Of a stretch of 61,233 nucleotides of DNA, positions 1 to 61,233 are shown piece after piece. A model generated the notes under the pieces. That model had not been told where the DNA came from. It made no database searches and worked only from the letters and a program-made list of their open reading frames with translations. The DNA is from Candidatus Acidiferrales bacterium. Lineage in GTDB: Bacteria > Acidobacteriota > Terriglobia > Acidiferrales > UBA7541. Made by a program: the position numbers and the translations under genes. The stretch's first letter is position 1. Every line of letters begins with the position of its first letter. Location of the stretch: NCBI GenBank assembly GCA_035272605.1, contig DATEQM010000016.1, positions 1 through 61,233 on the forward strand, read 5' to 3'.

Positions 1-290
1 GACCAACCTCTCAAAGCCGTGTGACCAGCCTTACCGAGCGCATGTCGTGTACAGCGATAGTTTGTTGTCGCGAGGGGTCATTTGTGAGTGCACAGAAGCA
101 GATTCCGCCCGAGGTTAGGCGAAGCCCGGAAGTTTGGGGAAAGCTTCGCTAGAGAACGCGGTGTCCGTGTACCCGCCGTGTACCTCAGTTGGGCGTTCGT
201 GACGTTTTTGCCGCTTGTCGCGGAACCTAGAATCAGTAAGTTACGCCGAATGAATGGTAGGATTGGGTTCGAATCCCACCCTCTCCGCCA
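1..290 (+). ncRNA. ssrA: tmRNA (ssrA), 3' portion; the 5' end lies outside the window
   Basis: Ends in a tRNA-like T-arm plus acceptor 3' strand, gggttcgaatccc-a-ccctctcc-g-cca (264-290). U70-C71-C72 fits a G3:U70 alanine-identity acceptor. No complementary 5' acceptor strand (ggRgagg) occurs in 1-260, so this is not a normal tRNA. Segment ~232-262 (taagttacgccgaatgaatggtaggat) resembles, from memory, the stretch preceding the T-arm in E. coli tmRNA. No tag ORF identified; the discriminator is G rather than the usual A. Confidence 0.5.
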
Positions 291-635
291 GTTTGATGTT
301 ATTTCCGGACTCGAAAGCGGGTAGCCTGGGTCTTTTTTCTGTGGCTCGCTGCGCTCACCAGGCGGGCTCCTGGGTTCCCCGCTGCGGCGGGCACCCTCTC
401 CGCCAGATTGAAACTATTGCCGGAATCGAAAGCGGGTGGCCTGGGGCATTTTTCTGTGGCTCGCTGCGCTCACTGGGCGGGCTCGTGGGTTCCCCGCCAC
501 GGCGGGCACCCTCTCAGCCAGTTTGATGTTATTTCCGGACTCGAAAGCGGGTAGCCTGGGTCTTTTTTCTGTGGCTCGCTGCGCTCACCGGGCGGCCTCG
601 TGGGTTCCCCGCCACGGCGGACACGCTCGCCGCCA
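291..635. repeat. Three tandem 115-bp repeats (291-405, 406-520, 521-635), each ending in a copy of the tmRNA 3' terminus (caccctctccgcca or a variant)
   Basis: Direct reading: the terminal 'cca' recurs at 290, 405, 520 and 635, an exact 115-bp period. Units 1 and 3 are nearly identical in their 5' halves (gtttgatgttatttccggactcgaaagcgggtagcctgggtcttttttctgtggctcgctgcgctcacc); unit 2 is diverged. The ORF track shows the same peptide (MLFPDSKAGSLGLFSVARCAH) twice as a consequence. Confidence 0.92.
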
Positions 636-1161
636 GTTCCATCGCCCTTAGAGACGGAACCCCGACAAATTGTAAATCCCTAATTCGACTGTGTTTGCTC
701 GCGTAACAGCTTGGCAGCGGCGGGCGAGTGCAAGCTGAAAATTCCCCTTGATCCAAAGCTGCCGGACTCGGCCGCGTCGCTCACATGGGGGTGTGACCTT
801 CATCACCGCGCGACATGTGCCTGCATGGTACTTGAGGAAGTGGTTTGGCGGCGATTATGTTGGACGCTTCGGATAGTCCAGACGCGTCGCTCCGTGTCAG
901 ATTCGGGCGGAGTGCCGCAGTCAAGAGCACTAACCAGTGGACGCTGCGAATGCATCCGCGTCCAACCTACGGTGTTGCCTTCCCCTTCCTGGCTTCCGCC
1001 CTTACGACGAGCACCCGCGAGCCACAAAGCCCCCCGGCCAGAACATTCCCGGTGCATTCGTTCGCGGCGTGCGGCCAGCCGACTACGTGTGATCTAGGCC
1101 AAGATTGTCTGGAGGCTCGCAACACTCTCTTTGGGCTCAACTTTCGGGAGAGGAGATCCCT

Positions 1162-3201
1162 ATGAAGATTCGAACCATTATGCTTGTCCTCGTCCTGCTC
1201 CCCATTCTTGTGGGGGGAGGATTCGTGCTGGCACACCAGCCAATGAACGCTCCCGTAGTGGGCATTCTGGGAGCGGTGATGATCTGGCTGGCGTACAGCG
1301 GTTACGCGCGGTGGATTGACAGCAACGTCATCGAGCCAGACGCGAAGAAAGCCACGCCGGCGAAAATGTACATGGACGGAGTGGACTTCATGCCCACGGG
1401 CAAGAACATTCTCTACGGCTATCACTTCAAGTCCATCGCCGCTGCGGGGCCCATCGTGGGGCCCATCGTTGCAGTGACTCTGTGGGGCTGGCTGCCATCG
1501 CTCATCTGGCTCACCTTGGGGGTCACTTTCCTGGGCTGGGCGAGCGATTACTCGGCCATTATGGTGGCGGTCCGCAACGATGGGAGGTCGCTCTCGGCCA
1601 TCGCGCACCACCTGATCGCGCCTCGCGCGCGGACCATCCTGTTTGTGTTCATCTTCTTCTACCTGTTGCTGCTGGCCGGGGCCTTTGTGGGCATCATGGC
1701 CGGCATTTTCGACCCGCGGGCAGACGTGCCGTTCGGCATCTTCATGCTGGCGATAATGGGCTTGCTCATGGGTCAAATGCTCTACCGCTGGAAGATGGAT
1801 CTGATTCTGGTGACGTTGCTGGCCGTGGGCGTGACTCTGGGCTCCATGGCGATTGGCGCCATGGGTATCACTTCTGCAAAGGGAACCACGCCGGATGGGA
1901 AGCCTGCCACCGCGCTGGTTTTTGCCGGACCAATCAACTCGATTGTGAACAAGCTCGATGACGGGGTCAACGACCTGAGCGGCGGGCGCGCTCTCTACAC
2001 CGTGGTGGACCCCACCAAGTCCGACCCGCGGCTTGGAGTTCAGACGATTACCAGCCAGGGGCAAGTGGTGCCGAAATACAGGGACCCGAGCGGCGCCATC
2101 AAAATGCTCCCCTCTTTCCTGTTCTGGTGTTTTTTCATTTTTGCCTTCTCCTACCTGGGCACGGTATTGCCGATTTGGCGTTTTGCCCAGCCGACCAACT
2201 ACATCGGGTTCTGGGTCACGTTCCTCACCATTGGGTTTTCCGCGCTGGGCGCTGTTATCGGCGGCCTCCGCGGCCTATTTGGGAATGCGGAAATGTGGAA
2301 CGCGGTGACTTTCCATTCGGCGGCCTTCCTGAGCTGGATGCCCACGACGAAGGCTGCGGGCCAGGCCTGGCCGGCGATTCAACCCATCTGGCCGATGCTG
2401 TTCGTGACCATCGCCTGCGGCGCCATCTCCGGATGGCACTCGCTGGTGGGCTCGATTGGAACGGCGCGGCAGCTGGAGTATGAAACCGATGCGCTGCCGG
2501 TGGGCGGCGGTGGCATGTTCTCGGAAAACGCACTGGCGCTGCTTTCTCTGGTGGCGGTCTGCATCGCGGGCGGCACCGGAGCAGGCGCTTTCGCGGGTGG
2601 CGTGGGCAAACTGCTCGGATTGGCCACCTTCGGTGGGATCCCACCGGCCTACGGGGCCGCGCTGGGATTCGGAGTATTCGTGGTGATCGTGCTCACCATG
2701 GTGCAGCTCGTGTTCCGGGTAATGCGCGTGACCCTGGGCGAATGGCTGGGCGATGCCTGGGTGGGATTCAAGAACGCGCACGTTGCGGCCATCCTTTCCA
2801 TGGCCCTCACGCTGCTACTGGTGTTGAGCGGCACGTGGATCTACCTGTGGCAACTGTTCGGCGCCTCGAACCAACTGATGGCGGCGCTGGGACTTCTGAT
2901 CGTCTGCCTGTGGCTGCGGGCTGAAGGGCGCAACCCGCGTTACGCGTTCTGGCCCATGCTGTTCATGTACGTGACGACCATGGCGGCCATCCTGGTGACG
3001 GCATACAACCTGTACGCCAGCATCCTGACGAATCCGGCGATTGCCGCCGAACCGGTGAACTATATCGGAGCGATCGCCATGATCATCGTGGCGCTGCTGT
3101 TGTTCGCCGCGGCAATGGTGATCGCCTATGACGCATGGCACGCCTGGCACCGGCCGAAGCAACTTGCGGCGCCCGTACCCATGCGTGCCGCGGCCGACTA
3201 G
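1162..3201 (+). CDS. cstA: Carbon starvation protein A (CstA family peptide/pyruvate transporter)
   Basis: Polytopic membrane ORF with the CstA signature GYHFKSIAAAGPIVGPIVA. ATG at 1162 is preceded by the RBS gggagaggag. The upstream part of ORF 1105..3201 is unlikely to be coding. Confidence 0.9.
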   Translation: MKIRTIMLVLVLLPILVGGGFVLAHQPMNAPVVGILGAVMIWLAYSGYARWIDSNVIEPDAKKATPAKMYMDGVDFMPTGKNILYGYHFKSIAAAGPIVGPIVAVTLWGWLPSLIWLTLGVTFLGWASDYSAIMVAVRNDGRSLSAIAHHLIAPRARTILFVFIFFYLLLLAGAFVGIMAGIFDPRADVPFGIFMLAIMGLLMGQMLYRWKMDLILVTLLAVGVTLGSMAIGAMGITSAKGTTPDGKPATALVFAGPINSIVNKLDDGVNDLSGGRALYTVVDPTKSDPRLGVQTITSQGQVVPKYRDPSGAIKMLPSFLFWCFFIFAFSYLGTVLPIWRFAQPTNYIGFWVTFLTIGFSALGAVIGGLRGLFGNAEMWNAVTFHSAAFLSWMPTTKAAGQAWPAIQPIWPMLFVTIACGAISGWHSLVGSIGTARQLEYETDALPVGGGGMFSENALALLSLVAVCIAGGTGAGAFAGGVGKLLGLATFGGIPPAYGAALGFGVFVVIVLTMVQLVFRVMRVTLGEWLGDAWVGFKNAHVAAILSMALTLLLVLSGTWIYLWQLFGASNQLMAALGLLIVCLWLRAEGRNPRYAFWPMLFMYVTTMAAILVTAYNLYASILTNPAIAAEPVNYIGAIAMIIVALLLFAAAMVIAYDAWHAWHRPKQLAAPVPMRAAAD

Positions 3202-3214
3202 GCAAGAACTCTGG

Positions 3215-3242
3215 CGGGGCGGCGGGCTCGCCGGCCGCCCCG
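3215..3242. terminator. GC-rich hairpin between convergent cstA and the 3248-3892 gene
   Basis: cggggcggc-(10 nt)-gccgccccg, a perfect 9-bp stem in the 46-bp convergent gap. No clear U-tract. Confidence 0.45.
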
Positions 3243-3247
3243 AGGCC

Positions 3248-3892
3248 TCACAGGCACTCGGTAATACGCAGCAGGGTTTGGAAGACCTCAGAAGAAGGGT
3301 GTGTGCGGAGATGGCTAAGCAGCCACTGCACCTCGAACTCTGGCTCCGCGCGGCGCACGGAAAGCCGCACCAGCGGACACCCGGGCAATTCCGCCGCCTG
3401 CAGCGCCTGGGCGGCGGCCGGGGAGTGGCCAGGGGCATAGGCCACCAGCGGCTCAGGGACGGGAAACGGGGTCCACTGTTCCTCGCGGCAACGGTGTTCC
3501 ACACCACGCGCAGACCACGCACGCGGATCCAGAATTTCGAATTGCACCCGAGGCCGGTTACCCAGCGTACCCCGGAAAATGAACAAATCGCGCCGGCCGC
3601 GCCATCGGGCCAGCGCCCACAGCGGAGCGACGTCGCGCGGCTCGAGAACCAGCATCACGACGGCTTGTCGGAACGGCCCTTTGGCGTTTGGGACCTTCAA
3701 TTCCACAACCGAGCTGCCCAGCCAGTGCAAAGTCGTTTTCTCGCCGATCAGAGGAAGGCCGTCCTGCAGCCAGCGCATCCAGGCGTGCCCTTTGCGGACG
3801 TTTATCTGCGTGCCGGCGGCAAACCAACCGACCACCAGCAGAACCACAAAGATGAACACAATGAGATTCGGGGACATGGAACCGCCGCGCAT
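3248..3892 (-). CDS. Hypothetical single-pass membrane-anchored protein
   Basis: 214-aa ORF with N-terminal hydrophobic helix NLIVFIFVVLLVVGWFAAG followed by a soluble domain; no family recognised. Start may be the downstream Met (MSPNL, 3877). Divergent from the small-protein/ArsA-like cassette with only ~30 bp between starts. Confidence 0.5.
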   Translation of the reverse strand: MRGGSMSPNLIVFIFVVLLVVGWFAAGTQINVRKGHAWMRWLQDGLPLIGEKTTLHWLGSSVVELKVPNAKGPFRQAVVMLVLEPRDVAPLWALARWRGRRDLFIFRGTLGNRPRVQFEILDPRAWSARGVEHRCREEQWTPFPVPEPLVAYAPGHSPAAAQALQAAELPGCPLVRLSVRRAEPEFEVQWLLSHLRTHPSSEVFQTLLRITECL

Positions 3893-3922
3893 CCCGGTCC
3901 GGGAGCGCAGAAACTATATTAC

Positions 3923-4249
3923 ATGTCGCGCCACGCTGCACCCGGGGGCCTCGCCGGCGGGGATCGAGGGAACCGGTCGAAACGCGGCTGGCTCCGGGCG
4001 GTCCGGGAGTTTCTCTACGGGCTGACGGGGTACGAGTTCGAGCGCCAGGCGCTGGAGTTACGGGGCGAGCTGGAGTCCGCCTTCATGCTGATCACCCTGG
4101 GAGACATGCTGGGTGTCCCGGTGGTTCCTCCGTTGTATTCGCTGCGGATCCTGCCGTATGTGGTGCCCCAGATCGCTACCTGGAAACGGCGGGTGATGCA
4201 GGAACGAGACCTGGCAGACAAAGAGGAGTTCCATTTGCACGGCGTTTGA
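3923..4249 (+). CDS. Small protein, paralog 1 of the 4323-4616 product (polar N-terminus, conserved hydrophobic C-terminal core)
   Basis: C-terminal part of ORF 3128..4249; ATG at 3923. Core FMLITLGDMLGVPVVPPLYSLRILPYVVPQIATWKRRVM aligns almost residue-for-residue with LFILITMGDLLGIPILPPYYSLRLLPYVVPNIATWKRRML in the next gene. No family name recognised. Confidence 0.6.
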   Translation: MSRHAAPGGLAGGDRGNRSKRGWLRAVREFLYGLTGYEFERQALELRGELESAFMLITLGDMLGVPVVPPLYSLRILPYVVPQIATWKRRVMQERDLADKEEFHLHGV

Positions 4250-4322
4250 CAGACCCAGGAAGACCGGCCGCGAGGCCGCGCGGGAGTTCGCGGAGCTCCA
4301 GCCTTCGAACGGGAGAACACGT

Positions 4323-4616
4323 ATGGCGAAAAAAGTGAAAACGGTAAAAAAAGCGAAAGAGGAGAAGGAAGGATTTTTCGGCAAGCTCAAGGAAATCGCG
4401 TACGGGATGAGCGCGCACGACATGTCCCGCTACGCCCTGCGCACGCGGGCCAGTATGGAGCACCTGTTCATCCTGATCACCATGGGCGACCTGCTGGGCA
4501 TTCCCATCCTGCCGCCGTACTACTCGCTGCGTCTGTTGCCGTACGTGGTGCCCAATATCGCCACCTGGAAGCGGCGCATGTTGCGGGAGAAGGATGTGTC
4601 CGACGCCATGTTCTGA
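4323..4616 (+). CDS. Small protein, paralog 2 (Lys/Glu-rich N-terminus, conserved hydrophobic C-terminal core)
   Basis: 97-aa ORF starting with ATG, preceded by gggagaac. Paralogous to 3923-4249 (see that entry). Confidence 0.7.
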   Translation: MAKKVKTVKKAKEEKEGFFGKLKEIAYGMSAHDMSRYALRTRASMEHLFILITMGDLLGIPILPPYYSLRLLPYVVPNIATWKRRMLREKDVSDAMF

Positions 4617-4670
4617 GGTCCGGAGCGTCCCGGCAGAGGGTGCTGGAAGACCGTAGAGAAAGGAAACGTC

Positions 4671-5654
4671 ATGTTACTGCGAGAAGCCTTTGAGAAAGAT
4701 AACGAAAGAAAGTACATCATGTTCGGCGGCAAGGGCGGCCTGGGAAAGACCACCTTCTCCGCGGCCACGGCCTTCTGGCTGGCCCAGCAGGGCCACAAGG
4801 TGCTGCTGTTTTCAGTGGACCCGCAGGCTTCGCTGAGCGACATCTTCAAACAGGACATCTTCGGCAAGGGCGCCGTGAAGATCATGGAAAATCTCTACGC
4901 CCAGGAAATTGACGCCGACAGCCATATCCGCCGCTACCAGGATGAGATCCGCAAGAAGATTCGCGACATGTACGGGATCGACGAGGTGCCGGAAGAGATC
5001 GAACACTACATCCAGGCGGCTTCGGCGGAGCCGGCCATGGAGGAATCGGCCATCTTCGATGCCGTGGTGGACATCGTGGTGGGCGGGGACTACGACTTTT
5101 ATATCTACGACCTCGTGCCGCTGGGCCACGCCCTCTATTACCTCTCCATGGCCAAGGTGTACGACGAATGGATCAACCGCATCACCAAACTGCGCCACGA
5201 AATGCGCGAGCAGGAAGTGATGGTGGCGCGCATCAAGCGCGAGAAGGTCACGGAAGAAGACCAGATTCTCACCGAGCTGGAGTACATCAAGAACCGCATC
5301 AATCAGTCATCGAACATCCTGACCGACCGGAAGAAGACGGCGTTTTACTTCGTGGTGGTTCCCGAAGAGATGATCATTCTGGACACGGCGAAGGCGGCGC
5401 AACTCTTCGCCAAGTTCGACGTGCCACTGGCGGGTTACATAGTCAACCGCGTGCTCCCCGCAGATCTGGCGGGTCAGAACATCCCCCCCTACCTCCAGAA
5501 CCGCCTGAAGATGCAGAACCGCTATCTCGAAGAGATCGACAAGACCTTCGGTGCCCAGGTGGTCGGACGCGTGCCGGAACTGGAACGGGACGTTACCGGA
5601 CTGCCCATGATCGAAAAGCTGGCCGGGATCATGTTCGGCAACGGGAAAGCGTGA
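4671..5654 (+). CDS. ArsA/GET3/TRC40-family P-loop ATPase, cysteine-free, degenerate switch II
   Basis: Deviant Walker A FGGKGGLGKTT, then the ArsA-type VDPQASLSD (canonical DPAHSL). The switch II region reads YDLVPLGH where the canonical form is DTAPTGH. The 327 aa contain no Cys. Confidence 0.85.
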   Translation: MLLREAFEKDNERKYIMFGGKGGLGKTTFSAATAFWLAQQGHKVLLFSVDPQASLSDIFKQDIFGKGAVKIMENLYAQEIDADSHIRRYQDEIRKKIRDMYGIDEVPEEIEHYIQAASAEPAMEESAIFDAVVDIVVGGDYDFYIYDLVPLGHALYYLSMAKVYDEWINRITKLRHEMREQEVMVARIKREKVTEEDQILTELEYIKNRINQSSNILTDRKKTAFYFVVVPEEMIILDTAKAAQLFAKFDVPLAGYIVNRVLPADLAGQNIPPYLQNRLKMQNRYLEEIDKTFGAQVVGRVPELERDVTGLPMIEKLAGIMFGNGKA

Positions 5655-5660
5655 ATAGCC

Positions 5661-6674
5661 ATGAATGAGATCAAAGAATCCATGAACAATTACATCGCCG
5701 CGCACCCCAAGCTGAAGTTCCTGTTCTGCGGCGGCAAGGGCGGGGTGGGCAAGACGGTGATGGCGGGCGTGACCGCTCTGCACCTGGCGCAGGAGGGAAG
5801 ACGGACGCTGCTGGCCTCCACCAATCCCGTGCACAGCCTGAGCGGGCTGCTGGACCAGAACGTGTACGGCCAGCCGACGGCGGTCAAGGGCGTGCCGAAT
5901 CTCTGGGCCTACGAGATTGACACCAAGGAAACCATCGAACGCTCCAAGAAGGACATCAAGGAGAAGATCCGCTGGTTCCTGAAGTTCGCCGAGATCTCCA
6001 CGCAAGCGGATTCGTTTGTGGAGAGCGCCACCATGAACCCCGCGTTCGAAGAATCCGCCATGTTCGAGAACATGGTGGATTTGATGTTCAAAAACGAATA
6101 CGACGTCTACGTTTTCGACACCGCGCCCACGGCCAATGCCCGGCGCCTGCTGGGCATGAGCAAGGTGTATTCCCTCTGGGTCAACAAGATGGTGGAGTCG
6201 CGAAAAGAGGCGCAAACCCTTCGCGAGCTTCTCTCCTTCACGAAGAAAAAAGAGGAAGACCCGCTGATGAAATACCTGCTCACGTTCCGGGACCGCATCG
6301 GGCGCGCGCGCGAGCTGCTGACCGACCCGGAGCTGACCGCCTTCTTTTTCGTCACCCTGCCGGAGGCGCTGCCGATTGCCGTGATCAAGCGCTTCATCCA
6401 GTGGTTCCATGATTTCGGGATCCCCGTTGGCGGCGTAGTGGTGAACATGGTGATTCAGAAGGACCAGGTGCGGGCCGATTCGCCCGAATTCATCAAGAAC
6501 CGTGTGGCCATGCAGGATTCCTACATGCAGGAAATCTTCCGCGACTTCGACAACGTGCGGGCCGTCATTCCCCTGCTGGACAACGAAGTGCGCGGCGTGG
6601 AATCCCTCAAGAAGATGGCGCAGTACGCCTTCCCCGCCGCCGCGGAGCTGGCCGGGGCCAGGGGACCGCGCTGA
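5661..6674 (+). CDS. ArsA/GET3/TRC40-family P-loop ATPase (second paralog)
   Basis: CGGKGGVGKTV Walker A, STNPVHSLS, and switch II FDTAPTANARRLL. The only Cys sits just before the P-loop. Starts 6 bp after the previous ATPase stop. Confidence 0.85.
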   Translation: MNEIKESMNNYIAAHPKLKFLFCGGKGGVGKTVMAGVTALHLAQEGRRTLLASTNPVHSLSGLLDQNVYGQPTAVKGVPNLWAYEIDTKETIERSKKDIKEKIRWFLKFAEISTQADSFVESATMNPAFEESAMFENMVDLMFKNEYDVYVFDTAPTANARRLLGMSKVYSLWVNKMVESRKEAQTLRELLSFTKKKEEDPLMKYLLTFRDRIGRARELLTDPELTAFFFVTLPEALPIAVIKRFIQWFHDFGIPVGGVVVNMVIQKDQVRADSPEFIKNRVAMQDSYMQEIFRDFDNVRAVIPLLDNEVRGVESLKKMAQYAFPAAAELAGARGPR

Positions 6675-6892
6675 ATGAATCGCGGCCGCCCGTCTCGCTA
6701 GGCCGTACAAGGGAACCGCGCTTAACACGTCTGTTCCTTTCCGGAGTCGCGCACCGGCCGAGCGGTCATGGAGAAAGGCCCTGTTCCAACCGGAAACGCG
6801 CTGTTCCGCGCTGCAACCTCCCATTCCTGTCCTGAATTGAAACATTCCGCCTAACCGCCTGTGGATTCAACCATTCGCCCGGCTGGGTGGAA

Positions 6893-6908
6893 CGGCATGC
6901 GGCTTGCA
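6893..6908 (+). promoter_or_regulatory. Candidate sigma54 (-24/-12) promoter
   Basis: cGGCATG-cggc-TTGCA against the consensus TGGCACG-N4-TTGCW, with correct GG-to-GC spacing (GG 6894-95, GC 6906-07). Lies ~23 nt upstream of ATG 6931, with a ggag RBS in between. A sigma54-dependent activator is encoded two genes downstream. Confidence 0.55.
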
Positions 6909-6930
6909 CTCTGATGTGCCGGAGTCCAAC

Positions 6931-7278
6931 ATGGAAAACCAACTCTCGGTTTATCGCGTGGAGATATCAGGCTGGGACCTCAATGAGCAGTTCTTCGTGG
7001 AACGCGCCGCGCTGGAGTGGAGCATCGGCGAGCAGAAGACGGTACTGATCCACCGGCGAGCTCGTCAGGGTGCGCTCTTGTTCATTCGCCTGCTCGAAAA
7101 TTCCGCTCCTTCGCGCACGTTTCCCGTGGCCTACCGGGTGCGGGAGATTCGCGAGCGGGAGGACGGAAGTGGCTATGAACTGATCCTCAGTCAGGTGTGG
7201 CCTGCTCCGGAAGGGCAGAACCCCGGGGGAACGGCCCTGTTCGATGCCGCGTGCGGCCGAAGTCTGGGTTTGAACTAG
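6931..7278 (+). CDS. Hypothetical protein, degenerate PilZ-like paralog of the 8952-9356 product
   Basis: VEISGWDLNEQFFVERAALEWSIGEQ aligns with VEVYGFDRQGHYFTERTVTLNVSSGG of the downstream PilZ protein, but lacks the RxxxR motif and has EWSIGEQ in place of NxSxxG. Confidence 0.55.
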   Translation: MENQLSVYRVEISGWDLNEQFFVERAALEWSIGEQKTVLIHRRARQGALLFIRLLENSAPSRTFPVAYRVREIREREDGSGYELILSQVWPAPEGQNPGGTALFDAACGRSLGLN

Positions 7279-7434
7279 GAGGTGCGGCGCTCCGCCTAAA
7301 CCCTGCCCTCTTGCCGCCCCACGATAACCGAATCAACTTCAAAATTGCCCCGCCGCGCATTCCGCAAAATCCACCGCCGGCCGATTGAAGGTTCGCGGCC
7401 CTCCGCCGATATAGGTGGAGAGAGGTACGAAGAA

Positions 7435-8913
7435 ATGGCGGGGATCGAACTCGCCTCGGGTGTGCCATTGCAAGCCTTGCGCGCTTCTGCCAGCCGCGAA
7501 AAGCGCGCGGGCCTCTCTGTCTGCGTGCTGGACGACGACAGCGCACTGGTATCCGCAGCCGTCGAGCTACTGGAACGTCTGGGATTCCCCGCGCGGGGAA
7601 CCACCGAGCCGGGAGAAGCGCTCGCGGCGGTCCGGGAAAGGCGCTGCCGCGCGGTGCTGAGCGACGTGCGCATGCCGGGGATGGACGGGCTGGAGTTTCT
7701 GGACCAGGCGCTGAAGCTCGATCCCACCCTCGAGGTTCTGCTGATGACCGGCTTCTATTCGATTGACGCAGCGATTGAAGCGATTCGCCGCGGGGCGCGC
7801 GATTACCTGACGAAGCCCTTGGAAGCCCCGCGGCTCGAGCGCACGCTGGACGAAATCGCGGAGCAACACGCGCGGCGGCGGCGATTGCAGGCGCTGGAAG
7901 AGACGTTGCTCGCCGAGCTGAGCCTCCACGGCATCGTGGGACAAAGCCCGCAGCTCGTGGAAATGATCGAGCTGATGCGTAAGGTCGCGCCGCACTTCAA
8001 AAACGTGCTGGTGATGGGAGCGACAGGCGCGGGAAAAGAGCTGGTGGCCCGGGCCCTGCACCAGATGAGCCCGGTGGCCGCCGAGCGCTTTGCCGTGTGC
8101 AACTGCTCGGCCCTGGTCGAGTCCCTCCTGGAAAGCCAGCTTTTCGGCCACGTCCGCGGCGCGTTTACCGGAGCGACGGAGATGCGCGCCGGACTGTTTG
8201 AATTCGCCGACGGCGGCACGGTGTTCCTCGACGAAGTGGGTGAGATGTCGCCCGCGCTGCAAGCCAAGGTTCTCCGCGTGATCGAGAACCGCGAAATCCA
8301 GCGGGTCGGCTCGCCGGAGCTGCGCCGTGTGGACGTGCGCCTGGTGGCGGCCACCAATCGCGACCTCCGCGCGGAGGTGATCGCCGGACGATTTCGCGAG
8401 GATCTCTACTACCGCCTGAGCACGATGGAAATTCGCGTGCCTTCGCTGGCGGAGCGCGCCGGAGACATTCCGCTGCTGGCCCAGCACTTTCTGAAGAAGT
8501 TCACGCAGGCCTACGGCCGGCCGCTGGGAGGCTTCACGCGGCGAGCCATGGCGCGCCTCGTGGGCCACTCTTGGCCCGGCAACGTGCGCGAACTCGAGAA
8601 CGTCATCTCGAGCGCGTGCATCACGGCGGCCTCGGACACAATCGACCTCGAAGACCTTCCGGAGAGCCTGCGGCGGCCGGCGGCCGACGCCCGGGCGGAG
8701 ACGGGCTGGCGTCCGCTGACGCTGGAGGAGGTGCGGCGGGAACACATCGAACGTGTCCTGGAGACCTGCCAGGGCAACCGGCTGCGGGCGGCGCAGATGC
8801 TCGGAATCGGACGGACGAGTCTCTACCGGTTCTTGAAGCGCAGCGCGCGCGCGGGACGGCAAAAGAGCGCGGGCGGCGCTTCCGCGGCCACGCTCAAGGG
8901 AAAATCGAGCTGA
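7435..8913 (+). CDS. Sigma54-dependent Fis-family response regulator (NtrC-like: REC-AAA+-HTH)
   Basis: REC (VLDDDSAL...LSDVRMPGMDG), Walker A GATGAGKE, ESQLFGH, the GAFTGA loop, and a C-terminal Fis-type HTH (NRLRAAQMLGIGRTSLYRFLK). ATG at 7435 follows ggtggagagagg. Confidence 0.9.
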   Translation: MAGIELASGVPLQALRASASREKRAGLSVCVLDDDSALVSAAVELLERLGFPARGTTEPGEALAAVRERRCRAVLSDVRMPGMDGLEFLDQALKLDPTLEVLLMTGFYSIDAAIEAIRRGARDYLTKPLEAPRLERTLDEIAEQHARRRRLQALEETLLAELSLHGIVGQSPQLVEMIELMRKVAPHFKNVLVMGATGAGKELVARALHQMSPVAAERFAVCNCSALVESLLESQLFGHVRGAFTGATEMRAGLFEFADGGTVFLDEVGEMSPALQAKVLRVIENREIQRVGSPELRRVDVRLVAATNRDLRAEVIAGRFREDLYYRLSTMEIRVPSLAERAGDIPLLAQHFLKKFTQAYGRPLGGFTRRAMARLVGHSWPGNVRELENVISSACITAASDTIDLEDLPESLRRPAADARAETGWRPLTLEEVRREHIERVLETCQGNRLRAAQMLGIGRTSLYRFLKRSARAGRQKSAGGASAATLKGKSS

Positions 8914-8951
8914 GGAGCGCCGCTGCTGCTCCGAGGCGCAAGAGGGACGCC

Positions 8952-9356
8952 ATGACCACGCAATCCACGGGCAACGCGACGTCCTCCACGCAGTGGGAGG
9001 AACTCACCGCCGAGACCCAGCGAGACCGCCGGCGGGAGCCGCGCCTCAAGCTTCCCTTCCCGGTCGAGGTGTACGGTTTTGATCGTCAGGGACACTACTT
9101 TACGGAGCGCACGGTGACGCTGAACGTCAGCTCGGGAGGATGCATGCTCGAGCTGAAGCATCACCCGGACGACGAAGGCGTGCTGGCCATCCGCCGGGTG
9201 ACGCGCGACGGCGCTCGCTCCGCCGAACACAAGCCCGTGCTCTTCCTAGTCTGCTGGAGCCATAAGATGCCGCGCCGCTGCCTGGTGGGAGTGAGCAAGC
9301 TACAGTCCGGCGAAATGTGGGGACTCACCATGCCGCAGGAACATACCGGAAATTGA
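8952..9356 (+). CDS. PilZ domain protein (putative c-di-GMP receptor)
   Basis: RRREPR (RxxxR) followed ~25 aa later by NVSSGG (D/NxSxxG). ATG at 8952 lies within the frame of ORF 8571..9356. Confidence 0.75.
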   Translation: MTTQSTGNATSSTQWEELTAETQRDRRREPRLKLPFPVEVYGFDRQGHYFTERTVTLNVSSGGCMLELKHHPDDEGVLAIRRVTRDGARSAEHKPVLFLVCWSHKMPRRCLVGVSKLQSGEMWGLTMPQEHTGN

Positions 9357-9523
9357 TCCGGCCAGCCGGTCTCGCCTTTCTCGGAAAGCAATCGAACCAG
9401 CGCACGGCAATGCTGTGCCCCTGCGAATCGATGCCAGTGCAGCGTTTGCGCCCCAGTGGACGTCGGGCGGCGTCAGAGCCGGGGCTTCCACGATTCCGGA
9501 GCGAACGCGAGCCGTGTCCGCCG

Positions 9524-10210
9524 CTACGGCTGCGCCTGGGGAGATGCCAGGGCGGCTGCGAGTGGGGGCACTTCCAGAGTATTGTCCATGCGAACGAGCA
9601 GGCCGGTTTGCGCGGGAAGCTCGAGATCCTTCCCCTTCTTGATGATCACATAGGCCGCGCTGCCCGCGGTGCCGATCCAAAAGCCGCGCCAGACGTTGCT
9701 GAAGATCGAGCCGACCACGCTGCCGCCGCCCATGCCCAGCGCGACGTCCGTGGCCACGCTTTTCACGTCGCGACGCTGGTGGACCACGGTGCCTTCCTCG
9801 ATTTTCAAGTCTTTGCGGCTGTCGCCGTTGCCGCGGCCCGTGCCTGCGGTCAGGCCAAGCAGGCTCATCTGCACCGGATACTCGCGCCGGTCAATTTCAA
9901 TGCTGTGGAAAGTGATGTTCATGGACGACTGGCCGCGGAAGATCCCGAAACGCCGCGGCCGAACGATGCTGCCGATGGTGCCGTTGACTTTCGCCCCTGC
10001 GGGCAGCACCACCTGATTGCCGAGCAGAACCGGTTCGGCAACCACGGCGGTGAACGGATCGCCCTCGCGAGCCACGCTGGTGGACAAGCCGTTCTGGAGA
10101 GTCAGGCGAATTTGGGTGCCCTGGAGAAGCTGGTGGTTCTGAGCAAAGGCGGGTGCGGCCACGGCGAGCAGCAGTGCGAGTGCAGCGCCGAGGCACAGAC
10201 GTGCTTTCAT
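9524..10210 (-). CDS. Hypothetical secreted protein
   Basis: Signal peptide MKARLCLGAALALLLAVAAPAFA-QN from the ATG at 10210. The rest is Gly-rich and looks beta-rich; no family recognised. Confidence 0.6.
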   Translation of the reverse strand: MKARLCLGAALALLLAVAAPAFAQNHQLLQGTQIRLTLQNGLSTSVAREGDPFTAVVAEPVLLGNQVVLPAGAKVNGTIGSIVRPRRFGIFRGQSSMNITFHSIEIDRREYPVQMSLLGLTAGTGRGNGDSRKDLKIEEGTVVHQRRDVKSVATDVALGMGGGSVVGSIFSNVWRGFWIGTAGSAAYVIIKKGKDLELPAQTGLLVRMDNTLEVPPLAAALASPQAQP

Positions 10211-10532
10211 GCGTTCCTCCTGCCCCGTGACGTGGGGCCAACGCTGGCGCTGCGGTAGAGTTGCGGAGGAAACCGACATCTACAGTACCGGGATGGGCGG
10301 CCGAGGGGGGGAGAAAAGTGGAGGCGAAGTTTCCAACTGGACACGGGATGCCGGGGGAACTCGGCGCTACGAGTTCCCGTACTCGCCCTTCGCCGAGCGC
10401 CGGGCACGCGGGAGAGCACCTTACCGGCGCGGCTGCCTGAAATTACCGTGGTACACTCGGCACAGTTGCCGCTCGCGGGAGTTCCGAATCCCGAACCGTC
10501 GGGAAGGGGACCGGACCGGCGAGCCCGATCGT

Positions 10533-10637
<105 letters not shown>

Positions 10638-10735
10638 CGAACGGCGGGGAGTAGGACGAAAGGCCGACGGGTCCTGACAGAAAACGTCGGGATGCAAAAT
10701 TGGCAATGCCGGCGCGACCGAGTGGGAATCGTGGA

Positions 10736-12505
10736 ATGAGCTATCAGGTGATTGCACGGAAGTGGCGGCCGCAGCGGTTCGAAGATATCGCGGGCCAGCA
10801 GCACGTCACCCGCACGCTGGCCAACGCCATCCGGGCCGGGCGCATCCCTCCCGCGTACATTTTTTCCGGGCAGCGCGGCGTGGGAAAGACGACCACGGCG
10901 CGCATCCTGGCGAAGGCGCTGAACTGCGAGAAGGGGCCGACGCCGGAGCCGTGCAATGAGTGCCGCTTTTGCCGCGACATCACCGGCGGCAGCTCGCTCG
11001 ACGTCATGGAAATCGACGCGGCCAGTAATCGCGGCATCGACCAGATCCGCGAGTTGCGCGAGATGGTCCGCTACGCCTCCGCCGGCGGGCGCTTCCGCGT
11101 GGTCATTCTGGACGAAGCTCACCAGCTCACCGACGAAGCCTCGAACGCCCTGCTGAAAACGCTGGAAGAGCCGCCCGAGCGCGTGCTCTTTATCCTCGCC
11201 ACCACCCAGCCGGAAGACCTGCCGGACACGATTCGTTCGCGGTCGCAGCATTTCCATTTCCGGTCGCTTTCCTTCCAGGAGATCGTCGCGGCTCTCGAGG
11301 GGATTGCGGGCAAGGAAGGGCTAGAGATGGATGCCGGCGCGGTGGCGGTGATCGCGCGGGCGGCGGAAGGCAGCGTGCGCGACGCGCTGTCGCTCACCGA
11401 GCAGGCCATGGCGTATTGCGGCAACAGGATCACCGGTGAACAGGTGCGCGAGCTGCTCGGCGTGGTGCCGGAGGAAGTGCTGGACGAAATCGTGGGGGCA
11501 ATTGCGGCGCAGTCGGCCGAACGCGCGCTGACCCTGGCACACCATCTGGTGGCGGAAGGGCGCCACCTGCAACATTTCGTGCGCGAAGCCATCCGCCACG
11601 TCCGCAATCTGCTGGTGGCGCGCGTGGCCGGCGCGGATTCGGAACTGGTGGCCGCGCCGAAGGACGAACGCGAACGCATCCGCGAGCAGGCCGCACAATT
11701 CAGCGAAGAGGACCTGACGCGCTTCTTCTCCATCCTGTTGGAAACCGAGTACGACCTGCGGCGGAAGCCCGATCCCGCGCTGCACCTGGAACTCGGCCTG
11801 CTGCGCATGGTGAATGCCCTGCGGCTGGCCCCGCTCGAGGAGGCGCTCTCGGCCGGGGCGGCTGCAGGCTCTCCGATCACGGCGCCGGCCCGCGCCTCTG
11901 CCGCATCTCCCGGCGCGCCCGGCGCGGCGATGGGCGCCTCATCTTCCGCGCCGCCCGCCGCCCCGGGAAAATCTCCGCAGCCGGCGAAAGAACGCGCCGC
12001 GCGGCTGGACGCCGGAGCCTCGCCGACGGTGCGCACGGTGAGCGCGCCACCGGGCCCCGTGCCGGCCACCAGCCTGGGCGCGGTGGCGCGCGCCGCGGGG
12101 AGCTATCAGGGCATCGAGGCGATGCAGGTGGAATCCATTCTGACCGCGGTGCGCGGACAAACCAAAATGCTCGCAACGCTCGTGGAACAGGTGACGCGCT
12201 GGGAACTCGATGGCGGCGAGATGCGCGTCTATTTTCCGCGCGACCGCAGCGCCCTCGCCGAGTTGCTGGAAACCACGCGCGACGCCATGGAACGTTTGCG
12301 CGCCATCGCCAGCCAGGTGCTGGGCCAGCCCCTGCGCGTCTGTGTTAAACTGGACGCGGCTGCACCGGGAAGCGCGACCCTCCCGGCGCGGCGCTCGCCC
12401 TCGCCCGACCTGCGCGCGAAGTTCGAGCGCGATCCGGTGGTGCGGGCCATGCTCGAGCGCTTCGGTGGTGAAATCCGCGACGTGCGGCGCCGCGACGAGG
12501 ACTGA
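10736..12505 (+). CDS. dnaX: DNA polymerase III subunits gamma/tau
   Basis: MSYQVIARKWRPQRFEDIAGQ, Walker A GQRGVGKTT, zinc module CNECRFC, DEAH box, and a Pro/Ala-rich tau linker. Confidence 0.93.
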   Translation: MSYQVIARKWRPQRFEDIAGQQHVTRTLANAIRAGRIPPAYIFSGQRGVGKTTTARILAKALNCEKGPTPEPCNECRFCRDITGGSSLDVMEIDAASNRGIDQIRELREMVRYASAGGRFRVVILDEAHQLTDEASNALLKTLEEPPERVLFILATTQPEDLPDTIRSRSQHFHFRSLSFQEIVAALEGIAGKEGLEMDAGAVAVIARAAEGSVRDALSLTEQAMAYCGNRITGEQVRELLGVVPEEVLDEIVGAIAAQSAERALTLAHHLVAEGRHLQHFVREAIRHVRNLLVARVAGADSELVAAPKDERERIREQAAQFSEEDLTRFFSILLETEYDLRRKPDPALHLELGLLRMVNALRLAPLEEALSAGAAAGSPITAPARASAASPGAPGAAMGASSSAPPAAPGKSPQPAKERAARLDAGASPTVRTVSAPPGPVPATSLGAVARAAGSYQGIEAMQVESILTAVRGQTKMLATLVEQVTRWELDGGEMRVYFPRDRSALAELLETTRDAMERLRAIASQVLGQPLRVCVKLDAAAPGSATLPARRSPSPDLRAKFERDPVVRAMLERFGGEIRDVRRRDED

Positions 12506-12507
12506 CC

Positions 12508-12834
12508 ATGGAAGTCAAGGCTCTCCAGCAGATGCTCTCCCAGTTTGGACAGCTCCAGGAACGCCTGGAGCGCGAGATCCGCGACCTGCGCGTGGAAGCC
12601 AGCGCGGGAGCCGGCATGGTCACCGTGAAAATGGACGGGCAGAAACGCGTAATGGAAGTGCGCATCGATCCGGATATCTTCGTGGGGAAGGACGCCGAGA
12701 TGCTCTCCGAGCTGATCCTCGCCGCGGTGAACGACGCGAGCCGCCGCGTGGACGACGAGCTGCAGAACCAGTTGAAAGGGCTGGTCGGCGGGCTGCCGAA
12801 TCTGGCGGGGATGAAGATTCCGGGGCTGTTCTAG
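12508..12834 (+). CDS. ybaB: YbaB/EbfC family nucleoid-associated protein
   Basis: 108 aa, GAGMVTVKMDGQKRVMEVRIDP motif, canonical dnaX-ybaB-recR synteny. Confidence 0.9.
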   Translation: MEVKALQQMLSQFGQLQERLEREIRDLRVEASAGAGMVTVKMDGQKRVMEVRIDPDIFVGKDAEMLSELILAAVNDASRRVDDELQNQLKGLVGGLPNLAGMKIPGLF

Positions 12835-12902
12835 CCGCCCGCCCCATGCAAACCTGAAGACCGCAGCAACGCGCCGCAGCGATCGCCGCGAGCCAATATT
12901 CC

Positions 12903-13502
12903 ATGCCTGATTTTGCCGAACCGATTGCCAATCTGGTGGAGCAGCTGAAGCGCCTGCCCGGCATCGGGCAGAAGACGGCGCAGCGGCTGGCCTTCCATCT
13001 GTTGCGCGCGGACCGCGAAGAGTCGGAATCGCTGGCCGCGGCGATCCTGGCGGCAAAGAACAACCTGCGCGAATGTTCCGTGTGCAACAACGTCACGGAC
13101 ACCGATCCCTGCCTCTACTGCCGGAACCCCGCGCGCATCCAGAAAACGATCTGCGTGATTGAGGAGCCGCACAGCATCGTGCCGGTGGAAAAGACGCGGG
13201 CCTATAACGGCCTGTACCACGTGCTGGGCGGCACGCTCTCGCCGTTGAATGGGGTGGGGCCGGACCAGTTGAACATCAAGAGCCTGCTGGAGCGGCTGAA
13301 GAAGGGCACGGTGGAAGAAATCATCATCGCCACGAATCCCACCACGGAAGGCGAAGCCACCGCCGTCTATCTTTCGAAGCTGATCAAACCGCTCGGCGTG
13401 CGCGTCACCCGCATTGGCATGGGCATTCCCGTGGGTAGCGACCTGGAATATGCCGACGAGGTGACCATGTCCAAGGCCATGGAAGGCCGCCGGGAGCTGT
13501 AG
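12903..13502 (+). CDS. recR: Recombination protein RecR
   Basis: [17 protein letters not shown] helix-hairpin-helix, [16 protein letters not shown] zinc finger, Toprim segment. Confidence 0.95.
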
Positions 13503-13530
13503 CGATCCCGGCGCGCGTGCGGGGCGGGCG

Positions 13531-14964
13531 TTACTGCTCCCAGCCCCCGCCCAGAGCTTGATAGAGTTGCACGAGAGCTTGCAACTCATTGAAGCGCGCC
13601 TGGACCAGCGTCAGCTCGTCAGAAAAGTAGTTCGTTTCGCTGGTGAGCACTTCCAGGTAATCCACAACTCCCGCCTTGAATCGCATCTCGGACAAACGTG
13701 CGGCGTCCTGAGCCGAGGCCGTCAGATGTTCCTGCTCGATGCGGAATTCCCTGTTCTTGCGATAGGCGACGAGCCCGTTGGAAACGTCGCGGAACGCGCC
13801 TTGGATGGTCTGCCGGTATGTCAACAGCGCCTGCTGTTGCTGGGCTTCCGCCAGGCGTACGTTGTTCTTGAGCCGCCCGCCCTGGAAAATCGGCTGCGTG
13901 AGAGCCCCGCTCAGGATCCACACTCCCTGCGGACCGCTGAACAGATTGCTCAGCGCCGAACTCTGAAATCCAGCCGACCCAGTGAGGGTAATCTGTGGAA
14001 AGTAAGCCGCTCTGGCCACACCGATCTGCGCATTGGCCGCCACCAGTGTCTGCTCGGCTTGACGAATATCGGGGCGGCGTTCCAGCAAGGAGGAAGGCAG
14101 ACCGGCGGGAACCTCCGGCGCATGGGGCTGCTCCGTGAGCTTCAGGCCTCGCGGGACGGAACCTGGGTTATTGCCCAGCAGCAAGTTGATGGCGTTTTCC
14201 TGCTGGGCAATTTGCCGTTCCAGGTCGGGTATCTGCGACGCCGCCGTGTAGACGAGCTCTTCCGCCTGGCGCTGGTCCAGCATCGTGTCGATTCCGTGTT
14301 CGGTCAACTGCGTGGTGAGCGCCAACGATTCCTTCCGGGAGGCCAGCGTGTCCTTGGAGATCTCGAGAGCTAGATCGAGTTCGCGCAGTTGGAAATAGCT
14401 GCTGGCCACGTTGGCGACCAGCGTGGAAACCACCTGCCGGCGAGCCCAGTCGCTTGCGATGAGGTTGGCCCGCGCTGCCTCCGTGGCCCTCCGGTACTTG
14501 CCCCAGAAATCGAGATTCCACAAAGCGGTGGCGGTCATCTCCCCGGTGGTGAACTCATACGCCGGTATCGGGCCGATGGTTGGATTGCGAACGCTGGTAA
14601 TGTTGGCGCCGCCGGTCAGGGAAGGAATTTGGTCGGCGCGCGTGATCCCAAGCTGGGCCTGAGCCTGAAGAACGCGCGAGGCGGCGATTTGCACGTCATA
14701 GTTGTTGCTGAGAGCCGTGCGAATCAGGCCTTGCAGTTCCTTGTCCTGAAACACGTTCCACCATTTCTCGTCCGCGAGCGAGGCGGGACCGGCTGCCGGG
14801 GCTTCCTCCGGTGTTGATCCGCGGTACGCGGTGGGCACGTCCACCTTGGGCCGGTTGTAATTCGGTCCCACGGTGCAAGCGGCCATGAAAAGCACGAAAG
14901 CGCAGAGTGCTACAGTCCAGGAGCAAGCAAAGCAATTGCGCGGTGCACGAGGCGCCATCGGCAT
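13531..14964 (-). CDS. Efflux outer-membrane factor lipoprotein (NodT/TolC family)
   Basis: Lipobox FMAAC, then TVGPNYNRPKVDVPTAYRG typical of NodT-family OMFs. The start ATG overlaps the RND stop (TGATG on the minus strand). The N-terminal 260 aa of ORF 13531..15744 overlap the RND gene and were discarded. Confidence 0.9.
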   Translation of the reverse strand: MPMAPRAPRNCFACSWTVALCAFVLFMAACTVGPNYNRPKVDVPTAYRGSTPEEAPAAGPASLADEKWWNVFQDKELQGLIRTALSNNYDVQIAASRVLQAQAQLGITRADQIPSLTGGANITSVRNPTIGPIPAYEFTTGEMTATALWNLDFWGKYRRATEAARANLIASDWARRQVVSTLVANVASSYFQLRELDLALEISKDTLASRKESLALTTQLTEHGIDTMLDQRQAEELVYTAASQIPDLERQIAQQENAINLLLGNNPGSVPRGLKLTEQPHAPEVPAGLPSSLLERRPDIRQAEQTLVAANAQIGVARAAYFPQITLTGSAGFQSSALSNLFSGPQGVWILSGALTQPIFQGGRLKNNVRLAEAQQQQALLTYRQTIQGAFRDVSNGLVAYRKNREFRIEQEHLTASAQDAARLSEMRFKAGVVDYLEVLTSETNYFSDELTLVQARFNELQALVQLYQALGGGWEQ

Positions 14965-17900
14965 CAGTCTCCCAATCCCGGTTCCGGCGCCGCGGAACCA
15001 CGCGCACGGTGAATCTTCGAATGGCGCGCCCGGAAAAATGACACACGGTCCAGCACCTTTTCCTGGAACTCTTCCAGGTACAGATAAATGGCCGGGGTAA
15101 TGTATAGGGTAATTAATTGCGAGACCATTAATCCACCCACGACCACCAGCCCCAAGGGGCGCCGTGAAGCCCCATCCGCTCCGAAGCCGATGGCGATGGG
15201 CAGCGCGCCCATCAAGGCGGCGAATGTGGTCATCATGATGGGCCGGAACCGCTCCATGCTGGCCTCGTGAATGGCCTGATCGTCCGGTATTCCCCGCACC
15301 ACGATTTGCTGCGCGAAATCCACGATCAGGATTCCGTTTTTCTTCACGATTCCCATCAGCATGAACATGCCGATGAACGCATACAGGGAAGCTTCCGCGC
15401 CGAAGACCCATAAGGTGAGTAATCCTCCGACCAACGCCACCGGCAGGGAGGAAAGCACGGTGATGGGGTGCAGGTAGCTCTCGTAGAGAATCGCCAGGAC
15501 CACGTACATGACGAATACGGCGAGAAACATCAGAAGAGTCAGGCTGGCTACCGTGTTGCTGAAAGTAAGCGCCTCGCCCTGCAGCCCGCCTCGGATTCCC
15601 GGTGGAAGGGTTTGTTTGGCGGAGTTTTCCACAAACTCCACGGCCTGGCCGATGGTGTATCCGGGGTTCAAATTGAAGAAAAAAGTGACGCTGGTGAACT
15701 GATTGATGTGGTTCACCGACTGCGGACCCAGGATGGAATGCCACGTGGCCAGAGCGCTGAGCGGCACCATGCGCGAGCCGTCGTCGCTCTTGATGTAAAG
15801 CAGGTGAAGGTCCTGTGGCTCGGAGCGCTGATCGTCGGCGACCTCGAGAATTACCTGATACTGGTCGGTGGGCTTCTTGATCAAGTAAATGTAGTTCTGC
15901 GAATAGGCCTCGTGTAAAAGGTTGAGTATGCGCGTTTCGGAGACGCCGTAGAGTTTTGCCTGGTCCCGCAGGATGTTCACCCGCAGGTTTGGGGTGTGAT
16001 TGAACAGGTCGGAGTTCACGAACAGAAATCCCGGGTATTCGTGCATCTTCTGGAGAAGCTTGCCGGCGGTCGCGTACACTTCGCTCGGATTAATGCCGGA
16101 AATCGCGTAGGCAAACTGTCCCTGCAAATTCGCCGTCGCGCCGGTGCTGATCTGGAGCACAGGCTGCGGTTTCAAGAAGGTGAGCAGTCCGGGGACGCTG
16201 GAGTTGAGCTGACCCATCAACTGGCCGGCCACCGCCTGGATGGGCGGACGCTGGTCCGGGTCCTTCAAGAAAGCGAGGATCAGACCCTGGTTCGAAGGAA
16301 AAAACGAGTTGTTGCCGCTCATCGTGAAGGTGACGTCCACAGCGGGATTCGCGTGCAGAACCTTCTCGACTTCCTCCTGATGCTTGTGCATCACGTCCGG
16401 CGAGGAACCCTCCTGTGCGATAAAGACTCCCAGCACAAAGGAGCTGTCGCCAATGGGCAGGAAGGCCTTCGGGACGATGTAGAAGAGGTACCCGGTCCCG
16501 GCAAGGCAGATCACCCAGATGGCCAGGGAAATCCACCGATGACGAAGAAAGAACCACAGGGAGCGCCCGTAAGACGCCAACACCCGCTTCTCCATTCCGC
16601 CGAAGACGCGCTCCATCCAGGTCTTCTTGACCTGTGCCCCGCGCTTCCCCAGCAGGCCGGAACACATCAACGGCGTCAGGGTGAGTGAAACAAGGCCGCT
16701 GGCAAAAATCGATATGATGATGGTGACGGAAAACTCACGAAAAACGCGGCCCACCAGCCCGCTCATGAAAACAAGCGGGAGAAATACGGCGGCGAGGGAG
16801 ATGGTCATGGCGAGAATGGTGAAGCTGATTTCCTGGGCTGAGTTGAGCGAGGCCTCCAGCGCCCCCTGCCCCTGCTCCATGAGCCGCACCGTGTTTTCCA
16901 AAAAGACGATCGCGTCGTCCACCAAAAACCCGATGGCCAGCACCAGAGCCATCAAGGACAAATTATCCAGGCTGTAGCCCAGAATATTCATGACCACGAA
17001 GGTCAACAGCAGCGAGAGCGGCAAAGCGACGGCCGGGATCAACGTGTCGCGGGCGCGCCCCAGAAAAGCGAAGATAACCAGCACCACCAGCACGAACGCG
17101 ATGTAGAGCGTCTCCTGCACATCCTTGACGCTGTTGACGATCGTCTGGGAGCGGTCGTAGATGGGAACGATGTCCACCGAAGTGGGAAGCTGGGCCCGGA
17201 CCGTGGGAAGCAAATCGCGGATGGACTTGGCAACTTCGACGGCATTGGAGCCAGCCCGCCGAAACACGGCGACCACCACCGTTGCCGTAGGTACATGGTG
17301 GCCGCGGAACCAAAAGCGCATGCGGATGCGCTCGTCCTGGAGCCCGTTTTTGGCGGTGGCGATGTCTTTCAAGTAGACCGGCGCGCCGTTTCCCTGGCGC
17401 ACGATCAGGTTGTCGTACTGGCTGGCATCGCTGAGCTGGCCTTCGGGCTGAAGAAGAAACGTGTGGTGTTCCCCGTCAAACTGGCCCGCGCCCGTGTAAC
17501 TCGTCCCGTTTTTCACTGCCGACGCCAGGTCGTCGATGGTCAAGTTGCGAGCGGCCATCGCGGAAGGGTCCGCCTCAATGCGCACGGCAGACTGAGCGCC
17601 GTACAGGGCGACCTGGCTCACCCCGGGGAGAATGCTGATGCGCTCGCCGACTTGCGTGTTCGCGTAGTCATAGAGCTGCCCCTGCGTCACGCTGTCGCTG
17701 GTCAGTCCGATATACATGATCGGCTGATCGTTGGGATTGGTCTTGGTAAACGTCGGGGGGCTCGGCAGGTCCACTGGCAACTGCGCCGTCGCACGAGAGA
17801 TCGCCGCCTGCACATCGGTCGCCGCCGCGTCGATGCTCTTGGATAGATCGAACTGCAGCACGAAGCTGCTGTGTCCCTGGCCGTTATTGGAGGTGACCAG

Positions 17901-18134
17901 TTGCAGCCCCGGGATCTGCATGAACTGGCGTTCCAGGGGCGTGGCCACATTGTTTGCCATGGTCTCCGGCGTGGCGCCGGGATAGCCGACGTTCACTTGG
18001 ATTACCGGGTAGTCCACCGCCGGCAGGTCATTGACCGGCAGGTCGAAGTACGCCAGCACGCCGAACAGAATGACGGAGACAGTCAGCACCGCCGTCATCA
18101 CCGGCCGTCGAATGAATGGCTCTGAGAGGCTCAC
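14964..18134 (-). CDS. RND efflux permease (AcrB/HAE1-like)
   Basis: 1056 aa, N-terminus MSLSEPFIRRPVMTAVLTVSVILFG, 12-TM architecture with two large periplasmic loops. Confidence 0.93.
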   Translation of the reverse strand: MSLSEPFIRRPVMTAVLTVSVILFGVLAYFDLPVNDLPAVDYPVIQVNVGYPGATPETMANNVATPLERQFMQIPGLQLVTSNNGQGHSSFVLQFDLSKSIDAAATDVQAAISRATAQLPVDLPSPPTFTKTNPNDQPIMYIGLTSDSVTQGQLYDYANTQVGERISILPGVSQVALYGAQSAVRIEADPSAMAARNLTIDDLASAVKNGTSYTGAGQFDGEHHTFLLQPEGQLSDASQYDNLIVRQGNGAPVYLKDIATAKNGLQDERIRMRFWFRGHHVPTATVVVAVFRRAGSNAVEVAKSIRDLLPTVRAQLPTSVDIVPIYDRSQTIVNSVKDVQETLYIAFVLVVLVIFAFLGRARDTLIPAVALPLSLLLTFVVMNILGYSLDNLSLMALVLAIGFLVDDAIVFLENTVRLMEQGQGALEASLNSAQEISFTILAMTISLAAVFLPLVFMSGLVGRVFREFSVTIIISIFASGLVSLTLTPLMCSGLLGKRGAQVKKTWMERVFGGMEKRVLASYGRSLWFFLRHRWISLAIWVICLAGTGYLFYIVPKAFLPIGDSSFVLGVFIAQEGSSPDVMHKHQEEVEKVLHANPAVDVTFTMSGNNSFFPSNQGLILAFLKDPDQRPPIQAVAGQLMGQLNSSVPGLLTFLKPQPVLQISTGATANLQGQFAYAISGINPSEVYATAGKLLQKMHEYPGFLFVNSDLFNHTPNLRVNILRDQAKLYGVSETRILNLLHEAYSQNYIYLIKKPTDQYQVILEVADDQRSEPQDLHLLYIKSDDGSRMVPLSALATWHSILGPQSVNHINQFTSVTFFFNLNPGYTIGQAVEFVENSAKQTLPPGIRGGLQGEALTFSNTVASLTLLMFLAVFVMYVVLAILYESYLHPITVLSSLPVALVGGLLTLWVFGAEASLYAFIGMFMLMGIVKKNGILIVDFAQQIVVRGIPDDQAIHEASMERFRPIMMTTFAALMGALPIAIGFGADGASRRPLGLVVVGGLMVSQLITLYITPAIYLYLEEFQEKVLDRVSFFRARHSKIHRARGSAAPEPGLGD

Positions 18135-18149
18135 GTGCCCTCGTTTTCC

Positions 18150-19319
18150 TTAGTGCGTGCCGGAGTCGCCGGCGCCTGCCGGGGCTCCGTCCGGACCGGG
18201 CGCCGCTCCCGAAGCGACGCGGACTTTTCCTCCCGGCACCACGGTGAGCTGCCCGGTGAGAATGACGGTTTCGCCCGCCGCGACTCCCTGCGTGATCACC
18301 ACGTCTTCTCCCTGGCGCTGTCCGAGAATGACGGGGCGCAAGTCCGCCGTGCTGTCGGGCTTGACCACGTACACGAATGGCCCCTTCTGGCTGATTTGCG
18401 TGGCCTGATTGGGAATCAGCACCGCGTTTGCTTGCGTGACCAAAACAAGTCTCACATTCACAAACTGGCCGGGCCAAAAATGATGATCGGGATTGGACAT
18501 GGTCGCGCGCAGAAAGACAGTGCCGGTGCCGTTCTGCACCACGTTGTCGAGAAACGTCAGCTTCCCGGTGCGCGCGCGATTCTCCGGGTCCGACGGCAGC
18601 CGCACCAGGGCCTTCAAACTGCCGCGCGACATTTCCTTTTGCACTTCCGGAAGATCGCGTTCCGTCACGGTGAAGTCCGCATAGATCGGATCCAGGCGCT
18701 GGATGAGCAACAAGCCGGTGGTGTTCGCCTGGACCACGTTGCCCACGTCGACCAGACGAGCGCCGGCCCGGCCTTCAATGGGAGAGTGGATGTAGCAGTA
18801 CTCGAGATTGAGCTCGGCGGTCTCCAGCGCGGCCTCAGCCGACTCGACCTGCGCCTGGACCACATCAACGGTATTCTTCTTCGTGTCGTAGTCTTGCTTG
18901 GAGATGGCCTTCGAGCCCACCAGCTCCTGGTCGCGCGCGAACTGAACCTTCGCGAGTTCGAGCGCCGCTTTCGCCTGCGCCAGGCTGGCCTTGGCGAAAT
19001 CCAACTGCGCCTGGTAGGGACGCGGGTCGATCACGAACAGAAGCTTCCCCGCGGTCAGATTCGCTCCATCCTGGAAATGCCTTTCCGTGATGCGCCCGGC
19101 GACCTGGGGCGTCACGGTCACGGACTCGAATGCGTAGCCTTTCCCGATCTCGTCCAGGTACACGGGCACGTCTTGCGCCTTGGCTTTCGCCACGGTCACC
19201 AGTGGAGGCGGCGGCATTTGTGGGCCGGCTGCTTGCGGGCTCGTCCGATTGCATCCACTGGCGGCCAGTTGGCAAAGCAGCAGCGGAATGAAATACAACA
19301 AGTTGTATTTCAACTTCAT
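18150..19319 (-). CDS. RND efflux periplasmic adaptor (MFP) lipoprotein
   Basis: MKLKYNLLYFIPLLLCQLAASGC lipobox; coiled-coil hairpin plus beta-barrel signature (LDYCYIHSPIEGRAG). Confidence 0.9.
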   Translation of the reverse strand: MKLKYNLLYFIPLLLCQLAASGCNRTSPQAAGPQMPPPPLVTVAKAKAQDVPVYLDEIGKGYAFESVTVTPQVAGRITERHFQDGANLTAGKLLFVIDPRPYQAQLDFAKASLAQAKAALELAKVQFARDQELVGSKAISKQDYDTKKNTVDVVQAQVESAEAALETAELNLEYCYIHSPIEGRAGARLVDVGNVVQANTTGLLLIQRLDPIYADFTVTERDLPEVQKEMSRGSLKALVRLPSDPENRARTGKLTFLDNVVQNGTGTVFLRATMSNPDHHFWPGQFVNVRLVLVTQANAVLIPNQATQISQKGPFVYVVKPDSTADLRPVILGQRQGEDVVITQGVAAGETVILTGQLTVVPGGKVRVASGAAPGPDGAPAGAGDSGTH

Positions 19320-19832
19320 TCGTAACCTCTCTCGGTTTTTCTTACGCGCCGGCCCAGGCAATCGTTTCCAGTCATTTTTTAACTCTCTTCTCTCAAGTCC
19401 GGGCTGGAGGCCGCCTTGCCTTGCACAGGACCACCCGCGAGGCAGAACGCACTAGATTAGATGTAGCCCGCGGCCTCCCGATAAGACTAACTTTCGGCGA
19501 GCTCTGGCGCTCTACCCCCGGGTCAGGTTGATTCGGTTGCCCTTCCGGAATCTGGGGAGTGTCCGGGGCGGCATTCGCGCTCTGGTCAAAAGATTGGGCC
19601 TGGATTTCGATCCTGGCTTTGCGGCCGCCTGATAACCTACACCCGCCCCCCACCAGTAGGCAATGCTCCAGCCACGTCCCCGAGGGCAAAGCCTTTCCGC
19701 GCGCGGCCGCTCGTGTCCGGCCGCGGCGCGAGACGCTGCTGGTGAAGGGACGCAGCGTGCGCCTGCGCCCCGCATCCAATGGAGAGCGGGAAGGACCGCC
19801 CGGCGTCGGAAAACGAGCGGCGGAGGGACGCC

Positions 19833-20627
19833 ATGAATCTTGAATTGCGGGGCAAGACGGCAGTGGTGACGGGTTCGACGGCCGGAATCGGCCTGGCCAT
19901 AGCTCTCGCCCTGGCCGAGGAAGGCGCCGCAGTCGCCGTCAACGGGCGAACCGCGGCGCGGGTGGCCGCCGCGGAAGCGGCGATTCGCCGGAAGGTGAAG
20001 GACGCGGAGTTGCGTGGAGTCGCCGCGGACCTGGGCACCGCCGCCGGCGCCGCCGAATTTGTGCGCCAAGTCCCGCAGACGGACATCCTTGTCAACAACC
20101 TTGGAATCTATGCTGCGAAGCCCTTCCTGGAAATCAGCGACTCCGAGTGGACGGAGATCTTTGAAGTGAACGTGATGAGCGGCGTGCGGCTTGCCCGGCA
20201 CTACCTGCCCGGGATGCTGCGGCGCAACTGGGGGCGCGTGATTTTCATCTCCAGCGAGTCCGCGCAGCACATCCCGCCGGAGATGGTCCACTACGGAATG
20301 ACGAAAACCGCGCAGCTCGCCATTGCCCGCGGACTGGCGGAAGGCGTGGCAGGCACCAGAATCACGGTGAATTCCGTCCTGGCTGGCCCGACCGCCTCGG
20401 AAGGCGTCACCGCCTTTGTCGCCGACATGGCAAAGCAGCGCGGCCTGAGCACGGCCGAAATCGAAAGCGATTTCTTCAAAACCGTGCGGCCCACCTCGCT
20501 CCTGAAACGCTTCGAGACGCCCGAAGAAATCGCCGCCGTGGTCGCCTTCGTGGCCAGCACGCGTTCCATCGCGATCAACGGCGCCGCAGTGCGCGCGGAA
20601 GGCGGCGTAGTCCGAAGCATCCTCTGA
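19833..20627 (+). CDS. SDR-family oxidoreductase
   Basis: TGSTAGIGLAIA (TGxxxGxG), NNLG, and the catalytic YGMTK (YxxxK). Confidence 0.88.
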   Translation: MNLELRGKTAVVTGSTAGIGLAIALALAEEGAAVAVNGRTAARVAAAEAAIRRKVKDAELRGVAADLGTAAGAAEFVRQVPQTDILVNNLGIYAAKPFLEISDSEWTEIFEVNVMSGVRLARHYLPGMLRRNWGRVIFISSESAQHIPPEMVHYGMTKTAQLAIARGLAEGVAGTRITVNSVLAGPTASEGVTAFVADMAKQRGLSTAEIESDFFKTVRPTSLLKRFETPEEIAAVVAFVASTRSIAINGAAVRAEGGVVRSIL

Positions 20628-20839
20628 TTCGCTCCGCCCGCGAATATGGCTGGGTAGCCGCGGTCCCGCTCCGGCGGGGCGTGGGATTTTTCCTTGCCCG
20701 CCCTCTTCGGCGCTCGAAAAACCCGCGGTCAGAAAAGCCCTCCAGCAAACGGCGGGCAAGCACTGACCGTGGCTACCGCTGCAAATCGTTGCGCTCACTG
20801 CTCAATCAGAGTAGAAAGGAATTAACGAGGTGCATCGCC

Positions 20840-21202
20840 ATGCCGAATATTGAGCCGTACTTGGAGAAGTACGAGCACGAGCATCACAACACGGCCAACC
20901 GGGTCCTCCACGCTATCGGCATCCCCTGCATCTTCGCGGGGCTCATCCTCTTCTTCCTCGCCTGGCGCTGGGGACTCGTATTCTTCGCTGGAGGCTGGGT
21001 GATGCTCTTCCTTGGCCACCGCATCGAGGGCAACAAACCTGCGTTTTTCCAGGGGCCGGTCTATTTCCTCGTCGGGCCCGTCTGGGTGGCAAGAGAAATC
21101 CTCGGCTGGTTCACCGGAAAGCGCACAGTGGCACAGACTTCAGTGTGTGCACCGACGCAACAGCAAGGCACCGTCTCCCATCACAACACGTCCGGACGCT
21201 AA
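20840..21202 (+). CDS. DUF962/Mpo1-like membrane protein
   Basis: YEHEHHNTANRVLHAIGIP...GHRIEGNKPAFF, as recalled for DUF962 proteins. ATG at 20840. Confidence 0.65.
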   Translation: MPNIEPYLEKYEHEHHNTANRVLHAIGIPCIFAGLILFFLAWRWGLVFFAGGWVMLFLGHRIEGNKPAFFQGPVYFLVGPVWVAREILGWFTGKRTVAQTSVCAPTQQQGTVSHHNTSGR

Positions 21203-21229
21203 AACAACTCCAATCGCTCCTGAATCTCC

Positions 21230-22429
21230 CTACAGTTCCCGCAAAGCCGCCGCCACCGACGTCCGCGCCGCCCGAATCGCCGGGAAGAGCCCGCCCACCA
21301 ATCCAATCACCACCGAATAGCAGAATCCCTGCACGAGCAGCGCGGGCGTCACGCGGAACGCAAACGCCACCTGGCTGAAGCTCTGCCAGTTGATAGTCGA
21401 AGTGTGGTATCCATTGAACACCACATAGGCAATCGAGCCCCCGATCACTCCCCCGGCCACGGCCAGCAATATGGATTCCGCGAGCACGGAGATCACCACC
21501 GGCCCGCCGCCGAATCCCAGCGCGCGCAACGTGGCAATCTCACGCGTGCGCGTGGCCACCGCGGAATACATCGTGTTGATCGCCCCGAACACGGCGCCCA
21601 CCCCCATCATCGCCGCGATCAAAAAGCCCAGCCGCGTCACCAGATTGGTGAGAAAGATAGATTGCTCCGCAAAATAATCGGTTTCGCGCACCACCCGCAC
21701 GCTCAATCTCGGGTCGCTCGTCAGGGCGGCCTTGAATTCGTCGAACTTCTCCGGTGCAGAGAGGCGCGCGTACACGTCCGAAACGATTGTGCCGCGGTTG
21801 TAAGCGCCCTGCAGCACGTCCAGGTCGGCCCAAATTTCCGATTCGGCGACGGAACCGCCGTCGGTAAAAATCCCCACAACCGTCCAATCCGTTTTCCCCC
21901 AGCGTTTTACATCCCCCAGCCGGAGCCCCGCGAATTCCCGTACCGCGCCGGCGCCCACGATAATCTCATTGCGGCCGGTCTCGAATCTGCGCCCCGAGAG
22001 CATGTGCAGTTTCGGGCGTACCTCGAACGCCACGGGCGTGACACCGCGCAGGGGCACATTCGCGTCGGTCCCCGTCGAGATCTTGGGCACGTCCACGAGC
22101 ACGAGCATTTCTGGCGAGGCCTCCGGGCCGTTCGCGCCGCGGCCTATCCCCGGCGCGTCCTGGATCACGCGCGAGTCCTCCAGCGAGACCAGGCTCATCA
22201 TTTCCGTGTCCGCGCCGGTGCGCATCACCAGCGCCGTCGAAGGCGAGCCCGTCTGCGCCAGCGTGGCGCGGAACCCCTCGCCGATGGAGAGCACGGCCAC
22301 AAACACGGTAACGACGCCCGCCACGCCTACCACCGTCGCCGCCGAAGACCCGAACCGCTGCGGCAGCATCCGCAAATTCAGCAGGCCCACCGCGTACACC
22401 TGCGCAAACCAGTTAAATATTCTCTGCAT
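21230..22429 (-). CDS. ABC transporter permease (FtsX/MacB-type)
   Basis: N-terminal TM, large periplasmic domain, C-terminal FtsX 3-TM bundle (REIATLRALGF...). Confidence 0.85.
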   Translation of the reverse strand: MQRIFNWFAQVYAVGLLNLRMLPQRFGSSAATVVGVAGVVTVFVAVLSIGEGFRATLAQTGSPSTALVMRTGADTEMMSLVSLEDSRVIQDAPGIGRGANGPEASPEMLVLVDVPKISTGTDANVPLRGVTPVAFEVRPKLHMLSGRRFETGRNEIIVGAGAVREFAGLRLGDVKRWGKTDWTVVGIFTDGGSVAESEIWADLDVLQGAYNRGTIVSDVYARLSAPEKFDEFKAALTSDPRLSVRVVRETDYFAEQSIFLTNLVTRLGFLIAAMMGVGAVFGAINTMYSAVATRTREIATLRALGFGGGPVVISVLAESILLAVAGGVIGGSIAYVVFNGYHTSTINWQSFSQVAFAFRVTPALLVQGFCYSVVIGLVGGLFPAIRAARTSVAAALREL

Positions 22430-22462
22430 GGTCCTTTTTTCTGTCCAGCGTCCCGGGAAGTC

Positions 22463-23610
22463 TCATCCCCGCCGCAGGGCCTCCACCACGCGCAGGTGCA
22501 TGGCCTCGAGTGCGGGAATCGTGCCCGTAGCCAGACCCAACAGGAGAATGAAGGCCGCTCCCAGTACCGCGCTTTCCGGCGGCATGAGAAAGATGGGCAG
22601 AGCTCCTCCGGTAGGATCTCCGCGCCTGATCAACAGCCACGCCAATCCCAGACCCAGGACGCCGCCAACCACGGCCAGCACCACGGACTCGCTCAGCACC
22701 AGCATCAGGATCAGCCCGTTCGGAAAGCCGACGGTCTTCAGCACGGCCAGTTCGGTGATCCGCTCGCGCACCGACTGCATCATCGTGTTCCCGGCCACCA
22801 GCAGGATGATGAAAAACACCACACTCAAGATCGCCGTGATGATCGCCCCGATGTTGCCCACCTGCTTGGCGAATCCCACCATGAAGGCCTTCTCGGTGGA
22901 CGTTTTCGTCTCGTTGTCCGAGTTGGCGAACAAAGCGTCCAGGCGCTTCACGATTTGGGGGGCTTGGTCCGGAGGCGAAATCCGGATGATGTACCAGCCC
23001 ACCATGCCGTTGCGCCGCACCCGGCTTTCGTCCAGGTATTTCCAGTGAAAGACAAACTGCGTCACGTCCGTCGCGGGCGTGGCCCCGTCGTAGATGCCGT
23101 CCAGCGTGAATTCCCAGGAATTCGAGCCGTTCTTTTTCTGCCACGGCGCCGTGAGCGGGATGCGGTCCCCGATCTTCCAATGGAAGCGGTCGGCTAGATA
23201 TCGGCCGCAGATCGCTCCGGTGCGGTCGGCCAGCCAGGCTTTCTTCTGGTCTTCGGGAAGCAGGAACTCCGGATAGAGGCGGAGGTAGCGTTCCGGGTCC
23301 ACCGCCATCTGCGCGAAGAAATTCTTGGGGTCCTGATAGACACCGCCGAACCAGGTGGCATTGGCCACATCTACCACCCCGGGCACCGCGGCGATGCGGT
23401 CCTGATAGCTGAGCGGCAGGGGCAGGATGATGGACGTTTTGTGCGTCATCACCAGACGGTCCACTCCCGCGATCTGGATGCCGATATCAAAAGCATTCCG
23501 CACTGCCCCCAGGTAGCCGAACAGAAGAAACGCCACCAGGATGGAAAGCAGTGTGAACAGCGTGCGCACCCGTTTCCGGCGCAGGTTGCTCCACACCAGG
23601 GGCAGGAATT

Positions 23611-23614
<4 letters not shown>
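22463..23614 (-). CDS. ABC transporter permease (FtsX/MacB-type), second paralog
   Basis: A GTG start at 23614 overlaps the ATPase stop (GTGA). VKFLPLVWSNLRRKRVRTLFTLLSI, C-terminal RERITELAVLKTVGF FtsX motif. The longer ORF 22463..23797 overlaps the ATPase gene. Confidence 0.85.
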
Positions 23615-24351
<737 letters not shown>

Positions 24352-24507
24352 GAATCCCTTTCCCCTTTCCTAAACCCGTGGGACAGATATTCTTGTCTGT
24401 CCTCCTCGCTTCCTTGCTTCTTTATTTCCTTGCTTCCCTCTTTCGCGCTCGCATCTAGCATGGATCGCCGCGCGCGCTCCCCGCGAGGAAAGGCAGGAAT
24501 GCCTGTC

Positions 24508-25722
24508 CTACCGAACCGAAACCCGGCTACCGTCGGCCAGATTGGGCGGTCCGTCAATCAGCACACGTTCACCGGCGCTCACGCCCGTCAGCACCAGCTC
24601 CTCGCCTTCCGTCCCCGTCACTTTCACCGCCCGCCGCTCCACGTGGTCCTGCTGGAACACGTACACGTAGTCCGCATCGCCCTCGTGGCGCACCGCCGCC
24701 TTGGGTACCAGCAGCCGCGGACGGGCCTCGACGGCATGCTTCGCGTTGGTATCGAGAAACGCCACCTTCACGCCCATGTCCGGCAGGATCCGCGGATCCA
24801 GGTGGTCGAACCCGATGCGCACCTGCACGGTGGCCTTCTGCCGGTCGGCGGTCGGCACGGCTAGAATCACGTGCGCGGGAATGTGCCAGTCCGGATAAGC
24901 GTCCAGTGTGGCCTCCACGCGCTGCCCCGGCGTCACCCGCGCGATGTAGCTTTCGCTCACGTCCACCTGGATCTCCAGCGATTTCATGTCCACCACAGTG
25001 CAGATTCCCGTGCGCGTAAAGCCCCCGCCCGCGGAGATCGGAGAAATCATCTCCCCCGGCTGCGCGTCCTTCGTGGTGACCATCCCGGAAAATGGGGCGC
25101 GGATGATGGTGTCTTCCACATTCTGTTGTTTCACCGCAACGTTTTGCTGCGCCACCACGATGTCTTCCCGCTGCTGCGCCAAATGCGCAACGAGCGCATC
25201 GGCGTCGGCCCGCGCGGAATCCAGCGTGGACTGGCTCTCCACGCCCTCCGCGGTGAGCGTCTTCATCCGCTGGAGCGTGACGTTTGCCAGCTTCAGATGC
25301 GCTTCCGTCTCCGCCAGCGCGCGCCGCGACGATTCCAATTGAGCCTGCGCCAGATCCAGGTCGTGCCGGGCATTCGAATCATCCAATCGGCCGACGATCT
25401 GCCCTTCCTTCACCGACTTCCCTTCCTCGATCAGCACCTCGGTCACCTTTCCGGTAATCTTCGAGGAGACCGTGGCGCGCAGCCTGGGCGTGACGTACCC
25501 CGAGGCGTTCAGCACCGTCGCCGCTCCCCCCGGTCCTGCCTCCCGCACCAAGGCCACGTGCACCTCCGGAGCCCGTGCGGCCTTGAGCCAGAAAAAGCCT
25601 GCGGTGCCCAGCAGCAGGACGGCCGGCAGGGCGAGCGCCAGGGCGAGCCGCCAGGGCGAGCCGCGAGGAGGGTCTTTGCGCTCGATGCGCAGCTCTTCCA
25701 GCGAGTGTCTATCGGCAGACAT
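24508..25722 (-). CDS. HlyD/MacA-family periplasmic adaptor
   Basis: N-terminal TM, lipoyl-like and coiled-coil regions (IIRAPFSGMVT), lying upstream of the ABC genes. Confidence 0.88.
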   Translation of the reverse strand: MSADRHSLEELRIERKDPPRGSPWRLALALALPAVLLLGTAGFFWLKAARAPEVHVALVREAGPGGAATVLNASGYVTPRLRATVSSKITGKVTEVLIEEGKSVKEGQIVGRLDDSNARHDLDLAQAQLESSRRALAETEAHLKLANVTLQRMKTLTAEGVESQSTLDSARADADALVAHLAQQREDIVVAQQNVAVKQQNVEDTIIRAPFSGMVTTKDAQPGEMISPISAGGGFTRTGICTVVDMKSLEIQVDVSESYIARVTPGQRVEATLDAYPDWHIPAHVILAVPTADRQKATVQVRIGFDHLDPRILPDMGVKVAFLDTNAKHAVEARPRLLVPKAAVRHEGDADYVYVFQQDHVERRAVKVTGTEGEELVLTGVSAGERVLIDGPPNLADGSRVSVR

Positions 25723-25848
25723 GGAAGTTGAGCGCGAACACCCATTGTATCTTACAACCGTTTCGGGCTCCCAAAGTTACTCTACGCGCCCAATGGCTTT
25801 AGTATTTCGCGTCCCGAGGCCCGCAGGGGATTCCGCAAGTCCGGGGGA

Positions 25849-26277
25849 CTATTCGCAGAAGATTCGCACCTTCTTGCCGTTGCCCTTGTCGATGTCAATG
25901 CCCGTCTTTTCAAGAGCATCAGCGAGTTCATTCATGGAGGCAAAGCGCCCCAAATCGATTCCCTGCTCCGCCAGACGCTCCGTCACCCGCGGAGGCATGA
26001 GCGCCAATATGCGGCTGCTGCGCACCAGCGAAAGGGGCAGGCGCATGTTGATCTGGTCGTGGCCGGGCTTGTCTACCTGGATGCGTAGAAATCGAGGCTT
26101 TCGTGCATCGCCGCCTGGGCCAGCCTCATTCCGGCCGCTCGACGCAGCCTCGCTTGATGTGGAACTCGCTCGGTTCGCCGCTGCGCCGGAGAGCCTGTCG
26201 AGCAACTTTTCCGCGTCTTCCGCACTGATCTTGCCCTCCTTGAGCAACTCGAGTACTCGCTTGGTTTCGGCAGACAT
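25849..26277 (-). CDS. SHOCT-like / YvlB-LiaX N-terminal-domain protein
   Basis: MSAETKRVLELLKEGKISAEDAEKLLDRL is the typical SHOCT-like opening helix pair. The start lies 3 bp after the DUF2089 gene stop. Confidence 0.6.
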   Translation of the reverse strand: MSAETKRVLELLKEGKISAEDAEKLLDRLSGAAANRASSTSSEAASSGRNEAGPGGDARKPRFLRIQVDKPGHDQINMRLPLSLVRSSRILALMPPRVTERLAEQGIDLGRFASMNELADALEKTGIDIDKGNGKKVRIFCE

Positions 26278-26279
26278 GG

Positions 26280-26702
26280 CTATTTATCTCCTTCTTTTGC
26301 CCCGGTGAGCCTTTCAAGCGCTTCTTCCACGCTCAGCTCCCCGCGCGACAATTGTTCCAACACGTACAGATTGGGCGAAGGCCCCTCGAAATTCCTGTCT
26401 AATGCGGCCGAGATGGCGTTCAGGCGATTTTTCACCGTGGGATAGCTGATTCCGAACAGGCTCTCCATCTTCTTCAACGAGCCGTGATGTCGAACAAAGG
26501 CAATTACGAAGGCCTGATCCTCCTCGCTCAATTTTCCCAGCGCGGAGACCTCGAATTCCCCTTCAATAGCCAGCTTGCACGAAGGGCAGGTCATGCGACC
26601 CACTTTCAAGGGTTGGTGGCAATCGGGGCAGAGCGCTTTGGATATATCCACGCGAGTATCACCGAACACAAGCACATTAACGCAAATACTAACGAATATC
26701 AA
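26280..26702 (-). CDS. DUF2089-type zinc-ribbon/HTH protein (start uncertain)
   Basis: CPDCHQPL...CPSCKL zinc ribbon, then SEEDQAFVIAFVRHHGSLKKMESLFGISYPTVKNRL, as recalled for DUF2089. The true start is possibly an internal GTG near 26660. Confidence 0.65.
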   Translation of the reverse strand: MIFVSICVNVLVFGDTRVDISKALCPDCHQPLKVGRMTCPSCKLAIEGEFEVSALGKLSEEDQAFVIAFVRHHGSLKKMESLFGISYPTVKNRLNAISAALDRNFEGPSPNLYVLEQLSRGELSVEEALERLTGAKEGDK

Positions 26703-26744
26703 TACCGAAATTGATTTATTTAATTCAGGCAGGCAGATACTTAA

Positions 26745-27332
26745 CTATCTTAATTTTCCTATACTTACACGCTCCTGCGCGATCTGGAGCAGTTGGATCG
26801 GCAAAGGGAGGTCAGAGGGAGTCCTGCCCCGATGCACCCACTGAATGCGTCCATCCTGGGCTATCAGTGCGGCGCCCGGAAGTTGCAAGACGTCGCTATG
26901 CTTACGAAAAGTTCCTTTCAGACTGATTAGAAAGCCCGCGGCCTTAGCCGCGGCTCGCCGGCGCCGGCCTTCGGGCGTCGGGAACAGGATGCTCCACCAG
27001 TCGGTGCGCTCGAGACCCATCGCGCGGTAACTCTCCCGCCGGGGGTCTGCGATGCAGACCGACGCGACGCCGTGGCGCCCACAGAAGCGCGCCATCTCCT
27101 CCGCAGTTCCTTGGACAACGCAGCCCACTCGGATGCCGCGCTCGTCGAATCGAGGCAGCGTCTCGCGCAACTGCGCGAGTGTCTCCGAATAGAACGGTCA
27201 GCCAAAATGCCGCAGCCACAGGATGAGCGCGGGCCCGCTGGCCCACGATTCAGACAGAAGATGCGACTCGCCGGAAGCAGTCTGGTATTTGAATTCCGGG
27301 GCGGCATCCCCGAAGGCCGGTGCGCTCCTCAT
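26745..27332 (-). CDS. Peroxiredoxin-like (AhpC/TSA, Prx-like2) thiol oxidoreductase with in-frame TGA at codon 45; probable selenoprotein
   Basis: My own minus-strand translation from ATG 27332: MRSAPAFGDAAPEFKYQTASGESHLLSESWASGPALILWLRHFG-TGA-PFYSETLAQLRETLPRFDERG..., running in frame into ORF 26745..27170. The TGA (27200-27198) falls where Prx-like2 proteins carry the redox Cys (R-x-F-G-C-x-x-C). Confidence 0.6.
27162..27179 (-). promoter_or_regulatory. Candidate bacterial SECIS hairpin
   Basis: On the mRNA: CUCGCGC-AGUU-GCGCGAG, a 7-bp stem starting 18 nt after the UGA. The apical loop contains GU and starts ~25 nt after the UGA, within the spacing I recall for bacterial SECIS elements. 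Confidence 0.45.
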
Positions 27333-27498
27333 ACGCGAACCTCCCTGCACCCCATTCGCTTCAATCCTAACGCGGAATGCACGGCCCGCGAGAGCCTGAC
27401 TGGCGTCCGGCCGCGGGGTTTCCCTGAGCCAATCTTTCCCCTTGCGCTTCTACAAGAGAAGAGCTACCTTTTCTCCTGTAGGAGCGACAGGGGAACCA

Positions 27499-27831
27499 GT
27501 GGCGCAACAACACATCGATCTGCCCCAGGGCACGCTTGATCTTCTCATCCTGAAGACCCTGACTCTGGAGCCGCAGCACGGCTGGGCCATCTCCGAGCGC
27601 GTCCAGCAGATTTCTCAGGACGTGCTTCGGCTCCAGCAGGGATCGCTATACCCCGCTCTCCACCGGCTGGAGCGCCGCGGGTGGATCAAAGCCCGCTGGG
27701 GCACCTCCGAGAACAACCGCCGGGCCAAATACTACGAACTGACGGCCAGCGGCCGCAAACAGCTCGAAGCGGAAGAAAGCGCGTGGCGGAAGCTCGCCGC
27801 GGCCGTCGCGCAGGTGCTGGAGACGGCCTAG
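27499..27831 (+). CDS. PadR-family transcriptional regulator
   Basis: LDLLILKTLTLEPQHGWAISERV...GSLYPALHRLERRGWI winged helix. Probable GTG start at 27499 after ggagcgacagggga; ORF 27442 is the outer limit. Confidence 0.85.
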   Translation: MAQQHIDLPQGTLDLLILKTLTLEPQHGWAISERVQQISQDVLRLQQGSLYPALHRLERRGWIKARWGTSENNRRAKYYELTASGRKQLEAEESAWRKLAAAVAQVLETA

Positions 27832-27841
27832 GAGCGCGGCG

Positions 27842-30493
27842 ATGCTGAGCGATCTGGTGGTCCGAATTCGTTCCCTCTTCCGCCGCGCCTCCGTGGAGGC
27901 GGAAATGAACGATGAGTTGCGCTTCCACATTGAACGTCAGACCGAAAAGCTGGCCGCCGCCGGCATTCCTCGCGAAGAGGCGGCGCGTCGCGCCCATTTG
28001 GAGTTCGGTGGCGTGGAACAGGTGAAAGAAGAATGCCGCGACGCTCGCGGCACGAGCCTCGTCGAGAGCCTGCTGCAGGACGTGCGCTACGCCCTGCGCA
28101 TTCTACGGAAAAATCCCGGATTCACCGCAGTAAGCATGCTCACGCTGGCGCTGGGCATCGGCGCCAATACCGCGATGTTCAGCATCGTCTACGCCGTGCT
28201 CGTTCGCCCCCTGCCGTACGCGCATCCCCAGCGACTCACTATGGTCTGGCAGAAGGACGATCTCGGACGCCCCGGCAACACCTCCTTCGCCACCTACACC
28301 GACTGGAAAACCCGCAACCACAGTTTCGAGCAGTTGGCACTCTTCCGCTCCTGGCAGCCGGTTCTCTCCGGGCGGGGCGATCCGCAAAAACTGATCGGCC
28401 TCCGCGTCTCGAACAATTTCTTTCGGACCCTCGGCGTTCGTCCGGAACTCGGCCGCGATCTGCGTCCTGAGGAGGACCAGCCCTCCACCAGCCACGTGGT
28501 GCTCCTGAGCCACGGGCTTTGGGAGCGGCAATTCGGCTCTGACCCTGCGATCGCGGGCAAAACGATCACCCTGAATGCCGCGAGCTACCTCGTCGCCGGC
28601 GTCCTCCCCGCGGATTTCGAATCGCTCCTCCGCACCGATCCCGCTGGAGGGCCGCCGGAGATTTTCGGCGCGCTCGGCTACGACGCCTCTCTTCCCTGGG
28701 CCTGTCGCACCTGCCAGCACCTTCAGGCCATCGGCCGCGTTCGTTTCGGCGTCAGCTTTGCCCAGGCTCAAGCGGAAATGGACGCAATCTCCGCGGCGCT
28801 CTGGAAGGAACATCCATCCGAGTATTCGGCCTCCGGCGTGATTTTCACTCCGCTCCGCGAGCACCTGCTCGGGCCGCTCAGCCGGATGCTCTACGTGCTC
28901 CTCGGCGCGGTTAGCTTTGTGCTGCTGATCGCCTGCGTCAACCTCGCCAATCTCCTGCTGGCCCGCGCCGCCCACCGGGAACGGGAGATGGCCGTGCGCG
29001 CGACGCTGGGCGCTGGCCGGCTCCGCATGGTCCGGCAATTAATCGTCGAGAACTGGCTGCTGGCGACCGCGGGCGCTGCCGCGGGACTCCTCCCCGCTTG
29101 GTGGACGCCGCGCGTGCTGTCTGCCATTGGCGCCGGCGGGCTCCCCCGCCTCGCGGACGTACGGCTGGATTGGCACGTACTCCTCTTCGCGTTTCTCGCC
29201 GCCCTGCTCACCGGCCTCGTTTCCGGCATCGTGCCCGCCCTCCGCCTCTCGAAGTTGGCTCTGCACGACTCCCTGCGCGAGCGCGTGGAAGGCTCTTCCG
29301 GCGCGGCGCACCGCCGGCTGCGCGGGCTGTTCGTGGTTACCGAAATCGCGCTTTCGCTCACGCTGCTGGTGGGCGCGGGGCTCCTGCTTCGCAGCCTCTC
29401 CCGTTTGCTGGAGGTTGCTCCGGGATTCGATCCCCAAAATGTGCTCACCTTGATCATCTCCACCAGCGGGCCGCGGTACGACCAGAACGCGGCGCTACGG
29501 CAGTTCTACACCGATGTGTTGCAGCGCGCTGCGGCACTGCCGGGCGTTAAAGCCGTCGGCATGACCAGCGAGGTGCCCCTCGGCGGGAACATGGACCAAT
29601 ACGGTTTTCACGCCGAAGGAAAGATGAACGCGAATCCGGAGCTGGACCCCAGCGCGGAACGCTACTGCGTCTCCCCCGGCTACCGCCGCGCCATGCGCAT
29701 TCCCCTTCTCCGCGGCCGCGATCTCGCCCCAAGCGATGCGGAGGGTGCCCCGCTCGCGCTTCTGATCAACCAAGCCACCGCTCGGGAGATCTGGCCGGGC
29801 GAAGACCCGCTCGGCAAACGCGTGAAACTCGGCGGGACGGACAAACCCTGGTGGACCGTGGTCGGCATCGTCGGTGACGTGCATCAAGGCGCGCTCGATG
29901 CTCGACCCAACATGCAGTTCTACGTTCCCCACGCGCAATGGCCCTATCCCGACTCCGACATGGTCCTCGCCATACGCACCTCCGGCCCGGCCGCCGGCAT
30001 GATTTCCGCCATTCGCCAGGTCATCCATTCCGTGGACCCGAACCAGCCGGTCTCCCGCATCATGACGCTCCAGGAATATATCGGGGCCTCCGTGGGAAGC
30101 CGCCGGCTGGTCCTGATCCTATTGAATATCTTCGCCGGCATTGCGGTGTCGCTCGCTATCGTGGGGATTTACGGCGTGGCCTCCTACACCGTGGCCCAAC
30201 GCACGCATGAAATCGGCATCCGCATGGCTCTGGGGGCCCAGCGGCATGCGGTCCTGGGCATGTTGCTCGGCCAGGGCCTCGCGCTGGCCCTGGCCGGAAT
30301 CGGCATCGGCATCGCTGCGTCGTTCGAGTTGACGCGCTTCCTGGGCAGCCTGCTGTTCGGCGTCACCCCCACCGACCCCGCGACCTTTGCTGTCGTCTCC
30401 CTGCTCCTCGCGGGCGCGGCGCTCGCCGCTTTCTATCTTCCTGCGCGCCGCGCCATGCGCGTGGATCCCTTGGTGGCGCTGCGTTATGAGTAG
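27842..30493 (+). CDS. ADOP-family duplicated MacB/FtsX-type permease
   Basis: 883 aa. The N-terminal 'permease prefix' EMNDELRFHIERQTEKL...VKEECRDARG is followed by two MacB periplasmic-domain + FtsX modules (REMAVRATLGA..., HEIGIRMALGA...). Confidence 0.9.
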   Translation: MLSDLVVRIRSLFRRASVEAEMNDELRFHIERQTEKLAAAGIPREEAARRAHLEFGGVEQVKEECRDARGTSLVESLLQDVRYALRILRKNPGFTAVSMLTLALGIGANTAMFSIVYAVLVRPLPYAHPQRLTMVWQKDDLGRPGNTSFATYTDWKTRNHSFEQLALFRSWQPVLSGRGDPQKLIGLRVSNNFFRTLGVRPELGRDLRPEEDQPSTSHVVLLSHGLWERQFGSDPAIAGKTITLNAASYLVAGVLPADFESLLRTDPAGGPPEIFGALGYDASLPWACRTCQHLQAIGRVRFGVSFAQAQAEMDAISAALWKEHPSEYSASGVIFTPLREHLLGPLSRMLYVLLGAVSFVLLIACVNLANLLLARAAHREREMAVRATLGAGRLRMVRQLIVENWLLATAGAAAGLLPAWWTPRVLSAIGAGGLPRLADVRLDWHVLLFAFLAALLTGLVSGIVPALRLSKLALHDSLRERVEGSSGAAHRRLRGLFVVTEIALSLTLLVGAGLLLRSLSRLLEVAPGFDPQNVLTLIISTSGPRYDQNAALRQFYTDVLQRAAALPGVKAVGMTSEVPLGGNMDQYGFHAEGKMNANPELDPSAERYCVSPGYRRAMRIPLLRGRDLAPSDAEGAPLALLINQATAREIWPGEDPLGKRVKLGGTDKPWWTVVGIVGDVHQGALDARPNMQFYVPHAQWPYPDSDMVLAIRTSGPAAGMISAIRQVIHSVDPNQPVSRIMTLQEYIGASVGSRRLVLILLNIFAGIAVSLAIVGIYGVASYTVAQRTHEIGIRMALGAQRHAVLGMLLGQGLALALAGIGIGIAASFELTRFLGSLLFGVTPTDPATFAVVSLLLAGAALAAFYLPARRAMRVDPLVALRYE

Positions 30494-30507
30494 CCGCCCA
30501 ACATATA

Positions 30508-30527
30508 GAGCAGGCTTCAGTCTGCTC
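30508..30527 (+). repeat. TTCA-loop GC-rich hairpin (family member; putative terminator/REP-like)
   Basis: gagcaggc-ttca-gtctgctc, 15 nt after the stop of the first ADOP gene. Confidence 0.5.
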
Positions 30528-30555
30528 GCCTAAGGTTCAATCTCGGAGAACTCCC

Positions 30556-33261
30556 ATGAGCAAAATAACAACCGACCTCCTCCACCGCCTTCGCTCTCTC
30601 CTCCGCCGCGATGCCGTCGAGTCGGAGATGAACGACGAATTGCGCTTCCACGTCGAACGCCAGACGGAAAAGCTGGCCGCCTCTGGTATGAATCCCGAAG
30701 AAGCGGCTCGCCGGGCGCGCATTGAGTTGGGCGGCCTCGAGCAGGTCAAAGAAGAATGTCGCGACGCCCGCGGCACGAACCTGCTCGAAAGCCTTCTCCA
30801 GGACGTGCGCTACGCCCTGCGCGTGTTGCGGAAGAGTCCGGGATACACGGCCGTCTGCGTGCTCACCCTGGCTCTGGGCATCGGCGCCAACGCCGCCATC
30901 TTTTCCGTAATGGACTCCGTGCTGCTGAGCCGCCTGCCGGTGAAGCACCCGGAAGAGCTGGTGCTGATCAATTCGTGGGATGCGAAGGACCGCGTCAGTA
31001 GCTCCTTCTCCTACCCGATGTATCAGGACTTGCGCGACCGGAACACGGTGTTCGCGGGCGTGATTGCGCGCGGCGGCGCAAACTTCAATCTGAGTTACCG
31101 CGGCGTGAACGAGCGCGTGCGCGGCGAGCTCGTCTCCGGGAATTACTACGACGTTCTCGGCGTGCGGCCCTGGATCGGCCGCCTCTTTACCCAGCAGGAC
31201 GACATCATCCCCGGCGGGCATCCCGTCGTCGTGCTCAGCTACGGATTCTGGCAGCGGCGATTCGGCGGCGACCCCTCCGTCGTGGGACTGACCGCACTTC
31301 TCAATGAGCACCCCATGACGGTGATCGGCGTCTCCCCGCCCGAATTCTACGGCACAGGTCTCGACGCCCCCGAGGACGTGCGCGTGCCGATGATGATGAC
31401 TCTGGTCTTCAAGCCCGTGCCCGAGAACCGAATGCAGAGCCGCGGCCACCAGTGGCTCGACCTGATGGCGCGGCGCAAGCCCGGCGTCTCGCTCGCACAG
31501 GCCCAGACCTCGCTGGAACTCCTTTATCACCAGATCCGAGAGGGCGAGGAACAGCAGCTCCCCGCGACGACCTCCGCCATCGACCGCCAGCAATTCCTGG
31601 TCAGCAGGATCCGGCTGGAGCCGGGCGCCCAAGGCAGACAATCCTTGCAGCGCCACATGAGCCAGCCGCTGCTCTTGTTGTTTGCCGTGACCGGCATCGT
31701 GCTGCTGATTCTCTGCGCCAATCTCGCCAATCTATCGCTCGCCCGCTCCGCCGCGCGCGGCCAGGAAGTGGCCGTGCGACTGGCGCTCGGCGCGGGGCGC
31801 GCGCGCCTGGTGCGGCAGTGGCTCACGGAAAGCCTGGTACTCTCGCTGCTCGGAGCGGTGGCCAGCGTGCTCGTCGCCGTTTGGGGAAAGGCCGCGCTGC
31901 TCAGCTTTGTCCCGGCGGATTTCCGCGGCAACCTCGTCTCCCCGCTGGGGTGGCACGTGTTTGCTTTCTTGTTGGTGGTGGCCATGCTCACGGGAGTGCT
32001 CCTGGGCCTCGCTCCGGCCCTGCGCGCCACCCGCTCTTCCTCGGTCGGCACGCTGCACGCGGATTCGCGCATGTCCGCGCCGGGCGGCGGAGTGTTGAGC
32101 CTGCGCGGCGGCCTCACCCTCTTGCAGGTGGCGCTTTCGCTGCCGCTGCTCGTCGGCGCTGGGCTGTTCCTCCAGAGTTTGCGCAATTTGGAGGGCATGG
32201 ACGCCGGATTTCAGAAAGAGAACATCCTGCTGGCCAGCCTGAATCCCTCTCTGAATGGATATCCCCAGGCGCGCGTTCACAGCCTGTACGCCGACCTGCT
32301 CGCCCAGCTCCGCGCGCAGCCCGGCGTGCGCTCGGCCAGTCTCACCACCAACCCGCCCATCTCGGGTGGCTGGGACCAGGACTCTGTCGTCGTCGAAGGC
32401 TACCAGCCGCGCCAAGGCGAAGACATGAGCCCGTACTGGGCAGCCGTTTCAACCGACTATTTCAAGACTCTGGGAATTCCGCTGCTCGCCGGTCGCGGAT
32501 TCAACGACCAGGACGTGGCGGGCGCGCCCAAGGTCGCCATCATCAACGAAACCATGGCCCATTACTTCTTCAAAGACGCGAACCCCCTCGGCCGCAAGAT
32601 CGGCCTCGACAAAATACCCGACACCGAGATTGTCGGTGTGGTGAAAGACTCCAAGTACACGGATCTGCGCGAGAAGACCCCGCGGCACATGTACATGCCC
32701 ACCATGCAGCAGGACCGGCTGTTCGATCTGGCCATCGCCGTGCGCACCGCGGGCGACCCGCGGGCCGCGGTGGACATGGTGCGCTCCGTAACCGCGCACG
32801 TGGACCCCCACTTGCCGCTCTACGGTGTGACCACCCTCGAAGCCCAAATCGACGTTTCGCTCACGGCCGACCGCATGATCGCCTGGCTCTCGACCCTGTT
32901 CGGGATGCTCGCCACTCTGCTCTCGGCCATCGGCCTTTACGGTGTTGTGGCCTATTCCGCGGAGCGCCGCACGCGCGAGATCGGCATCCGCATCGCGCTC
33001 GGCGCGCTCCCTGGCGACGTCTTGGACTTGGTGCTGCGCCAGACCGGATACATCGTAGCCGCTGGTCTCGCGTTGGGTGCCGCCGCCGCGCTGGCGCTCA
33101 GCCGCATCATCGGCAACTTGCTCTATTCCGTCCGGCCCATGGAGCCCGCCGTCTATCTGCTGGCCGGCTTCTTGCTCGCCGCCTCGGCAGGCCTGGCGGC
33201 CTATCTACCCGCGCGCCGCGCCACCCGCGTGGATCCCGTGATGGCCCTGCGCCACGAGTAG
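30556..33261 (+). CDS. ADOP-family duplicated MacB/FtsX-type permease (paralog)
   Basis: 901 aa with the same architecture. Its prefix domain is nearly identical to the previous gene's (EMNDELRFHVERQTEKL...VKEECRDARG). Confidence 0.9.
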   Translation: MSKITTDLLHRLRSLLRRDAVESEMNDELRFHVERQTEKLAASGMNPEEAARRARIELGGLEQVKEECRDARGTNLLESLLQDVRYALRVLRKSPGYTAVCVLTLALGIGANAAIFSVMDSVLLSRLPVKHPEELVLINSWDAKDRVSSSFSYPMYQDLRDRNTVFAGVIARGGANFNLSYRGVNERVRGELVSGNYYDVLGVRPWIGRLFTQQDDIIPGGHPVVVLSYGFWQRRFGGDPSVVGLTALLNEHPMTVIGVSPPEFYGTGLDAPEDVRVPMMMTLVFKPVPENRMQSRGHQWLDLMARRKPGVSLAQAQTSLELLYHQIREGEEQQLPATTSAIDRQQFLVSRIRLEPGAQGRQSLQRHMSQPLLLLFAVTGIVLLILCANLANLSLARSAARGQEVAVRLALGAGRARLVRQWLTESLVLSLLGAVASVLVAVWGKAALLSFVPADFRGNLVSPLGWHVFAFLLVVAMLTGVLLGLAPALRATRSSSVGTLHADSRMSAPGGGVLSLRGGLTLLQVALSLPLLVGAGLFLQSLRNLEGMDAGFQKENILLASLNPSLNGYPQARVHSLYADLLAQLRAQPGVRSASLTTNPPISGGWDQDSVVVEGYQPRQGEDMSPYWAAVSTDYFKTLGIPLLAGRGFNDQDVAGAPKVAIINETMAHYFFKDANPLGRKIGLDKIPDTEIVGVVKDSKYTDLREKTPRHMYMPTMQQDRLFDLAIAVRTAGDPRAAVDMVRSVTAHVDPHLPLYGVTTLEAQIDVSLTADRMIAWLSTLFGMLATLLSAIGLYGVVAYSAERRTREIGIRIALGALPGDVLDLVLRQTGYIVAAGLALGAAAALALSRIIGNLLYSVRPMEPAVYLLAGFLLAASAGLAAYLPARRATRVDPVMALRHE

Positions 33262-33295
33262 CGCCGCGTCCCGCATCGTTGTCTCCCGCCACTCG

Positions 33296-33646
33296 CTAAA
33301 AGGGAATCGTCGCCATCCGGTTCACCCACTCTTCCGCGTCCGTGGCAGTCCAAACGAGCAGTAGGCCCTCGATGGCCGTCCTCAAATCCAAGTTCTGAGA
33401 AACGATCAGAAGCCCAGGACTCCTGTTCGCACCGGAAAATTTATCGAAGGTCTCGGGCATCGTCTTACGATCATGCGAAACGAGTACCCGCTCATCGCGG
33501 GCCGCGAGCTCCAGCACCTCCAGGTCGCTCAAGCCTCGAAGGCCGGCAGCCGTCGCGGTCCTGAAATCCACGCCGGGCTCACGACGGAGAACTCCCTTAA
33601 CGATGTCCTCGTTGAGGTCCGCATCTGCCTGAAACCGGACCTTCAC
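33296..33646 (-). CDS. DUF5615-family PIN-like putative toxin
   Basis: MKVRFQADADLNEDIV...VLVSHDRKTM pattern; 4-bp overlap with the upstream DUF433 gene. Confidence 0.75.
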   Translation of the reverse strand: MKVRFQADADLNEDIVKGVLRREPGVDFRTATAAGLRGLSDLEVLELAARDERVLVSHDRKTMPETFDKFSGANRSPGLLIVSQNLDLRTAIEGLLLVWTATDAEEWVNRMATIPF

Positions 33647-33960
33647 GACTGCCGGGTTTGGAGGTGATTCCTGGCTTCTTCGAGCTTTTGAAACAGGGCG
33701 GGATTCGCCTGCCGTGTTCGAGCACGCAGCGCGTCGAATTCAGGTTCGCTCTGCCTCAGGTAGGGTTCAAGTTCGGTCTGACGGGAAAGAAAGTAGGTAA
33801 TCGCCCCATACACTTCTTCCAGCTTGAGGACAGGGAAAGACTGGGCGATGCTCTCCGGAGCCGCGCCGCGAAGAAAAGCGAAAACGATGGATTCCAGCGA
33901 CACGCGGCTGCCGGCAACCCAGTAACCGCCATCACGCTGCTCGACGTATTCCCGCGTCAT
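33643..33960 (-). CDS. DUF433-family putative antitoxin
   Basis: From ATG 33960: MTREYVEQRDGGYWVAGSRVSLESIVFAFLRGAAPESIAQSFPVLKLEEVYGAITYF, a typical DUF433 core. The upstream part of ORF 33643..34125 was discarded. Confidence 0.75.
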   Translation of the reverse strand: MTREYVEQRDGGYWVAGSRVSLESIVFAFLRGAAPESIAQSFPVLKLEEVYGAITYFLSRQTELEPYLRQSEPEFDALRARTRQANPALFQKLEEARNHLQTRQS

Positions 33961-34121
33961 TCCGCCTGCCTCGCTTCTGATTCTACCAGAACACTTTTGC
34001 GGCGGCTCGGACTCCGCCCGGATTGCGCACGCAGGAAGGGTAGCGCCAGGCCCTCGGCGCGGGGTGGCGAGCCTCTGCGGCGCCCCGCACCGCTCCCAAG
34101 CCCACCGCCGCTCCGCCCGAA

Positions 34122-34598
34122 TCAATCGTGCCGGCCGCCGCGGAGCACTTCCACCGCGTGCGGCAGCAGCGCTGCAATCGCCTCGAGTGATTCCACCGCC
34201 CCCCGCGGGCTCCCCGGAAGATTCACGATCAGCGTGCTCCCTCGCACTCCCGCGGTCGAGCGCGAGAGCGCGGCGCGCTCGCTCGATTCCCGCCCCGCCT
34301 GGCGCATCACTTCCCCGAGCCCCGGCACAAGCTTCGAGCAGACTGCGGTCGTCGCTTCCGGCGTCGAGTCGCGCGGGCCCAGGCCGGTTCCACCGGCCGT
34401 AAGAATCACATCGAGTTCGTCACGGTCGGCCAGCGAGGCCAACAGCATCCGCAGCGGCTCTTCATCGTCGGAGACCACGTGCCGCGAGAGCACGCGCCAG
34501 CCGTTCTCGGTGCACAGAGCGGCGAGCGCGGGGCCCGTGGCGTCCGGGCGTTGATTGCGGGCCACGCTGTCGCTCACGGTGATGACGGCAATGCGCAC
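34122..34598 (-). CDS. mogA: Molybdenum cofactor biosynthesis protein MogA/MoaB (MoCF_biosynth domain)
   Basis: VITVSDS...ILTAGGTGLGPRDSTPEAT...LPGSPRGA motifs. Confidence 0.85.
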   Translation of the reverse strand: MRIAVITVSDSVARNQRPDATGPALAALCTENGWRVLSRHVVSDDEEPLRMLLASLADRDELDVILTAGGTGLGPRDSTPEATTAVCSKLVPGLGEVMRQAGRESSERAALSRSTAGVRGSTLIVNLPGSPRGAVESLEAIAALLPHAVEVLRGGRHD

Positions 34599-34673
34599 GA
34601 TCAGCCTCGGAATCGCGTTGCCGGCGCAGGATACGCCGGCATCCCGCCATGACCAGGCAGCACGGCCCCGCCG

Positions 34674-35411
34674 CTATGAAGCCGGTTCGGAATCACGGGC
34701 GGCTTCGTCCTGCAGGCGCAGGCCTTCCATCAGCAGGCCCTGCGTCGAGCGTTGGATGGTTTCCTGGTCAACGGATGAATTGAAGTCTATCTCGAACGTG
34801 CCCGCCGTCCAGCTCATGATCGCGTAAACGGCCTGCTCCCCGGCGATCGGGCCGAACACGGCATGCTTGCAGGCGCCCGTCGTAAACCACATTTCGCAGC
34901 GTTCGGCGCCGCGGCTCACGGTCAGCTTGCAGTTCTTCTGCCCCATTTCGAGCGATTGCAACAGGTCAATGATGCTCATCTCCTCCAGCCGGCCCTCCAG
35001 GACGCCGGGACGCTTCGCCTTCTGCTGGAGTTTCTCGAGCTGCAGCCGGTCAATCACTTTCTTCGCGCGCCGCACCAGTTCTTTCACGTAAAACGGCTTC
35101 TGGATGAAGTCCTCGACGCCCTCCACGAGCGGGCGAAGCTTCTCTTCCAGGTCGCCCCGGCCGGCCATGAAAATAAACGGAGTGTTCTTGGAAGCCTCGC
35201 GAATGCGGATTTTCTCGTAGAATTGCCGGCCGTCCACCCCGGGCATTTTGTAGTCGCACACGATCAGGTCGGGCGACTGCTCCACGACCTTCAGCAGCGC
35301 GTCCACGCCATCCCCGGCGGTGAGCACTTCGGCGTGCGGCTCAAAGCCTTTCGCCAGTAGGTCGCGAACGAGCGGGTTGTCGTCCACCACCAGGACGCGG
35401 ACGGTTTTCAT
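34674..35411 (-). CDS. Response regulator: REC + DUF4388 (PatA-like) output domain
   Basis: REC: [14 protein letters not shown]...[13 protein letters not shown]...K. C-terminal [28 protein letters not shown]...[19 protein letters not shown] is a typical DUF4388. The start overlaps the moaC stop by 4 bp. Confidence 0.8.
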
Positions 35412-36013
35412 CTCGTCCGGCTCCGCCCGGCATCCCGCCGCTTCCCCACGGGTCGCCGGTAATCGCCACGCTGGCCCCCAGTTTTTTCCACCAGGTAGAT
35501 GCCGGTGATTTCCATGCTCCTGTCGAGCGCTTTGGCCATGTCGTAGACGGTGAGGGCGGCCACGGCAACCGCGGCGAGCGCTTCCATTTCCACCCCGGTC
35601 TGCGCGCTCGAATTGACGCGGCCCTCGATCTCGATCCCATTGTGGCGGAGCCGCGTGGTGACGTCAACGTGCGTCAGCGCCAGGGGATGGCACAGAGGAA
35701 TCATCTCGCTGGTGCGTTTGGCCGCCGCGATCCCGGCAATCCGCGCGATTTCCAGCGGGTCGCCTTTGGGCAGCGTCCGCCGCCGGATGGCCGCCAGCGC
35801 CACGCGCCCGATGCGGATAAATCCCCGCGCGCGCGCCGTGCGCGCCGTCACCGGCTTTGCGGACACATCCACCATCTGCACGCCGCCCCGCTTTGCGGAG
35901 CGATAGTGGGAAAGATCTCCCGCCCTCTTGGGAGTTCCACGTTTTGCGGTTCCACGTTTCACAGTCGTTCGGTACTGCCGCCTTCCAGTCGCCTCTTTGC
36001 GGCTCCCGGGCAA
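35408..36013 (-). CDS. moaC: Cyclic pyranopterin monophosphate synthase MoaC (start uncertain)
   Basis: [14 protein letters not shown]...MIPLCHPL...[20 protein letters not shown]. The ~35-aa basic N-terminal extension ([12 protein letters not shown]) may not be translated. Confidence 0.85.
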
Positions 36014-36040
36014 TCACGGGCCCGAGACACGCCTCGAAAA

Positions 36041-37261
36041 CTACAGCCGGTCCCGCCGCAAGAGCACATCCACCCATTCGCCCGCCGCGAATTCTAACTT
36101 TGTTTCCGGCACCACGAGAAAACAATTTGCCCGCGCCAGCGCGGCCACGTCGCCGCTGCCCTGCCAGGCCACTTCCGCCACCTGCGCCTCGCCGTTTTCC
36201 CAGCTCATTTCCGCCGGCAGGAAGTGCGTCAGCGCCGCTTTCTGCCGCACCGCGTGGCGCGCGCGCGCCTTTACCAGCGGCAGCGGCCGCGGCGCCGCTC
36301 CGGAAAGCACGTCCACCAGCGGCACTCCAAGCAGCTCGAATGTGACCATGGTCGAGACCGGATTGCCCGGGAGCCCCAGAACCGGTTTCCCCTGGCACAC
36401 CCCGAACACCGCAGGGCGCCCCGGACGAATCGCCACCCCGTCGAAATAAAACTCCGCACCCAATTCGCCTAGCACGGCTTCCACCAGGTCGTATTTCCCC
36501 ATGGAAACGCCGCCGGTCAGAACGAGCGCGTCGGCGGCCAGTCCCTCCTCGATTTTCCGGCGCAGCACGGCGCTGTCGTCGGCTGCGTTGCCCACCGGGA
36601 GCGCGGCGCCGCCTGCCAGCGTCACCTGAGCGGCCAGCGAAAAACTGTTGCTGTTGCGAATCTGGAAGGCTCCGGGCGTTGCGGCCACCGGCACCACTTC
36701 GTCGCCGGTCGAGAGAATCGCCACTCGCGGCCGCGCAAACACCGCCACGTGCGCATGGCCAAATTGCGCGGCGATGGAGATTTCCGCGTAACCGATCCGC
36801 ATGCCGGCAGCCAACAGCGCGTCACCGGCCTTCGCTTCGCTGCCTCGCGGGACAACGTTTGCTCCCGCCGCGACGCTGCGCGTCACCACAACCGCGCCCC
36901 CTTGCGGTTCCGTGTGTTCGATCATCACCACCGCGTCTGCCCCGCGCGGCACCGCCGCCCCGGTCATGATCTGCACGCACTCGCCCGGCCGCACCGCGCC
37001 GGTGAACTCCGCCCCCGCGCGGATTTCGCCCACCAGCGCGAGCGTGGCAGGAACACTGGCCACGTCTGCCGCGCGCACCGCAAAGCCGTCGCGCGTCGAG
37101 CGATCGAAGGGTGGCGCGTCACGGTCCGCGTCCAGCCGCTCTGCGAGCACGCGCCCCAGCGCAGCCTCGAGCGCAACCTTCTCATGCGTGGGCGCGCGTC
37201 CGCCCAGCGTCCGCACGGCAACCTCCGCCACCATCCGGCGCGCTTCCGTGTAGGAAATCAT
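36041..37261 (-). CDS. moeA: Molybdopterin molybdotransferase MoeA
   Basis: 406 aa, MISYTEARRMV..., STGDEV, LTGGVSMGKYD, PGNPVS motifs. Confidence 0.9.
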   Translation of the reverse strand: MISYTEARRMVAEVAVRTLGGRAPTHEKVALEAALGRVLAERLDADRDAPPFDRSTRDGFAVRAADVASVPATLALVGEIRAGAEFTGAVRPGECVQIMTGAAVPRGADAVVMIEHTEPQGGAVVVTRSVAAGANVVPRGSEAKAGDALLAAGMRIGYAEISIAAQFGHAHVAVFARPRVAILSTGDEVVPVAATPGAFQIRNSNSFSLAAQVTLAGGAALPVGNAADDSAVLRRKIEEGLAADALVLTGGVSMGKYDLVEAVLGELGAEFYFDGVAIRPGRPAVFGVCQGKPVLGLPGNPVSTMVTFELLGVPLVDVLSGAAPRPLPLVKARARHAVRQKAALTHFLPAEMSWENGEAQVAEVAWQGSGDVAALARANCFLVVPETKLEFAAGEWVDVLLRRDRL

Positions 37262-37274
37262 GGAATTCAGAGAC

Positions 37275-38573
37275 TCAGAGCCACGAGGCGAGCTTCGTCC
37301 CCGGCATCAAAAAAGTGGCGTCCCGCTCCGGGCCCGTCGAAATCATCCCAATCTCAACGCCCAGCGCATCCGAGATGAATTTCAGATAGTCCCGCGCCGC
37401 GCCGGGCAGCGCCCCGGGATCCTTCAGGCCGCTGGTGGGCGCGCGCCAGCCCGGCAGCGTGCGGTATTCCGGCGTCACCTTCTCCAATGTCTCGACGTCG
37501 GGCGGCATCTCCGTGAGCGGCGTCCCTTTGTAGCGGTAGCCGGTGCCCACTTGAATCTCGGGCTGCGCGTCGAATACGTCGAGTTTCGTCACCACCAGCG
37601 AATCAATCCCGTTGATTTGAATCGCGTACCGCAGCATCACCGCGTCCAGCCAGCCGCACCGCCGCGGCCGGCCCGTCACCGCTCCGAACTCCTGGCCTCG
37701 CTTCCGCAGTGCGTCTCCTTCCAGGTCCGGCATCTCCGTGGGAAAAGGGCCGCCGCCCACGCGCGTCGTGTACGCCTTGGTGATTCCCGCCACGCCGGTA
37801 ATGCTGCGCGGCGGCAGGCCCAGCCCCGTCGCCGCGCCGCCCGCCGTCGCATTCGACGAGGTGACGAAGGGATACGTGCCGTGGTCGATGTCCAGCATGG
37901 TCCCCTGCGCGCCTTCCAGCAGCAACCGCTTCCCTTCCCCCAGCGCGCGATGCAGCAGCGCCGCCGTGTCCGCCACGAACGGCCGCAGGCGCGCTCCGAG
38001 CTGCTCGTACTGTTCGGCCAGCCCGGCAACCTCGAGCCCCTGCCCGAACGCGGCCCGGCATATCCCGTCCTTCTCCGCAATCACGCTGGCGAGCTTCTCG
38101 CGAAAGCCCGCAGTATCCATCAGATCGCACACGCGAAGGCCGCGCCGCGACATTTTGTCCTCGTAGCTCGGGCCGATTCCTCGCGACGTTGTGCCGATCT
38201 TCGCCGCGCCCCGCGCGGCCTCCGCCGCCTTCTCCATCTGCCGGTGGTAGGGAAAAATCAGGTGCGCGCGGTTGCTCAGGAAGAGCCGCCCGGTAGCGTC
38301 AATCCCCGCCTTCGCCAGCGAATCCATCTCCGCCACCAGCGCCGCAGGGTCCACCACCACGCCCGGGCCGATCACCGCGCGTTTTCCCGGCCGCAGGATT
38401 CCGCAGGGGATAAGCTGAAGGATAAAGCGGTGGCCGTTGAAGATCACCGTATGGCCAGCATTGTGCCCGCCGCTGTAGCGCGCCACGTAGTCAAACGAGC
38501 CGGCCAGGTAATCCACAACTTTGCCCTTGCCCTCGTCCCCCCACTGCGCCCCGACAATGACCACTGCCGCCAT
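37275..38573 (-). CDS. purA: Adenylosuccinate synthase
   Basis: VVIVGAQWGDEGKGKVVD P-loop, GHNAGHT, TTRGIGP-like TSRGIGPSY. ATG at 38573. Confidence 0.95.
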   Translation of the reverse strand: MAAVVIVGAQWGDEGKGKVVDYLAGSFDYVARYSGGHNAGHTVIFNGHRFILQLIPCGILRPGKRAVIGPGVVVDPAALVAEMDSLAKAGIDATGRLFLSNRAHLIFPYHRQMEKAAEAARGAAKIGTTSRGIGPSYEDKMSRRGLRVCDLMDTAGFREKLASVIAEKDGICRAAFGQGLEVAGLAEQYEQLGARLRPFVADTAALLHRALGEGKRLLLEGAQGTMLDIDHGTYPFVTSSNATAGGAATGLGLPPRSITGVAGITKAYTTRVGGGPFPTEMPDLEGDALRKRGQEFGAVTGRPRRCGWLDAVMLRYAIQINGIDSLVVTKLDVFDAQPEIQVGTGYRYKGTPLTEMPPDVETLEKVTPEYRTLPGWRAPTSGLKDPGALPGAARDYLKFISDALGVEIGMISTGPERDATFLMPGTKLASWL

Positions 38574-38868
38574 TCTTCGCCCTCGCCCACTCCCGTCGTT
38601 CGACCTGCGATGCTCCTGTGCCCCGGCCCCGTCGCGCGACCGCACGCTCCCCCGCTCGGCTCTCAAAAAAATCAGCGATCTGGCTGCCGGAGAAGCAAAG
38701 TCAGGCGGGAACGGTCATCCAATGAAGTATCGTACCCTTGGAATCCGGCCGGACGCAATTGCAAAACCGCGGCACGAGTCTTGTTTCACTACGGAAATAT
38801 ATCCGCAACGGGAAGAGCGGCAGGGAGAAACTCCTCCCAGCCTCCCTCTAAGCCCTTCCTGTCTCGGG

Positions 38869-39204
38869 TTACTGCGTGTGGCTGCAGACGAACTTCTCGA
38901 CCTCGTCTTTCGGCAGGTTGCCCACGAGTTGCCCCACCACCTGCCCGCCTTTGAACAGCAGCAGCGTGGGGATCCCGCGGATGTTGTATTGCGACGGGGT
39001 CACCGGGCTCTCGTCCACGTTCATTTTGACCACTTTGATCTTGCCGGCGTTCTCCTGCGCCACTTCGGCCACCGTCGGCCCCAGCATCATGCACGGGCGG
39101 CACCATTCCGCCCAGAAGTCCACCATCACCGGCTGCGATTTGCTCGCCTCGATGACATCGGACTTGAAATTCGCGTCGTTCACGTGTCCCACTGCGTCTG
39201 CCAT
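38869..39204 (-). CDS. trxA: Thioredoxin
   Basis: VMVDFWAEWCRPCMM active site (WCRPC variant of WCGPC), GIPTLLLFKGG. Confidence 0.92.
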   Translation of the reverse strand: MADAVGHVNDANFKSDVIEASKSQPVMVDFWAEWCRPCMMLGPTVAEVAQENAGKIKVVKMNVDESPVTPSQYNIRGIPTLLLFKGGQVVGQLVGNLPKDEVEKFVCSHTQ

Positions 39205-39280
39205 GTGTTCCTCTTTTCCCTGACGGTTCTCCCCGTTTCCATCCGCTCTTAGATGCTACACCAAAATACCCGTTACGCCT

Positions 39281-40726
39281 CTAGCCCGCTCGCACCGCCC
39301 GCGCCCGTTCGTACACTTCCACGTATTTCTGCGCCGCACCTTCCCACGAAAAATTCTGGGCCATGGCATTCTGCATCAATTTTCCCCAGGCTTTGCGGTT
39401 CCGGTAGCAGTGCAGCGCCCAGCGCAGCGTGTCCAGCAGGGCCGGTCCGGTGGCGTCCCAGAACTTGAAGCCGGTGCCCCGCCCGGTGTCCAGTTGAAAA
39501 GGCTCCACCGTGTCGTCCAGCCCCCCCGTCCCTCGCACCAGCGGAATCGTCCCGTACCGCATGCTGTACATATGGCTCAGGCCGCAAGGCTCGTAGCGCG
39601 ACGGCATCAGGAACAGGTCCGCGCCCGCCTCGATTTTGTGTGCCAGCGCGTTGTCGAACCCGATGCGCACGCCCACGCGATCCCGCCGCGCGTCCGCCAA
39701 CATCCGGAAGAAGTTTTCGTAGCGGTGCTCGCCCGACCCCAGCGCCACCAAGCACACGTCCTCGTCCAGAAATTCCCGCGCCACCTCCGCGATCAGGTCG
39801 AACCCTTTCTGCTCCACGAACCGCGACACGATTCCCACCGCCATGCGCGTGTTGTTTTCCGCCGGCAGCCGCAGCTCGCGCAGCATGTCCCGCTTGCAGA
39901 TCCCTTTGTTGCTCGTATCCGCCGCTGAGTAGTGTGCCGCGATCCACCGGTCGTTCTCCGGATTCCAGGTGGTGTAGTCCGCCCCGTTCAGAATCCCCGT
40001 CAGCCGCGAAGCCCGCGCGCGCATCACCGCTTCCAGCCCGTAACCAAATTCAGGCGTCTGGATCTCCTCCGCGTATTTCCGGCTCACCGTGGTCAGGAAG
40101 TCCGCAAACAGCAACCCACCCTTCAAAAAGTCTACGCCGCCCCAGAATTCTAGGCCGTTGATGTTGTAAAGGTGGTCCGGCAACCCTGCGCGCCACATCA
40201 CGTCGTGCCCGTAGCGGCCCTGGTAGGCGATGTTGTGGATCGTGAAAACCACCGGGACGCGCTGGAACGCCGGGTCGTACCCGTACTGGCCCCGCAGCAG
40301 CACCGGGACCAGCGCCGTCTGCCAGTCGTGGCAGTGGATCACGTCCGGCGGCCAAAGCTGCTTCGCAACTTCGATCACCGCGCGGCTGAACAGCGTGAAG
40401 CGCTCCGGATTATCCCCAAACGCCCCGCCGAATTCTCCGTAGATTCCCCCGCGGTCGAAGAACTCCGCCGCGTCCACAAAAAAATAACGCACGCCGCGCA
40501 GCGGGTCGCCCTCGCGGATGGCGGGAAAATGCATCCGCGGCCCCACGGGAATGGACAGGCTGGTCAGCGCCACCCGCCGCGCCCCGATTCCCCGGTACAG
40601 CGGCAGCACAACGGCCACGTCGTGGCCCAGCGCGGAGAGCGCTCGCGGCAGCCCTTCCAATACGTCCGCCAGCCCGCCGGTTTTGGCGAACGGAGCCGCC
40701 TCCGAAGCTGCAAAAAGAATTCTCAC
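39281..40726 (-). CDS. glgA: Glycogen synthase (ADP-glucose type)
   Basis: MRILFAASEAAPFAKTGGLADV N-terminus, HCHDWQT, PSRYEPCGL. Confidence 0.93.
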   Translation of the reverse strand: MRILFAASEAAPFAKTGGLADVLEGLPRALSALGHDVAVVLPLYRGIGARRVALTSLSIPVGPRMHFPAIREGDPLRGVRYFFVDAAEFFDRGGIYGEFGGAFGDNPERFTLFSRAVIEVAKQLWPPDVIHCHDWQTALVPVLLRGQYGYDPAFQRVPVVFTIHNIAYQGRYGHDVMWRAGLPDHLYNINGLEFWGGVDFLKGGLLFADFLTTVSRKYAEEIQTPEFGYGLEAVMRARASRLTGILNGADYTTWNPENDRWIAAHYSAADTSNKGICKRDMLRELRLPAENNTRMAVGIVSRFVEQKGFDLIAEVAREFLDEDVCLVALGSGEHRYENFFRMLADARRDRVGVRIGFDNALAHKIEAGADLFLMPSRYEPCGLSHMYSMRYGTIPLVRGTGGLDDTVEPFQLDTGRGTGFKFWDATGPALLDTLRWALHCYRNRKAWGKLMQNAMAQNFSWEGAAQKYVEVYERARAVRAG

Positions 40727-40949
40727 CGGCCTGCAATTGAGGTTCCCACGGTAATGGAAGCGGACGCCACCGTCAATCGCGAGCGCGAGGGATTGCCGGC
40801 CGCTCGTTCAAGACCCTGCTACCTCCAGTTCCATGCTGCAAAGCCCGGGCCGGCACTTTTTTCGTGGACGGGGGGCGGGCCGCGGACTCACCTCACCAGT
40901 TCGGGCCACTCGCCGGTCGAACAGGGAGGCGTAGGCGCCCGCCAAACGC

Positions 40950-41516
40950 TCATTGCTCTGGATTACGCTTCGCCCCCGGGGCAACGAGTTCATGATTTTT
41001 GATGTCGCTGTCGTCGAGCAGTTTTGTCTGCTTCACTTCGTATCCTCCCTGCTCGGGCAGGACGAGCGTGAGCCGGCCGTGACCTTTCCAGACGCCCGGC
41101 TCGATGTCAATCCGGACGTAGTAGTCCTGGCCAGGCTTCATATCCAGGTCGATGCCCGACGCCTTGTCATTCGAACGCATGCTGTGCTTTCCGGGATCGA
41201 GTTTCACGATGAAGAAGCGGCCATTCTCCATGCGTGCGAGCTCACTGTCGTCCGCATAGACGGACGGTTTGAGTCCGGAGCCTACGGACCGGCGCTGCCG
41301 ATAGACGTACAAAGTCACCTTTTCGACAGGAACCGCAGCACCCTCCTGCTTCTGTTTAGCCTGCTGGGGCTTTGAGGCTTCCTTCTCGGCAGGCGGGTTC
41401 TGCTGTTGCGGAGCTTGCGGGATCGCCCACGTCGAACCGATCGCTCCCATCCAGCCGACAACCATCAAAACCACACAAACAGTCTTCATCCTTTTCATGT
41501 GTTTATCTCCTTTCAA
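40950..41516 (-). CDS. Secreted DUF2846-like protein
   Basis: Signal peptide (MKRMKTVCVVLMVVGWMGAIGSTWA), Gln/Pro/Lys-rich linker, then LYVYRQRR...VYADDSELARMENGRFFIVKLDPGKH, as recalled for DUF2846. 4-bp overlap with the upstream reductase gene. Confidence 0.55.
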   Translation of the reverse strand: MKGDKHMKRMKTVCVVLMVVGWMGAIGSTWAIPQAPQQQNPPAEKEASKPQQAKQKQEGAAVPVEKVTLYVYRQRRSVGSGLKPSVYADDSELARMENGRFFIVKLDPGKHSMRSNDKASGIDLDMKPGQDYYVRIDIEPGVWKGHGRLTLVLPEQGGYEVKQTKLLDDSDIKNHELVAPGAKRNPEQ

Positions 41517-42844
41517 CGGAAAGATGCGGCCATCCTCCTGGACGAACTCGTGACTGTCCGCCGCGACGGACGCTGTGAGCCCGCCCCAGCCTTCCGTGCG
41601 GCAAATTCCTGCGAGGGCTCAGGTGGGCTGACCCGAGGGCTGTTCTTGAGGCCGAAGTCGTGCTCTATCGCGTAGGCCATCAGGAGTGCAAATTCCCTGC
41701 GGCCTACCGCCGGACAGGAGAGGCCGTCTCGGCTCAACACCTGCTGCAAGTTCGCGGCATCAAACCGCATTTCCTCGCAGGTAATGTAGGGCGTGTAGGA
41801 GGCCCCCACAGACTTGTAGTAGAACTTCTCCTGACGGTTCTGATCCTCAGGAATCCGCGACACCTGGGTGACTCCGGCGACGCCGACCGCGCGCACCATC
41901 TGCGGGATATATAGCTCGTGGGCCGTCTCTGCATTGTTGACAAGGTGATAGCTCTCGCCGGCGTCACCCTGCTCGCAGACCGAGCAGATCACCTTCGCGG
42001 CGTAATCTGCGGGCACGATATTCAGCCCGCTCGCCCGGTTGTAGCAGATGCGCAGGTCTAACTCGCCGGGCTCTGCGGCGTCCCAAATTCCGGTCTGCTG
42101 GCGTTTCAGGCGCAGCAGGAACGCCGCCCAGGCGTAAAACACGTCAAACTTGCACACCGCTCCCCAGGGGGGCTCCAGAAGCCTTCCGCAGATGGTGGAA
42201 GGGCGGAAATAGCGGCAGCGGGTTCCCGTGCGCGCGGCGAATTGGCGCACCAGCATCTCGGCCTCGAATTTGCTTCGTTCGTATGGATTTCGAAATTGCG
42301 CCGAAGGGTTCACGACGCCGGGTTGAATCCGGCCCGAGGCGCCTCCGCAAACGTAGGCCGTGCTGACATAGCAAAACTCCCTGACAGAGATATCGGACAG
42401 CAAGGCCAGCAGGCGGTGTGTGCCCTCCACGTTTACGCGCCGCAGCGCGGCGACTGCCCCCGGCGTGGAGCGAAAATCGGTGAGACCGGCGAGATGAAAG
42501 AACCAATCGATGGGGCGAGCTTGCAATTCCTGAAGGGAAGGGCCGGCCAAGCCGTGGTTCTCGCAGTCGAAGTCCAGCTCCACGCACCGAATCACGGTGG
42601 AGAGCCGCGACAGGAGGGGCTCGTAAAGATCCTGCCGAATGCCGAGATAGGCGAAGCCGTCCGAGAGCAGAATGCGGCGTAGCCGGTCCTGGAGCGAGAC
42701 GCCCAGGCTGTCTGCCCGACCGAAGACAAATATCTCCAACTCCTCCAAACGCGAGAGATGGCGCTTGAGCAGCTCGAAGATCAGGTTTCGTCCAAGAAGA
42801 CCGGTGGCGCCGGTCATGGCAATTCTGCGTTTTTTCGATTTCAT
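41513..42844 (-). CDS. NAD(P)-dependent reductase, NAD_binding_4 / thioester (fatty acyl) reductase-like SDR
   Basis: From ATG 42844: MKSKKRRIAMTGATGLLGRNL (Rossmann), FHLAG, VSTAYV, catalytic YERSK (YxxxK). Confidence 0.72.
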   Translation of the reverse strand: MKSKKRRIAMTGATGLLGRNLIFELLKRHLSRLEELEIFVFGRADSLGVSLQDRLRRILLSDGFAYLGIRQDLYEPLLSRLSTVIRCVELDFDCENHGLAGPSLQELQARPIDWFFHLAGLTDFRSTPGAVAALRRVNVEGTHRLLALLSDISVREFCYVSTAYVCGGASGRIQPGVVNPSAQFRNPYERSKFEAEMLVRQFAARTGTRCRYFRPSTICGRLLEPPWGAVCKFDVFYAWAAFLLRLKRQQTGIWDAAEPGELDLRICYNRASGLNIVPADYAAKVICSVCEQGDAGESYHLVNNAETAHELYIPQMVRAVGVAGVTQVSRIPEDQNRQEKFYYKSVGASYTPYITCEEMRFDAANLQQVLSRDGLSCPAVGRREFALLMAYAIEHDFGLKNSPRVSPPEPSQEFAARKAGAGSQRPSRRTVTSSSRRMAASFR

Positions 42845-42911
42845 TGCGTTTCCCTCCCCGTTCACTGCCGGAAACCCCGCCAAGACAAGTTCGCTTGCGC
42901 CCTCCAAGAAC

Positions 42912-43658
42912 TCAAAACCAGCCGCTGAACAGAGTCAGCGCGACCGGTGCGGCAAACACAAAGCTCCCGAACCGGTCCAGAACGCCACCGTGGCCGGGCA
43001 GAAGACGGCCAAAGTCCTTGACCCCCCCTCTACGCTTGATCCAGGAGCCGGACAGATCTCCCGCCCATGCTGCTGTGACCAGAACGCCAGACACCGCCAG
43101 GGCCGGCCCGGGGCCGGAATTCAGAAGACCTCGCAATACCTCTGCGGTGACTGCCGCGGCCAAGATTCCACCGATGGCCCCTTCAACGGTCTTGTGGGGA
43201 CTTATGGAAGGGGCGAGGCGGTGCTTGCCGAACAGATGGCCGCAAACTTGGCTGAATCCATCGAACACGGCGACCACCAGGTACACAAATTGAATGCGGC
43301 GCGTTGCGGAAAAGAATGAGAAGAGGAACAGGCCGGAACCGAAGCAACCGTACGCCGCCCAGATCGCGGCGCGCGCTCCCGTTCCAAGTTCGTGCGCGCC
43401 GGCTAGCACGGTGGAGAGCTCGTGGGCGCCGATGGCCAGAAGCAACACAGCGAAACATGAGAAGCCTGCGCGTCCCAGGGCAGCCAGGAGCAGCACGGAG
43501 TTCATCACCAGGAAGTAAATGGCAAACTTCAGCCAGCGTTCCCGCCGCCGGCGCGGCTCCGCCTTGCGGCCGGCAACGTACGTTCCGGCGCCACCGAATG
43601 CGAAGGCTGCCAGGCAGAACCAGAAGACTTCGGCGATCATGGTTGTTGCCGCCCGCAA
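42912..43658 (-). CDS. CdsA-family CTP:lipid-phosphate cytidylyltransferase
   Basis: Polytopic. PHKTVEG and the CdsA signature SWIKRRGGVKDFGRLLPGHGGVLDRF. Confidence 0.8.
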   Translation of the reverse strand: MRAATTMIAEVFWFCLAAFAFGGAGTYVAGRKAEPRRRRERWLKFAIYFLVMNSVLLLAALGRAGFSCFAVLLLAIGAHELSTVLAGAHELGTGARAAIWAAYGCFGSGLFLFSFFSATRRIQFVYLVVAVFDGFSQVCGHLFGKHRLAPSISPHKTVEGAIGGILAAAVTAEVLRGLLNSGPGPALAVSGVLVTAAWAGDLSGSWIKRRGGVKDFGRLLPGHGGVLDRFGSFVFAAPVALTLFSGWF

Positions 43659-44524
43659 ACGAATTCCATGGCTGAGGCCTGCACTCGGATACGGAGAGAG
43701 GTCACTCCGGCGATGAGCTCGCCATCCACCATCAGTTCCTGGGAGCGGCTGAGCGCCAGCGCCGTCTTCGTTTTTGTCGCAAAGGTTGCCGGGCTGTAGA
43801 ACTGCAGCCCGGAAAGCATCGAGAGATTGTGAACAGTCTGCCGGAGGAATCCCGAATGCAATTCCATCACGTCAAAATGGCCGTCATGGCAGCTAGCCCG
43901 GGGCAAGGAAAGGAAATTTCCAAGATGGCGGGTATTGCTGGCGATAAAGCCGGTCAGGAGTTTGCGTCCCGGCGAGCCTGCTCCCTCGACGACCCGCATT
44001 TCTGTTGACGCGGGCCGCAGACAGGCCGCGGCCGCGGCGTATCCGAGCGTGCCAAACCTTCTGAACCGGCCGCCTGCCGAACGAACGACTGCGGCGGGGT
44101 ATCCCACTGCGACCGTGCTGGCGGAGAGCAGCCTTCTCCAGCCTCCGCCGGTTTCCCGGTAAAAAACGTCCATCAGGTCAATGCGCAGCGAGCGGTCGGA
44201 GCGGATGGCTTCAAAACTCAGTGCCGGGGGATACAGGCCCAGATCCCGCGCCAGAGAGTTGCCTCGGCCGGTGGGAATGATCGCGAGTCTCTGCTCGCGA
44301 TGCAGGCACCCGTTGAGCACCTCCAGAAGCGTGCCATCTCCCCCGACGACGGCAATGCCATCGAACTCTCCCGCCTCGATGGCCAGTTGACGCGCATGAC
44401 CGGGATACTCTGTGAAAACCATCTTGCTGGCGAATTGCCGTATTCCCCGGAGAATGGGCACAAGCTTGCGAGGAGACCGGACTCCCCCCGACCGGCGATT
44501 GACGATGGCCAGCCAGTTCCTCAT
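43637..44524 (-). CDS. Diacylglycerol-kinase-family lipid kinase (YegS/LCB5-like)
   Basis: From ATG 44524: MRNWLAIVNRRSGG..., VVGGDGTLLEVLNG, PTGRGNSLAR. The start overlaps the upstream stop (ATGA). Confidence 0.8.
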   Translation of the reverse strand: MRNWLAIVNRRSGGVRSPRKLVPILRGIRQFASKMVFTEYPGHARQLAIEAGEFDGIAVVGGDGTLLEVLNGCLHREQRLAIIPTGRGNSLARDLGLYPPALSFEAIRSDRSLRIDLMDVFYRETGGGWRRLLSASTVAVGYPAAVVRSAGGRFRRFGTLGYAAAAACLRPASTEMRVVEGAGSPGRKLLTGFIASNTRHLGNFLSLPRASCHDGHFDVMELHSGFLRQTVHNLSMLSGLQFYSPATFATKTKTALALSRSQELMVDGELIAGVTSLRIRVQASAMEFVCGRQQP

Positions 44525-45141
44525 GGAATGCTCCTGTCTCTTCCGCGAATGATCCAGTAGAGCCCGCCCACATCCGCTCTCCAGCCGGGCAACAGGCAGA
44601 GCAGCACGAGTTCTTCGGTGTAGGCGGCAGCGCTGAGGACCGTCATGGCATAGAAAAGCCACTGGAAATATCCCCACAGGAACAGGCTCACCACGAAGAA
44701 GCCCTGCAGGTAGGCGGCAACTCTCGTGAGCACCGTGTGGAAACTCGAAATGCGGCCGTAGCGCCACAGGGAAAGTCCCGCTTCGGCGAGATACAGGCCG
44801 ATCACGATGGAAAAAGCCGTACGATGCGAGGCCAAAACCCCGGAGTGAAATGCCCAGAGTCCGGCTACGGCAATCAGGCACACAAGAACGTCGGCTGTGG
44901 AATCCAGGAAAGCGCCCAGGGAAGAGCGCGCATCAAGGGCTCGCGCCAGTAGGCCGTCGGCGATGTCGCTGAGCAAGCAGCCCAGCAAAAGCCACTTGAA
45001 CAATCTCTCGTCCCTGGTCAGAACTGCCAGCAAGAGGATCGGAGCCGCCAGCAGCCTGGCAAGCGAGACCGCATTGGGCGCATAGCGCCAACCATCCCAA
45101 GCCGGGAGTGCTGGTGAGATTTCATCCACTGAGCAATTCAT
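44521..45141 (-). CDS. CDP-alcohol phosphatidyltransferase family protein
   Basis: DIADGLLARALDARSSLGAFLDSTAD matches DG(x)2AR(x)8G(x)3D(x)3D. Probable ATG at 45141 (MNCSVDEIS). Confidence 0.8.
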   Translation of the reverse strand: MNCSVDEISPALPAWDGWRYAPNAVSLARLLAAPILLLAVLTRDERLFKWLLLGCLLSDIADGLLARALDARSSLGAFLDSTADVLVCLIAVAGLWAFHSGVLASHRTAFSIVIGLYLAEAGLSLWRYGRISSFHTVLTRVAAYLQGFFVVSLFLWGYFQWLFYAMTVLSAAAYTEELVLLCLLPGWRADVGGLYWIIRGRDRSIP

Positions 45142-45351
45142 TTGTCCCCCTAGGCGCCGCTTGCGAGAGTCCGAAAAGCGGCTCGCCGAGAGCGACCGTA
45201 GAAGGAAGGTGCGCTGGGGCGCAAGCGACATGGAGCGAATGTCGTCTCGGGACCGTGGATGTCGCACTTTGTCGTGGGTGCTGCCGTTGGATTTGAAGGA
45301 CTTAGGGATTGAGGGTAGAATCCGGCCACGGGATTCTTGTAAGCGCCCAGA

Positions 45352-47185
45352 ATGAGCCAGCCTTCACCCCCGCCCGGCCCGGTTTCGTCCGTTACGGGCA
45401 GCGGCGACCGCCTTGATTCCTGGAAAGAAATCGCCTCGTATCTGAAGCGCGAGGTTCGCACTGCGCAGCGTTGGGAAAAATCGGAGGGCCTGCCCGTCCG
45501 CCGCCATCAGCACGACAAGTTAAGCTCTGTTTTCGCTTACCGCTCGGAGCTGGATGCCTGGTGGCAGGAGCGGCAGCCGGTGCTGGAGAAGGAGCCGGAG
45601 ACCGTGGAAGAAAGCGGGCAGGCGGGCCTGGCGGAGCCAACGGCTGAGGAGTTGCCTCAGCAATCTGTTGAGGAAGCGACTGTCCACAAGCCCTCCCGGC
45701 GAGCGATGGCAATCTTCGCCTTCGTCATAGCCCTCGCCCTCTCGCTTGGCCTCGCCTATCTGCTCCAGAGGGCCAGAAGCAGTGGCCCGCAGGGATTCAC
45801 GAAGACCCGCCTGGTCGTCCTGCCCTTCCGGAATTTGAACGGCGATCCGGCTCAGGAGGTTTTCTGCGAGGGACTCACGGAATCGATGACCACGCAGCTC
45901 GGCCGGCTCGATCCCGAACACCTCGGCGTCATCGCCAGTACCACGGCAACCCTTATTAAGGACAAGACCATAGACAAGATCGGGCGAGAGCTGGACGTCA
46001 AATACGTCCTGGAGGGCAGCGTCTTTCGTTCCGGCGATCATGTGCAGGTTCACGCGCAACTGATTCAGGTGAGCGACCAGACCCACCGCTGGGCAGACAC
46101 CTATAGCCGGGACGTGAGCGACATGTTTTCCGTGCAGAATGACGTTGCCAATGCCATCGCCGCAGAAATCCGCCTCAAAGTGACCCCCGCCGAGCAGGCC
46201 CGGCTTTCCGATGGGCTCAAGATTTCCCCCGGGGCGTACGAGGCCTACCTCCAAGGCTTGGTCAGTTGGAATAAGCGGACGCCGGAAGGGATCCGGAAGA
46301 GCATCGACTACTTTCAACAAGCCATCCAGAAAGATCCCCAGTTTGCCCTCGCCTGGGCAGGCCTCGCCAACGGCTATTCGATTTTGAGCGCAGTTCCCAC
46401 GGACGCGATTCCTCCGCGTGAGGCCATGCCCAAGGCGAAAAAAGCCGCCGAAGAGGCCATCCGGCTCGACCCCGCTTCGGCGGAGGGCCATGCCGCTCTG
46501 GCTCTCGTCCTGTACAGCTACGACTGGGACTGGGAAGGCGCGGAGGAGGAGTTCCAGCGCGCCTTTGCCATCAACCCCTCCTATGGCACCGCCCGCCATT
46601 GGCATTCGCTGCTGCTGCTGGCGCGCGGCCGGCAGCCGGAAGCCCTGGCGGAAATCGAGCTGGCGCGCACGCTCGATCCGCTCTCACCGGTGATCCCTTC
46701 GACCCGAGCCATGGCGCTGTACTGCGCCCGGGACTATGACCGCGTGATCGAAGAAGCCCCCAAAGCTCTTGAAGTCGAGCCGGATTCCTGGCTGCTTCGC
46801 TATCACTAATGCGCAGGCCCTGCTTCAAAAACGCCGCTCTGCCGAGGCCGTAACCCAGATGAAAATGGGCCAGCGCATTTCCGGGGGTGACCCGATCTTC
46901 ACCATGGCGCTCGGTCACGCGTACGGGGTTTCCGGCGACCGCGCCTCCGCAGTGAAATCACTCACGGATTTGAAGGCCATGGCGGAGAAGCGCCGCGTTC
47001 CACCTCTTTACTTTGCTCCCATTTATGTCGGCCTGGGAGATCACGACCAGGCCATGCGCTGGCTGGAAAAGGCCTATGAGGAAAGAATCGACTATCTCGT
47101 CTTTCTGAACGTGGAGCCCATGTCCGACCCGCTCCGTTCTGATCCCCGTTTCCAACAACTGCTCCATCGCATTGGACTTCTCTGA
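45352..47185 (+). pseudogene. HTH-TM-TolB-like-TPR protein split by a frameshift near 46800-46810 (pseudogene, sequencing error or recoding)
   Basis: ORF 45352..46809 ends ...LEVEPDSWLLRYH*. The +1 frame continues the same TPR array as NAQALLQKRRSAEAV...YFAPIYVGLGDHDQAMRWLEKAYEERIDYLVFLNVEPMSDPLRSDPRFQQLLHRIGLL (46769..47185), a typical C-terminus for this protein type. Confidence 0.6.
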
Positions 47186-47310
47186 CTCGCATTCCGGCAC
47201 TTCAATCGCAAAGGCTCTGCCATTTCCGCAGCGTGAACGCCGTGGGGAGCGCCAAACCCTTCCACCGCCAGGGCGGCTGCTAAGAGAAAAGCCTGCTACA
47301 CTCCGGCCCC

Positions 47311-48162
47311 ATGCGGCAACCCCTGGGCCAGCATTTTCTGGTGGACGCCGGATGGCGCGCGCGCATTGTCGAAGCGCTGCACGTCGCCCCCGGCGACGCC
47401 TGGATCGAAATCGGCGCGGGGCGCGGAGAAATGACCGCCGAACTCGCGCGCCGCGCCCGCCGCGTCATCGCCATCGAAAAGGATCCGCCGCTCTTCCATC
47501 ACCTGCGCCGCCTGGCCGCCGAGGCCGCCAACCTTTCCATCGTCCAGGGCGACATTCTGAAAGTGGATCTCGCAACGCTCATCCGCCGGGAGGAAGAAGC
47601 CGCGCCTGCCGGCTGCGTCTCGGTCTATGGCAGCCTGCCCTATTACATCACCTCGCCCATCCTCCACCGGCTCTACCCGCTCGCCGCGCGCCTCGCGGGA
47701 ATCCACGTAATCATCCAGTATGAAGTCGCGGAGCGCCTGGTGGCGCGGCCCGGCACGCGCGACTTCGGCTACCTCTCCGTGGCCACACAGTTCTACACCC
47801 AGCCGGAGATCGTGCTGCGCCTCCCTCCGGGCGCGTTTCGCCCGCCGCCGCGCGTCACCTCGGCGCTCGTGCACCTGCGCGCCCCGGGAGCCGGGGCGCA
47901 GCTCGGCGTCGAGGACGCGCACGAGTTTCTGGGTTTCGCACAGGCCTGCTTTGCGCAGAAGCGCAAGAAGCTGCTGAACAACCTCCAAGCCCTCGCCCCG
48001 CGGGCGCAGGCGCTCGCATGGCTGGAGGCCGCGGACGCCCCGGTCGGCGCCCGCGCCGAAGAATTGTCGCTCCCCCAGCTCGCCGCCGTCTGGCGCGCCG
48101 CCGCTACTTCGGGGGCAACGTATCGCGCACGGCTACCAGCCGCGCCGGTTGATTCGTCATGA
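47311..48162 (+). CDS. rsmA: 16S rRNA (adenine1518/1519-N6)-dimethyltransferase
   Basis: LGQHFLVD, IEIGAGRGEMT, NLPYYITSPIL-like SLPYYITSPIL. Confidence 0.9.
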   Translation: MRQPLGQHFLVDAGWRARIVEALHVAPGDAWIEIGAGRGEMTAELARRARRVIAIEKDPPLFHHLRRLAAEAANLSIVQGDILKVDLATLIRREEEAAPAGCVSVYGSLPYYITSPILHRLYPLAARLAGIHVIIQYEVAERLVARPGTRDFGYLSVATQFYTQPEIVLRLPPGAFRPPPRVTSALVHLRAPGAGAQLGVEDAHEFLGFAQACFAQKRKKLLNNLQALAPRAQALAWLEAADAPVGARAEELSLPQLAAVWRAAATSGATYRARLPAAPVDSS

Positions 48163-48838
48163 TGCCGTCCACTCCGGCAGCCGCCAGCGCGCGCATCTGT
48201 GCGGGCTCGTCGATCGTCCAGGTAACCACCTTCAGCCCCCGGCGATGCGCGTCCTCGATCAGCTCGGGAGTCACGCAATCGCTCCGCGGCCCGATCTGCC
48301 GCGCGCCCACGCGCACCGCCTCCTTCACCATGTCTTCCCCTCCAGACTCGAACAGCAGCCCGGTCATCACCAGCCGGTCGAGCTGGTGGATGCGGTCCAG
48401 CACCGACCCATCGAAGCACAACACCACCGAGGCCTTCGATTCCTTCCGGCCCCGCAGCGCGCTGATCACGGCGCGCTCCACGCCATATCCCGCGCCGCCT
48501 TTGATTTCCAGATACAGGCTCAGGTCCGCCTGTCCCGCGAAATCGAGCAAATCCTCCACTGCGGGCATGCGCTCGCCCTTGAATTCCTCGGAAAACCAGC
48601 TCCCCGCATCCAGTTTCCGAAGCTCGGCGTACGTAAAATTCTTCACCATTCCGTCGCCGTTGGTGGTCCGGTTCAGCGTGGCATCGTGCAGCACCACCAG
48701 CCGCCCGTCCCGCGAAAGGTGCAGGTCGGTTTCAATGCACTCCGCGCCCATCGCCGCGGCCTTTCGGAATGCCGCCATCGTGTTTTCCGGCGCGGCCAAT
48801 GAGGCGCCGCGGTGCGCGATCACCCAGGGAAGACGCAT
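48104..48838 (-). CDS. Glycerophosphodiester phosphodiesterase
   Basis: VIAHRGAS..APENT...ETDLHLSRDGRLVVLHD GDPD motifs. The 3' end overlaps rsmA by 59 bp (convergent). Confidence 0.88.
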   Translation of the reverse strand: MRLPWVIAHRGASLAAPENTMAAFRKAAAMGAECIETDLHLSRDGRLVVLHDATLNRTTNGDGMVKNFTYAELRKLDAGSWFSEEFKGERMPAVEDLLDFAGQADLSLYLEIKGGAGYGVERAVISALRGRKESKASVVLCFDGSVLDRIHQLDRLVMTGLLFESGGEDMVKEAVRVGARQIGPRSDCVTPELIEDAHRRGLKVVTWTIDEPAQMRALAAAGVDGIMTNQPARLVAVRDTLPPK

Positions 48839-48992
48839 TGGTCGAATATCCTATTGTGCTTCGGGGCTGGGGGGAAGGGGCATCCGCCGCTCTGTGCCAG
48901 GTGGCCGCTGGCCAGCCACCTGCGCCAATCTTGCCGCGCCGGCTCCTCTATCGCCGGCTCCGTCGCTTTGATATCCTTCCCGCCGCGTCGAC

Positions 48993-50471
48993 ATGAACGA
49001 GAGCGCGATAATCGCCGCTGTTCGAGCGGCTGCCGCCCGCCAGCCCGGCGCTCTGGCCGTCGTTTCACCCCGCGAAACCCTGGCGTATGCCGCACTCGAA
49101 CGCCGCGCCGCCGCCGTGGCCGCGCAGCTCGCCGGCGTGCCCGGCGACGTTGTCGGCCTGCTCCATCCGAATTCGCCCGGTTTCGTTGCGGGGCTGCTCG
49201 GCGCCCTCTGGGCCGGGAAGACCGTCGCCGTCCTCCCCTGGATCGCTCCCACGCCTTTGCTCAAACTCATGGCCGCGGAGGCGGGCTTCCGCAGCGTCCT
49301 CTCCGCCGACGAACTCGCGCCCCGCGCCCTAGAAGCCGGCCTCGCGCCGATCGTTGCGGCGCCCCTCGGCGAGTCCTCCCACGCCATCTCCGGCCCGCCG
49401 CTCGCGCCTCGCGCCCTCGAAGCTGCCGTCCTCCTCTACACCTCCGGCACCACCGGACGCCCGAAGGCTGTGGCGCTCTCCGAAACGAATCTGCTCGCCA
49501 ACATCGAAGGGTGCCGCGTGGCTGGCGAGTTCACCGGCGACGATGTGATGCTTGCCATCCTGCCCCTCTTTCATGCCTTCGGCCTGACGGTTACGTTGCT
49601 GCTCCCTCTCGTGCTGGGTGGAAAAGTGGTGCTGGAAGACCGCTTCGTGCCCCGCACCTCGCTCCAATCCGTTGCCGCGCATCGCGTCACCGCCATGATC
49701 GGCGTGCCCAGCCAGTTTCGCCTCCTGGCCAAGGAACCGGGAACTGTGGACGCCGCCTCCCTGCGTCTCTGCATTGCCGGCGCGGAACGCCTCGGCGACC
49801 ACGTCGGCGAAGCCTTCCAGCAACGCTTCGCACGCCCGCTGCTCCAGGGCTATGGCGCCACGGAAGCCTCGCCCGTCGTCGCTTTCAATCTCCCGCGGCA
49901 GAATCGTCCCGGCAGCGTCGGCCTGCCTCTCCACAACCTGCGCGTCACCATTCGCGAGGGCCTCCGCGAACTCCCCCGCGGCGAGCACGGAGAAGTCTGC
50001 GTGGAAGGCCCCAGCGTCATGCTCGGCTATTCCGGCCAGCCGCAAGCCACAGCGCAGAAAATTCCCTCCGGCGTGCTCCGCACCGGCGACCGAGGCTGGC
50101 TGGACGCCGACGGCTTCCTCCATCTCGCCGGCCGCGCCGACGACATGCTCAAAGTCGCGGGTGAAAAAATCTATCCCGCGGAAATCGAACGCGTGCTCGA
50201 ACAAATGGATGGCGTGGAGGAAGCCGCGGTGATCGGTCTGGCTGACCCGGCGCGCGGCACTACCCTCGCCGCCTTCGTCGTCCCCCGGCTGGGCACCACG
50301 CTCGATCCCGCGACTCTGCGCGCCGCCTTCCGCGAACGGCTCGAATCCGCCAAAACGCCGCGAACCATTGCCGTGGTCGAGCAACTCCCCCGCGGCCTGA
50401 GCGGCAAGGTGGACAAGAAAGTGCTCGTGGAACAAGCCGCGCACGCCGAGAGCGGTTCAACCCAAAGGTAG
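48993..50471 (+). CDS. AMP-binding enzyme (acyl-CoA/acyl-ACP synthetase-like)
   Basis: LLYTSGTTGRPKAV, GYGATEASP, TGDRGWLDADGFLHLAGRADDMLKVAGEKIYP, GKVDKK. Confidence 0.88.
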   Translation: MNESAIIAAVRAAAARQPGALAVVSPRETLAYAALERRAAAVAAQLAGVPGDVVGLLHPNSPGFVAGLLGALWAGKTVAVLPWIAPTPLLKLMAAEAGFRSVLSADELAPRALEAGLAPIVAAPLGESSHAISGPPLAPRALEAAVLLYTSGTTGRPKAVALSETNLLANIEGCRVAGEFTGDDVMLAILPLFHAFGLTVTLLLPLVLGGKVVLEDRFVPRTSLQSVAAHRVTAMIGVPSQFRLLAKEPGTVDAASLRLCIAGAERLGDHVGEAFQQRFARPLLQGYGATEASPVVAFNLPRQNRPGSVGLPLHNLRVTIREGLRELPRGEHGEVCVEGPSVMLGYSGQPQATAQKIPSGVLRTGDRGWLDADGFLHLAGRADDMLKVAGEKIYPAEIERVLEQMDGVEEAAVIGLADPARGTTLAAFVVPRLGTTLDPATLRAAFRERLESAKTPRTIAVVEQLPRGLSGKVDKKVLVEQAAHAESGSTQR

Positions 50472-50644
50472 CGCGGGCTTTTAGCCTGCGCGGTCGTCCA
50501 GCAGCCTGCGGGCGCCTGTCGCCATCCCCTCACCTGCCCCAACGATAATTGAAAACACATGGCTTAGCCTGGCAGCCTCCGATTTCGCTTGACAACTCTA
50601 TTGCATATTGCTATAGGCATATAGCGATTCGCAATGGACCGGCA

Positions 50645-51181
50645 GTGACCCTCGGACAGAAAATTCGCTACCTCCGCCTCGTTGAGGGCCAGCTCCGCTC
50701 CCTCGATCGCCCCATGACTCAGGCGGAAGTCGTTCGCGCCGTCCGCAAGGACCTCGGCGAATCCATCAGCCAGGCCTATCTCTCCCAGATCGAAAGCGGC
50801 GCCCGCCCGCACATGACCCACCACACCCGCCAGTTGCTGGCGCGTTTTTTCAAGGTCCATCCCAACTACCTCCTGGACGATCCCGAGGGCTATCACCCCG
50901 AATTGCTTTCCCAGTTGGGCGCGGGCGGATTCACCCTGGAGGCCTGGCTGCGCGCGGGTGCGGAGCAATTCCACCGCGACGCCGAAGTGCACGACGCTCT
51001 CATCGCGCTCAGCGAAAATCCCGAGGCGCGCCGGGCTCTGCTCCTGCTCCATTCCGTGATTGAAGTTCCGGGCCTAGTGGACCAGCTCCGCCACACCCTG
51101 CATCCTTCGCGCCCCGCCGAGGGGCCGCGGAACGGTTATCCCGCCCGGCGGGATGCGCGCTCCCGGAGGAGGCCGTCATGA
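50645..51181 (+). CDS. XRE-family helix-turn-helix protein with C-terminal extension
   Basis: LGQKIRYLRL...MTQAEVVRAV...ISQAYLSQIESGAR HTH. Probable GTG start at 50645; the stop overlaps the NfeD start by 4 bp. Confidence 0.68.
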   Translation: MTLGQKIRYLRLVEGQLRSLDRPMTQAEVVRAVRKDLGESISQAYLSQIESGARPHMTHHTRQLLARFFKVHPNYLLDDPEGYHPELLSQLGAGGFTLEAWLRAGAEQFHRDAEVHDALIALSENPEARRALLLLHSVIEVPGLVDQLRHTLHPSRPAEGPRNGYPARRDARSRRRPS

Positions 51182-51819
51182 CTCTTTCCAATTTCTTCCT
51201 GCTCTGTTTTCTGGTGGGCTTCGCGCTGAGCCTGCTTTCGTTCCTGTTCGGCGCGCTGCACCTGCATCTGCCGCATCACCCCAGCGTGCACGGCGTGTTC
51301 CACCACAGCGCGGCGCACGCGCCCTCGATGGCACGCGCCGGAGCAGGTGCGGCTCACGCCGGCGCGGCCGCCGGCAAAGGCCTCGCCGGACGCCAGAAAG
51401 GCGGCGCGGCGCCGGTCAATTTCATGACCGTATGCGCCTTTCTCGCCTGGTTCGGGGGCGTGGGGTTTCTGGTGACGCGTTACTACGCCCTGGCCGCCGT
51501 GGCTGCGGTGGGCGCGGCCCTCGCCGGAGGACTCACCGGTTCCTCCATCGTCTTCGTGTTCCTTGCCAAATTCCTGCTGCCGCACGAGACGCAGCTCGAT
51601 CCCGCCGACTTCGAGATGGTCGGCACACTGGCCACCGTGACCCTGCCGATCCGTTCTGAAGGCATCGGCGAGATCCAGTTTTCTCAGGAAGGCACGCGGC
51701 GCTCCGCTTCCGCCCGCAGCGAAGACGGCCAGGCGCTCGAGCGCGGCGCGGAAGTGGTCGTGGCGCGCTACGAGCGCGGCATGGCCTATGTCAAGCGCTT
51801 CGAGGAGATGGTGAAGTAA
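51178..51819 (+). CDS. NfeD-family membrane protein
   Basis: N-terminal TM helices and a C-terminal OB-like segment GTLATVTLPIRSEGIGEIQF...GAEVVVARYERGMAYVK. Lies immediately upstream of a flotillin gene, the classic pairing. Confidence 0.72.
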   Translation: MTLSNFFLLCFLVGFALSLLSFLFGALHLHLPHHPSVHGVFHHSAAHAPSMARAGAGAAHAGAAAGKGLAGRQKGGAAPVNFMTVCAFLAWFGGVGFLVTRYYALAAVAAVGAALAGGLTGSSIVFVFLAKFLLPHETQLDPADFEMVGTLATVTLPIRSEGIGEIQFSQEGTRRSASARSEDGQALERGAEVVVARYERGMAYVKRFEEMVK

Positions 51820-51863
51820 ACGAGTTTCGGGCTCATCCAATGCACTCGCCGGAAGGAGGGAGT

Positions 51864-53312
51864 ATGCAAACGGTTATGACTGTATGGATCATCGCGGCGC
51901 TCATGGTCCTCACCGTCCTGTTCCTCATGGTGGTGATGGCCAAGATGTTCCGCAGGGCCGGGCCCAACGAGGCCATCGTCGTCTACGGCTTCCGCGGAAC
52001 CCGCATCGTCAAGGGCGGCGGCACCATCATCTTCCCGATGGTCGAATCCTGCCGCGAACTCTCCCTCGAGCTGATGTCCTTCGACGTGGCTCCCCGCCAG
52101 GATATGTACACCAAGCAGGGCGTGGCGGTCACCGTGGAAGCGGTCGCGCAAATCAAAGTAAGGAGCGATCCCGAATCCATCACCACCGCGGCCGAACAGT
52201 TCCTCACCAAGGAACCCCAGGAACGCGAGGGGCTGATCCGCCTGGTGATGGAAGGCCATTTACGCGGCATCATCGGCCAGCTCACCGTCGAGCAGATCGT
52301 CAAGGAACCGGAGATGGTGAGCGAACGCATGCGCTCCACCTGCGCCGAAGACGTCAGCAAGATGGGCCTCGAAGTCGTCTCCTTCACCATCAAAGACGTC
52401 AAAGACAAGAACGACTACATCATGAACATGGGGCGCCCCGACGTCGCCCGCATCAAGCGCGACGCGGAAGTGGCCGCGGCCGAGGCCGATCGCGACATCG
52501 CCATCAAGCGCGCCGAAGCCCAGCGCGCCGCCGCCATCGGAAAAGCCCAGGCCGACCAGGAGCGCGTGCTCGCCGAAACACTCTCCCTCGCCAAACAGGC
52601 AGAGTCCCAGCGCGACTTGGAGATGAAGAAGGCCAATTACACCGAAGACGTCAAGCGCCAGCAGGCCCGCGCCGACAAAGCCTACGAAATCGAAACCAAC
52701 ATCATGCAGCAGAAGGTTGTAGCCGAGCAGGTCACCGTCCTCCAGGTCGAAAAAGAGCACCAGGTGAAGGTCCAGGAAGCGGAAATCAACCGCCGCGAAA
52801 AGGAACTCATCGCTCAGGTGCTCAAAGAGGCTGAAATCGAGCGCCAGAAAATCGAAACGCTCGCCGCCGCCGAACGCCAGAAGCGGGTCGCTGAAGCCGA
52901 AGGCCTGGCCTCCGCCATCCGCGCCCAGGGCCAAGCCGAATCCGAAATCATCTTCAAGAAGGGCGAAGCCGACGCCAAGGCCATGCACGTCAAGGCCGAA
53001 GCCTACCAGGAGTGGAACCAGGCCGCCGTCGTGGACCGCCTGATCTCCTCCCTGCCCGAAGTCATGCGGGCCATTTCCTCGCCTCTCGAAAAAGTGGACC
53101 GCATCACCATCGTCTCCACCGGCAACGGCGATTCCACCGGCGTCAGCAAACTCTCCGGCGACATGGCCAAGATGGCCGCGCAGGTTCCCGCAATCTTCGA
53201 AGCCCTCTCCGGCATGCAGATGTCGGAGCTTTTCGCCAAGGTCCGCCAGATCGGCGCAGCAGCTCCCACACCGCCGGCCGCAGCCGCGCCCGCAAAACCG
53301 GCTGGGGACTAA
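51864..53312 (+). CDS. Flotillin (SPFH/Band-7 family)
   Basis: N-terminal membrane hairpin, SPFH domain, and a long Ala/Glu/Gln-rich flotillin coiled coil (AEAQRAAAIGKAQADQERV...). ATG 51864 follows ggaaggaggga. Confidence 0.88.
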   Translation: MQTVMTVWIIAALMVLTVLFLMVVMAKMFRRAGPNEAIVVYGFRGTRIVKGGGTIIFPMVESCRELSLELMSFDVAPRQDMYTKQGVAVTVEAVAQIKVRSDPESITTAAEQFLTKEPQEREGLIRLVMEGHLRGIIGQLTVEQIVKEPEMVSERMRSTCAEDVSKMGLEVVSFTIKDVKDKNDYIMNMGRPDVARIKRDAEVAAAEADRDIAIKRAEAQRAAAIGKAQADQERVLAETLSLAKQAESQRDLEMKKANYTEDVKRQQARADKAYEIETNIMQQKVVAEQVTVLQVEKEHQVKVQEAEINRREKELIAQVLKEAEIERQKIETLAAAERQKRVAEAEGLASAIRAQGQAESEIIFKKGEADAKAMHVKAEAYQEWNQAAVVDRLISSLPEVMRAISSPLEKVDRITIVSTGNGDSTGVSKLSGDMAKMAAQVPAIFEALSGMQMSELFAKVRQIGAAAPTPPAAAAPAKPAGD

Positions 53313-53368
53313 GCCATGTCGCCCAGCACCACACCCACGCTGTCATTCCGAAGCCCGGCCCTGCAGGT

Positions 53369-53391
53369 AGCACAGGCTTTCAGCCTGTGCT
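53369..53391 (+). repeat. TTCA-loop GC-rich hairpin (family member)
   Basis: ggt-agcacaggc-tttca-gcctgtgct, a 9-bp perfect stem downstream of the flotillin stop. Confidence 0.55.
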
Positions 53392-53452
53392 CCTCGGGCC
53401 CGGGCCGAGGACTTCCCTTTTCGGTGCCAAAGATTTCGCAAGGAGGAAAGTC

Positions 53453-54121
53453 ATGGGACTCATGGAACGAGTAAGCACGCTGATCCGCGCCAACCTGAAC
53501 GACCTGATTGACCGCTCCGAGGATCCGGAGAAGATGCTGAAGCAAATCCTGCTGGACATGCAGAACCAGCTCCTGCAGGTCAAGACGCAGCTCGCCATCT
53601 CCGTCGCGGACCAGCATCTGCTGGAAAAGAAACGCAAGGAAAACGATGAAAAAATGGCCGAATGGATGCGCAAGGCCGAGCTCGCCGTGGACAAGAAGCA
53701 CGACGACCTGGCCCGCGCCGCCCTGGAACGCTACCAGAGTTGCCAGCGCCTCGAAGAAGGCTTTTCCGAGCAAATCGAGGGGCATAAGCTCCAGGTCGAA
53801 GCTCTGAAAAAAGCGCTCCAGAGCCTCGAGCAGAAAATCGGCGAGACCAAATCCCGCGCCGAAATGCTGGCCACGCGCCACCGCCGCGCCCGCGCCGCGG
53901 GCCGTGCCAACCGCGCCGAACGCGCCATCCGCGAAGGCGCGTCGTCCCAGGCCTTCGACCGCATGCGCGGGAAAATCGTCCGCGAAGAAGCCATCGGCGA
54001 CGCCGAAGGCGAACTCCTGCGCGACGACCTCGATCTGCGCCTCGCCCAGCTCGGCCGCGAGGACGAAATCGATAAACTCCTCGCCGAAGTCAAAGCCCGC
54101 CGCCCCGCCGCGGCCTCGTGA
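53453..54121 (+). CDS. pspA: PspA/IM30 family protein
   Basis: MGLMERVSTLIRANLNDLIDRSEDPEKMLKQILLDMQNQL is the canonical PspA N-terminus; coiled coil throughout. RBS aggagga. Confidence 0.9.
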   Translation: MGLMERVSTLIRANLNDLIDRSEDPEKMLKQILLDMQNQLLQVKTQLAISVADQHLLEKKRKENDEKMAEWMRKAELAVDKKHDDLARAALERYQSCQRLEEGFSEQIEGHKLQVEALKKALQSLEQKIGETKSRAEMLATRHRRARAAGRANRAERAIREGASSQAFDRMRGKIVREEAIGDAEGELLRDDLDLRLAQLGREDEIDKLLAEVKARRPAAAS

Positions 54122-54339
54122 TCAGGCAGACCGAAGGCCATTGAGTGCGACAGGATGTGGCGCATCTCCGCCACATCCTGTCGCACTCGTTGGGCCGCGA
54201 TTTCGCGCTCCAACCGGCCCGCTCGAATTGCGAGCCGCCTTTTACCATTCGGTGGCTTTGGCCGCGTAACCGCCTGTGCCTCTGCCCTGCCCTTCTTTCA
54301 CCCGTCTCCGTTCCCCGTTACACTATCCGCGCGGAAAAA

Positions 54340-56928
54340 ATGCCTCGCAAATCCCTCGCCGATTTCGTCAACGAACTCGACCGCCGCGGCAACGCCCCGG
54401 CCTGGGCGCATCACCGCGGCTACCGCACCGAGCGCTGGAGCTACCGCCACACAGCGCTCGTGGCTCGCCAATTCGCCCGCGAACTGGAAGCCCGCGGCGT
54501 CCGGCGCGGCGAGCGCGTCCTGATCTGGGGCGAAAACCGCGCCGAATGGGTGGCCGCGTTTCTCGGCTGCATCCTCCGCGGCGCCGTGGCCGTACCCATG
54601 GACCGCACCGCGGCGCGCGAATTTGCCCTGCGCGTGGCCCGCGACACCCAGTCGCGCCTCATCGTAGTCGGCCGCGACCTGCTTTCCTCTTTCCCCTCCT
54701 CTACTTCCTTCCTCCTCCTCGACGAACTCTCGCAAACCCTCGCGCACCATGCCGACGCTCCCTACGATTCTCCCCCGCTCACTCGCTCCGACCTGGCCCA
54801 GCTCGTCTTCACTTCCGGCACCACCGCGGAGCCGAAAGGCGTGGCCATCTCCCACGGCAACCTCCTCGCGAATCTCGAGCCGCTCGAAGCCGCGATTCGC
54901 CCCTACCTGAAATACGAATGGCTCGTGCATCCGCTCCGCTTTCTCGATCTGCTCCCCCTCAGCCACGTCTTCGGCCAGTTCATGGGCATCTGGGTGCCCC
55001 CGCTGCTCGGCGGCACGGTGTTTTTTCACGACACGTTGAACCCGGCGGAAGTGACGCGCCTGGTCCGCCGCGAGCGCATCTCCGTGCTGATTGCCGTGCC
55101 GCGCATGCTCGAATCCCTGCGCGCGCGCATCGAACGCACCGAAGAGGCCGCGGGCCGCCGCGCGCAATTCCGCCGCGATTTCGACTGGGCCGCCCCGCAA
55201 GGCCGCGTCCATTTCGCCCGCCGCTGGTGGCGCTTCCGCCGCGTGCACAACGAATTCGGCTGGAAGTTCTGGGCCTTCATCTGCGGCGGCGCCGCGCTCG
55301 ACGCGGAGACGGAAGAATTCTGGCGGCGCCTCTCCTTCGTCGTCATCCAGGGCTACGGCCTCACGGAAACCACTTCCCTCATCAGCGTGAATCATCCTTT
55401 CCAGCGCTCGCAGGGCTCCATCGGCAAAGTTCTTCCGGGGCGCGAGCTCCGCCTCTCCGATTCCGGAGAAATCCTGGTGCGCGGTGAAAACGTCGCCGCC
55501 GGCTACTGGCAGGGCGGCGCATTCCGGCCCGCGGCGGAGAGCGGATGGTTCCACACCGGTGACGTTGGCTCTCTCGACCCCGCCGGCAATCTCTTCTTCA
55601 AGGGCCGCCAGAAAAACGTCATCGTCACGCCGGAGGGGATGAACGTCTATCCCGAGGATCTCGAAGCCGCCCTCCGCGCCCAGCCCGAGGTGCGCGACTC
55701 GGTCGTCGTGCCCCTGCCCCGCGATAAAAATGCGGAGGCTTGCGCCGTCCTCCTGCTTCACGGTGACGCCGCCGGCTCGGAGCAGGTCGCGGCGGCCGTC
55801 GTCCGCCGCGCCAACGAACGCCTCGGCGCCCACCAACTCATCCGCCACTGGCGTCTGTGGCCCGAAGAAGATTTTCCCCGCACGGGAACGCAGAAGCCGC
55901 GCACAAACCTCATCCTCGAACGCGTTCTCGCTCTGGAACGCGCCGCCGCGGGATCAACTTCTGCTCCGCAAGTCGGCCCGCTCGCCGAGCTCGTGGCCCG
56001 AGTCACTGGCCGCACCCCGCAGGCCCTCGCCCCGGGCGCCACGCTGGATCGCGATCTGGGCCTGAATTCCCTCGAACGCGTCGAGCTGATTTCCGCCATC
56101 GAAGACCGCTATCAGACCGAGCTCAGCGAATCGAGCGTCACCGAGGCGGCCACTGTCGCCGACCTCGGACGATTGCTGGACCAGAAGCCCCCAGTTGGCC
56201 CCGCCTACGTCTACCCCGCATGGACCCAGCAGGCCTGGCAGCAAGCCATTCGCGTTCTCGTCTATTACCTCTTCGTCTGGCCGGCCACGCATCTGCTCGC
56301 GCACCCGCGCATCCGCGGCCGCGAGCATCTGTCCAGCCTCGCCGACGGGCCGGTGCTCGTCATCTCCAACCACATCACGGAAATTGATATCGGCTTCATC
56401 CTCGCCGCGCTCCCCGCGCGCCTGCGCCATAGCCTGGCTGTGGCCATGATCGGGGAGCGTCTGAGCGACATGCGCAATCCGCCGCCCGGCACGGGCTTCT
56501 TCCGCCGCTGGCTCGACCGCCTCGACTATTTTCTGGTCGTCGCCCTCTTCAACGTCTTCCCGCTGCCGCAACGCTCCGGATACCGCGAAAGCTTCGCCTA
56601 CGCCGGCGCGTCCGCCGACCGCGGCTACAGCGTGCTCGTCTTCCCGGAGGGCCGCCGCACCCCCGACGGAAATCTCTCCCCTTTCCGCGCCGGCATCGGC
56701 CTGCTCGCCAAACGCCTGAACTTGCCCGTCGTGCCCGTCCGCATTGACGGCCTGTTCGAACTCGCGCGCGCGCACCGCCGCTTCGCCCCGCCCGGCGCCG
56801 TCCGCGTCAGCATCGGCACTCCCCTGCAATTCGCTCCCGGCGACGCCGAGGAAACCATTGTCGCCAGGCTCCAGCAGGTGGTCGCCGCTCTGGAGTGGCC
56901 CGCGAGCACACAGCCCTCTGCCGAATGA
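54340..56928 (+). CDS. Tri-domain fusion: AMP-dependent acyl ligase - carrier protein (ACP-like) - PlsC-type acyltransferase
   Basis: LVFTSGTTAEPKGV, GYGLTETTS, WFHTGDVG...KGRQKNVIV. Then a PP-binding-like LDRDLGLNSLERVELISAIE, a hydrophobic segment, and an LPLAT domain with NHITEID (HX4D) and VFPEGRRT. Confidence 0.85.
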   Translation: MPRKSLADFVNELDRRGNAPAWAHHRGYRTERWSYRHTALVARQFARELEARGVRRGERVLIWGENRAEWVAAFLGCILRGAVAVPMDRTAAREFALRVARDTQSRLIVVGRDLLSSFPSSTSFLLLDELSQTLAHHADAPYDSPPLTRSDLAQLVFTSGTTAEPKGVAISHGNLLANLEPLEAAIRPYLKYEWLVHPLRFLDLLPLSHVFGQFMGIWVPPLLGGTVFFHDTLNPAEVTRLVRRERISVLIAVPRMLESLRARIERTEEAAGRRAQFRRDFDWAAPQGRVHFARRWWRFRRVHNEFGWKFWAFICGGAALDAETEEFWRRLSFVVIQGYGLTETTSLISVNHPFQRSQGSIGKVLPGRELRLSDSGEILVRGENVAAGYWQGGAFRPAAESGWFHTGDVGSLDPAGNLFFKGRQKNVIVTPEGMNVYPEDLEAALRAQPEVRDSVVVPLPRDKNAEACAVLLLHGDAAGSEQVAAAVVRRANERLGAHQLIRHWRLWPEEDFPRTGTQKPRTNLILERVLALERAAAGSTSAPQVGPLAELVARVTGRTPQALAPGATLDRDLGLNSLERVELISAIEDRYQTELSESSVTEAATVADLGRLLDQKPPVGPAYVYPAWTQQAWQQAIRVLVYYLFVWPATHLLAHPRIRGREHLSSLADGPVLVISNHITEIDIGFILAALPARLRHSLAVAMIGERLSDMRNPPPGTGFFRRWLDRLDYFLVVALFNVFPLPQRSGYRESFAYAGASADRGYSVLVFPEGRRTPDGNLSPFRAGIGLLAKRLNLPVVPVRIDGLFELARAHRRFAPPGAVRVSIGTPLQFAPGDAEETIVARLQQVVAALEWPASTQPSAE

Positions 56929-57054
56929 CGCCATCGCACTATCCGTAGGGGCGGACCCATGTGTCCGTCCTCCTCCAATTCGCCCGCCCCTCGGATGAGA
57001 GTATGATGTAGGCCCTCCACCGGCGCGGATGCCGCCACCGCCGGAGAAGCACAC

Positions 57055-60018
57055 GTGACGCCTGCGAAGCCACCTACGCTCCCCGACGAGCCCCAGCGCC
57101 TCGAAGTCCTCGCGCAGTACGGCATCCTCGACTCCGCGGCGGAGCAGGAATTCGACGACCTCACCCGCCTCGCCACCTACATCGCCGCCACCCCCATCGC
57201 CGCCGTCACCCTGATTGACGCCGACCGCCAGTGGTTCAAATCGAGAATCGGCATGGACGAGGAGCAAACCACGCGCGATATCGCCTTCTGCGCACACGCC
57301 ATTGCCGGCCGCGAACTCCTCGTCATCCCCGATGCCCGCGCCGACGCCCGTTTCGCCGACAACCCTCTGGTCACCGGCACCGCTCACATCCGCTTCTACG
57401 CCGGCATGCCGCTCGTCTCGCCCGAGGGCCACGCCCTCGGCACTCTCTGCGTCCTCGACCGCGTCCCGCGCCGGCTCACGCCGGATCAGGAGGAGGCTCT
57501 GCGCGTGCTCGGCCGGCAGGTGAACATGCAACTCGACCTGCGCCGGCACATGCTCAAGCTCGTCCGCACGTATGCGGAGCTGGAGGGCACCCAGGAAAAA
57601 TTGGCTGCGGTGCTGCGTTCCGCCACCACCGTCGCCATCCTGGCCACCAACCCGAAGGGCACGGTCACTCTCTTCAATCCCGGCGCGGAGCGCCTGCTCG
57701 GCTGGACCGCCGAGGAAGTGATCGGAAAGAAGTCCCCGCTGAATTTCCTCCTCGAGAGCGAAATCGAGGAGCGCGCCGCCGAGCTCGGCCGCCGGCTCGG
57801 GAAAGAAATCCGCGGGCTGGGCTATTTCGCCGAGCTGGCCCGCCAGGGCATACATGAAGAGCGCGAATGGACCCACGTCCGCAAAGACGGCAGCCACGTC
57901 CCCGCCAAACTCGCGGTGACTCCGCTGCACGACGCGAACGACGAGGTCGCCGGATTTCTGGCCGTCTCCAAAGATATGACCGAGCGGAAGGGCTACGAGC
58001 GGGAACTCATCCGCGCGCGCGAGGCCGCCGAAGATGCCAGCCGCGCCAAGACCGAATTCCTGGCCAACATCAGCCACGAGATACGCACCCCGCTCAACGC
58101 CATCCTCGGGATGACCGAGCTGGCACTGGGTACCGCCCTTTCCGCCGACCAGCGCGAGTACGTCACCGCCGTCCAGGATGCCGGGCGTTCCCTCCTCTCC
58201 CTGATGAACGACGTGCTCGATTTTTCCCGCATCGAGGCGCGCAAACTCGAGCTCTACACCATCAATTTCCCCCTGCGCGAAACCCTCGCCGACGTTCTGC
58301 GCACCTTCGGCCTCCGCGCCTACCAAAAAGGCCTCGAGCTCATCCTCCAGACCGGCCCCGACGTGCCGGAAATGGTCAGCGCCGACGTCGTGCGCCTCCG
58401 CCAGATCCTCACCAATCTCGTCGGCAATGCCATCAAGTTCACCGAGCGCGGCGAAATCACCCTGCGCGCCTTTGTGGACCTCCTCCGCCAGGACCACACC
58501 ATCATCCACTTCGCCGTGGCCGATTCCGGCATCGGTGTCCCGCCGGAAAAGCTGGCCTTCCTCTTCGATCCCTTCACGCAGGCGGACAGCTCCACGCACC
58601 GGAAATACGGCGGCACCGGGTTGGGCCTGGCCATCGCCAAGGAGCTCGTCGAGGTGATGGGCGGGCAGATGTGGGCGGAAAGCGCGCCCGGCCGCGGCAG
58701 TACCTTTCACTTCACTCTGCCCGTGCGCGGGCGCCGCAGCGCTGTTCCTGTTCCCGCCGCGCACGAAAAATTCGCCGGGCTCTCCGCTCTCATCGCCGAC
58801 GACAATCGGACGCAGCGCGACACGCTCGCGGAATTGCTCGCCCGCCGGGGAATGAAGACGGAATCCGCGCCGGGAGGCCGCGCCGCCGTTGCCGCGTTCG
58901 AATCCGCGGCAAAACAGGGGCGCCCGCCTGCGCTCCTGCTCCTCGACGCCCAAATGCCCGACCTCGACGGTTTCGCGGTCGCCGAGCGCATCCGCGCGAT
59001 CCCGCTCCCTCCCCAGGCGGCCCGCTGCGCCATCGTCTTGCTCACCGTCCCGGGAATGACCGACACGGAGCCGCGGCGCAACGCTCTCGGCATTCCCGCC
59101 GCCGTCAGCAAGCCCATCCGCGAATCGGCGCTCTTCGACGCCATCGAGCACGCGCTCGCATCCGCCGCCGGCGGCGCGGCGCCGCAGCACGTGGCGCCCC
59201 TGCCCGCGGCCGCGCCAAGGCATGGTTCGCTCCACATCCTGCTGATTGAAGACAACGCGGTGAATCAGGTGGTCACGCGGCGCCTGCTCGAACGGGAAGG
59301 TCACACCGTGGTTGTGGCGGACAACGGTCTGCGCGGCCTCGAGGCGCTGAGCCGAGAACCCTTTGACGCCATTCTCATGGACGTGCAGATGCCCGGCATG
59401 GACGGCATCGAGACCACCCGCGCCATCCGCTCCCGCGAACCCGCCGCAGGCGGCCACCGTACTCCCATCGTCGCTTTCACCGCGCACGCCATGAAGGAAG
59501 ACCGCGAACGCTGCCTGGCCGCCGGCATGGATGCCTATCTCGCCAAACCCGTCGAGACTTCCGAAATGCTCGAAGCCCTCGAAAACGCCGCAGGGCTCTT
59601 CCGCCGTACCGGCATTCCCTCACCAGCGCCGGCCACAAGCGCGGGCGCCGCGCCGCCCGGCCAGCCCTCCAATGACGATCCGCAGGTCGCCGCCCTGCGC
59701 CGCATTGTCGGTGGAGATGAAAAGCTGCTGCGCGAGGTCGTGCGCGTGTTCCTGGAAGATTCCCCGGCAAAACTTTCCGCGCTGGCCGTGGCGCTCGCCG
59801 CGCAGGACACCAGCGCGCTGGCCCTCGCCGCTCACGGCCTCAAAGGATCGGCCGCCGCGCTCGGCGCCCGTCCCGCCATGGACGCTGCCGCGCATCTGGA
59901 AGCCCTGGCACGCGCCCGGAATCTCGCTGAGGCCGACATCGCCGCCGCCCAGGTAAAAGAGGAAATCACCGCCGTCCGCGACTCGCTCGCCGCCTGGCTC
60001 GCCTCCCATTCTCCCTGA
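57055..60018 (+). CDS. Hybrid sensor histidine kinase (GAF-PAS-HisKA-HATPase-REC-REC-Hpt)
   Basis: GAF (FCAHAI...YAGMPL), PAS, H-box FLANISHEIRTPLN, N/G boxes (NLVGNAIKFT, DSGIGV, GGTGLGLAI). Two REC domains (LLLDAQMPDLDG; ILMDVQMPGMDG) and a C-terminal Hpt (AHGLKGSAAALG). Confidence 0.9.
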   Translation: MTPAKPPTLPDEPQRLEVLAQYGILDSAAEQEFDDLTRLATYIAATPIAAVTLIDADRQWFKSRIGMDEEQTTRDIAFCAHAIAGRELLVIPDARADARFADNPLVTGTAHIRFYAGMPLVSPEGHALGTLCVLDRVPRRLTPDQEEALRVLGRQVNMQLDLRRHMLKLVRTYAELEGTQEKLAAVLRSATTVAILATNPKGTVTLFNPGAERLLGWTAEEVIGKKSPLNFLLESEIEERAAELGRRLGKEIRGLGYFAELARQGIHEEREWTHVRKDGSHVPAKLAVTPLHDANDEVAGFLAVSKDMTERKGYERELIRAREAAEDASRAKTEFLANISHEIRTPLNAILGMTELALGTALSADQREYVTAVQDAGRSLLSLMNDVLDFSRIEARKLELYTINFPLRETLADVLRTFGLRAYQKGLELILQTGPDVPEMVSADVVRLRQILTNLVGNAIKFTERGEITLRAFVDLLRQDHTIIHFAVADSGIGVPPEKLAFLFDPFTQADSSTHRKYGGTGLGLAIAKELVEVMGGQMWAESAPGRGSTFHFTLPVRGRRSAVPVPAAHEKFAGLSALIADDNRTQRDTLAELLARRGMKTESAPGGRAAVAAFESAAKQGRPPALLLLDAQMPDLDGFAVAERIRAIPLPPQAARCAIVLLTVPGMTDTEPRRNALGIPAAVSKPIRESALFDAIEHALASAAGGAAPQHVAPLPAAAPRHGSLHILLIEDNAVNQVVTRRLLEREGHTVVVADNGLRGLEALSREPFDAILMDVQMPGMDGIETTRAIRSREPAAGGHRTPIVAFTAHAMKEDRERCLAAGMDAYLAKPVETSEMLEALENAAGLFRRTGIPSPAPATSAGAAPPGQPSNDDPQVAALRRIVGGDEKLLREVVRVFLEDSPAKLSALAVALAAQDTSALALAAHGLKGSAAALGARPAMDAAAHLEALARARNLAEADIAAAQVKEEITAVRDSLAAWLASHSP

Positions 60019-60029
60019 ATACAGGTAGC

Positions 60030-60047
60030 GCCGGCCTTCAGGCCGGC
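60030..60047. repeat. TTCA-loop GC-rich hairpin (family member) between convergent HK and RR genes
   Basis: ggtagc-gccggcc-ttca-ggccggc; sits in the 36-bp convergent gap. Confidence 0.55.
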
Positions 60048-60054
60048 ATCCGCC

Positions 60055-60885
60055 TCAATCCAAATACTTCACAAACACCACTTCATTCTGCGCTTCGTTG
60101 TAAATCAATTCGTCCACCAGCGCGCGCGCCAGCAGCACCCCGAAGCCTCCCGGACGCAATCCCTTCGCCTCGCGCGGCCCCAGGTGCGCCAGCGGCTGGT
60201 CCGCGGGATACGCCACTGCCGCGTGGCTCAAATCCTCAAAGCGGAAGCCCGAGCCCGGATCCGAGATGCGATACAAGATCAGCCGCCGCATCCGCAGGTA
60301 GGAAATATGCACCTTACGTTCGGGGTCCAGCGCCCCGCCCCACTCGATCGCGTTCGACAACATCTCGCGAAACGCCTGCCCCACCGACCGGCGCATCTCC
60401 TCGCTCAGGTTTGCTTCCAGTTGGCCCAGAAAATTTTGAATGTAGTCCACCACCTCCAGCCGGCACGGCACCACCAGTTCCACCCAGTCCGGCCGCGCGG
60501 AAAGCACCTCGATGTGCGGCCGCTCCGGCGCGCTCAGTTCCTCCGCCACCACTTCCAACAACGCCGCGGCCTCCACCGGCTTCGTCAGATACCGGCTGGC
60601 CTGCCCCCGCACCGCCGCGAGCAGCATCTCCGGGGTCTCATCCGAAGTCAGAATAATCACCCGCGGCGGCGCCGCCAGCCCGCGCAGCCGCTCCAGCACT
60701 TCCAGCCCGCTCATCCCCGGCATCCAGATGTCCAGCAACACCAGGTCGAAGCGCGCCTCGCCCGTCAGCCGCAGCGCCTCCGCCCCGTCCGACGCCGCCG
60801 TCACCCGGTAGCCCCCACCCTCCAGGATCGTGCCGAGCATCAGCCGCGTCAGCCGGTCATCGTCCACAATCAAGATGCTGCTCAT
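60055..60885 (-). CDS. Response regulator fused to an RsbW/SpoIIAB-like HATPase (anti-sigma-type serine kinase) domain
   Basis: From ATG 60885: MSSILIVDDDRLTRLML...LLDIWMPGMSG (REC), then NAIEWG (N-box), DPGSGF (G1) and GGFGVLLARALVDEL (G2). Confidence 0.8.
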   Translation of the reverse strand: MSSILIVDDDRLTRLMLGTILEGGGYRVTAASDGAEALRLTGEARFDLVLLDIWMPGMSGLEVLERLRGLAAPPRVIILTSDETPEMLLAAVRGQASRYLTKPVEAAALLEVVAEELSAPERPHIEVLSARPDWVELVVPCRLEVVDYIQNFLGQLEANLSEEMRRSVGQAFREMLSNAIEWGGALDPERKVHISYLRMRRLILYRISDPGSGFRFEDLSHAAVAYPADQPLAHLGPREAKGLRPGGFGVLLARALVDELIYNEAQNEVVFVKYLD

Positions 60886-61008
60886 CGCCGCCCGCCATTC
60901 TATCGGATTTCGTGGCGCAGACTCGCTGCGGCAAGTCTGTGCGCCGTTGATAGGAGCACGCCGAAAGAAACATCCTCCCATTCCCGTCGCGCTCCCGTTT
61001 TTTCGCCC

Positions 61009-61038
61009 TTGACTTTTCGCTTTTTATTCGCCTATACT
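61009..61038 (+). promoter_or_regulatory. Strong sigma70-type promoter candidate
   Basis: TTGACT (61009-14), 18 nt, TATACT (61033-38). Embedded in an unusually AT-rich patch for this genome. Confidence 0.55.
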
Positions 61039-61044
61039 GCCCCC

Positions 61045-61135
61045 GGGTAGAGTAACGGGAACCCGGCGCGGGCGGGCCCCATTGTCCGATCTGGACTCTC
61101 CAAGGCCCGCCTTCGCCGGGAGAAATTCCCTACCC
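61045..61135 (+). ncRNA. Candidate structured RNA (leader or sRNA) forming a rod-like hairpin
   Basis: Nested complementary segments read by eye: gggtag/ctaccc, gggaa/ttccc, cccggcg/cgccggg, ggcgggcc/ggcccgcc, closing on a ~25-nt loop. Starts ~7 nt after the -10 box. No riboswitch class recognised. Confidence 0.3.
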
Positions 61136-61167
61136 CTCCGCCCCGCCCGTTCCCCGCCCATGGTAGC

Positions 61168-61185
61168 GCCGCCCTTCAGGGCGGC
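61168..61185 (+). repeat. TTCA-loop GC-rich hairpin (family member)
   Basis: ggtagc-gccgccc-ttca-gggcggc; the same ggtagc prefix as the 60030 copy. Confidence 0.55.
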
Positions 61186-61233
61186 ACAGCGCAGATGCCG
61201 GCCTCGCCATGCGGGACCAGCCTCTACAGGATC

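Follow-up and report, generated by a model that had tools for sequence, protein, structure and literature searches.

In a 61,233-nucleotide stretch of DNA from a Candidatus Acidiferrales bacterium (the window), a six-gene module encodes a CstA-family permease, a membrane protein (p214), two DUF7990 proteins, and two ArsA/Get3-family ATPases (Table 1). The original prediction correctly recognized the two small proteins and two ATPases as a cassette. It missed the permease, which lies outside the region it described and is the most informative conserved neighbor of the cassette. Our best reading, tentative and at a little below an even chance, is that the module forms a CstA transport complex coupled to ATP. 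What the analysis shows is which genes are present, how they are conserved together, their paralogy, their altered motifs, and the folds predicted for their products; the physical complex, its coupling, and the transport direction are inferred. Because the module was already described bioinformatically in 2010, the locus is a fresh bacterial case of a system known since then yet unexplained. New here are the switch-I Asn conserved in ArsA2, the CCDC47-like fold predicted for p214, and the hairpin models of the small proteins.

Table 1 Genes of the CstA module in the window.
Feature	Coordinates	Strand	Description
CstA-family permease	1105..3201	+	Pfam CstA E 1e-94; 698-aa ORF from TTG
p214, 'CstY'-like	3248..3892	-	214-aa ORF; N-terminal TM anchor and ~185-aa domain
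Small protein 1, DUF7990, 'CstX'-like paralogue a	3923..4249	+	108 aa; NCBIfam NF041419 E 3e-7, below cut-off
Small protein 2, DUF7990, 'CstX'-like paralogue b	4323..4616	+	97 aa; homologues carry PF25952
ArsA1 ATPase	4671..5654	+	327 aa; single-domain; Pfam ArsA_ATPase E 3e-74
ArsA2 ATPase	5661..6674	+	337 aa; single-domain; Pfam ArsA_ATPase E 3e-69

Gene content and conservation of the module

Of 80 loci, drawn from several phyla, at least 55 contained all six components. Where a related locus had sufficient flanking sequence, the six genes nearly always followed the same order, which includes the small-small-ATPase-ATPase order of the cassette, and in nearly all of the 80 loci CstA lay next to the other module genes. 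The core of CstA, the small-protein pair, and the ATPase pair also persisted in three rearranged gene orders. In L084, CstA lies downstream and on the other strand; in L088, the core forms one co-directional operon; and in L092, the operon contains a Trx-like::DUF7990 fusion. A p214 homologue was present at a different position in the distant variant L088, and none was seen in the short flanks of L084 and L092. In the loci with all six proteins (55, from which one duplicate was removed), their pairwise distance matrices correlated with r = 0.79–0.88. Compared with orthologues from other phyla, small protein 2 had a median identity of 84%, the ATPases 79% each, CstA 64%, and p214 47%; the cassette proteins and p214 were under strong purifying selection. 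The linkage of the core through three rearrangements and the constant order and correlated distances elsewhere count for the transport reading. So does the pairing in number of two small-protein paralogues with two ATPase paralogues; both duplications are older than the variants.

Over conserved blocks, the permease shares about 34% identity with E. coli BtsT, and its true start is likely the ATG at 1162 rather than the TTG. Its gene begins just 1.1 kb from the left window edge and ends 46 bp from the p214 gene; in the window, CstA is a transcription unit of its own, convergent with p214. Beyond the downstream end of the module, the window carries an unassigned 124-aa ORF and genes for a sigma-54 response regulator, a PilZ protein, and DnaX.

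Small proteins

The two adjacent small ORFs are paralogous, with 51% identity and 78% similarity over 80 residues (E 5e-34). Their shared C-terminal core was as predicted; the N-termini had been described as unrelated, yet with its 80 residues the similarity extends beyond the core into the N-terminal helix. Small protein 1 (orthologues in 78 loci) belongs to a subgroup ending in a conserved HLHG[VLI] tail. The view that these proteins belong to no named family is also wrong, since homologues of small protein 2 at 76–98% identity fall in Pfam DUF7990 (PF25952). All 61 diverse DUF7990 members tested matched the actinobacterial NCBIfam family cory-CC-star, below its cut-off, and the two families are distantly related. 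Small protein 2 has more than 5,500 homologues at 90% clustering (441 clusters at 50%) and a dN/dS of 0.03–0.1, with synonymous sites near saturation; for small protein 1, dN/dS was mostly 0.05–0.2, reaching 0.40 in the most distant locus. Because of these many homologue clusters and low dN/dS values, the cassette is far beyond chance.

The AF2 model of small protein 2 (pLDDT 69) consists of a helix (residues 4–58), a loop, and a second helix (66–96). The small proteins are predicted to be helical hairpins with a hydrophobic tip, which is Pro-rich in small protein 2 (G59-IPILPP-Y66). The hydrophobic segment contains a conserved Asp, a conserved Arg, and five Pro. The hydrophobic segments of the small proteins have poor scores for autonomous TM helices (Hessa sum +6.8 to +7.1 kcal), so their membrane embedding is putative, which counts against the transport reading.

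The original prediction regarded each small protein as a client or adaptor of one ATPase. In such a Get3-like insertion pathway, which we consider unlikely, the heterodimer would shield the DUF7990 hairpins in a composite groove and deliver them to the membrane, p214 would act as receptor or scaffold, and the inserted small proteins would become accessory subunits of CstA. The 2+2 stoichiometry, the lack of signal peptides in the small proteins, and the position of the hydrophobic segment in their C-terminal half agree with this. However, the segment is no classical tail anchor, having an invariant Gly/Pro pattern with conserved Asp56 and Arg70 and being followed by a strongly charged tail of 15–25 residues, and a two-ATPase machine dedicated to two 100-aa proteins would be unparsimonious. 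Moreover, clients are not usually among the slowest-evolving components of a module, yet both small proteins change less than the permease and p214, and small protein 2 is the most conserved component of all. Such constraint would be expected of a multi-interface subunit rather than a chaperone client. The small proteins are better explained as stable couplers or subunits, and their conservation above permease and scaffold counts for the transport reading.

ATPase pair

ArsA1 and ArsA2 are 34% identical, and both match NCBIfam TIGR00345 above its cut-off, bearing out their assignment as paralogous ArsA/GET3-family ATPases. As had been noted, ArsA1 has no cysteine and ArsA2 only one (Cys23, beside the P-loop); 69 of 72 orthologues of one ATPase and 65 of 71 of the other have none. 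The Pfam matches and the nearness of the left window edge to the CstA gene would suit a canonical ArsA of an arsenite/antimonite pump with its ars partners outside the window. Yet both ATPases are single-domain proteins of about 330 aa without the Cys triad, and they score 107–114 bits against an ArsA equivalog cut-off of 650. No arsR, arsB, arsC, or arsD, nor any other ars gene, was found among the neighbors of the cassette and downstream of the module in the window or in the annotated sequence flanking it in three related contigs, and none of the cstA-type operons of Castillo and Saier contained an ars gene (PMC2963123). An arsenite pump, already rejected in the original prediction, is thus extremely improbable and effectively refuted.

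The two switch II motifs that had suggested an asymmetric heterodimer (YDLVPLGH in ArsA1 and FDTAPTAN in ArsA2) are conserved across the respective orthologues as DLVPLGH and DTAPTAN. The asymmetry is stronger than first noted: ArsA1 has an intact switch-I Asp (SVDPQASLSD), while in ArsA2 the catalytic Asp is replaced by an Asn (STNPVHSLS) that at least 90% of orthologues share and that recurs in the distant variants L084 and L088. These motifs support an ancient asymmetric pair, in which ArsA2 is likely the hydrolysis-deficient protomer of a heterodimer. The family-wide degeneration of a catalytic residue counts for the transport reading.

The closest solved structures were 3ug6 (E 3e-60) and 3zq6 for ArsA1 and 3ug6 (E 3e-56) for ArsA2, the 3ug6 and 3zq6 matches of both spanning E 1e-52 to 1e-60. 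Entries 3ug6/3ug7 are Get3 of M. jannaschii and 3zq6 is Get3 of M. thermautotrophicus. That the nearest solved relatives are archaeal Get3 and not ArsA counts against the transport reading, as does the lack of a nameable ligand-binding site in the ATPases, a consequence of the missing ArsA cysteines. The Get3 kinship favors insertion, as do a region in both ATPases matching the TRC40 insert, with amphipathic helices, and the binding of tail-anchored proteins by at least one archaeal Get3 homologue (PMC6593721). Against insertion, the helical subdomains are highly charged and contain 5 and 7 Met vs 13 in MjGet3, and the module encodes no Get1/Get2 or Oxa1-type insertase.

The ATPases also matched NCBIfam BagA and BagB and PDB entry 6bs3 weakly. 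A BagAB-like regulatory switch or stress-protection ATPase would gate, stabilize, or quality-control the CstA-type permease, or protect against a toxic metabolite, neither energizing transport nor inserting proteins. The relationship of the small proteins to cory-CC-star and a degenerate catalytic residue in one protomer, typical of switches, are consistent with this reading. We nevertheless judge it quite improbable: the similarity is very low (39–53 bits vs cut-offs of 400–521; E 1e-5 to 1e-9 vs 1e-60 for archaeal Get3), BagAB has no known link to CstA, and because the BagAB mechanism is itself unknown, the reading explains little.

Divergent membrane protein p214

p214 is a conserved partner of the cassette and, as predicted, has a single strong TM helix, located at the N-terminus (KD 2.68, Hessa -2.8 kcal). 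According to an alignment of homologues, it probably starts at Met6 (3877); the divergent genes would then lie 45 bp apart, not 30 bp as originally given. No Pfam domain was found in any of 627 homologues. The ~185-aa domain would be cytoplasmic, in an N-out/C-in orientation. When the AF2 model (pLDDT 90) was compared with the PDB using Foldseek, the only matches at E<1e-3 were three translocon chains, all CCDC47 (7tm3_4 [E 1e-7, TMq 0.63], 9i78_4, and 6w6l_7; range E 1e-7 to 8e-4, TMq 0.50–0.63). p214 is therefore predicted to fold like eukaryotic CCDC47, part of the ER machinery for multipass-protein biogenesis. This predicted fold points to membrane-protein handling and away from transport; it counts against the transport reading and lends some new support to the picture of a Get3-like ATPase with a membrane receptor. 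With the CCDC47-like topology, it also favors the insertion pathway. The failure to see p214 in the short flanks of L084 and L092 speaks against the insertion pathway.

Proposed model of ATP-coupled CstA transport

In the transport complex that we favor, the 2+2 cassette would be the cytoplasmic and accessory half of the module. The ATPases would form an asymmetric dimer, with the catalytic site in ArsA1 and a degenerate site in ArsA2 (Asp to Asn) that may bind nucleotide and hydrolyze it poorly. Each DUF7990 hairpin would insert its tip either in the cytoplasmic leaflet or in the permease, while its polar helix ends would bind one ATPase protomer in the cytoplasm, and ATP-driven closing and opening of the dimer could thereby be coupled to the CstA-type permease. 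p214 would be an auxiliary TM-anchored scaffold. Judging by the family, candidate substrates are peptides or a small organic anion, for example pyruvate. Characterized CstA and BtsT are proton symporters that work with no ATPase, which counts against ATP coupling, as does the separate transcription unit of CstA in the window.

Comparison with known systems

Castillo and Saier described cstA-cstX-(cstY)-arsA-homologue operons in 26 genomes, showed co-evolution of their components, and proposed on bioinformatic grounds that the ATPase energizes CstA with CstX as coupler (Int J Microbiol 2010, PMC2963123). That these operons and their coupling were arrived at independently counts for the transport reading. 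The module matches these operons by size, topology, and context, the level at which the two were compared, rather than by sequence. Shared features are the CstA permease, a CstX of ~90 aa that has one hydrophobic segment and is sometimes duplicated, a CstY of ~210 aa with a single TMS, one or two adjacent single-domain ArsA homologues of ~330 aa (mutually 25–31% identical), and the absence of arsR or ars genes. In contrast, CstY was restricted there to five archaea and is bacterial and widespread here; their genome set was without the Acidobacteriota or Chloroflexota bearing the module, and their paper does not mention the degenerate switch I, a hairpin model, or a CCDC47-like fold.

Archaeal Get3 (3ug6/3ug7, 3zq6) resembles the module ATPases in single-domain layout, deviant Walker A, lack of a CxxC motif, and an insert of comparable length following switch II. 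However, archaeal Get3 proteins are homo-oligomers studied as binders of tail-anchored proteins, whereas the module has an obligate paralogue pair with one protomer lacking the catalytic Asp, fewer Met in the helical subdomains, and fixed linkage with CstA and DUF7990. CCDC47 (PAT complex, ER multipass translocon) likewise has a single N-out/C-in TM helix followed by a cytosolic alpha/beta globular domain, the match being between a predicted p214 model and experimental structures. The lumenal N-domain of CCDC47 and its ribosome-binding latch helices at the C-terminus are missing from p214, which shows no PF07946 match or sequence-level similarity to CCDC47 and has no detected Asterix-like partner. 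M. tuberculosis BagA/BagB (Rv3679/Rv3680; 6bs3) are two adjacent, interacting Get3-like paralogues with no arsenic role, and the DUF7990 proteins here are distantly related to actinobacterial cory-CC-star; similarity to BagA/BagB is far below NCBIfam cut-offs, and no CstA linkage is known for them.

E. coli ArsA-ArsB provides the mechanistic template for the transport reading: a same-family ATPase whose two nucleotide sites are not equivalent docks on a secondary carrier. Coupling to CstA would parallel the way in which ArsA turns ArsB into an ATP-driven pump. ArsA differs in being one ~580-aa polypeptide of two fused halves with a Cys triad that binds metalloids; ArsB and CstA are unrelated, DUF7990 and p214 have no equivalents there, and the ars regulators are absent from the CstA module. 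E. coli btsT-yjiX-yjiA and cstA-ybdD combine a CstA-family permease with a small accessory protein (DUF466). Mutant co-fitness is the basis for a proposal that CstA-like proteins need DUF466 to transport pyruvate. DUF466 has no detectable homology to DUF7990 (hhalign probability 0.3%). The btsT set also includes YjiA, a P-loop NTPase of the SIMIBI class; it is a GTPase of the COG0523 type and differs in this from the ArsA/Get3 ATPases. In E. coli, btsT-yjiX-yjiA is a precedent for a CstA permease accompanied by a small protein and a P-loop NTPase, which counts for the transport reading.

Organization, spread, and linkage of the six-gene module

The small ORFs and ATPase genes of the window form a six-gene module with a CstA-family permease gene and the ORF of a 214-aa protein (p214). 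The module is very widespread, with relatives in at least 591 of the species-representative genomes scanned, and few gene sets of soil Acidobacteriota and Chloroflexota are as strongly conserved. The best 80 loci were examined; their MAG labels were Acidobacteriota/Terriglobia, Chloroflexota/Anaerolineae, Gemmatimonadota, Planctomycetaceae, Actinomycetota, Binatia, Stellaceae, Deltaproteobacteria, and the Patescibacteria group. In nearly all loci with enough flanking sequence, the order was the same as in the window, CstA(+), p214(-), small protein 1(+), small protein 2(+), ArsA1(+), ArsA2(+), so that the small-small-ATPase-ATPase succession noted in the original prediction is kept across genomes. 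All six proteins were complete in 55 loci, and their pairwise distance matrices correlated with r = 0.79–0.88 (one duplicate removed). Within conserved blocks, the window permease is about 34% identical to BtsT of Escherichia coli.

Features of the module and its surroundings in the window, with the median identity of related proteins to the window protein
Feature	Position	Strand	Description	Median identity
Tandem repeat	277–638		upstream of the CstA gene; 115-bp unit, 3.1 copies, 87% match
CstA-family permease	1105–3201	+	Pfam CstA, E 1e-94	64%
p214	3248–3892	-	209–214 aa, one strong N-terminal TM helix	47%
Small protein 1	3923–4249	+	108 aa, DUF7990	64%
Small protein 2	4323–4616	+	97 aa, DUF7990	84%
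ArsA1	4671–5654	+	327 aa, one Pfam ArsA_ATPase domain	79%
ArsA2	5661–6674	+	337 aa, one Pfam ArsA_ATPase domain	79%
124-aa ORF	6904–7278		downstream of ArsA2
Response regulator	7345–8913		sigma-54-dependent
PilZ-domain ORF	8571–9356		overlaps the last part of the regulator gene

Distant loci with DUF7990 (the family of the small proteins) contain the same core, namely CstA, two DUF7990 genes, and two ATPase genes, in other orders. CstA is downstream on the opposite strand in locus L084. In L088 all core genes run in one direction as a single operon, and a p214 homologue (E 1e-30) follows them. L092 is also an operon; its first DUF7990 gene is fused to a CxxC thioredoxin-like domain, a fusion present on four contigs. 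Since the linkage outlasts rearrangement, it is strong evidence for a shared function. In all loci with sufficient flank CstA accompanies the small proteins, apart from a single apparent exception: L046 of ‘Candidatus Aquidulcis’ (4069–6331) has only small protein 2, ArsA1, and ArsA2, and CstA, p214, and small protein 1 were not detected in its ca. 4 kb of upstream flank.

Several loci contain additional genes. A third DUF7990 gene lies right after ArsA2 (3+2) in many loci of Anaerolineales and other Chloroflexota (L041, L042, L044, L059, L062, L063 [10290–10553], L065, L066, L068, L069, L071, L075–L080, and L082). In L001 of a Chloroflexi MAG (4964–7883), the two DUF7990 genes are split by genes for a PocR/GAF histidine kinase and a GerE-type response regulator, which may hint at how the module is regulated. 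L031 of Korobacteraceae (1571–3562) has an extra ca. 660-aa ArsA2-like ORF, probably a two-domain ArsA homologue, ca. 1.2 kb upstream of CstA. The distant variants encode an extra protein of ca. 100–130 aa that is absent from the window and in most cases has an N-terminal CxxC (L092:8001–8675, L088:7631–8014, L084:518–877, and L090:136–444). We considered ArsD for this ca. 120-aa CxxC protein but found no support for it, the only match being a weak one to Thioredoxin_3 (E 0.004). Two apparent fusions among metagenomic proteins were also set aside. P0285 (CstA C-terminus::DUF7990), which if real would support physical contact between CstA and a small protein, was not traced to a contig and has a junction resembling intergenic read-through; P0289 (DUF7990::ArsA1) looks like an assembly deletion.

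Around the module of the window, the 115-bp tandem repeat gives rise to repeated peptide motifs in spurious ORFs. An Rfam scan of 1–7500 and a tRNA scan of 1–8000 detected nothing, including in the repeat, and promoter and terminator counts were no higher than in shuffled sequence. The 124-aa ORF had no Pfam match even at E ≤ 10 and lies next to the module elsewhere only in L004 and L009.

Small proteins of the DUF7990 family

Small proteins 1 and 2 are encoded by adjacent paralogous genes, as originally described, and share 51% identity and 78% similarity over 80 residues (E 5e-34). The common C-terminal core described originally is present, and the similarity reaches beyond it into the preceding helix. 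Homologues of small protein 2 number more than 5,500 at 90% clustering, and the small-protein family comprises 441 clusters at 50%. Against orthologues from related loci, dN/dS was 0.03–0.1 for small protein 2 and mostly 0.05–0.2 for small protein 1, and the synonymous divergence in the same comparisons ranged from 0.5 to saturated. Therefore, the high amino acid identity is due to constraint and not to recent transfer; with homologues and low dN/dS, both ORFs are real genes under purifying selection.

The original prediction had recognized no named family for these proteins. All listed homologues at 76–98% identity, however, carry the precomputed Pfam assignment PF25952 (DUF7990); other Pfam models, among which PF25952 was not included, matched neither small protein even at E ≤ 10. 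The window proteins scored 30 and 35 bits with NF041419 (cory-CC-star) versus an equivalog cut-off of 80, and all 61 of 61 diverse DUF7990 members matched this model below the cut-off (best E 4.5e-12). These sub-cut-off matches indicate that DUF7990 is homologous to cory-CC-star without being a member of it. As its name implies, cory-CC-star presumably ends in Cys-Cys, whereas both window proteins are free of cysteine.

G55, G59, P61, and P73 are invariant throughout DUF7990, G28, Y67, R70, P77, and W82 are nearly so, and the family consensus is GDxLGxPxLPPYYSLRLLPYxxPxIxxWKRR. Two subgroups can be distinguished by their C-termini, small-protein-2-like members ending in ...DAMF or ...DALA and small-protein-1-like members in a conserved ...HLHG[VLI]. 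One metagenomic protein (P0001) appears to be a tandem DUF7990-DUF7990 fusion.

AlphaFold2 predicts small protein 2 (pLDDT 69) to be a hairpin of two helices (residues 4–58 and 66–96) joined by the loop G59-IPILPP-65. Hydrophobic residues lie on either side of the turn, the conserved residues D56 and R70 are on opposite arms, and the hydrophobic stretch ends at WKRR. The best segment of 19 residues had a KD value of 1.6 and a summed Hessa free energy of about +7 kcal/mol, indicating that the stretch is not a spontaneous transmembrane helix. Because polar, charged ends lie on both sides, the protein would more plausibly form a hairpin that is re-entrant or embedded in another protein than a tail anchor. 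A Foldseek search with the model returned no meaningful match.

Paralogous ATPases with one degenerate site

The ArsA1 and ArsA2 genes lie 6 bp apart, and their products share 34% identity. Their assignment to paralogous ArsA/GET3-family ATPases agrees with their Pfam domains and with TIGR00345 (TRC40/GET3/ArsA; 236 and 228 bits versus a cut-off of 135), and both have a deviant Walker A motif (GKGGxGKT), GGKGGLGKTT and GGKGGVGKTV, respectively. The low cysteine content reported originally was likewise found: ArsA1 has none and ArsA2 has one, and no cysteine is present in 69/72 and 65/71 of the respective orthologues. Thus, the Cys triad of ArsA is lacking, as is the CxxC zinc-dimerization motif of Get3. 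Archaeal Get3 homologues likewise have no CxxC.

These features bear on whether the genes serve arsenic resistance, as their usual annotation suggests. Canonical ArsA (TIGR04291 / NF041417) is a two-domain protein of ca. 580 aa with a metalloid-binding Cys triad, in contrast to ArsA1 and ArsA2, which are single-domain proteins of 327 and 337 aa with zero and one cysteine. The equivalog models gave 107 and 114 bits versus 650 and 133 and 138 bits versus 800. Neither the neighbouring genes examined nor three related contigs with annotation contained arsR, arsB/acr3, arsC, or arsD. A role in canonical arsenic resistance is effectively excluded, in line with the original prediction, and the label ‘arsenical pump-driving ATPase’ should be dropped for these genes.

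The difference in switch II pointed out originally (DLVPLGH versus DTAPTAN) extends to about 70 orthologues of each ATPase. SVDPQASLSD, in which the switch-I Asp is kept, and YDLVPLGH are invariant in ArsA1 orthologues; ArsA2 orthologues have STNPVHSL and FDTAPTAN, with Asn at the switch-I Asp site in at least 90%. This Asp (D57 of yeast Get3) is required for hydrolysis. The Asn also occurs in the distant variants L084 and L088, indicating that the ATPase duplication and the degenerate site are ancient. From these motifs, we infer that ArsA1 and ArsA2 would form a heterodimer with one catalytic and one degenerate site, an asymmetry resembling in principle that of E. coli ArsA, whose two halves are non-equivalent.

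The nearest solved structures for both ATPases were 3ug6/3ug7 and 3zq6 (E 1e-52 to 1e-60), labelled ‘arsenical pump-driving ATPase’ in the database, which we take to be the Get3 homologues of M. jannaschii and M. thermautotrophicus. These were followed by Chlamydomonas ArsA1, by E. coli ArsA at 1e-33 to 1e-34, and by eukaryotic Get3 at about 1e-21 to 1e-32. The BagAB structure 6bs3 matched only at E 1e-5 to 1e-9, and the BagA/BagB models (NF053622 / NF053621) gave 39–53 bits versus equivalog cut-offs of 400 and 521; a BagAB-like switch with a regulatory or stress-protective role is quite improbable. The original prediction raised the possibility of Get3-like insertion of the small proteins into the membrane, to which the proximity to archaeal Get3 lends support. 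Alignments to solved structures place a region of TRC40-insert length in both ATPases, with 5 and 7 Met versus 13 in MjGet3 and ca. 35% charged residues. No Get1/2 or Oxa1-like gene was found within the module. The predicted p214 fold described below, which hints at membrane-protein handling, also speaks for Get3-like insertion, an alternative that we regard as live but unlikely.

Predicted CCDC47-like fold of p214

The divergently encoded single-pass membrane protein was present as predicted. Comparison with homologues suggests that translation of p214 starts at Met6, and an N-out, C-in orientation is suggested by positive residues that follow its TM helix. The AlphaFold2 model (26 sequences; pLDDT 90, pTM 0.84) begins with a long helix (residues 8–42) that contains the TM segment and continues with an alpha/beta domain; the helices at its end are short, and a long coiled coil is lacking. 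Cys172-Pro173 is invariant in the 26 aligned homologues and missing in the distant L088 homologue; Cys172 is the sole conserved cysteine among the four non-permease accessory proteins in this lineage.

A Foldseek search against the PDB gave only three matches at E < 1e-3, namely 7tm3 chain 4, 9i78 chain 4, and 6w6l chain 7 (E 1e-7 to 8e-4, probability 1.0, query-normalized TM-score 0.50–0.63), all from ribosome-translocon complexes. CCDC47 has been modelled over residues 76–447 (PMC12572126), which fits the chain length of 371 in 9i78, so that 9i78 chain 4 is probably CCDC47; the 7tm3 and 6w6l chains were assigned by exclusion, CCDC47 being the common single-pass component of the right size. 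Neither CCDC47 (PF07946) nor any other Pfam model matched p214 or its ca. 26 homologues even at E ≤ 10, and a PDB sequence profile search with the p214 alignment returned noise only. In contrast to CCDC47, p214 lacks the lumenal domain and the ribosome-binding latch helices. Since sequence similarity and these domains are missing, we take the predicted likeness as a lead at the level of the fold and not as homology.

It is very unlikely that CCDC47 has a true relative among prokaryotes in p214 and that the module is a prokaryotic forerunner of the eukaryotic membrane-protein biogenesis machinery. Under such a scheme, a Get3-type heterodimer would pass DUF7990 hairpins to the CCDC47-like receptor, and the outcome would be an assembled multipass CstA-permease complex. 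If true, related archaeal ‘Get3’ proteins would work in a CstA-linked context and not in general tail-anchor targeting.

Proposed function and comparison with known systems

We tentatively favour, at somewhat less than even chances, an ATPase-coupled CstA complex as proposed by Castillo and Saier. The products of the module would form a stable complex of several subunits, with the small proteins linking the CstA permease and the ATPase dimer. The slow evolution of the small proteins, the strict 2+2 composition, the invariant linkage to the permease, and the precedent of ArsA-ArsB fit such a stable coupling complex. The original observation stands, and its interpretation is supported in part. 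Single-domain Get3/ArsA homologues of bacteria and archaea have been described as of unknown function, with no tail-anchor role shown in bacteria (PMC6593721). The module offers a compact, defined system for asking whether a Get3-type ATPase can energize a secondary carrier other than ArsB or instead handles small membrane proteins. The degenerate site of ArsA2 is a clear experimental handle, and the predicted CCDC47-like fold is an unexpected evolutionary lead.

In E. coli, btsT, encoding a CstA paralogue that is a pyruvate:H+ symporter, is accompanied by yjiX, which encodes a small protein, and yjiA, which encodes a P-loop GTPase. Mutant co-fitness has led to the proposal that CstA-like proteins need DUF466 proteins such as YjiX and YbdD, which end in Cys-Cys, for pyruvate transport. 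No homology between DUF7990 and YjiX was detected by hhalign; therefore, the E. coli system is only an analogy.

A closer counterpart was described in silico by Castillo and Saier in 2010. Their CstX is a small protein of ca. 90 aa with one hydrophobic segment, never found without CstA, and CstY is a protein of ca. 210 aa with one TMS, found in five archaea (PMC2963123). The associated ArsA homologues are single-domain proteins of about 330 aa, without arsR or other ars genes, and two organisms have adjacent paralogue pairs that are 25–31% identical (PMC2963123). Co-evolution was shown, and the ArsA homologue was proposed to energize CstA, with CstX as the linker (PMC2963123). CstA, single-domain ArsA homologues of this size, and the lack of arsR are common to that operon and the window, where the small proteins have 97 and 108 aa compared with ca. 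90 aa for CstX, and p214 has 209–214 aa compared with ca. 210 aa for CstY. The window module matches every descriptive feature of that operon, DUF7990 corresponding to CstX and p214 to CstY by description only. A search for archaeal CstX from a divergent Lys/Glu/Ile-rich DUF7990 member returned unnamed metagenomic proteins only, and no experimental follow-up of the proposal was found in the searchable literature. The system is not categorically new; it adds a bacterial example in which components are duplicated to a cluster already described. New points are the degenerate catalytic site and its conservation, the hairpin predicted for small protein 2, the predicted likeness of p214 to CCDC47, and how widespread and conserved the module is in soil phyla. 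They make it a good experimental target.

What the first reader, a model, noticed from the sequence alone, without database searches (positions are those of the whole stretch)
26745..27332. Probable selenocysteine-containing peroxiredoxin-like protein, split by an in-frame TGA in the ORF track
Translating the minus strand from ATG 27332 gives 44 residues of a thioredoxin-fold N-terminus ending in ...LILWLRHFG. A TGA follows (27200-27198), then PFYSETLAQLRETLPRF..., continuing in the same frame into ORF 26745..27170.

The TGA sits exactly where Prx-like2/AhpC-TSA proteins carry the redox-active Cys (R-x-F-G-C-x-x-C). A 7-bp stem with an AGUU loop starts 18 nt downstream (27179-27162), which is SECIS-like geometry. 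The second position of the CxxC is Tyr (UPFY), an unusual one-Sec active site.
Basis: partly seen in the sequence, partly recalled or inferred. Interest (0 to 1): 0.62.

Follow-up and report, generated by a model that had tools for sequence, protein, structure and literature searches.

The report
Selenocysteine Prx-like2 redox protein gene
This is a real selenoprotein gene: a small thioredoxin-fold redox enzyme of a soil acidobacterium whose active-site residue is selenocysteine, encoded by an in-frame TGA that gene callers read as a stop. It is a new example of a known kind, not a new mechanism.

Summary
The minus-strand frame runs from ATG 27332 to TAG 26745 (195 codons) with one in-frame TGA at 27200-27198. 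A 7-bp/AGUU hairpin lies at 27179-27162.

The selenoprotein reading is strongly supported:
- The TGA is kept in all 13 other Sec-form loci I examined (31-74% identity).
- It aligns with the active-site Cys of Cys-containing homologues.
- Both sides of it are under purifying selection.
- The hairpin is 100% paired in 10 orthologues, with two compensatory changes and frozen synonymous sites.
- A hairpin of at least 6 bp is in 13 of 14 TGA forms (5 bp in the fourteenth) but in only 1 of 44 Cys forms.
- The genome encodes selA, selB and a Sec-containing selD. It also has AhpD-like and OsmC-like genes with an in-frame TGA and a downstream hairpin.
- TGA is the genome's commonest stop codon.
- The AlphaFold model (pLDDT 93) puts Sec45 at the N-cap of helix 1 of a Prx/Trx fold.

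One gap remains. No tRNA-Sec gene is in this 84%-complete MAG, although a same-genus relative has one.

The protein belongs to the Prx-like2 / SelL-related group. Its clade has replaced the usual CxxC with U/C-x-F-Y/F. Public gene calls for its relatives are almost all cut short at the TGA.

Verdict: a new member of a known kind, of modest interest.

The parts
26745..27332 (-). Full selenoprotein coding sequence, 195 codons plus TAG stop. It encodes a Prx-like2 / SelL-related thioredoxin-fold protein.
   Evidence: Translation. Pfam PF13911 1.7e-15, PF00578 1.2e-10. NF040769 109.9 bits. Full-length orthologues with one TGA in 9 related genomes. AF2 pLDDT 93.1, single domain.
27198..27200 (-). 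Sec codon UGA (codon 45), the active-site nucleophile position.
   Evidence: Invariant TGA in 10 aligned orthologues, aligned with Cys in P0029, P0038 and P0086. Aligned with Cys44 of the CxxC of human prostamide/PGF synthase 9us9. Lies between strand 35-39 and helix 46-64 in the model. Unchanged in independent metagenomes.
27162..27179 (-). Bacterial SECIS hairpin: 7-bp stem CUCGCGC/GCGCGAG with apical loop AGUU. The stem starts 18 nt after the UGA and the loop 25 nt after it.
   Evidence: 100% of 70 pair cells paired in 10 orthologues, with 2 compensatory pairs. Synonymous sites of codons 52-57 are frozen while neighbouring Leu/Arg codons vary. A hairpin of at least 6 bp is present in 13/14 TGA forms versus 1/44 Cys forms, Fisher p=6e-11.
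27340..27346 (-). Shine-Dalgarno AGGGAGG, 7 nt upstream of ATG 27332.
   Evidence: Read directly from the sequence. It supports ATG 27332 rather than GTG 27350 as the start.
26745..27170 (-). The 141-aa ORF artefact (TTG 27170) that gene callers report when they stop at the TGA.
   Evidence: ORF list. 116 of the 120 listed database homologues are 108-158 aa. The six I read start just after the Sec position.

Best explanation
The gene at 27332-26745 (minus strand) encodes a 195-aa selenoprotein of the Prx-like2 / SelL-related thioredoxin-fold group.

Decoding (inferred from the established bacterial mechanism). When the ribosome reaches UGA45, the mRNA hairpin 18 nt downstream (27179-27162, loop AGUU) binds the C-terminal domain of SelB carrying Sec-tRNA(Sec). 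Selenocysteine is inserted instead of termination.

Position in the protein (shown by model and alignment). Sec45 sits in the motif W-L-R-H-F-G-U-P-F-Y at the N-terminal cap of helix 1. This is the position of the nucleophilic Cys of the CxxC motif in relatives such as prostamide/PGF synthase (PRXL2B).

Chemistry (inferred). The clade has Tyr or Phe where the second CxxC cysteine would be. I therefore infer a mono-selenol mechanism. The selenolate attacks an oxidised substrate: a peroxide, a disulfide, or a sulfenic or endoperoxide-type group. This forms a selenenic acid or selenenylsulfide. That intermediate is then resolved either by an external thiol (thioredoxin, glutaredoxin or a low-molecular-weight thiol) or by one of the clade-conserved cysteines (C71, C84, C93). 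The substrate and the recycling partner are not known.
For: Gene and UGA
- One open frame with a single TGA.
- Orthologues at 47-74% identity in 9 related genomes all carry one TGA in the same invariant column. W30, W39, R41, H42, G44 and F47 are conserved around it.
- More TGA forms: L059 and L061, and the distant UxFC type L032 and L033.
- Cys stands at this column in P0029, P0038 and P0086 and in 95 of 96 full-length relatives.
- Median pairwise dN/dS is about 0.24 upstream of the TGA and about 0.14 downstream.

Hairpin
- 100% paired, with 2 compensatory changes: G-C to A-U in G028 and G-C to C-G in G022.
- A hairpin of at least 6 bp in 13/14 TGA forms against 1/44 Cys forms.
- It fits the published bSECIS description: directly downstream of the UGA, with a small apical loop containing G (PMC1088965).

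Sec machinery and other selenoproteins in the same genome
- selB 315 bits, with the C-terminal part in the same 659-aa frame; selA 559 bits; selD 356 bits.
- selD is itself a Sec form, KAAGUAAKL.
- AhpD-like (CxxU) and OsmC-like genes with an in-frame TGA and a hairpin.
- tRNA-Sec (anticodon tca) is present in congener G007 and in G016 and G028.
- TGA ends 1758 of 3368 long ORFs, so it is not reassigned genome-wide.

Structure
- AF2 pLDDT 93.1, pTM 0.89.
- Best folds are Bcp1, PGFS and Prx5.
- Best PDB sequence match is PRXL2B, with U45 aligned on its Cys44.
Against: - No tRNA-Sec gene was found in this MAG (84% complete, 290 contigs). RF01852, ARAGORN and blastn with the congener's tRNA-Sec all failed. 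Four other fragmented same-genus MAGs also lack it.
- One Cys form (P0029, locus L050) keeps the identical hairpin. The hairpin alone therefore does not prove Sec decoding. I read this copy as a fossil SECIS left after a Sec-to-Cys change.
- Rfam has no model that matches the hairpin.
- There is no RNA, protein or selenium-labelling evidence.
- The chemistry (substrate, resolving thiol) is inferred from fold and motif only. The canonical peroxiredoxin Thr at -3 is absent.
Confidence: 0.93

Rival explanations
1. Pseudogene: a nonsense mutation has cut a Cys-type Prx-like2 gene, and the upstream 44 codons are decaying.
For: Gene callers report only the 141-aa downstream ORF. No tRNA-Sec is found in this MAG.
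Against: - The same TGA is in 13 other Sec-form loci spanning 31-74% identity.
- The upstream codons are under purifying selection, dN/dS about 0.24.
- There are no frameshifts or further stops.
- The hairpin co-varies.
Confidence: 0.01
2. The UGA terminates translation. A 141-aa protein is then made from TTG 27170, or the UGA is read through with an ordinary amino acid (Trp, Cys or Gly) rather than Sec. On this view the hairpin serves another purpose, such as mRNA stability or translational pausing.
For: - The Cys form P0029 keeps the same hairpin.
- selC is not found here.
- There is no expression or proteomic evidence.
Against: - A 141-aa product would lack strand 1, the active-site loop and most of helix 1 of a confidently predicted single domain.
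- TTG 27170 lies inside the hairpin.
- TGA is the main stop codon of the genome.
- The UGA aligns with a catalytic Cys.
- selA, selB and selD are retained, and three other Sec-type genes are in the genome.
Confidence: 0.04
3. The gene is a true selenoprotein gene in the lineage, but is not decoded in this strain because the strain has lost selC.
For: tRNA-Sec is absent from this assembly and from four other fragmented congeners, but present in the near-complete G007.
Against: - selA, selB and a Sec-form selD are intact. A strain without selC could not make its own SelD.
- The assembly is only 84% complete.
- The flanks of G007's tRNA-Sec are also absent from the assembly, which fits a missing region rather than a deletion.
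Confidence: 0.02

Closest known systems
NCBIfam NF040769 'SelL-related redox protein' (bacterial Prx-like2 group)
   Same: It is the best and only strong curated family hit, matching end to end over profile positions 2-171 of 173. It shares the R-H-F-G-C/U motif. Orthologue L061 (55% identical, UPFY) and the UxFC Sec form L032 score just above the cut-off, at 122.1 and 121.4 bits.
   Different: The window protein scores 109.9, below the 120-bit cut-off, as do the clade's Cys forms at 86-107 bits. The clade has U/C-x-F-Y/F instead of the CxxC seen in 70 of 96 relatives.
Eukaryotic Prx-like2 proteins: SelU/PRXL2A-C, including prostamide/prostaglandin F synthase (PRXL2B, PDB 9us9/9usa), and selenoprotein L
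   Same: PRXL2B is the best solved-structure sequence match (1.3e-5), with U45 on Cys44 of its CxxC. It is also a top Foldseek hit. SelU1 is a Sec-containing Prx-like2-domain protein in some eukaryotes (PMC3473315). SelL is a Prx-like selenoprotein (PMC2398784).
   Different: Identity is only about 21%. The eukaryotic forms use 3'-UTR SECIS elements. PRXL2B has CxxC and SelL has two Sec residues; here there is a single Sec and no second redox residue in the motif.
[quoted passage not shown]
   Same: They are Sec-containing thioredoxin-fold AhpC/TSA-type proteins with Sec at the first position of the redox motif and an in-ORF SECIS.
   Different: The listed motifs are UxxS and UxxC/UxxU. No UxxY or UxxF entry appears in the review text I searched. 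I could not fetch the review's example sequence, so I could not test whether it is the same clade.
Escherichia coli fdhF-type bacterial SECIS (established knowledge; description in PMC1088965)
   Same: A hairpin inside the coding region directly after the UGA, with a small apical loop containing G (here A-G-U-U).
   Different: The sequence is unrelated, and no Rfam model matches it. The stem starts 18 nt after the UGA. The same genome's selD hairpin starts 11 nt after its UGA and has a different loop.

Membership tests
Bacterial selenoprotein gene (SelB/SECIS-decoded UGA) | In-frame UGA aligned with Cys in homologues, with sequence conserved on both sides | tested here: met
Bacterial selenoprotein gene (SelB/SECIS-decoded UGA) | Stem-loop directly downstream of the UGA with a small apical loop containing G, conserved as a structure | tested here: met
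   100% paired with 2 compensatory pairs. 13/14 TGA forms versus 1/44 Cys forms. Criterion taken from PMC1088965.
Bacterial selenoprotein gene (SelB/SECIS-decoded UGA) | selA, selB and selD in the genome | tested here: met
   All three score over their curated cut-offs. selD is itself a Sec form.
Bacterial selenoprotein gene (SelB/SECIS-decoded UGA) | selC (tRNA-Sec, anticodon UCA) in the genome | tested here: inconclusive
   Not found in this 84%-complete MAG. Found in same-genus G007 and in G016 and G028.
Bacterial selenoprotein gene (SelB/SECIS-decoded UGA) | Selenium actually incorporated at the UGA position | not testable with these tools
   Needs 75Se labelling or mass spectrometry. No RNA runs were found.
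Pfam AhpC-TSA_2 (PF13911) / Prx-like2 | Score over the Pfam gathering threshold | tested here: met
   57.8 bits against 27.
NCBIfam NF040769 SelL-related redox protein | Score over the curated cut-off of 120 bits | tested here: not met
   109.9 bits for the window protein. Orthologue L061 reaches 122.1 and the clade's Cys forms 86-107. The clade straddles the family border.
NCBIfam NF040769 / Prx-like2 CxxC oxidoreductases | CxxC (or UxxC) dithiol motif | tested here: not met
   The motif is UPFY. The nearest relatives have CxxY or CxxF, whereas 70 of 96 wider relatives have CxxC. One orthologue (G016) has UPFC.
Canonical peroxiredoxin (PF00578; PxxxT/SxxC active site) | Pfam AhpC-TSA score over threshold | tested here: met
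   41.8 bits against 26. Prx-type folds are among the top Foldseek hits.
Canonical peroxiredoxin (PF00578; PxxxT/SxxC active site) | Thr or Ser three residues before the peroxidatic Cys/Sec (motif recalled from established knowledge) | tested here: not met
   His42 is at -3 and Arg41 at -4, both invariant in the clade. I therefore do not file it as a canonical peroxiredoxin.

The most novel reading that the evidence does not exclude
The U-x-F-Y/F clade may be a so far undescribed, Sec-dominant, mono-selenol branch of the Prx-like2 / SelL-related family, common in soil Acidobacteriota.

If so, Sec with this particular SECIS (GCGC-AGUU-GCGC) would be ancestral. Two observations point that way:
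- The same hairpin is kept in a separate UxFC branch only about 31% identical (L032, L033).
- It survives as a fossil in a Cys form (P0029).

This would imply repeated Sec-to-Cys replacement rather than Cys-to-Sec gain. It would also imply a catalytic cycle that needs no second motif cysteine.
Probability: 0.35. Interest if true: 0.45.

Novelty: new member of a known kind. Interest (0 to 1): 0.3.

Why it matters
Annotation. The gene and nearly all its database relatives are annotated as 108-158-aa 'AhpC/TSA family' fragments that lack their active site. Reading the TGA as Sec restores a complete enzyme. Together with the AhpD-like and OsmC-like TGA-bearing candidates and SelD, it shows that these soil Acidiferrales-type acidobacteria run a small selenoproteome directed at oxidative or thiol stress.

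Biochemistry. The clade offers a natural set of Sec, Cys and 'fossil SECIS' variants of one mono-nucleophile thioredoxin-fold enzyme. Such a set is useful for comparing Sec with Cys catalysis and for tracing the direction of Sec/Cys exchange.

None of this changes how Sec decoding is understood.

Tried and rejected
- Rfam (evalue mode) on 27050-27350 gave only a spurious Leu_leader hit at E=6.8. No SECIS family matched.
- tRNA-Sec in the window's own genome: the best RF01852 hits are tRNA-Ser. ARAGORN on the whole assembly found none. blastn with the congener's tRNA-Sec found nothing.
- Synteny around G007's tRNA-Sec was not recoverable in this assembly. I therefore cannot show that a gap sits exactly there.
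- Gene context as a clue to function:
  - The downstream DUF2089, SHOCT-like and HlyD genes are conserved in 5 of 5 same-genus loci.
  - The divergent PadR and ADOP permease genes are conserved in 3 of 5.
  - Nothing is conserved outside the genus.
  - I treat the context as inherited synteny, not functional linkage.
- No RNA-seq runs hold the gene.
- The single-sequence folding z-score is not significant.
- My genome-wide TGA-plus-hairpin scan was too strict. It missed this gene and selD, so it is not a census.
I could not measure distances from Sec45 to C71, C84 or C93.

Full report
**1. Observation**

On the minus strand the frame opens at ATG 27332. An AGGGAGG Shine-Dalgarno sequence lies 7 nt upstream. 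The frame gives 44 residues ending LILWLRHFG and meets TGA at 27200-27198. It then continues PFYSETLAQLRETLPRF... in the same frame through the listed ORF 26745..27170 to TAG. The total is 195 codons.

The hairpin CUCGCGC-AGUU-GCGCGAG lies at 27179-27162, 18 nt after the UGA.

The TGA is not an assembly error.
- It is unchanged in the source soil metagenome.
- It is unchanged in a diverged co-occurring strain contig. That contig has ten differences between 27162 and 27276 but none in the TGA.
- It is unchanged in an independent soil metagenome from 2025.

**2. The protein**

With Cys in place of Sec, the protein matches these families:

| Family | Result |
|---|---|
| Pfam AhpC-TSA_2 (PF13911) | 1.7e-15 |
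| Pfam AhpC-TSA | 1.2e-10 |
| Pfam Redoxin | 5.4e-10 |
| NCBIfam NF040769 'SelL-related redox protein' | 109.9 bits, end to end (cut-off 120) |

The best solved-structure relative by sequence is human prostamide/prostaglandin F synthase (PRXL2B, 9us9). Residue 45 aligns with Cys44 of its CxxC.

An AlphaFold2 model built on 34 sequences is confident (pLDDT 93.1, pTM 0.89). It is a single thioredoxin/peroxiredoxin-type domain. Residue 45 lies between strand 35-39 and helix 46-64, the classical nucleophile position. The top Foldseek hits are Bcp1, PGFS and Prx5.

**3. Conservation of the UGA**

A six-frame search of 40 related genomes found orthologues at 47-74% identity in nine of them. Each has exactly one TGA.

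In the protein alignment the TGA column is invariant. It is flanked by invariant W30, W39, R41, H42, G44 and F47. Three full-length metagenomic homologues carry Cys there: P0029 (RHCGCTFF), P0038 (RHFGCQFY) and P0086 (RHFGCRFY).

A scan of GTDB species genomes added two more TGA forms, L059 and L061, from Acidobacteriota. It also added many Cys forms from Vulcanimicrobiota, Ignavibacteriota, Bacteroidota, Spirochaetota, Chloroflexota and Dormibacterota. In an even sample of 400 genomes of the phylum, only two others have a close homologue, and both carry the TGA.

Median pairwise dN/dS is about 0.24 for codons 7-44 and about 0.14 for codons 46-180. The part before the TGA is therefore translated and under selection.

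Of the 120 listed hits in the 5.8-billion-protein search, 116 are 108-158 aa long and cover only the part after the TGA. The six I read start just after the Sec position. Three of them lie on contigs where I saw the TGA myself: G007, G002 and G005. The family is thus systematically cut short in public gene calls. NCBI names two of the fragments 'AhpC/TSA family protein' and 'peroxiredoxin-like family protein'.

**4. The hairpin**

Across the ten orthologues the 7-bp stem is paired in 70 of 70 cells. Two pairs change on both sides: G-C to A-U in G028, and G-C to C-G in G022. The G022 change costs an Arg-to-Gly replacement. Three further pairs change to G-U wobbles.

The six codons that form the hairpin (CTC GCG CAG TTG CGC GAG) have almost frozen synonymous positions. 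TTG for Leu55 is invariant. Leu40, Arg41 and Leu59 nearby use three or four codons each.

Over all distinct loci:

| Form | Hairpin of 6-7 bp with AGUU loop, starting 18-19 nt after the codon |
|---|---|
| TGA forms | 13 of 14 (the fourteenth, L033, has 5 bp) |
| Cys forms | 1 of 44 |

Fisher's p is 6e-11. The loci are phylogenetically related, so this number overstates independence.

[quoted passage not shown] Rfam has no matching model.

The one exception among the Cys forms is P0029 (locus L050). It has TGC but an identical hairpin. I read this as a fossil SECIS left after a Sec-to-Cys change.

**5. Sec machinery**

The window's genome is 3.45 Mb in 290 contigs and 84% complete. It encodes:
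- selB at 315 bits, with the C-terminal part in the same 659-aa frame;
- selA at 559 bits;
- selD at 356 bits.

SelD is itself a Sec form, KAAGUAAKL, with its own hairpin 11 nt after the UGA.

A crude TGA-plus-hairpin scan found two more candidate Sec-type genes. Both families are listed as selenoprotein families in the literature.

| Contig | Family | Pfam E-value | Motif |
|---|---|---|---|
| C163 | AhpD-like / CMD | 2.6e-16 | NGCEYU |
| C101 | OsmC-like | 1.1e-11 | ATGGUMLG...KCPVY |

TGA ends 1758 of 3368 long open frames, so it is the normal main stop codon.

The gap is selC.
- The best RF01852 hits in this genome are tRNA-Ser.
- ARAGORN finds no tRNA-Sec.
- The tRNA-Sec of the same-genus genome G007 has no blastn match here.

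G007 (96% complete, 7 contigs), G016 and G028 do carry a tRNA-Sec with anticodon tca. Four other fragmented congeners do not. A genome whose own SelD needs Sec cannot dispense with selC. I therefore attribute the absence to the assembly, although I could not show this directly.

**6. Place in the family**

The wider family has the motif L-R-H-F-G-C-x-F-C, with CxxC in 70 of 96 full-length relatives. The relatives nearest to this protein have CxxY or CxxF (14 of 96).

A maximum-likelihood tree separates a CxxC branch from a CxxY/F branch (93/94 support). All twelve U-x-F-Y/F-type Sec forms, including G016 with UPFC, sit in the CxxY/F branch together with Cys forms such as P0029, P0038 and P0086. 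Its internal order is unresolved. The two UxFC Sec forms (L032, L033; about 31% identical to the window protein) sit in the CxxC branch next to a Dormibacterota Cys form. At least two Sec/Cys changes are therefore required.

Both Sec groups carry the same GCGC-AGUU-GCGC hairpin at the same distance. This suggests either ancestral Sec with repeated loss, or convergence on the hairpin that this lineage's SelB prefers. I cannot decide between these.

Scores against NF040769 straddle the 120-bit cut-off:

| Protein | Bits |
|---|---|
| Window protein | 109.9 |
| L061 | 122.1 |
| L032 | 121.4 |
| The clade's Cys forms | 86-107 |
| CxxC relatives | 133-146 |

The canonical peroxiredoxin Thr at -3 is replaced by invariant His42, with Arg41 at -4. 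I therefore do not call it a peroxiredoxin proper.

**7. Mechanism**

*Shown.* There is a conserved UGA at the nucleophile position of a Trx/Prx fold. There is a conserved, co-varying hairpin in SECIS position. Sec biosynthesis and delivery genes are present.

*Inferred from the established bacterial pathway.* SelB with GTP and Sec-tRNA(Sec) binds the hairpin and delivers Sec when the UGA is in the A site.

*Inferred from fold and motif.* The selenolate of Sec45 attacks an oxidised substrate and forms a selenenic acid or a selenenylsulfide. The motif has no second cysteine. Resolution must therefore come from an external thiol system or from one of the clade-conserved cysteines C71, C84 or C93.

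The substrate is unknown. Characterised relatives include an endoperoxide reductase (PRXL2B).

**8. Context**

Downstream on the same strand lie, in order, a DUF2089 gene, a SHOCT-like gene, a HlyD-type adaptor gene and an ABC ATPase gene. Upstream and divergent lie PadR and an ADOP-type permease.

The downstream set is conserved in 5 of 5 same-genus loci. The PadR side is conserved in 3 of 5. Nothing is conserved outside the genus. I draw no functional link from the context.

**9. Known or new**

Thioredoxin-fold Sec/Cys families are the commonest class of bacterial selenoproteins. Prx-like families with UxxC, and a cd02970 'peroxiredoxin-like (AhpC/TSA)' family with UxxS, are already listed (PMC2398784, PMC13188914). 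Eukaryotic SelU and SelL are Prx-like2 or Prx-like selenoproteins.

I found no listing of a UxxY or UxxF form. I could not compare this clade with the review's example sequence.

I rate this a new member of a known kind. The annotation correction is sound, and there is a small evolutionary point in the fossil SECIS and the shared hairpin.

Noticed in passing
G000 contig C163, + strand, TGA at base 3984 (ORF about 3746-4274): Candidate AhpD-like / carboxymuconolactone-decarboxylase-family selenoprotein. Motif SMLNGCEYUTRAH (CxxU); hairpin CGCTTC-GGC-GAAGCG 14 nt after the TGA; Pfam CMD 2.6e-16 across the TGA.
   Followed up: partly
G000 contig C101, + strand, TGA at base 5237 (ORF about 5029-5506): Candidate OsmC-like selenoprotein. 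Motif ATGGUMLGT with the second conserved Cys in KCPVY; hairpin TGCCGG-CGCG-CTGGCA 14 nt after the TGA; Pfam OsmC 1.1e-11.
   Followed up: partly
G000 contig C17 (L010:1249-2199, minus strand): selD is itself a selenoprotein (KAAGUAAKL). Its hairpin GAGUCC...GGACUC starts 11 nt after the UGA and has a different loop from the Prx-like gene's AGUU.
   Followed up: partly
L050:3133-3170 (Logan contig carrying P0029): A Cys form (TGC) of the same clade keeps the exact 18-nt SECIS hairpin CTCGCGCAGTTGCGCGAG. This looks like a fossil SECIS after a Sec-to-Cys change.
   Followed up: partly
L032:1585-1640 and L033:904-960 (genomes G021 and G017, same family): A second, distant (about 31% identical) Sec-containing branch of the family has a YGUxFC motif. 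It carries the same GCGC-AGUU-GCGC hairpin at the same distance, although the tree puts it in the CxxC branch next to Cys forms.
   Followed up: partly
L052:3133-3151 (Cys form P0038) and L062 (Vulcanimicrobiota Cys form): These Cys forms lack the SECIS hairpin but have a different perfect GC-rich hairpin about 12 nt further downstream (GCGCGAC-GCGCA-GTCGCGC in L052). It is unexplained and may be chance in GC-rich DNA.
   Followed up: no
window 27156-27179: In the source soil metagenome the assembler's word depth jumps from 17.7 to 56.6 exactly over the hairpin, and unitigs break there. This fits several co-occurring organisms sharing the identical hairpin sequence.
   Followed up: no
window about 4614, + strand: My TGA-plus-hairpin scan also flagged an in-frame TGA (...SDAMF-TGA-GPERPGRGCWK...) followed by the hairpin CCGGCA-GAGGG-TGCTGG. 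This is most likely an ordinary stop followed by an in-frame neighbour gene. I did not examine it.
   Followed up: no
window 25849-26702 and 27442-30493: The DUF2089 and SHOCT-like pair downstream, and the divergent PadR and ADOP permease upstream, travel with the selenoprotein gene only within the genus (5/5 and 3/5 loci). A distant Cys-form locus (L053) also has a PadR gene two genes upstream and a Zn-ribbon protein gene downstream.
   Followed up: partly
database labels of relatives (P0023; L057 = G001): A 69%-identical truncated homologue is labelled 'Candidatus Nitrosotalea sp.', which is an archaeon. A same-genus MAG is labelled 'Candidatus Binatia bacterium'. These are probably binning or labelling errors in the public records.
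   Followed up: no

Follow-up and report, generated by a model that had tools for sequence, protein, structure and literature searches.

A conserved, translationally coupled trio of PgsA-like, lipid kinase and CdsA-like genes forming a predicted accessory phospholipid operon in a Candidatus Acidiferrales contig

The window, a stretch of 61,233 nt from a Candidatus Acidiferrales bacterium, contains four consecutive minus-strand genes between positions 41513 and 45141 (Table 1). All four are present where a preliminary description had placed them, and they carry the catalytic signatures that it had attributed to them. The transferase and kinase genes share a 4-nt ATGA overlap (44524-44521), and the same arrangement links the kinase gene to that of the CdsA-like protein (43640-43637). 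A 22-nt overlap had been proposed for the latter junction, which needs an upstream TTG start at 43658; gene call P0001 and an alignment of 21 homologues, all of which open with MIxxV, place the start at ATG 43640, so that a second ATGA overlap replaces it. The remainder of the proposed spacing, namely the first ATGA overlap, the 67-nt gap before the reductase gene, and the 4 nt shared by the reductase (SDR) and DUF2846 genes (41516-41513), can be read directly from the sequence.

Table 1. Genes and intergenic features of the operon and its surroundings; positions refer to the whole window.
Feature	Position	Strand	Properties
PgsA-like CDP-alcohol phosphatidyltransferase	44521..45141	-	206 aa, 6 TM helices; operon gene 1
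Soluble DAGK_cat / YegS-type lipid kinase	43637..44524	-	295 aa; ATGA overlap with upstream stop codon
Short CdsA-type cytidylyltransferase	42912..43640	-	242 aa; gene call P0001
Spacer before SDR gene, 67 nt, GGAGG-type ribosome-binding site	42845..42911	-	Read from sequence
Thioester-reductase / fatty-acyl-reductase-like extended SDR	41513..42844	-	443 aa; ATG 42844
DUF2846 protein, N-terminal signal-like segment	40950..41516	-	PF11008
Divergent intergenic region, 210 bp	45142..45351	.	Between operon and neighbouring HTH-TPR gene; presumed promoter region

All four genes are under purifying selection, with dN/dS ratios of 0.16-0.23 relative to the syntenic contig L086. The ratio is 0.15 for the adjoining DUF2846 gene, whose product matches PF11008 with 49.2 bits and which is lineage-specific, being encountered only in the window and in L086 and L087. 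The 67-nt spacer has the same length in L086, and no element of it is conserved in more distant loci. A scan of the divergent region for promoters and terminators returned nothing above chance. The window also encodes two ADOP permeases, which fit a plausible acidobacterial origin.

The transferase combines the full motif of the CDP-alcohol phosphotransferase superfamily (D59xxD62G63xxA66R67x8G76xxxD80xxxD84) with the multi-TM architecture of its members, and its model shows an N-terminal helix in addition to the six TM helices. It matches PF01066 (CDP-OH_P_transf) with 52.8 bits (cut-off 22) and falls below every NCBIfam equivalog cut-off, including those of ClsA (35 vs 240), PgsA (34 vs 109), PssA (26.5 vs 107), and PIPS (26 vs 170). 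Relatives of the transferase are labelled PGP synthase or CMP-forming cardiolipin synthase by the source pipelines. The best solved relative, both by profile and by fold, is PgsA of S. aureus (TM score 0.60-0.67), which places the transferase nearest to the CDP-DAG-using PgsA in sequence profile and structure.

By its motifs and its match to PF00781 (DAGK_cat; 70.8 bits), the kinase is a member of the DAGK_cat superfamily; a YegS_C domain is recognized with 22.4 bits. GGDGT, PTGRGN, and a C-terminal DGE are kept in 14 homologues, and in the PDB the protein is related to DAG kinases and to sphingosine kinase 1. The YegS-family model TIGR00147 gives 51 against a cut-off of 118.65, and all NCBIfam equivalog scores of the protein are far lower than the cut-offs; the assignment accordingly stays at the level of the superfamily. 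Since ceramide, sphingoid bases, and PG are likewise accepted by kinases of the DAGK_cat type, DAG can be named as the substrate only by default.

The CdsA-like protein matches PF01148 (CTP_transf_1) with 134.8 bits and contains a signature segment of 25 residues, but it misses the CdsA equivalog (PRK11624, 88 vs a cut-off of 385). Residues 89-238 align with the structures of TmCdsA (4q2e/4q2g), with DRFGS opposite DRIDG, whereas the N-terminal half is unlike that of canonical CdsA. Of the metal dyad of TmCdsA, the equivalent of Asp219 is kept and that of Asp249 is Gly, so that the window's copy departs from the full CdsA signature SxxKRxxxxKDxxxxxPGHGGxxDRxD. The closest clade shares this Gly, and the position is occupied across the family by 82 Asp, 5 Gly, and 4 Asn; Glu222 is missing throughout the subfamily. 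Replacement of Asp249 by Ala in TmCdsA abolished 98.2% of the activity (PMC4083444). The cytidylyltransferase activity of the window's copy is therefore uncertain, because Gly stands at the Asp249 position and Glu222 is missing. The preliminary description had mentioned neither the exchange of Asp for Gly nor the studied analogues, cpgABC of Caulobacter and ynbAB of E. coli. In terms of sequence, the CdsA-like subfamily, with its own motif VAxFDGFSQ, is distinct from general CdsA: a search recovered 1,289 clusters at E<=1e-30 and 28,889 at E<=1e-10. When clustered at 50% identity, the subfamily numbers about 1,300, mainly from soils and sediments. It makes up only about 4% of the CdsA-like clusters and is patchily distributed across phyla.

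These properties bear on the question of whether the trio simply represents a divergent housekeeping CDP-DAG pathway with the organism's only cdsA and pgsA. The three enzymes belong to the right superfamilies, but their scores for CdsA, PgsA, ClsA, and the YegS family (51 vs 119) are far under the equivalog cut-offs, and they are thus distinct from the housekeeping equivalogs, in line with the earlier claim. The aberrant N-terminal half of the CdsA-like protein, the Gly or Asn that some members have in place of a metal-ligand Asp, the patchy occurrence of this small subfamily, and a context around the trio that lacks genes of the uppS/dxr/rseP type all argue in the same direction and, as judged from the 61-kb window, render a housekeeping role highly improbable.

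The order transferase, kinase, CdsA-like protein recurs in 34 of the 48 related loci that have at least 1.5 kb of upstream flank. This recurrence and the dN/dS ratios speak against a chance arrangement. The trio is present in gammaproteobacterial Woeseiaceae (L055) and on large contigs of acidobacterial type, and in marine loci it is found close to NTP_transf_3 genes. By contrast, the loci of Bacteroidota (Sphingobacterium, Prolixibacteraceae, and Bacteroidales) encode only the pair of transferase and CdsA-like protein and have no kinase. Of 91 loci, only 12 have the reductase beside the trio (6 of the 25 with good flanks); its position there varies, and it belongs to one of two subfamilies. 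The conserved unit therefore comprises three genes and not four: the expectation that the cluster is conserved in relatives holds for the trio and fails for the reductase, and the proposal that the four genes constitute one complete, conserved route finds no support in that form.

As had been predicted, the SDR groups with thioester and acyl reductases rather than with sugar epimerases. It scores higher with PF07993 (NAD_binding_4; 104.4 bits) than with Epimerase (52.3 bits), carries the motifs TGATGLLG and YERSK, and adopts an R-domain-like fold in its AF2 model (pLDDT 87.7; last ~42 residues disordered), with NRPS/PKS R domains, the rice FAR DPW, and CAR R domains making up the top 20 Foldseek matches. 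Since it misses the cut-off of TIGR01746 (76.6 vs 213; the 77.5 bits for PRK07201 are likewise below the cut-off), it is best regarded as a divergent member of the thioester reductase family, with a predicted activity of this kind. Trios with an adjoining SDR occur in Acidobacteria-type, Ignavibacteria (L011), and Prolixibacteraceae (L006) loci, with differing gene orders. SDRs of the same family as that of the window are, moreover, common where the trio is lacking, e.g., in Omnitrophota, beside a GMC oxidoreductase, and in Chloroflexi, where they stand alone. Its presence next to the trio in few loci, at varying positions and in two subfamilies, marks the SDR as a facultative accessory, which probably supplies or modifies the lipid substrate rather than catalysing a core step.

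If all four enzymes acted in sequence, as proposed earlier, the SDR would produce a fatty alcohol by reduction of an acyl thioester, and from this alcohol the kinase would form an alkyl phosphate, the CdsA-like protein a CDP-alkanol, and the transferase an alkyl-phospho-X or ether-type lipid. Such a route agrees with the R-domain/FAR-like character of the SDR in Pfam, NCBIfam, and fold comparisons. The occurrence of two thioester-reductase-type subfamilies beside the trio in differing gene orders suggests repeated recruitment, and the CTP_transf_1 superfamily includes enzymes for non-glycerol lipid alcohols. However, the SDR is missing from about three quarters of the trio loci with adequate flanks, its family is common in loci without the trio, and it is separated from the coupled genes by the 67-nt gap. 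No gene for a carrier protein or an alkyl-DHAP-synthase-type enzyme lies near the SDR or the trio, and we know of no DAGK_cat kinase or CdsA that uses simple fatty alcohols or alkyl phosphates. We consider this four-step route distinctly unlikely.

The families and motifs of the three coupled genes predict the phosphorylation, CMP activation, and transfer of a lipid alcohol, in agreement with the logic proposed earlier. The sequence data show family membership, catalytic motifs, the coupling of the genes, the conservation of the trio, and purifying selection; the reaction order, the substrates, the head group, and the part played by the SDR are inferred. The soluble kinase would phosphorylate a membrane lipid alcohol at its free hydroxyl group, the short integral-membrane cytidylyltransferase would convert the lipid phosphate to a CDP-lipid, and the PgsA-like transferase would then release CMP and attach the phospholipid moiety to an alcohol that serves as acceptor. 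The most parsimonious interpretation, to which we give an even chance, is that the core is a translationally coupled, three-gene accessory operon for the salvage of DAG, which would proceed from diacylglycerol via phosphatidic acid and CDP-diacylglycerol to PG-phosphate or a cardiolipin-type anionic lipid. Alongside the housekeeping pathway, DAG or a special DAG-like species would thereby re-enter the phospholipid pool by a self-contained route. Downstream of the trio, this lineage has gained the SDR and a DUF2846 protein. The recurring reductase neighbour counts against this interpretation, because plain DAG salvage does not explain it.

Although each of the enzyme families is textbook knowledge, no description of the fixed three-gene operon, common as it is, was found in the literature searched. 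A single predicted transcription unit would hold all steps from a free lipid alcohol to a phospholipid with a head group. Once its product is identified, soil phyla that are abundant but poorly cultured would gain a further pathway of lipid remodelling or envelope-lipid synthesis, and it would become clearer what accessory pairs of CdsA and PgsA paralogues, such as YnbAB of E. coli, do. Moreover, natural Asp249-to-Gly variants under purifying selection represent a test of how strictly CdsA depends on its metal dyad.

DAG salvage has to be weighed against a sphingolipid head-group module, consisting of a ceramide or long-chain-base kinase, the activation of ceramide 1-phosphate, and the addition of an anionic head group by the PgsA-like enzyme. 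Sphingobacterium, Prolixibacteraceae, and Bacteroidales, which harbour the transferase/CdsA-like pair, are lineages known for sphingolipids. The trio would then be a CdsA-type counterpart of CpgB, CpgC, and CpgA, which produce ceramide phosphoglycerate in Caulobacter. As judged from published descriptions, cpgA-cpgB-cpgC of Caulobacter crescentus (CCNA_01217-01219 / CC_1159-1161) resemble the trio in that genes for a PgsA-domain transferase, a DAGK/LCB5-type ceramide kinase, and a CDP-DAG-synthase-type enzyme have consecutive locus tags. All three are needed for the formation of CPG/CPG2, and they form an accessory pathway beside an essential housekeeping PgsA. The common logic of phosphorylation, activation, and transfer on a lipid alcohol has been documented genetically for cpgABC (PMC9393093, PMC11324152). 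Recent genetic work has shown it to yield the anionic sphingolipids with which Caulobacter can live without lipid A. CpgB homologues are reported from many bacterial classes (PMC10331486), and the NTP_transf_3 genes of the marine loci recall CpgD and CC_1153.

However, CpgC is a Tam41/Mmp37-type enzyme (IPR015222) and thus non-homologous to the window's cytidylyltransferase (PF01148), and Zik et al. found its homologues only in Caulobacterales and Sphingomonadales. The cpg genes of Caulobacter are part of a large sphingolipid cluster that also contains transporters and spt, acpR, cerR, and bcerS; no such gene accompanies the trio, either in the window or in related loci. When the 61-kb window and about 165 fetched loci were queried with Kbl, no gene for an alpha-oxoamine synthase (Spt-like) emerged, and the annotated ORFs of the window include no ACP, CerS-like, or NDUFA9-like CerR gene. 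A sphingolipid module in the strict sense is therefore unlikely. A broader proposition, which we likewise rate as unlikely, is that the trio is a widespread CdsA-type Cpg counterpart that makes a non-glycerol phospholipid, in which a ceramide-like lipid, an alkylglycerol, or a reductase-derived long-chain alcohol would be activated and furnished with an anionic head group, and for which thioester-reductase SDRs would have been repeatedly recruited to supply the alcohol. If true, this would represent an undescribed class of envelope lipids in Acidobacteria, Woeseiaceae, Ignavibacteria, and, without the kinase, Bacteroidota.

Another case of accessory genes beside a housekeeping cdsA is ynbA-ynbB of E. 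coli (ynbABCD), where a transferase gene is directly followed by a CdsA paralogue, with overlapping stop and start codons and in the same order as the corresponding pair of the window. The kinase-less loci of Bacteroidota match this arrangement even more closely. YnbB has been implicated in the biosynthesis of MPIase (PMC11413397), for which GlcNAc-PP-DAG has been proposed, and by analogy a dedicated CDP-DAG pool from a CdsA paralogue might be coupled to a phosphorylated sugar or another non-classical acceptor to form a glycolipid anchor. However, BLASTP detects similarity only within the catalytic cores (25 residues of YnbA across the motif, 30.8 bits; 97 C-terminal residues of the 298-aa YnbB, 80 bits), ynbABCD encodes nothing that corresponds to the kinase, whose gene separates the other two in the window, and partners of the YnbC or YnbD type are absent beside the window pair. 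A glycolipid-anchor pathway is accordingly very unlikely.

The canonical CDP-DAG branch with DAG recycling (a DgkB/YegS-family kinase, CdsA, and PgsA or CMP-forming ClsA) draws on the three superfamilies represented in the trio and has the chemistry that is predicted for it. The window differs in that all three proteins are below the equivalog thresholds and are joined in one operon, and its CdsA-type enzyme is short (~240 aa), without Glu222 and, in its clade, without Asp249. The SDR shares TGxxGxxG, YxxxK, and the NAD_binding_4 profile with the R domains and FARs that include its best structural matches (MxaA R domain, CAR R domain, rice DPW, and bacterial FARs of the PRK07201 type), but it is a stand-alone protein of ~400 aa that has no carrier-protein or adenylation partner and remains under the cut-offs of TIGR01746 and PRK07201. 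A four-gene "alternative lipid" cluster of Parabacteroides (PMC11300592), compared by its description, comprises a cytidylyltransferase, an SDR, a CDP-alcohol phosphatidyltransferase, and a lysophospholipid acyltransferase. Although it differs from the window in its soluble adenylyl/cytidylyltransferase, its acyltransferase, and the absence of a kinase, it likewise is an accessory operon in which an SDR occurs together with a cytidylyltransferase and a CDP-alcohol transferase, and for which a non-standard lipid product has been inferred.

The cassette region holds five co-directional minus-strand genes, as revealed by an open reading frame listing and Pfam and NCBIfam scans of the window. A trio encoding a PgsA-like CDP-alcohol transferase, a soluble lipid kinase, and a short CdsA-like cytidylyltransferase is followed by a reductase-like SDR and a DUF2846 gene. 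Direct reading of the DNA identified ATGA stop/start overlaps at the transferase/kinase (44524-44521) and kinase/CdsA-like (43640-43637) junctions, a GGAGG-type ribosome-binding site ahead of the SDR start (ATG 42844) within a 67-nt gap, and an SDR/DUF2846 junction at which the two genes overlap by 4 nt. The gap and the latter overlap agree with the preliminary description, and every catalytic motif it had quoted for four of the genes is present in the translations. By contrast, its 22-nt overlap between the kinase and CdsA-like genes rests on an upstream TTG (43658); we place the start at ATG 43640 because of the gene call (P0001, the window's own protein of 242 aa) and 21 aligned homologs that start with MIxxV. 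Judged solely by gene spacing, the trio is probably co-transcribed. A promoter and terminator scan of the cassette region gave signals at or below chance, and no conserved element was found in the 67-nt spacer.

Coordinates of the cassette genes and of other features in the window
Feature	Position	Strand	Details
MacB/FtsX-type permeases	21230-23797		
ADOP-family duplicated permease	27842-30493	+	TIGR03434, 974 bits; permease-prefix domain
ADOP-family duplicated permease	30556-33261	+	TIGR03434, 934 bits; permease-prefix domain
DUF2846 gene	41516-40950	-	188 aa; DUF2846, 49.2 bits
SDR	42844-41513	-	443 aa; NAD_binding_4 (PF07993) 104.4 bits vs Epimerase 52.3 bits
CdsA-like cytidylyltransferase	43640-42912	-	242 aa; CTP_transf_1 (PF01148), 134.8 bits
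Lipid kinase	44524-43637	-	295 aa; DAGK_cat (PF00781) 70.8 bits, plus YegS_C
CDP-alcohol transferase	45141-44521	-	206 aa; CDP-OH_P_transf (PF01066), 52.8 bits
HTH-TM-TPR (CadC/HilA-like) gene	45352-47185	+	Divergent from cassette; two ORFs, 485 aa + 138 aa
rsmA/ksgA (RrnaAD)	47311-48162	+	
Glycerophosphodiester phosphodiesterase (GDPD)	48104-48838	-	175 bits
AMP-binding enzyme, long-chain-fatty-acid-CoA-ligase-like	48993-50471	+	PRK06187 333 bits, under cut-off
NfeD-like membrane protein ORF, then flotillin	51178-53312	+	No Pfam match for NfeD-like ORF; flotillin with Band_7 + Flot, 490 aa

There is broad conservation of the trio. Both upstream genes occur in the window order in 34 of the 48 loci with at least 1.5 kb 5' of the CdsA-like gene, which upholds one part of the four-gene unit proposed previously; the SDR, which adjoins the trio in 12 of 91 loci (6 of 25 among those with generous flanks), lies outside the conserved unit. 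The same tightly packed order, with no SDR beside it, is present on long contigs (L001, 1.18 Mb; L002/L003; the contig of the CdsA-like protein P0005), and a complete trio occurs in a MAG of Woeseiaceae (Gammaproteobacteria; L055). The exceptions are mostly Bacteroidota (Sphingobacterium, Prolixibacteraceae, Bacteroidales, Fluviicola), which possess only the transferase and CdsA-like genes; in some, a TauE-family gene separates the two. Over the stretch that runs from the AMP-binding gene to glgA and trxA, the window and locus L086 (79% identical) are in full synteny; dN/dS between the two is 0.16 for the transferase, 0.21 for the kinase, 0.19 for the CdsA-like gene, and 0.23 for the SDR, and 0.10 for the flanking glgA.

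The approximately 90 usable loci stem from a genome-contig scan and a metagenome scan aimed at the subfamily motif VAxFDGFSQ, the latter with a 29-residue alignment confined to this motif as query, and were annotated with HMMs made from the window proteins and their matches. The genome-contig scan, which used the full CdsA-like alignment, provided at least eight useful full-length loci (Bacteroidota, Woeseiaceae, Ignavibacteria); the matches listed were mostly canonical CdsA of Firmicutes, recovered via the generic GG[VI]LDRFD pattern, and included none from cultured Acidobacteria. A search of the PLSDB plasmids returned nothing but C-terminal matches to canonical CdsA. Among 1.84 billion cluster representatives, the CdsA-like profile matched 1,289 proteins at E<=1e-30, which represent the subfamily, and 28,889 at E<=1e-10, which represent CdsA-like proteins in general.

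By sequence, the window SDR resembles thioester reductases more closely than sugar epimerases, as the preliminary description had assumed. Its NAD_binding_4 score is twice its Epimerase score, and its best sequence match in the PDB is the R domain of MxaA (E = 5e-9; GalE, ~5e-5); the scores for TIGR01746 (76.6 bits) and PRK07201 (77.5 bits) are each under the cut-off. The 20 best Foldseek matches of its AlphaFold model (pLDDT 87.7; disorder at residues 402-443) are thioester or acyl reductases (E = 5e-21 to 5e-16), namely R domains of NRPS/PKS, an archaeal T-R didomain, the rice fatty-acyl reductase DPW, and CAR R domains, with epimerases and dehydratases ranking later (from ~6e-16). A CerR-like identity was rejected, because CerR is NDUFA9-like and periplasmic, whereas the window SDR is R-domain-like and lacks a signal peptide.

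The SDR is located 3' of the CdsA-like gene in the window and in L086, L004, L091, L106, L128, and L166, 5' of the transferase in L129, L138, and L149, and in other gene orders in L011 and L006. The trio-adjacent SDRs fall into two subfamilies with a mutual identity of only 25-28%, the second of which is more clearly reductase-like (PRK07201, 176-187 bits; TIGR01746, 114-156 bits). Window-type SDRs (45-50% identity) occur across Omnitrophota, cyanobacteria, Chloroflexi, and Elusimicrobia, where they are solitary or sit beside a GMC oxidoreductase. Such repeated, independent recruitment suggests that the functional link between SDR and trio is real but optional.

The alignment of the window's CdsA-like protein with TmCdsA, the CdsA of structures 4q2e/4q2g, is confined to its C-terminal 150 residues. 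In TmCdsA, Asp219 and Asp249 are ligands of the Mg-K centre; the D249A variant lost 98.2% of its activity (PMC4083444). In the window protein, DRFGS is opposite DRIDG of TmCdsA, so that Asp249 corresponds to Gly. Within the subfamily, 82 sequences have Asp at this position, five have Gly, and four have Asn, and the Glu222 position is Ala or Gly throughout. Decay of the gene through D249G was rejected, because purifying selection (dN/dS 0.19) acts on the Gly clade (window, L086, and P0006/L091), whose members retain the residue at mutual identities of 60-79%. From their sequences, they are putative cytidylyltransferases of questionable catalytic competence. Some subfamily members of ~465 aa (P0414, P0423, P0440, P0472, P0473, P0481, P0497, P0507) fuse the CdsA-like domain to a ~225-aa C-terminal region with no Pfam match; this region may correspond to a 224-aa membrane protein, itself a weak CTP_transf_1 match, whose gene directly follows that of the CdsA-like protein in Prolixibacteraceae (L006).

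The transferase has a complete CDP-alcohol motif and an N-terminal PNxIS..R segment. Its profile matches PgsA of S. aureus best among solved structures (40 bits), and its model (pLDDT 87.6) superimposes best on PgsA (TM 0.60-0.67), with a clearly worse fit for PSS, DIPPS, PIPS, and CPT. Its score approaches none of the curated equivalogs of NCBIfam; source pipelines annotate its relatives as PGP synthase or CMP-forming cardiolipin synthase. The kinase retains GGDGT, PTGRGN, and DGE; its similarity to bacterial DAG-kinase-domain proteins is weak, and about the same as that to human sphingosine kinase 1.

The best-supported reading of the trio is an accessory kinase, cytidylyltransferase, and phosphatidyltransferase module acting on a membrane lipid alcohol; a housekeeping role is unlikely. 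The preliminary observation was confirmed, and its interpretation as a route that reduces, phosphorylates, CMP-activates, and transfers was borne out only in part. Because the transferase is PgsA-like and the activator CdsA-type, the default route would lead from DAG via PA and CDP-DAG to a PG-P/cardiolipin-type product. Ceramide, alkylglycerol, or reductase-derived alcohols are possible substrates, and the recurring reductase neighbor hints at a substrate other than ordinary DAG in some lineages. Against a role in sphingolipid synthesis, an Spt-like gene is absent from the window and all fetched loci (E. coli Kbl as query), and the other genes of the window, which include efflux pumps, ADOP permeases, regulators, purA, glgA, moeA, and flotillin, are unrelated to lipid synthesis. 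However, the absence of sphingolipid genes from the neighborhood is not decisive, because they are scattered over the genome in some producers (PMC11334938).

Other loci differ in the company of the trio or pair. In Sphingobacterium chuzhouense (L007, 8130-16105; similarly L008), a kinase-less pair is embedded in a larger cluster with HMG-CoA reductase, a UbiA prenyltransferase, an 878-aa PPDK_N/PEP-utiliser protein, DUF3419 (BtaA-like), and a 226-aa membrane protein, a context that points to a lipid pathway linked to isoprenoids or unusual in some other way. A compact cluster in an Ignavibacteria MAG (L011, 4857-12064) comprises the window's four families in another order, together with lipid-tailoring-type enzymes: a B12-binding radical SAM enzyme, an unknown 264-aa protein, a thioester-reductase-like SDR, DAGK, CdsA-like, CDP-OH transferase, and a leucine-carboxyl-methyltransferase-family protein. 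A conserved membrane protein of ~147 aa with no Pfam match is encoded 3' of the trio in 13 marine or sediment, Woeseiaceae-like loci (including L055, L108, L109, L113, L116, L117, L119, and L122), six of which also have a 359-aa NTP_transf_3/IspD-like nucleotidyltransferase there that recalls CpgD/CC_1153, soluble cytidylyltransferases in the pathway of Caulobacter. In eight soil loci, a DUF4833 gene lies 3' of the trio on the opposite strand. AsmA/DUF748 genes (YhdP-like lipid-transport family) are located a few kb from the trio on two unrelated contigs (L002, 10673-12340; P0005 contig, 12240-14528); this proximity may be fortuitous or may reflect a connection with the export of lipids to the outer membrane.

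In the window, the divergent HTH-TM-TPR gene might regulate the cassette. It is split by a frameshift near 46770-46809, and its homolog in L086 is intact (616 aa; 81% and 63% identity to the two pieces); the split may be genuine, which would make the gene a pseudogene, or may stem from an error in the assembly. The GDPD and AMP-binding genes, 3-5 kb upstream of the cassette and syntenic in L086, may encode its lipid-turnover partners; might the AMP-binding enzyme be the acyl activator for the stand-alone reductase? The rsmA/ksgA and GDPD genes are convergent and share 59 nt at their 3' ends, an arrangement also present in L086. The NfeD-like and flotillin genes, ~6 kb from the cassette, look like a membrane-microdomain pair. 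Tandem ADOP-family permeases are a hallmark of Acidobacteria; the contig stems from a soil metagenome, and the nearest named homolog is from a Bryobacteraceae MAG. Taken as a whole, these observations are consistent with an origin in Acidobacteriota.

Literature searches yielded no direct description of this gene combination but two analogs, ynbA-ynbB of E. coli and cpgA/cpgB/cpgC of Caulobacter. In E. coli, a CDP-alcohol transferase gene overlaps the gene of a CdsA paralog, and YnbB is tied to the synthesis of the glycolipid MPIase (PMC11413397); likeness of YnbA/YnbB to the window proteins is confined to the catalytic cores. The Caulobacter system consists of a PgsA-domain protein (CpgA), an LCB5/DAGK-family enzyme whose ceramide kinase activity has been proven biochemically (CpgB), and a protein with a CDP-DAG-synthase-type domain (CpgC); all three (CC_1159-1161) are needed for ceramide phosphoglycerate and CPG2 (PMC9393093, PMC10331486, PMC11324152, PMC13228409). 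CpgC was rejected as an ortholog of the window cytidylyltransferase, because its domain is IPR015222 (Tam41/Mmp37) according to the supplement, which differs in fold from CdsA. The window trio is therefore not an ortholog of the Cpg system, although the two have a common logic and share two of three families.
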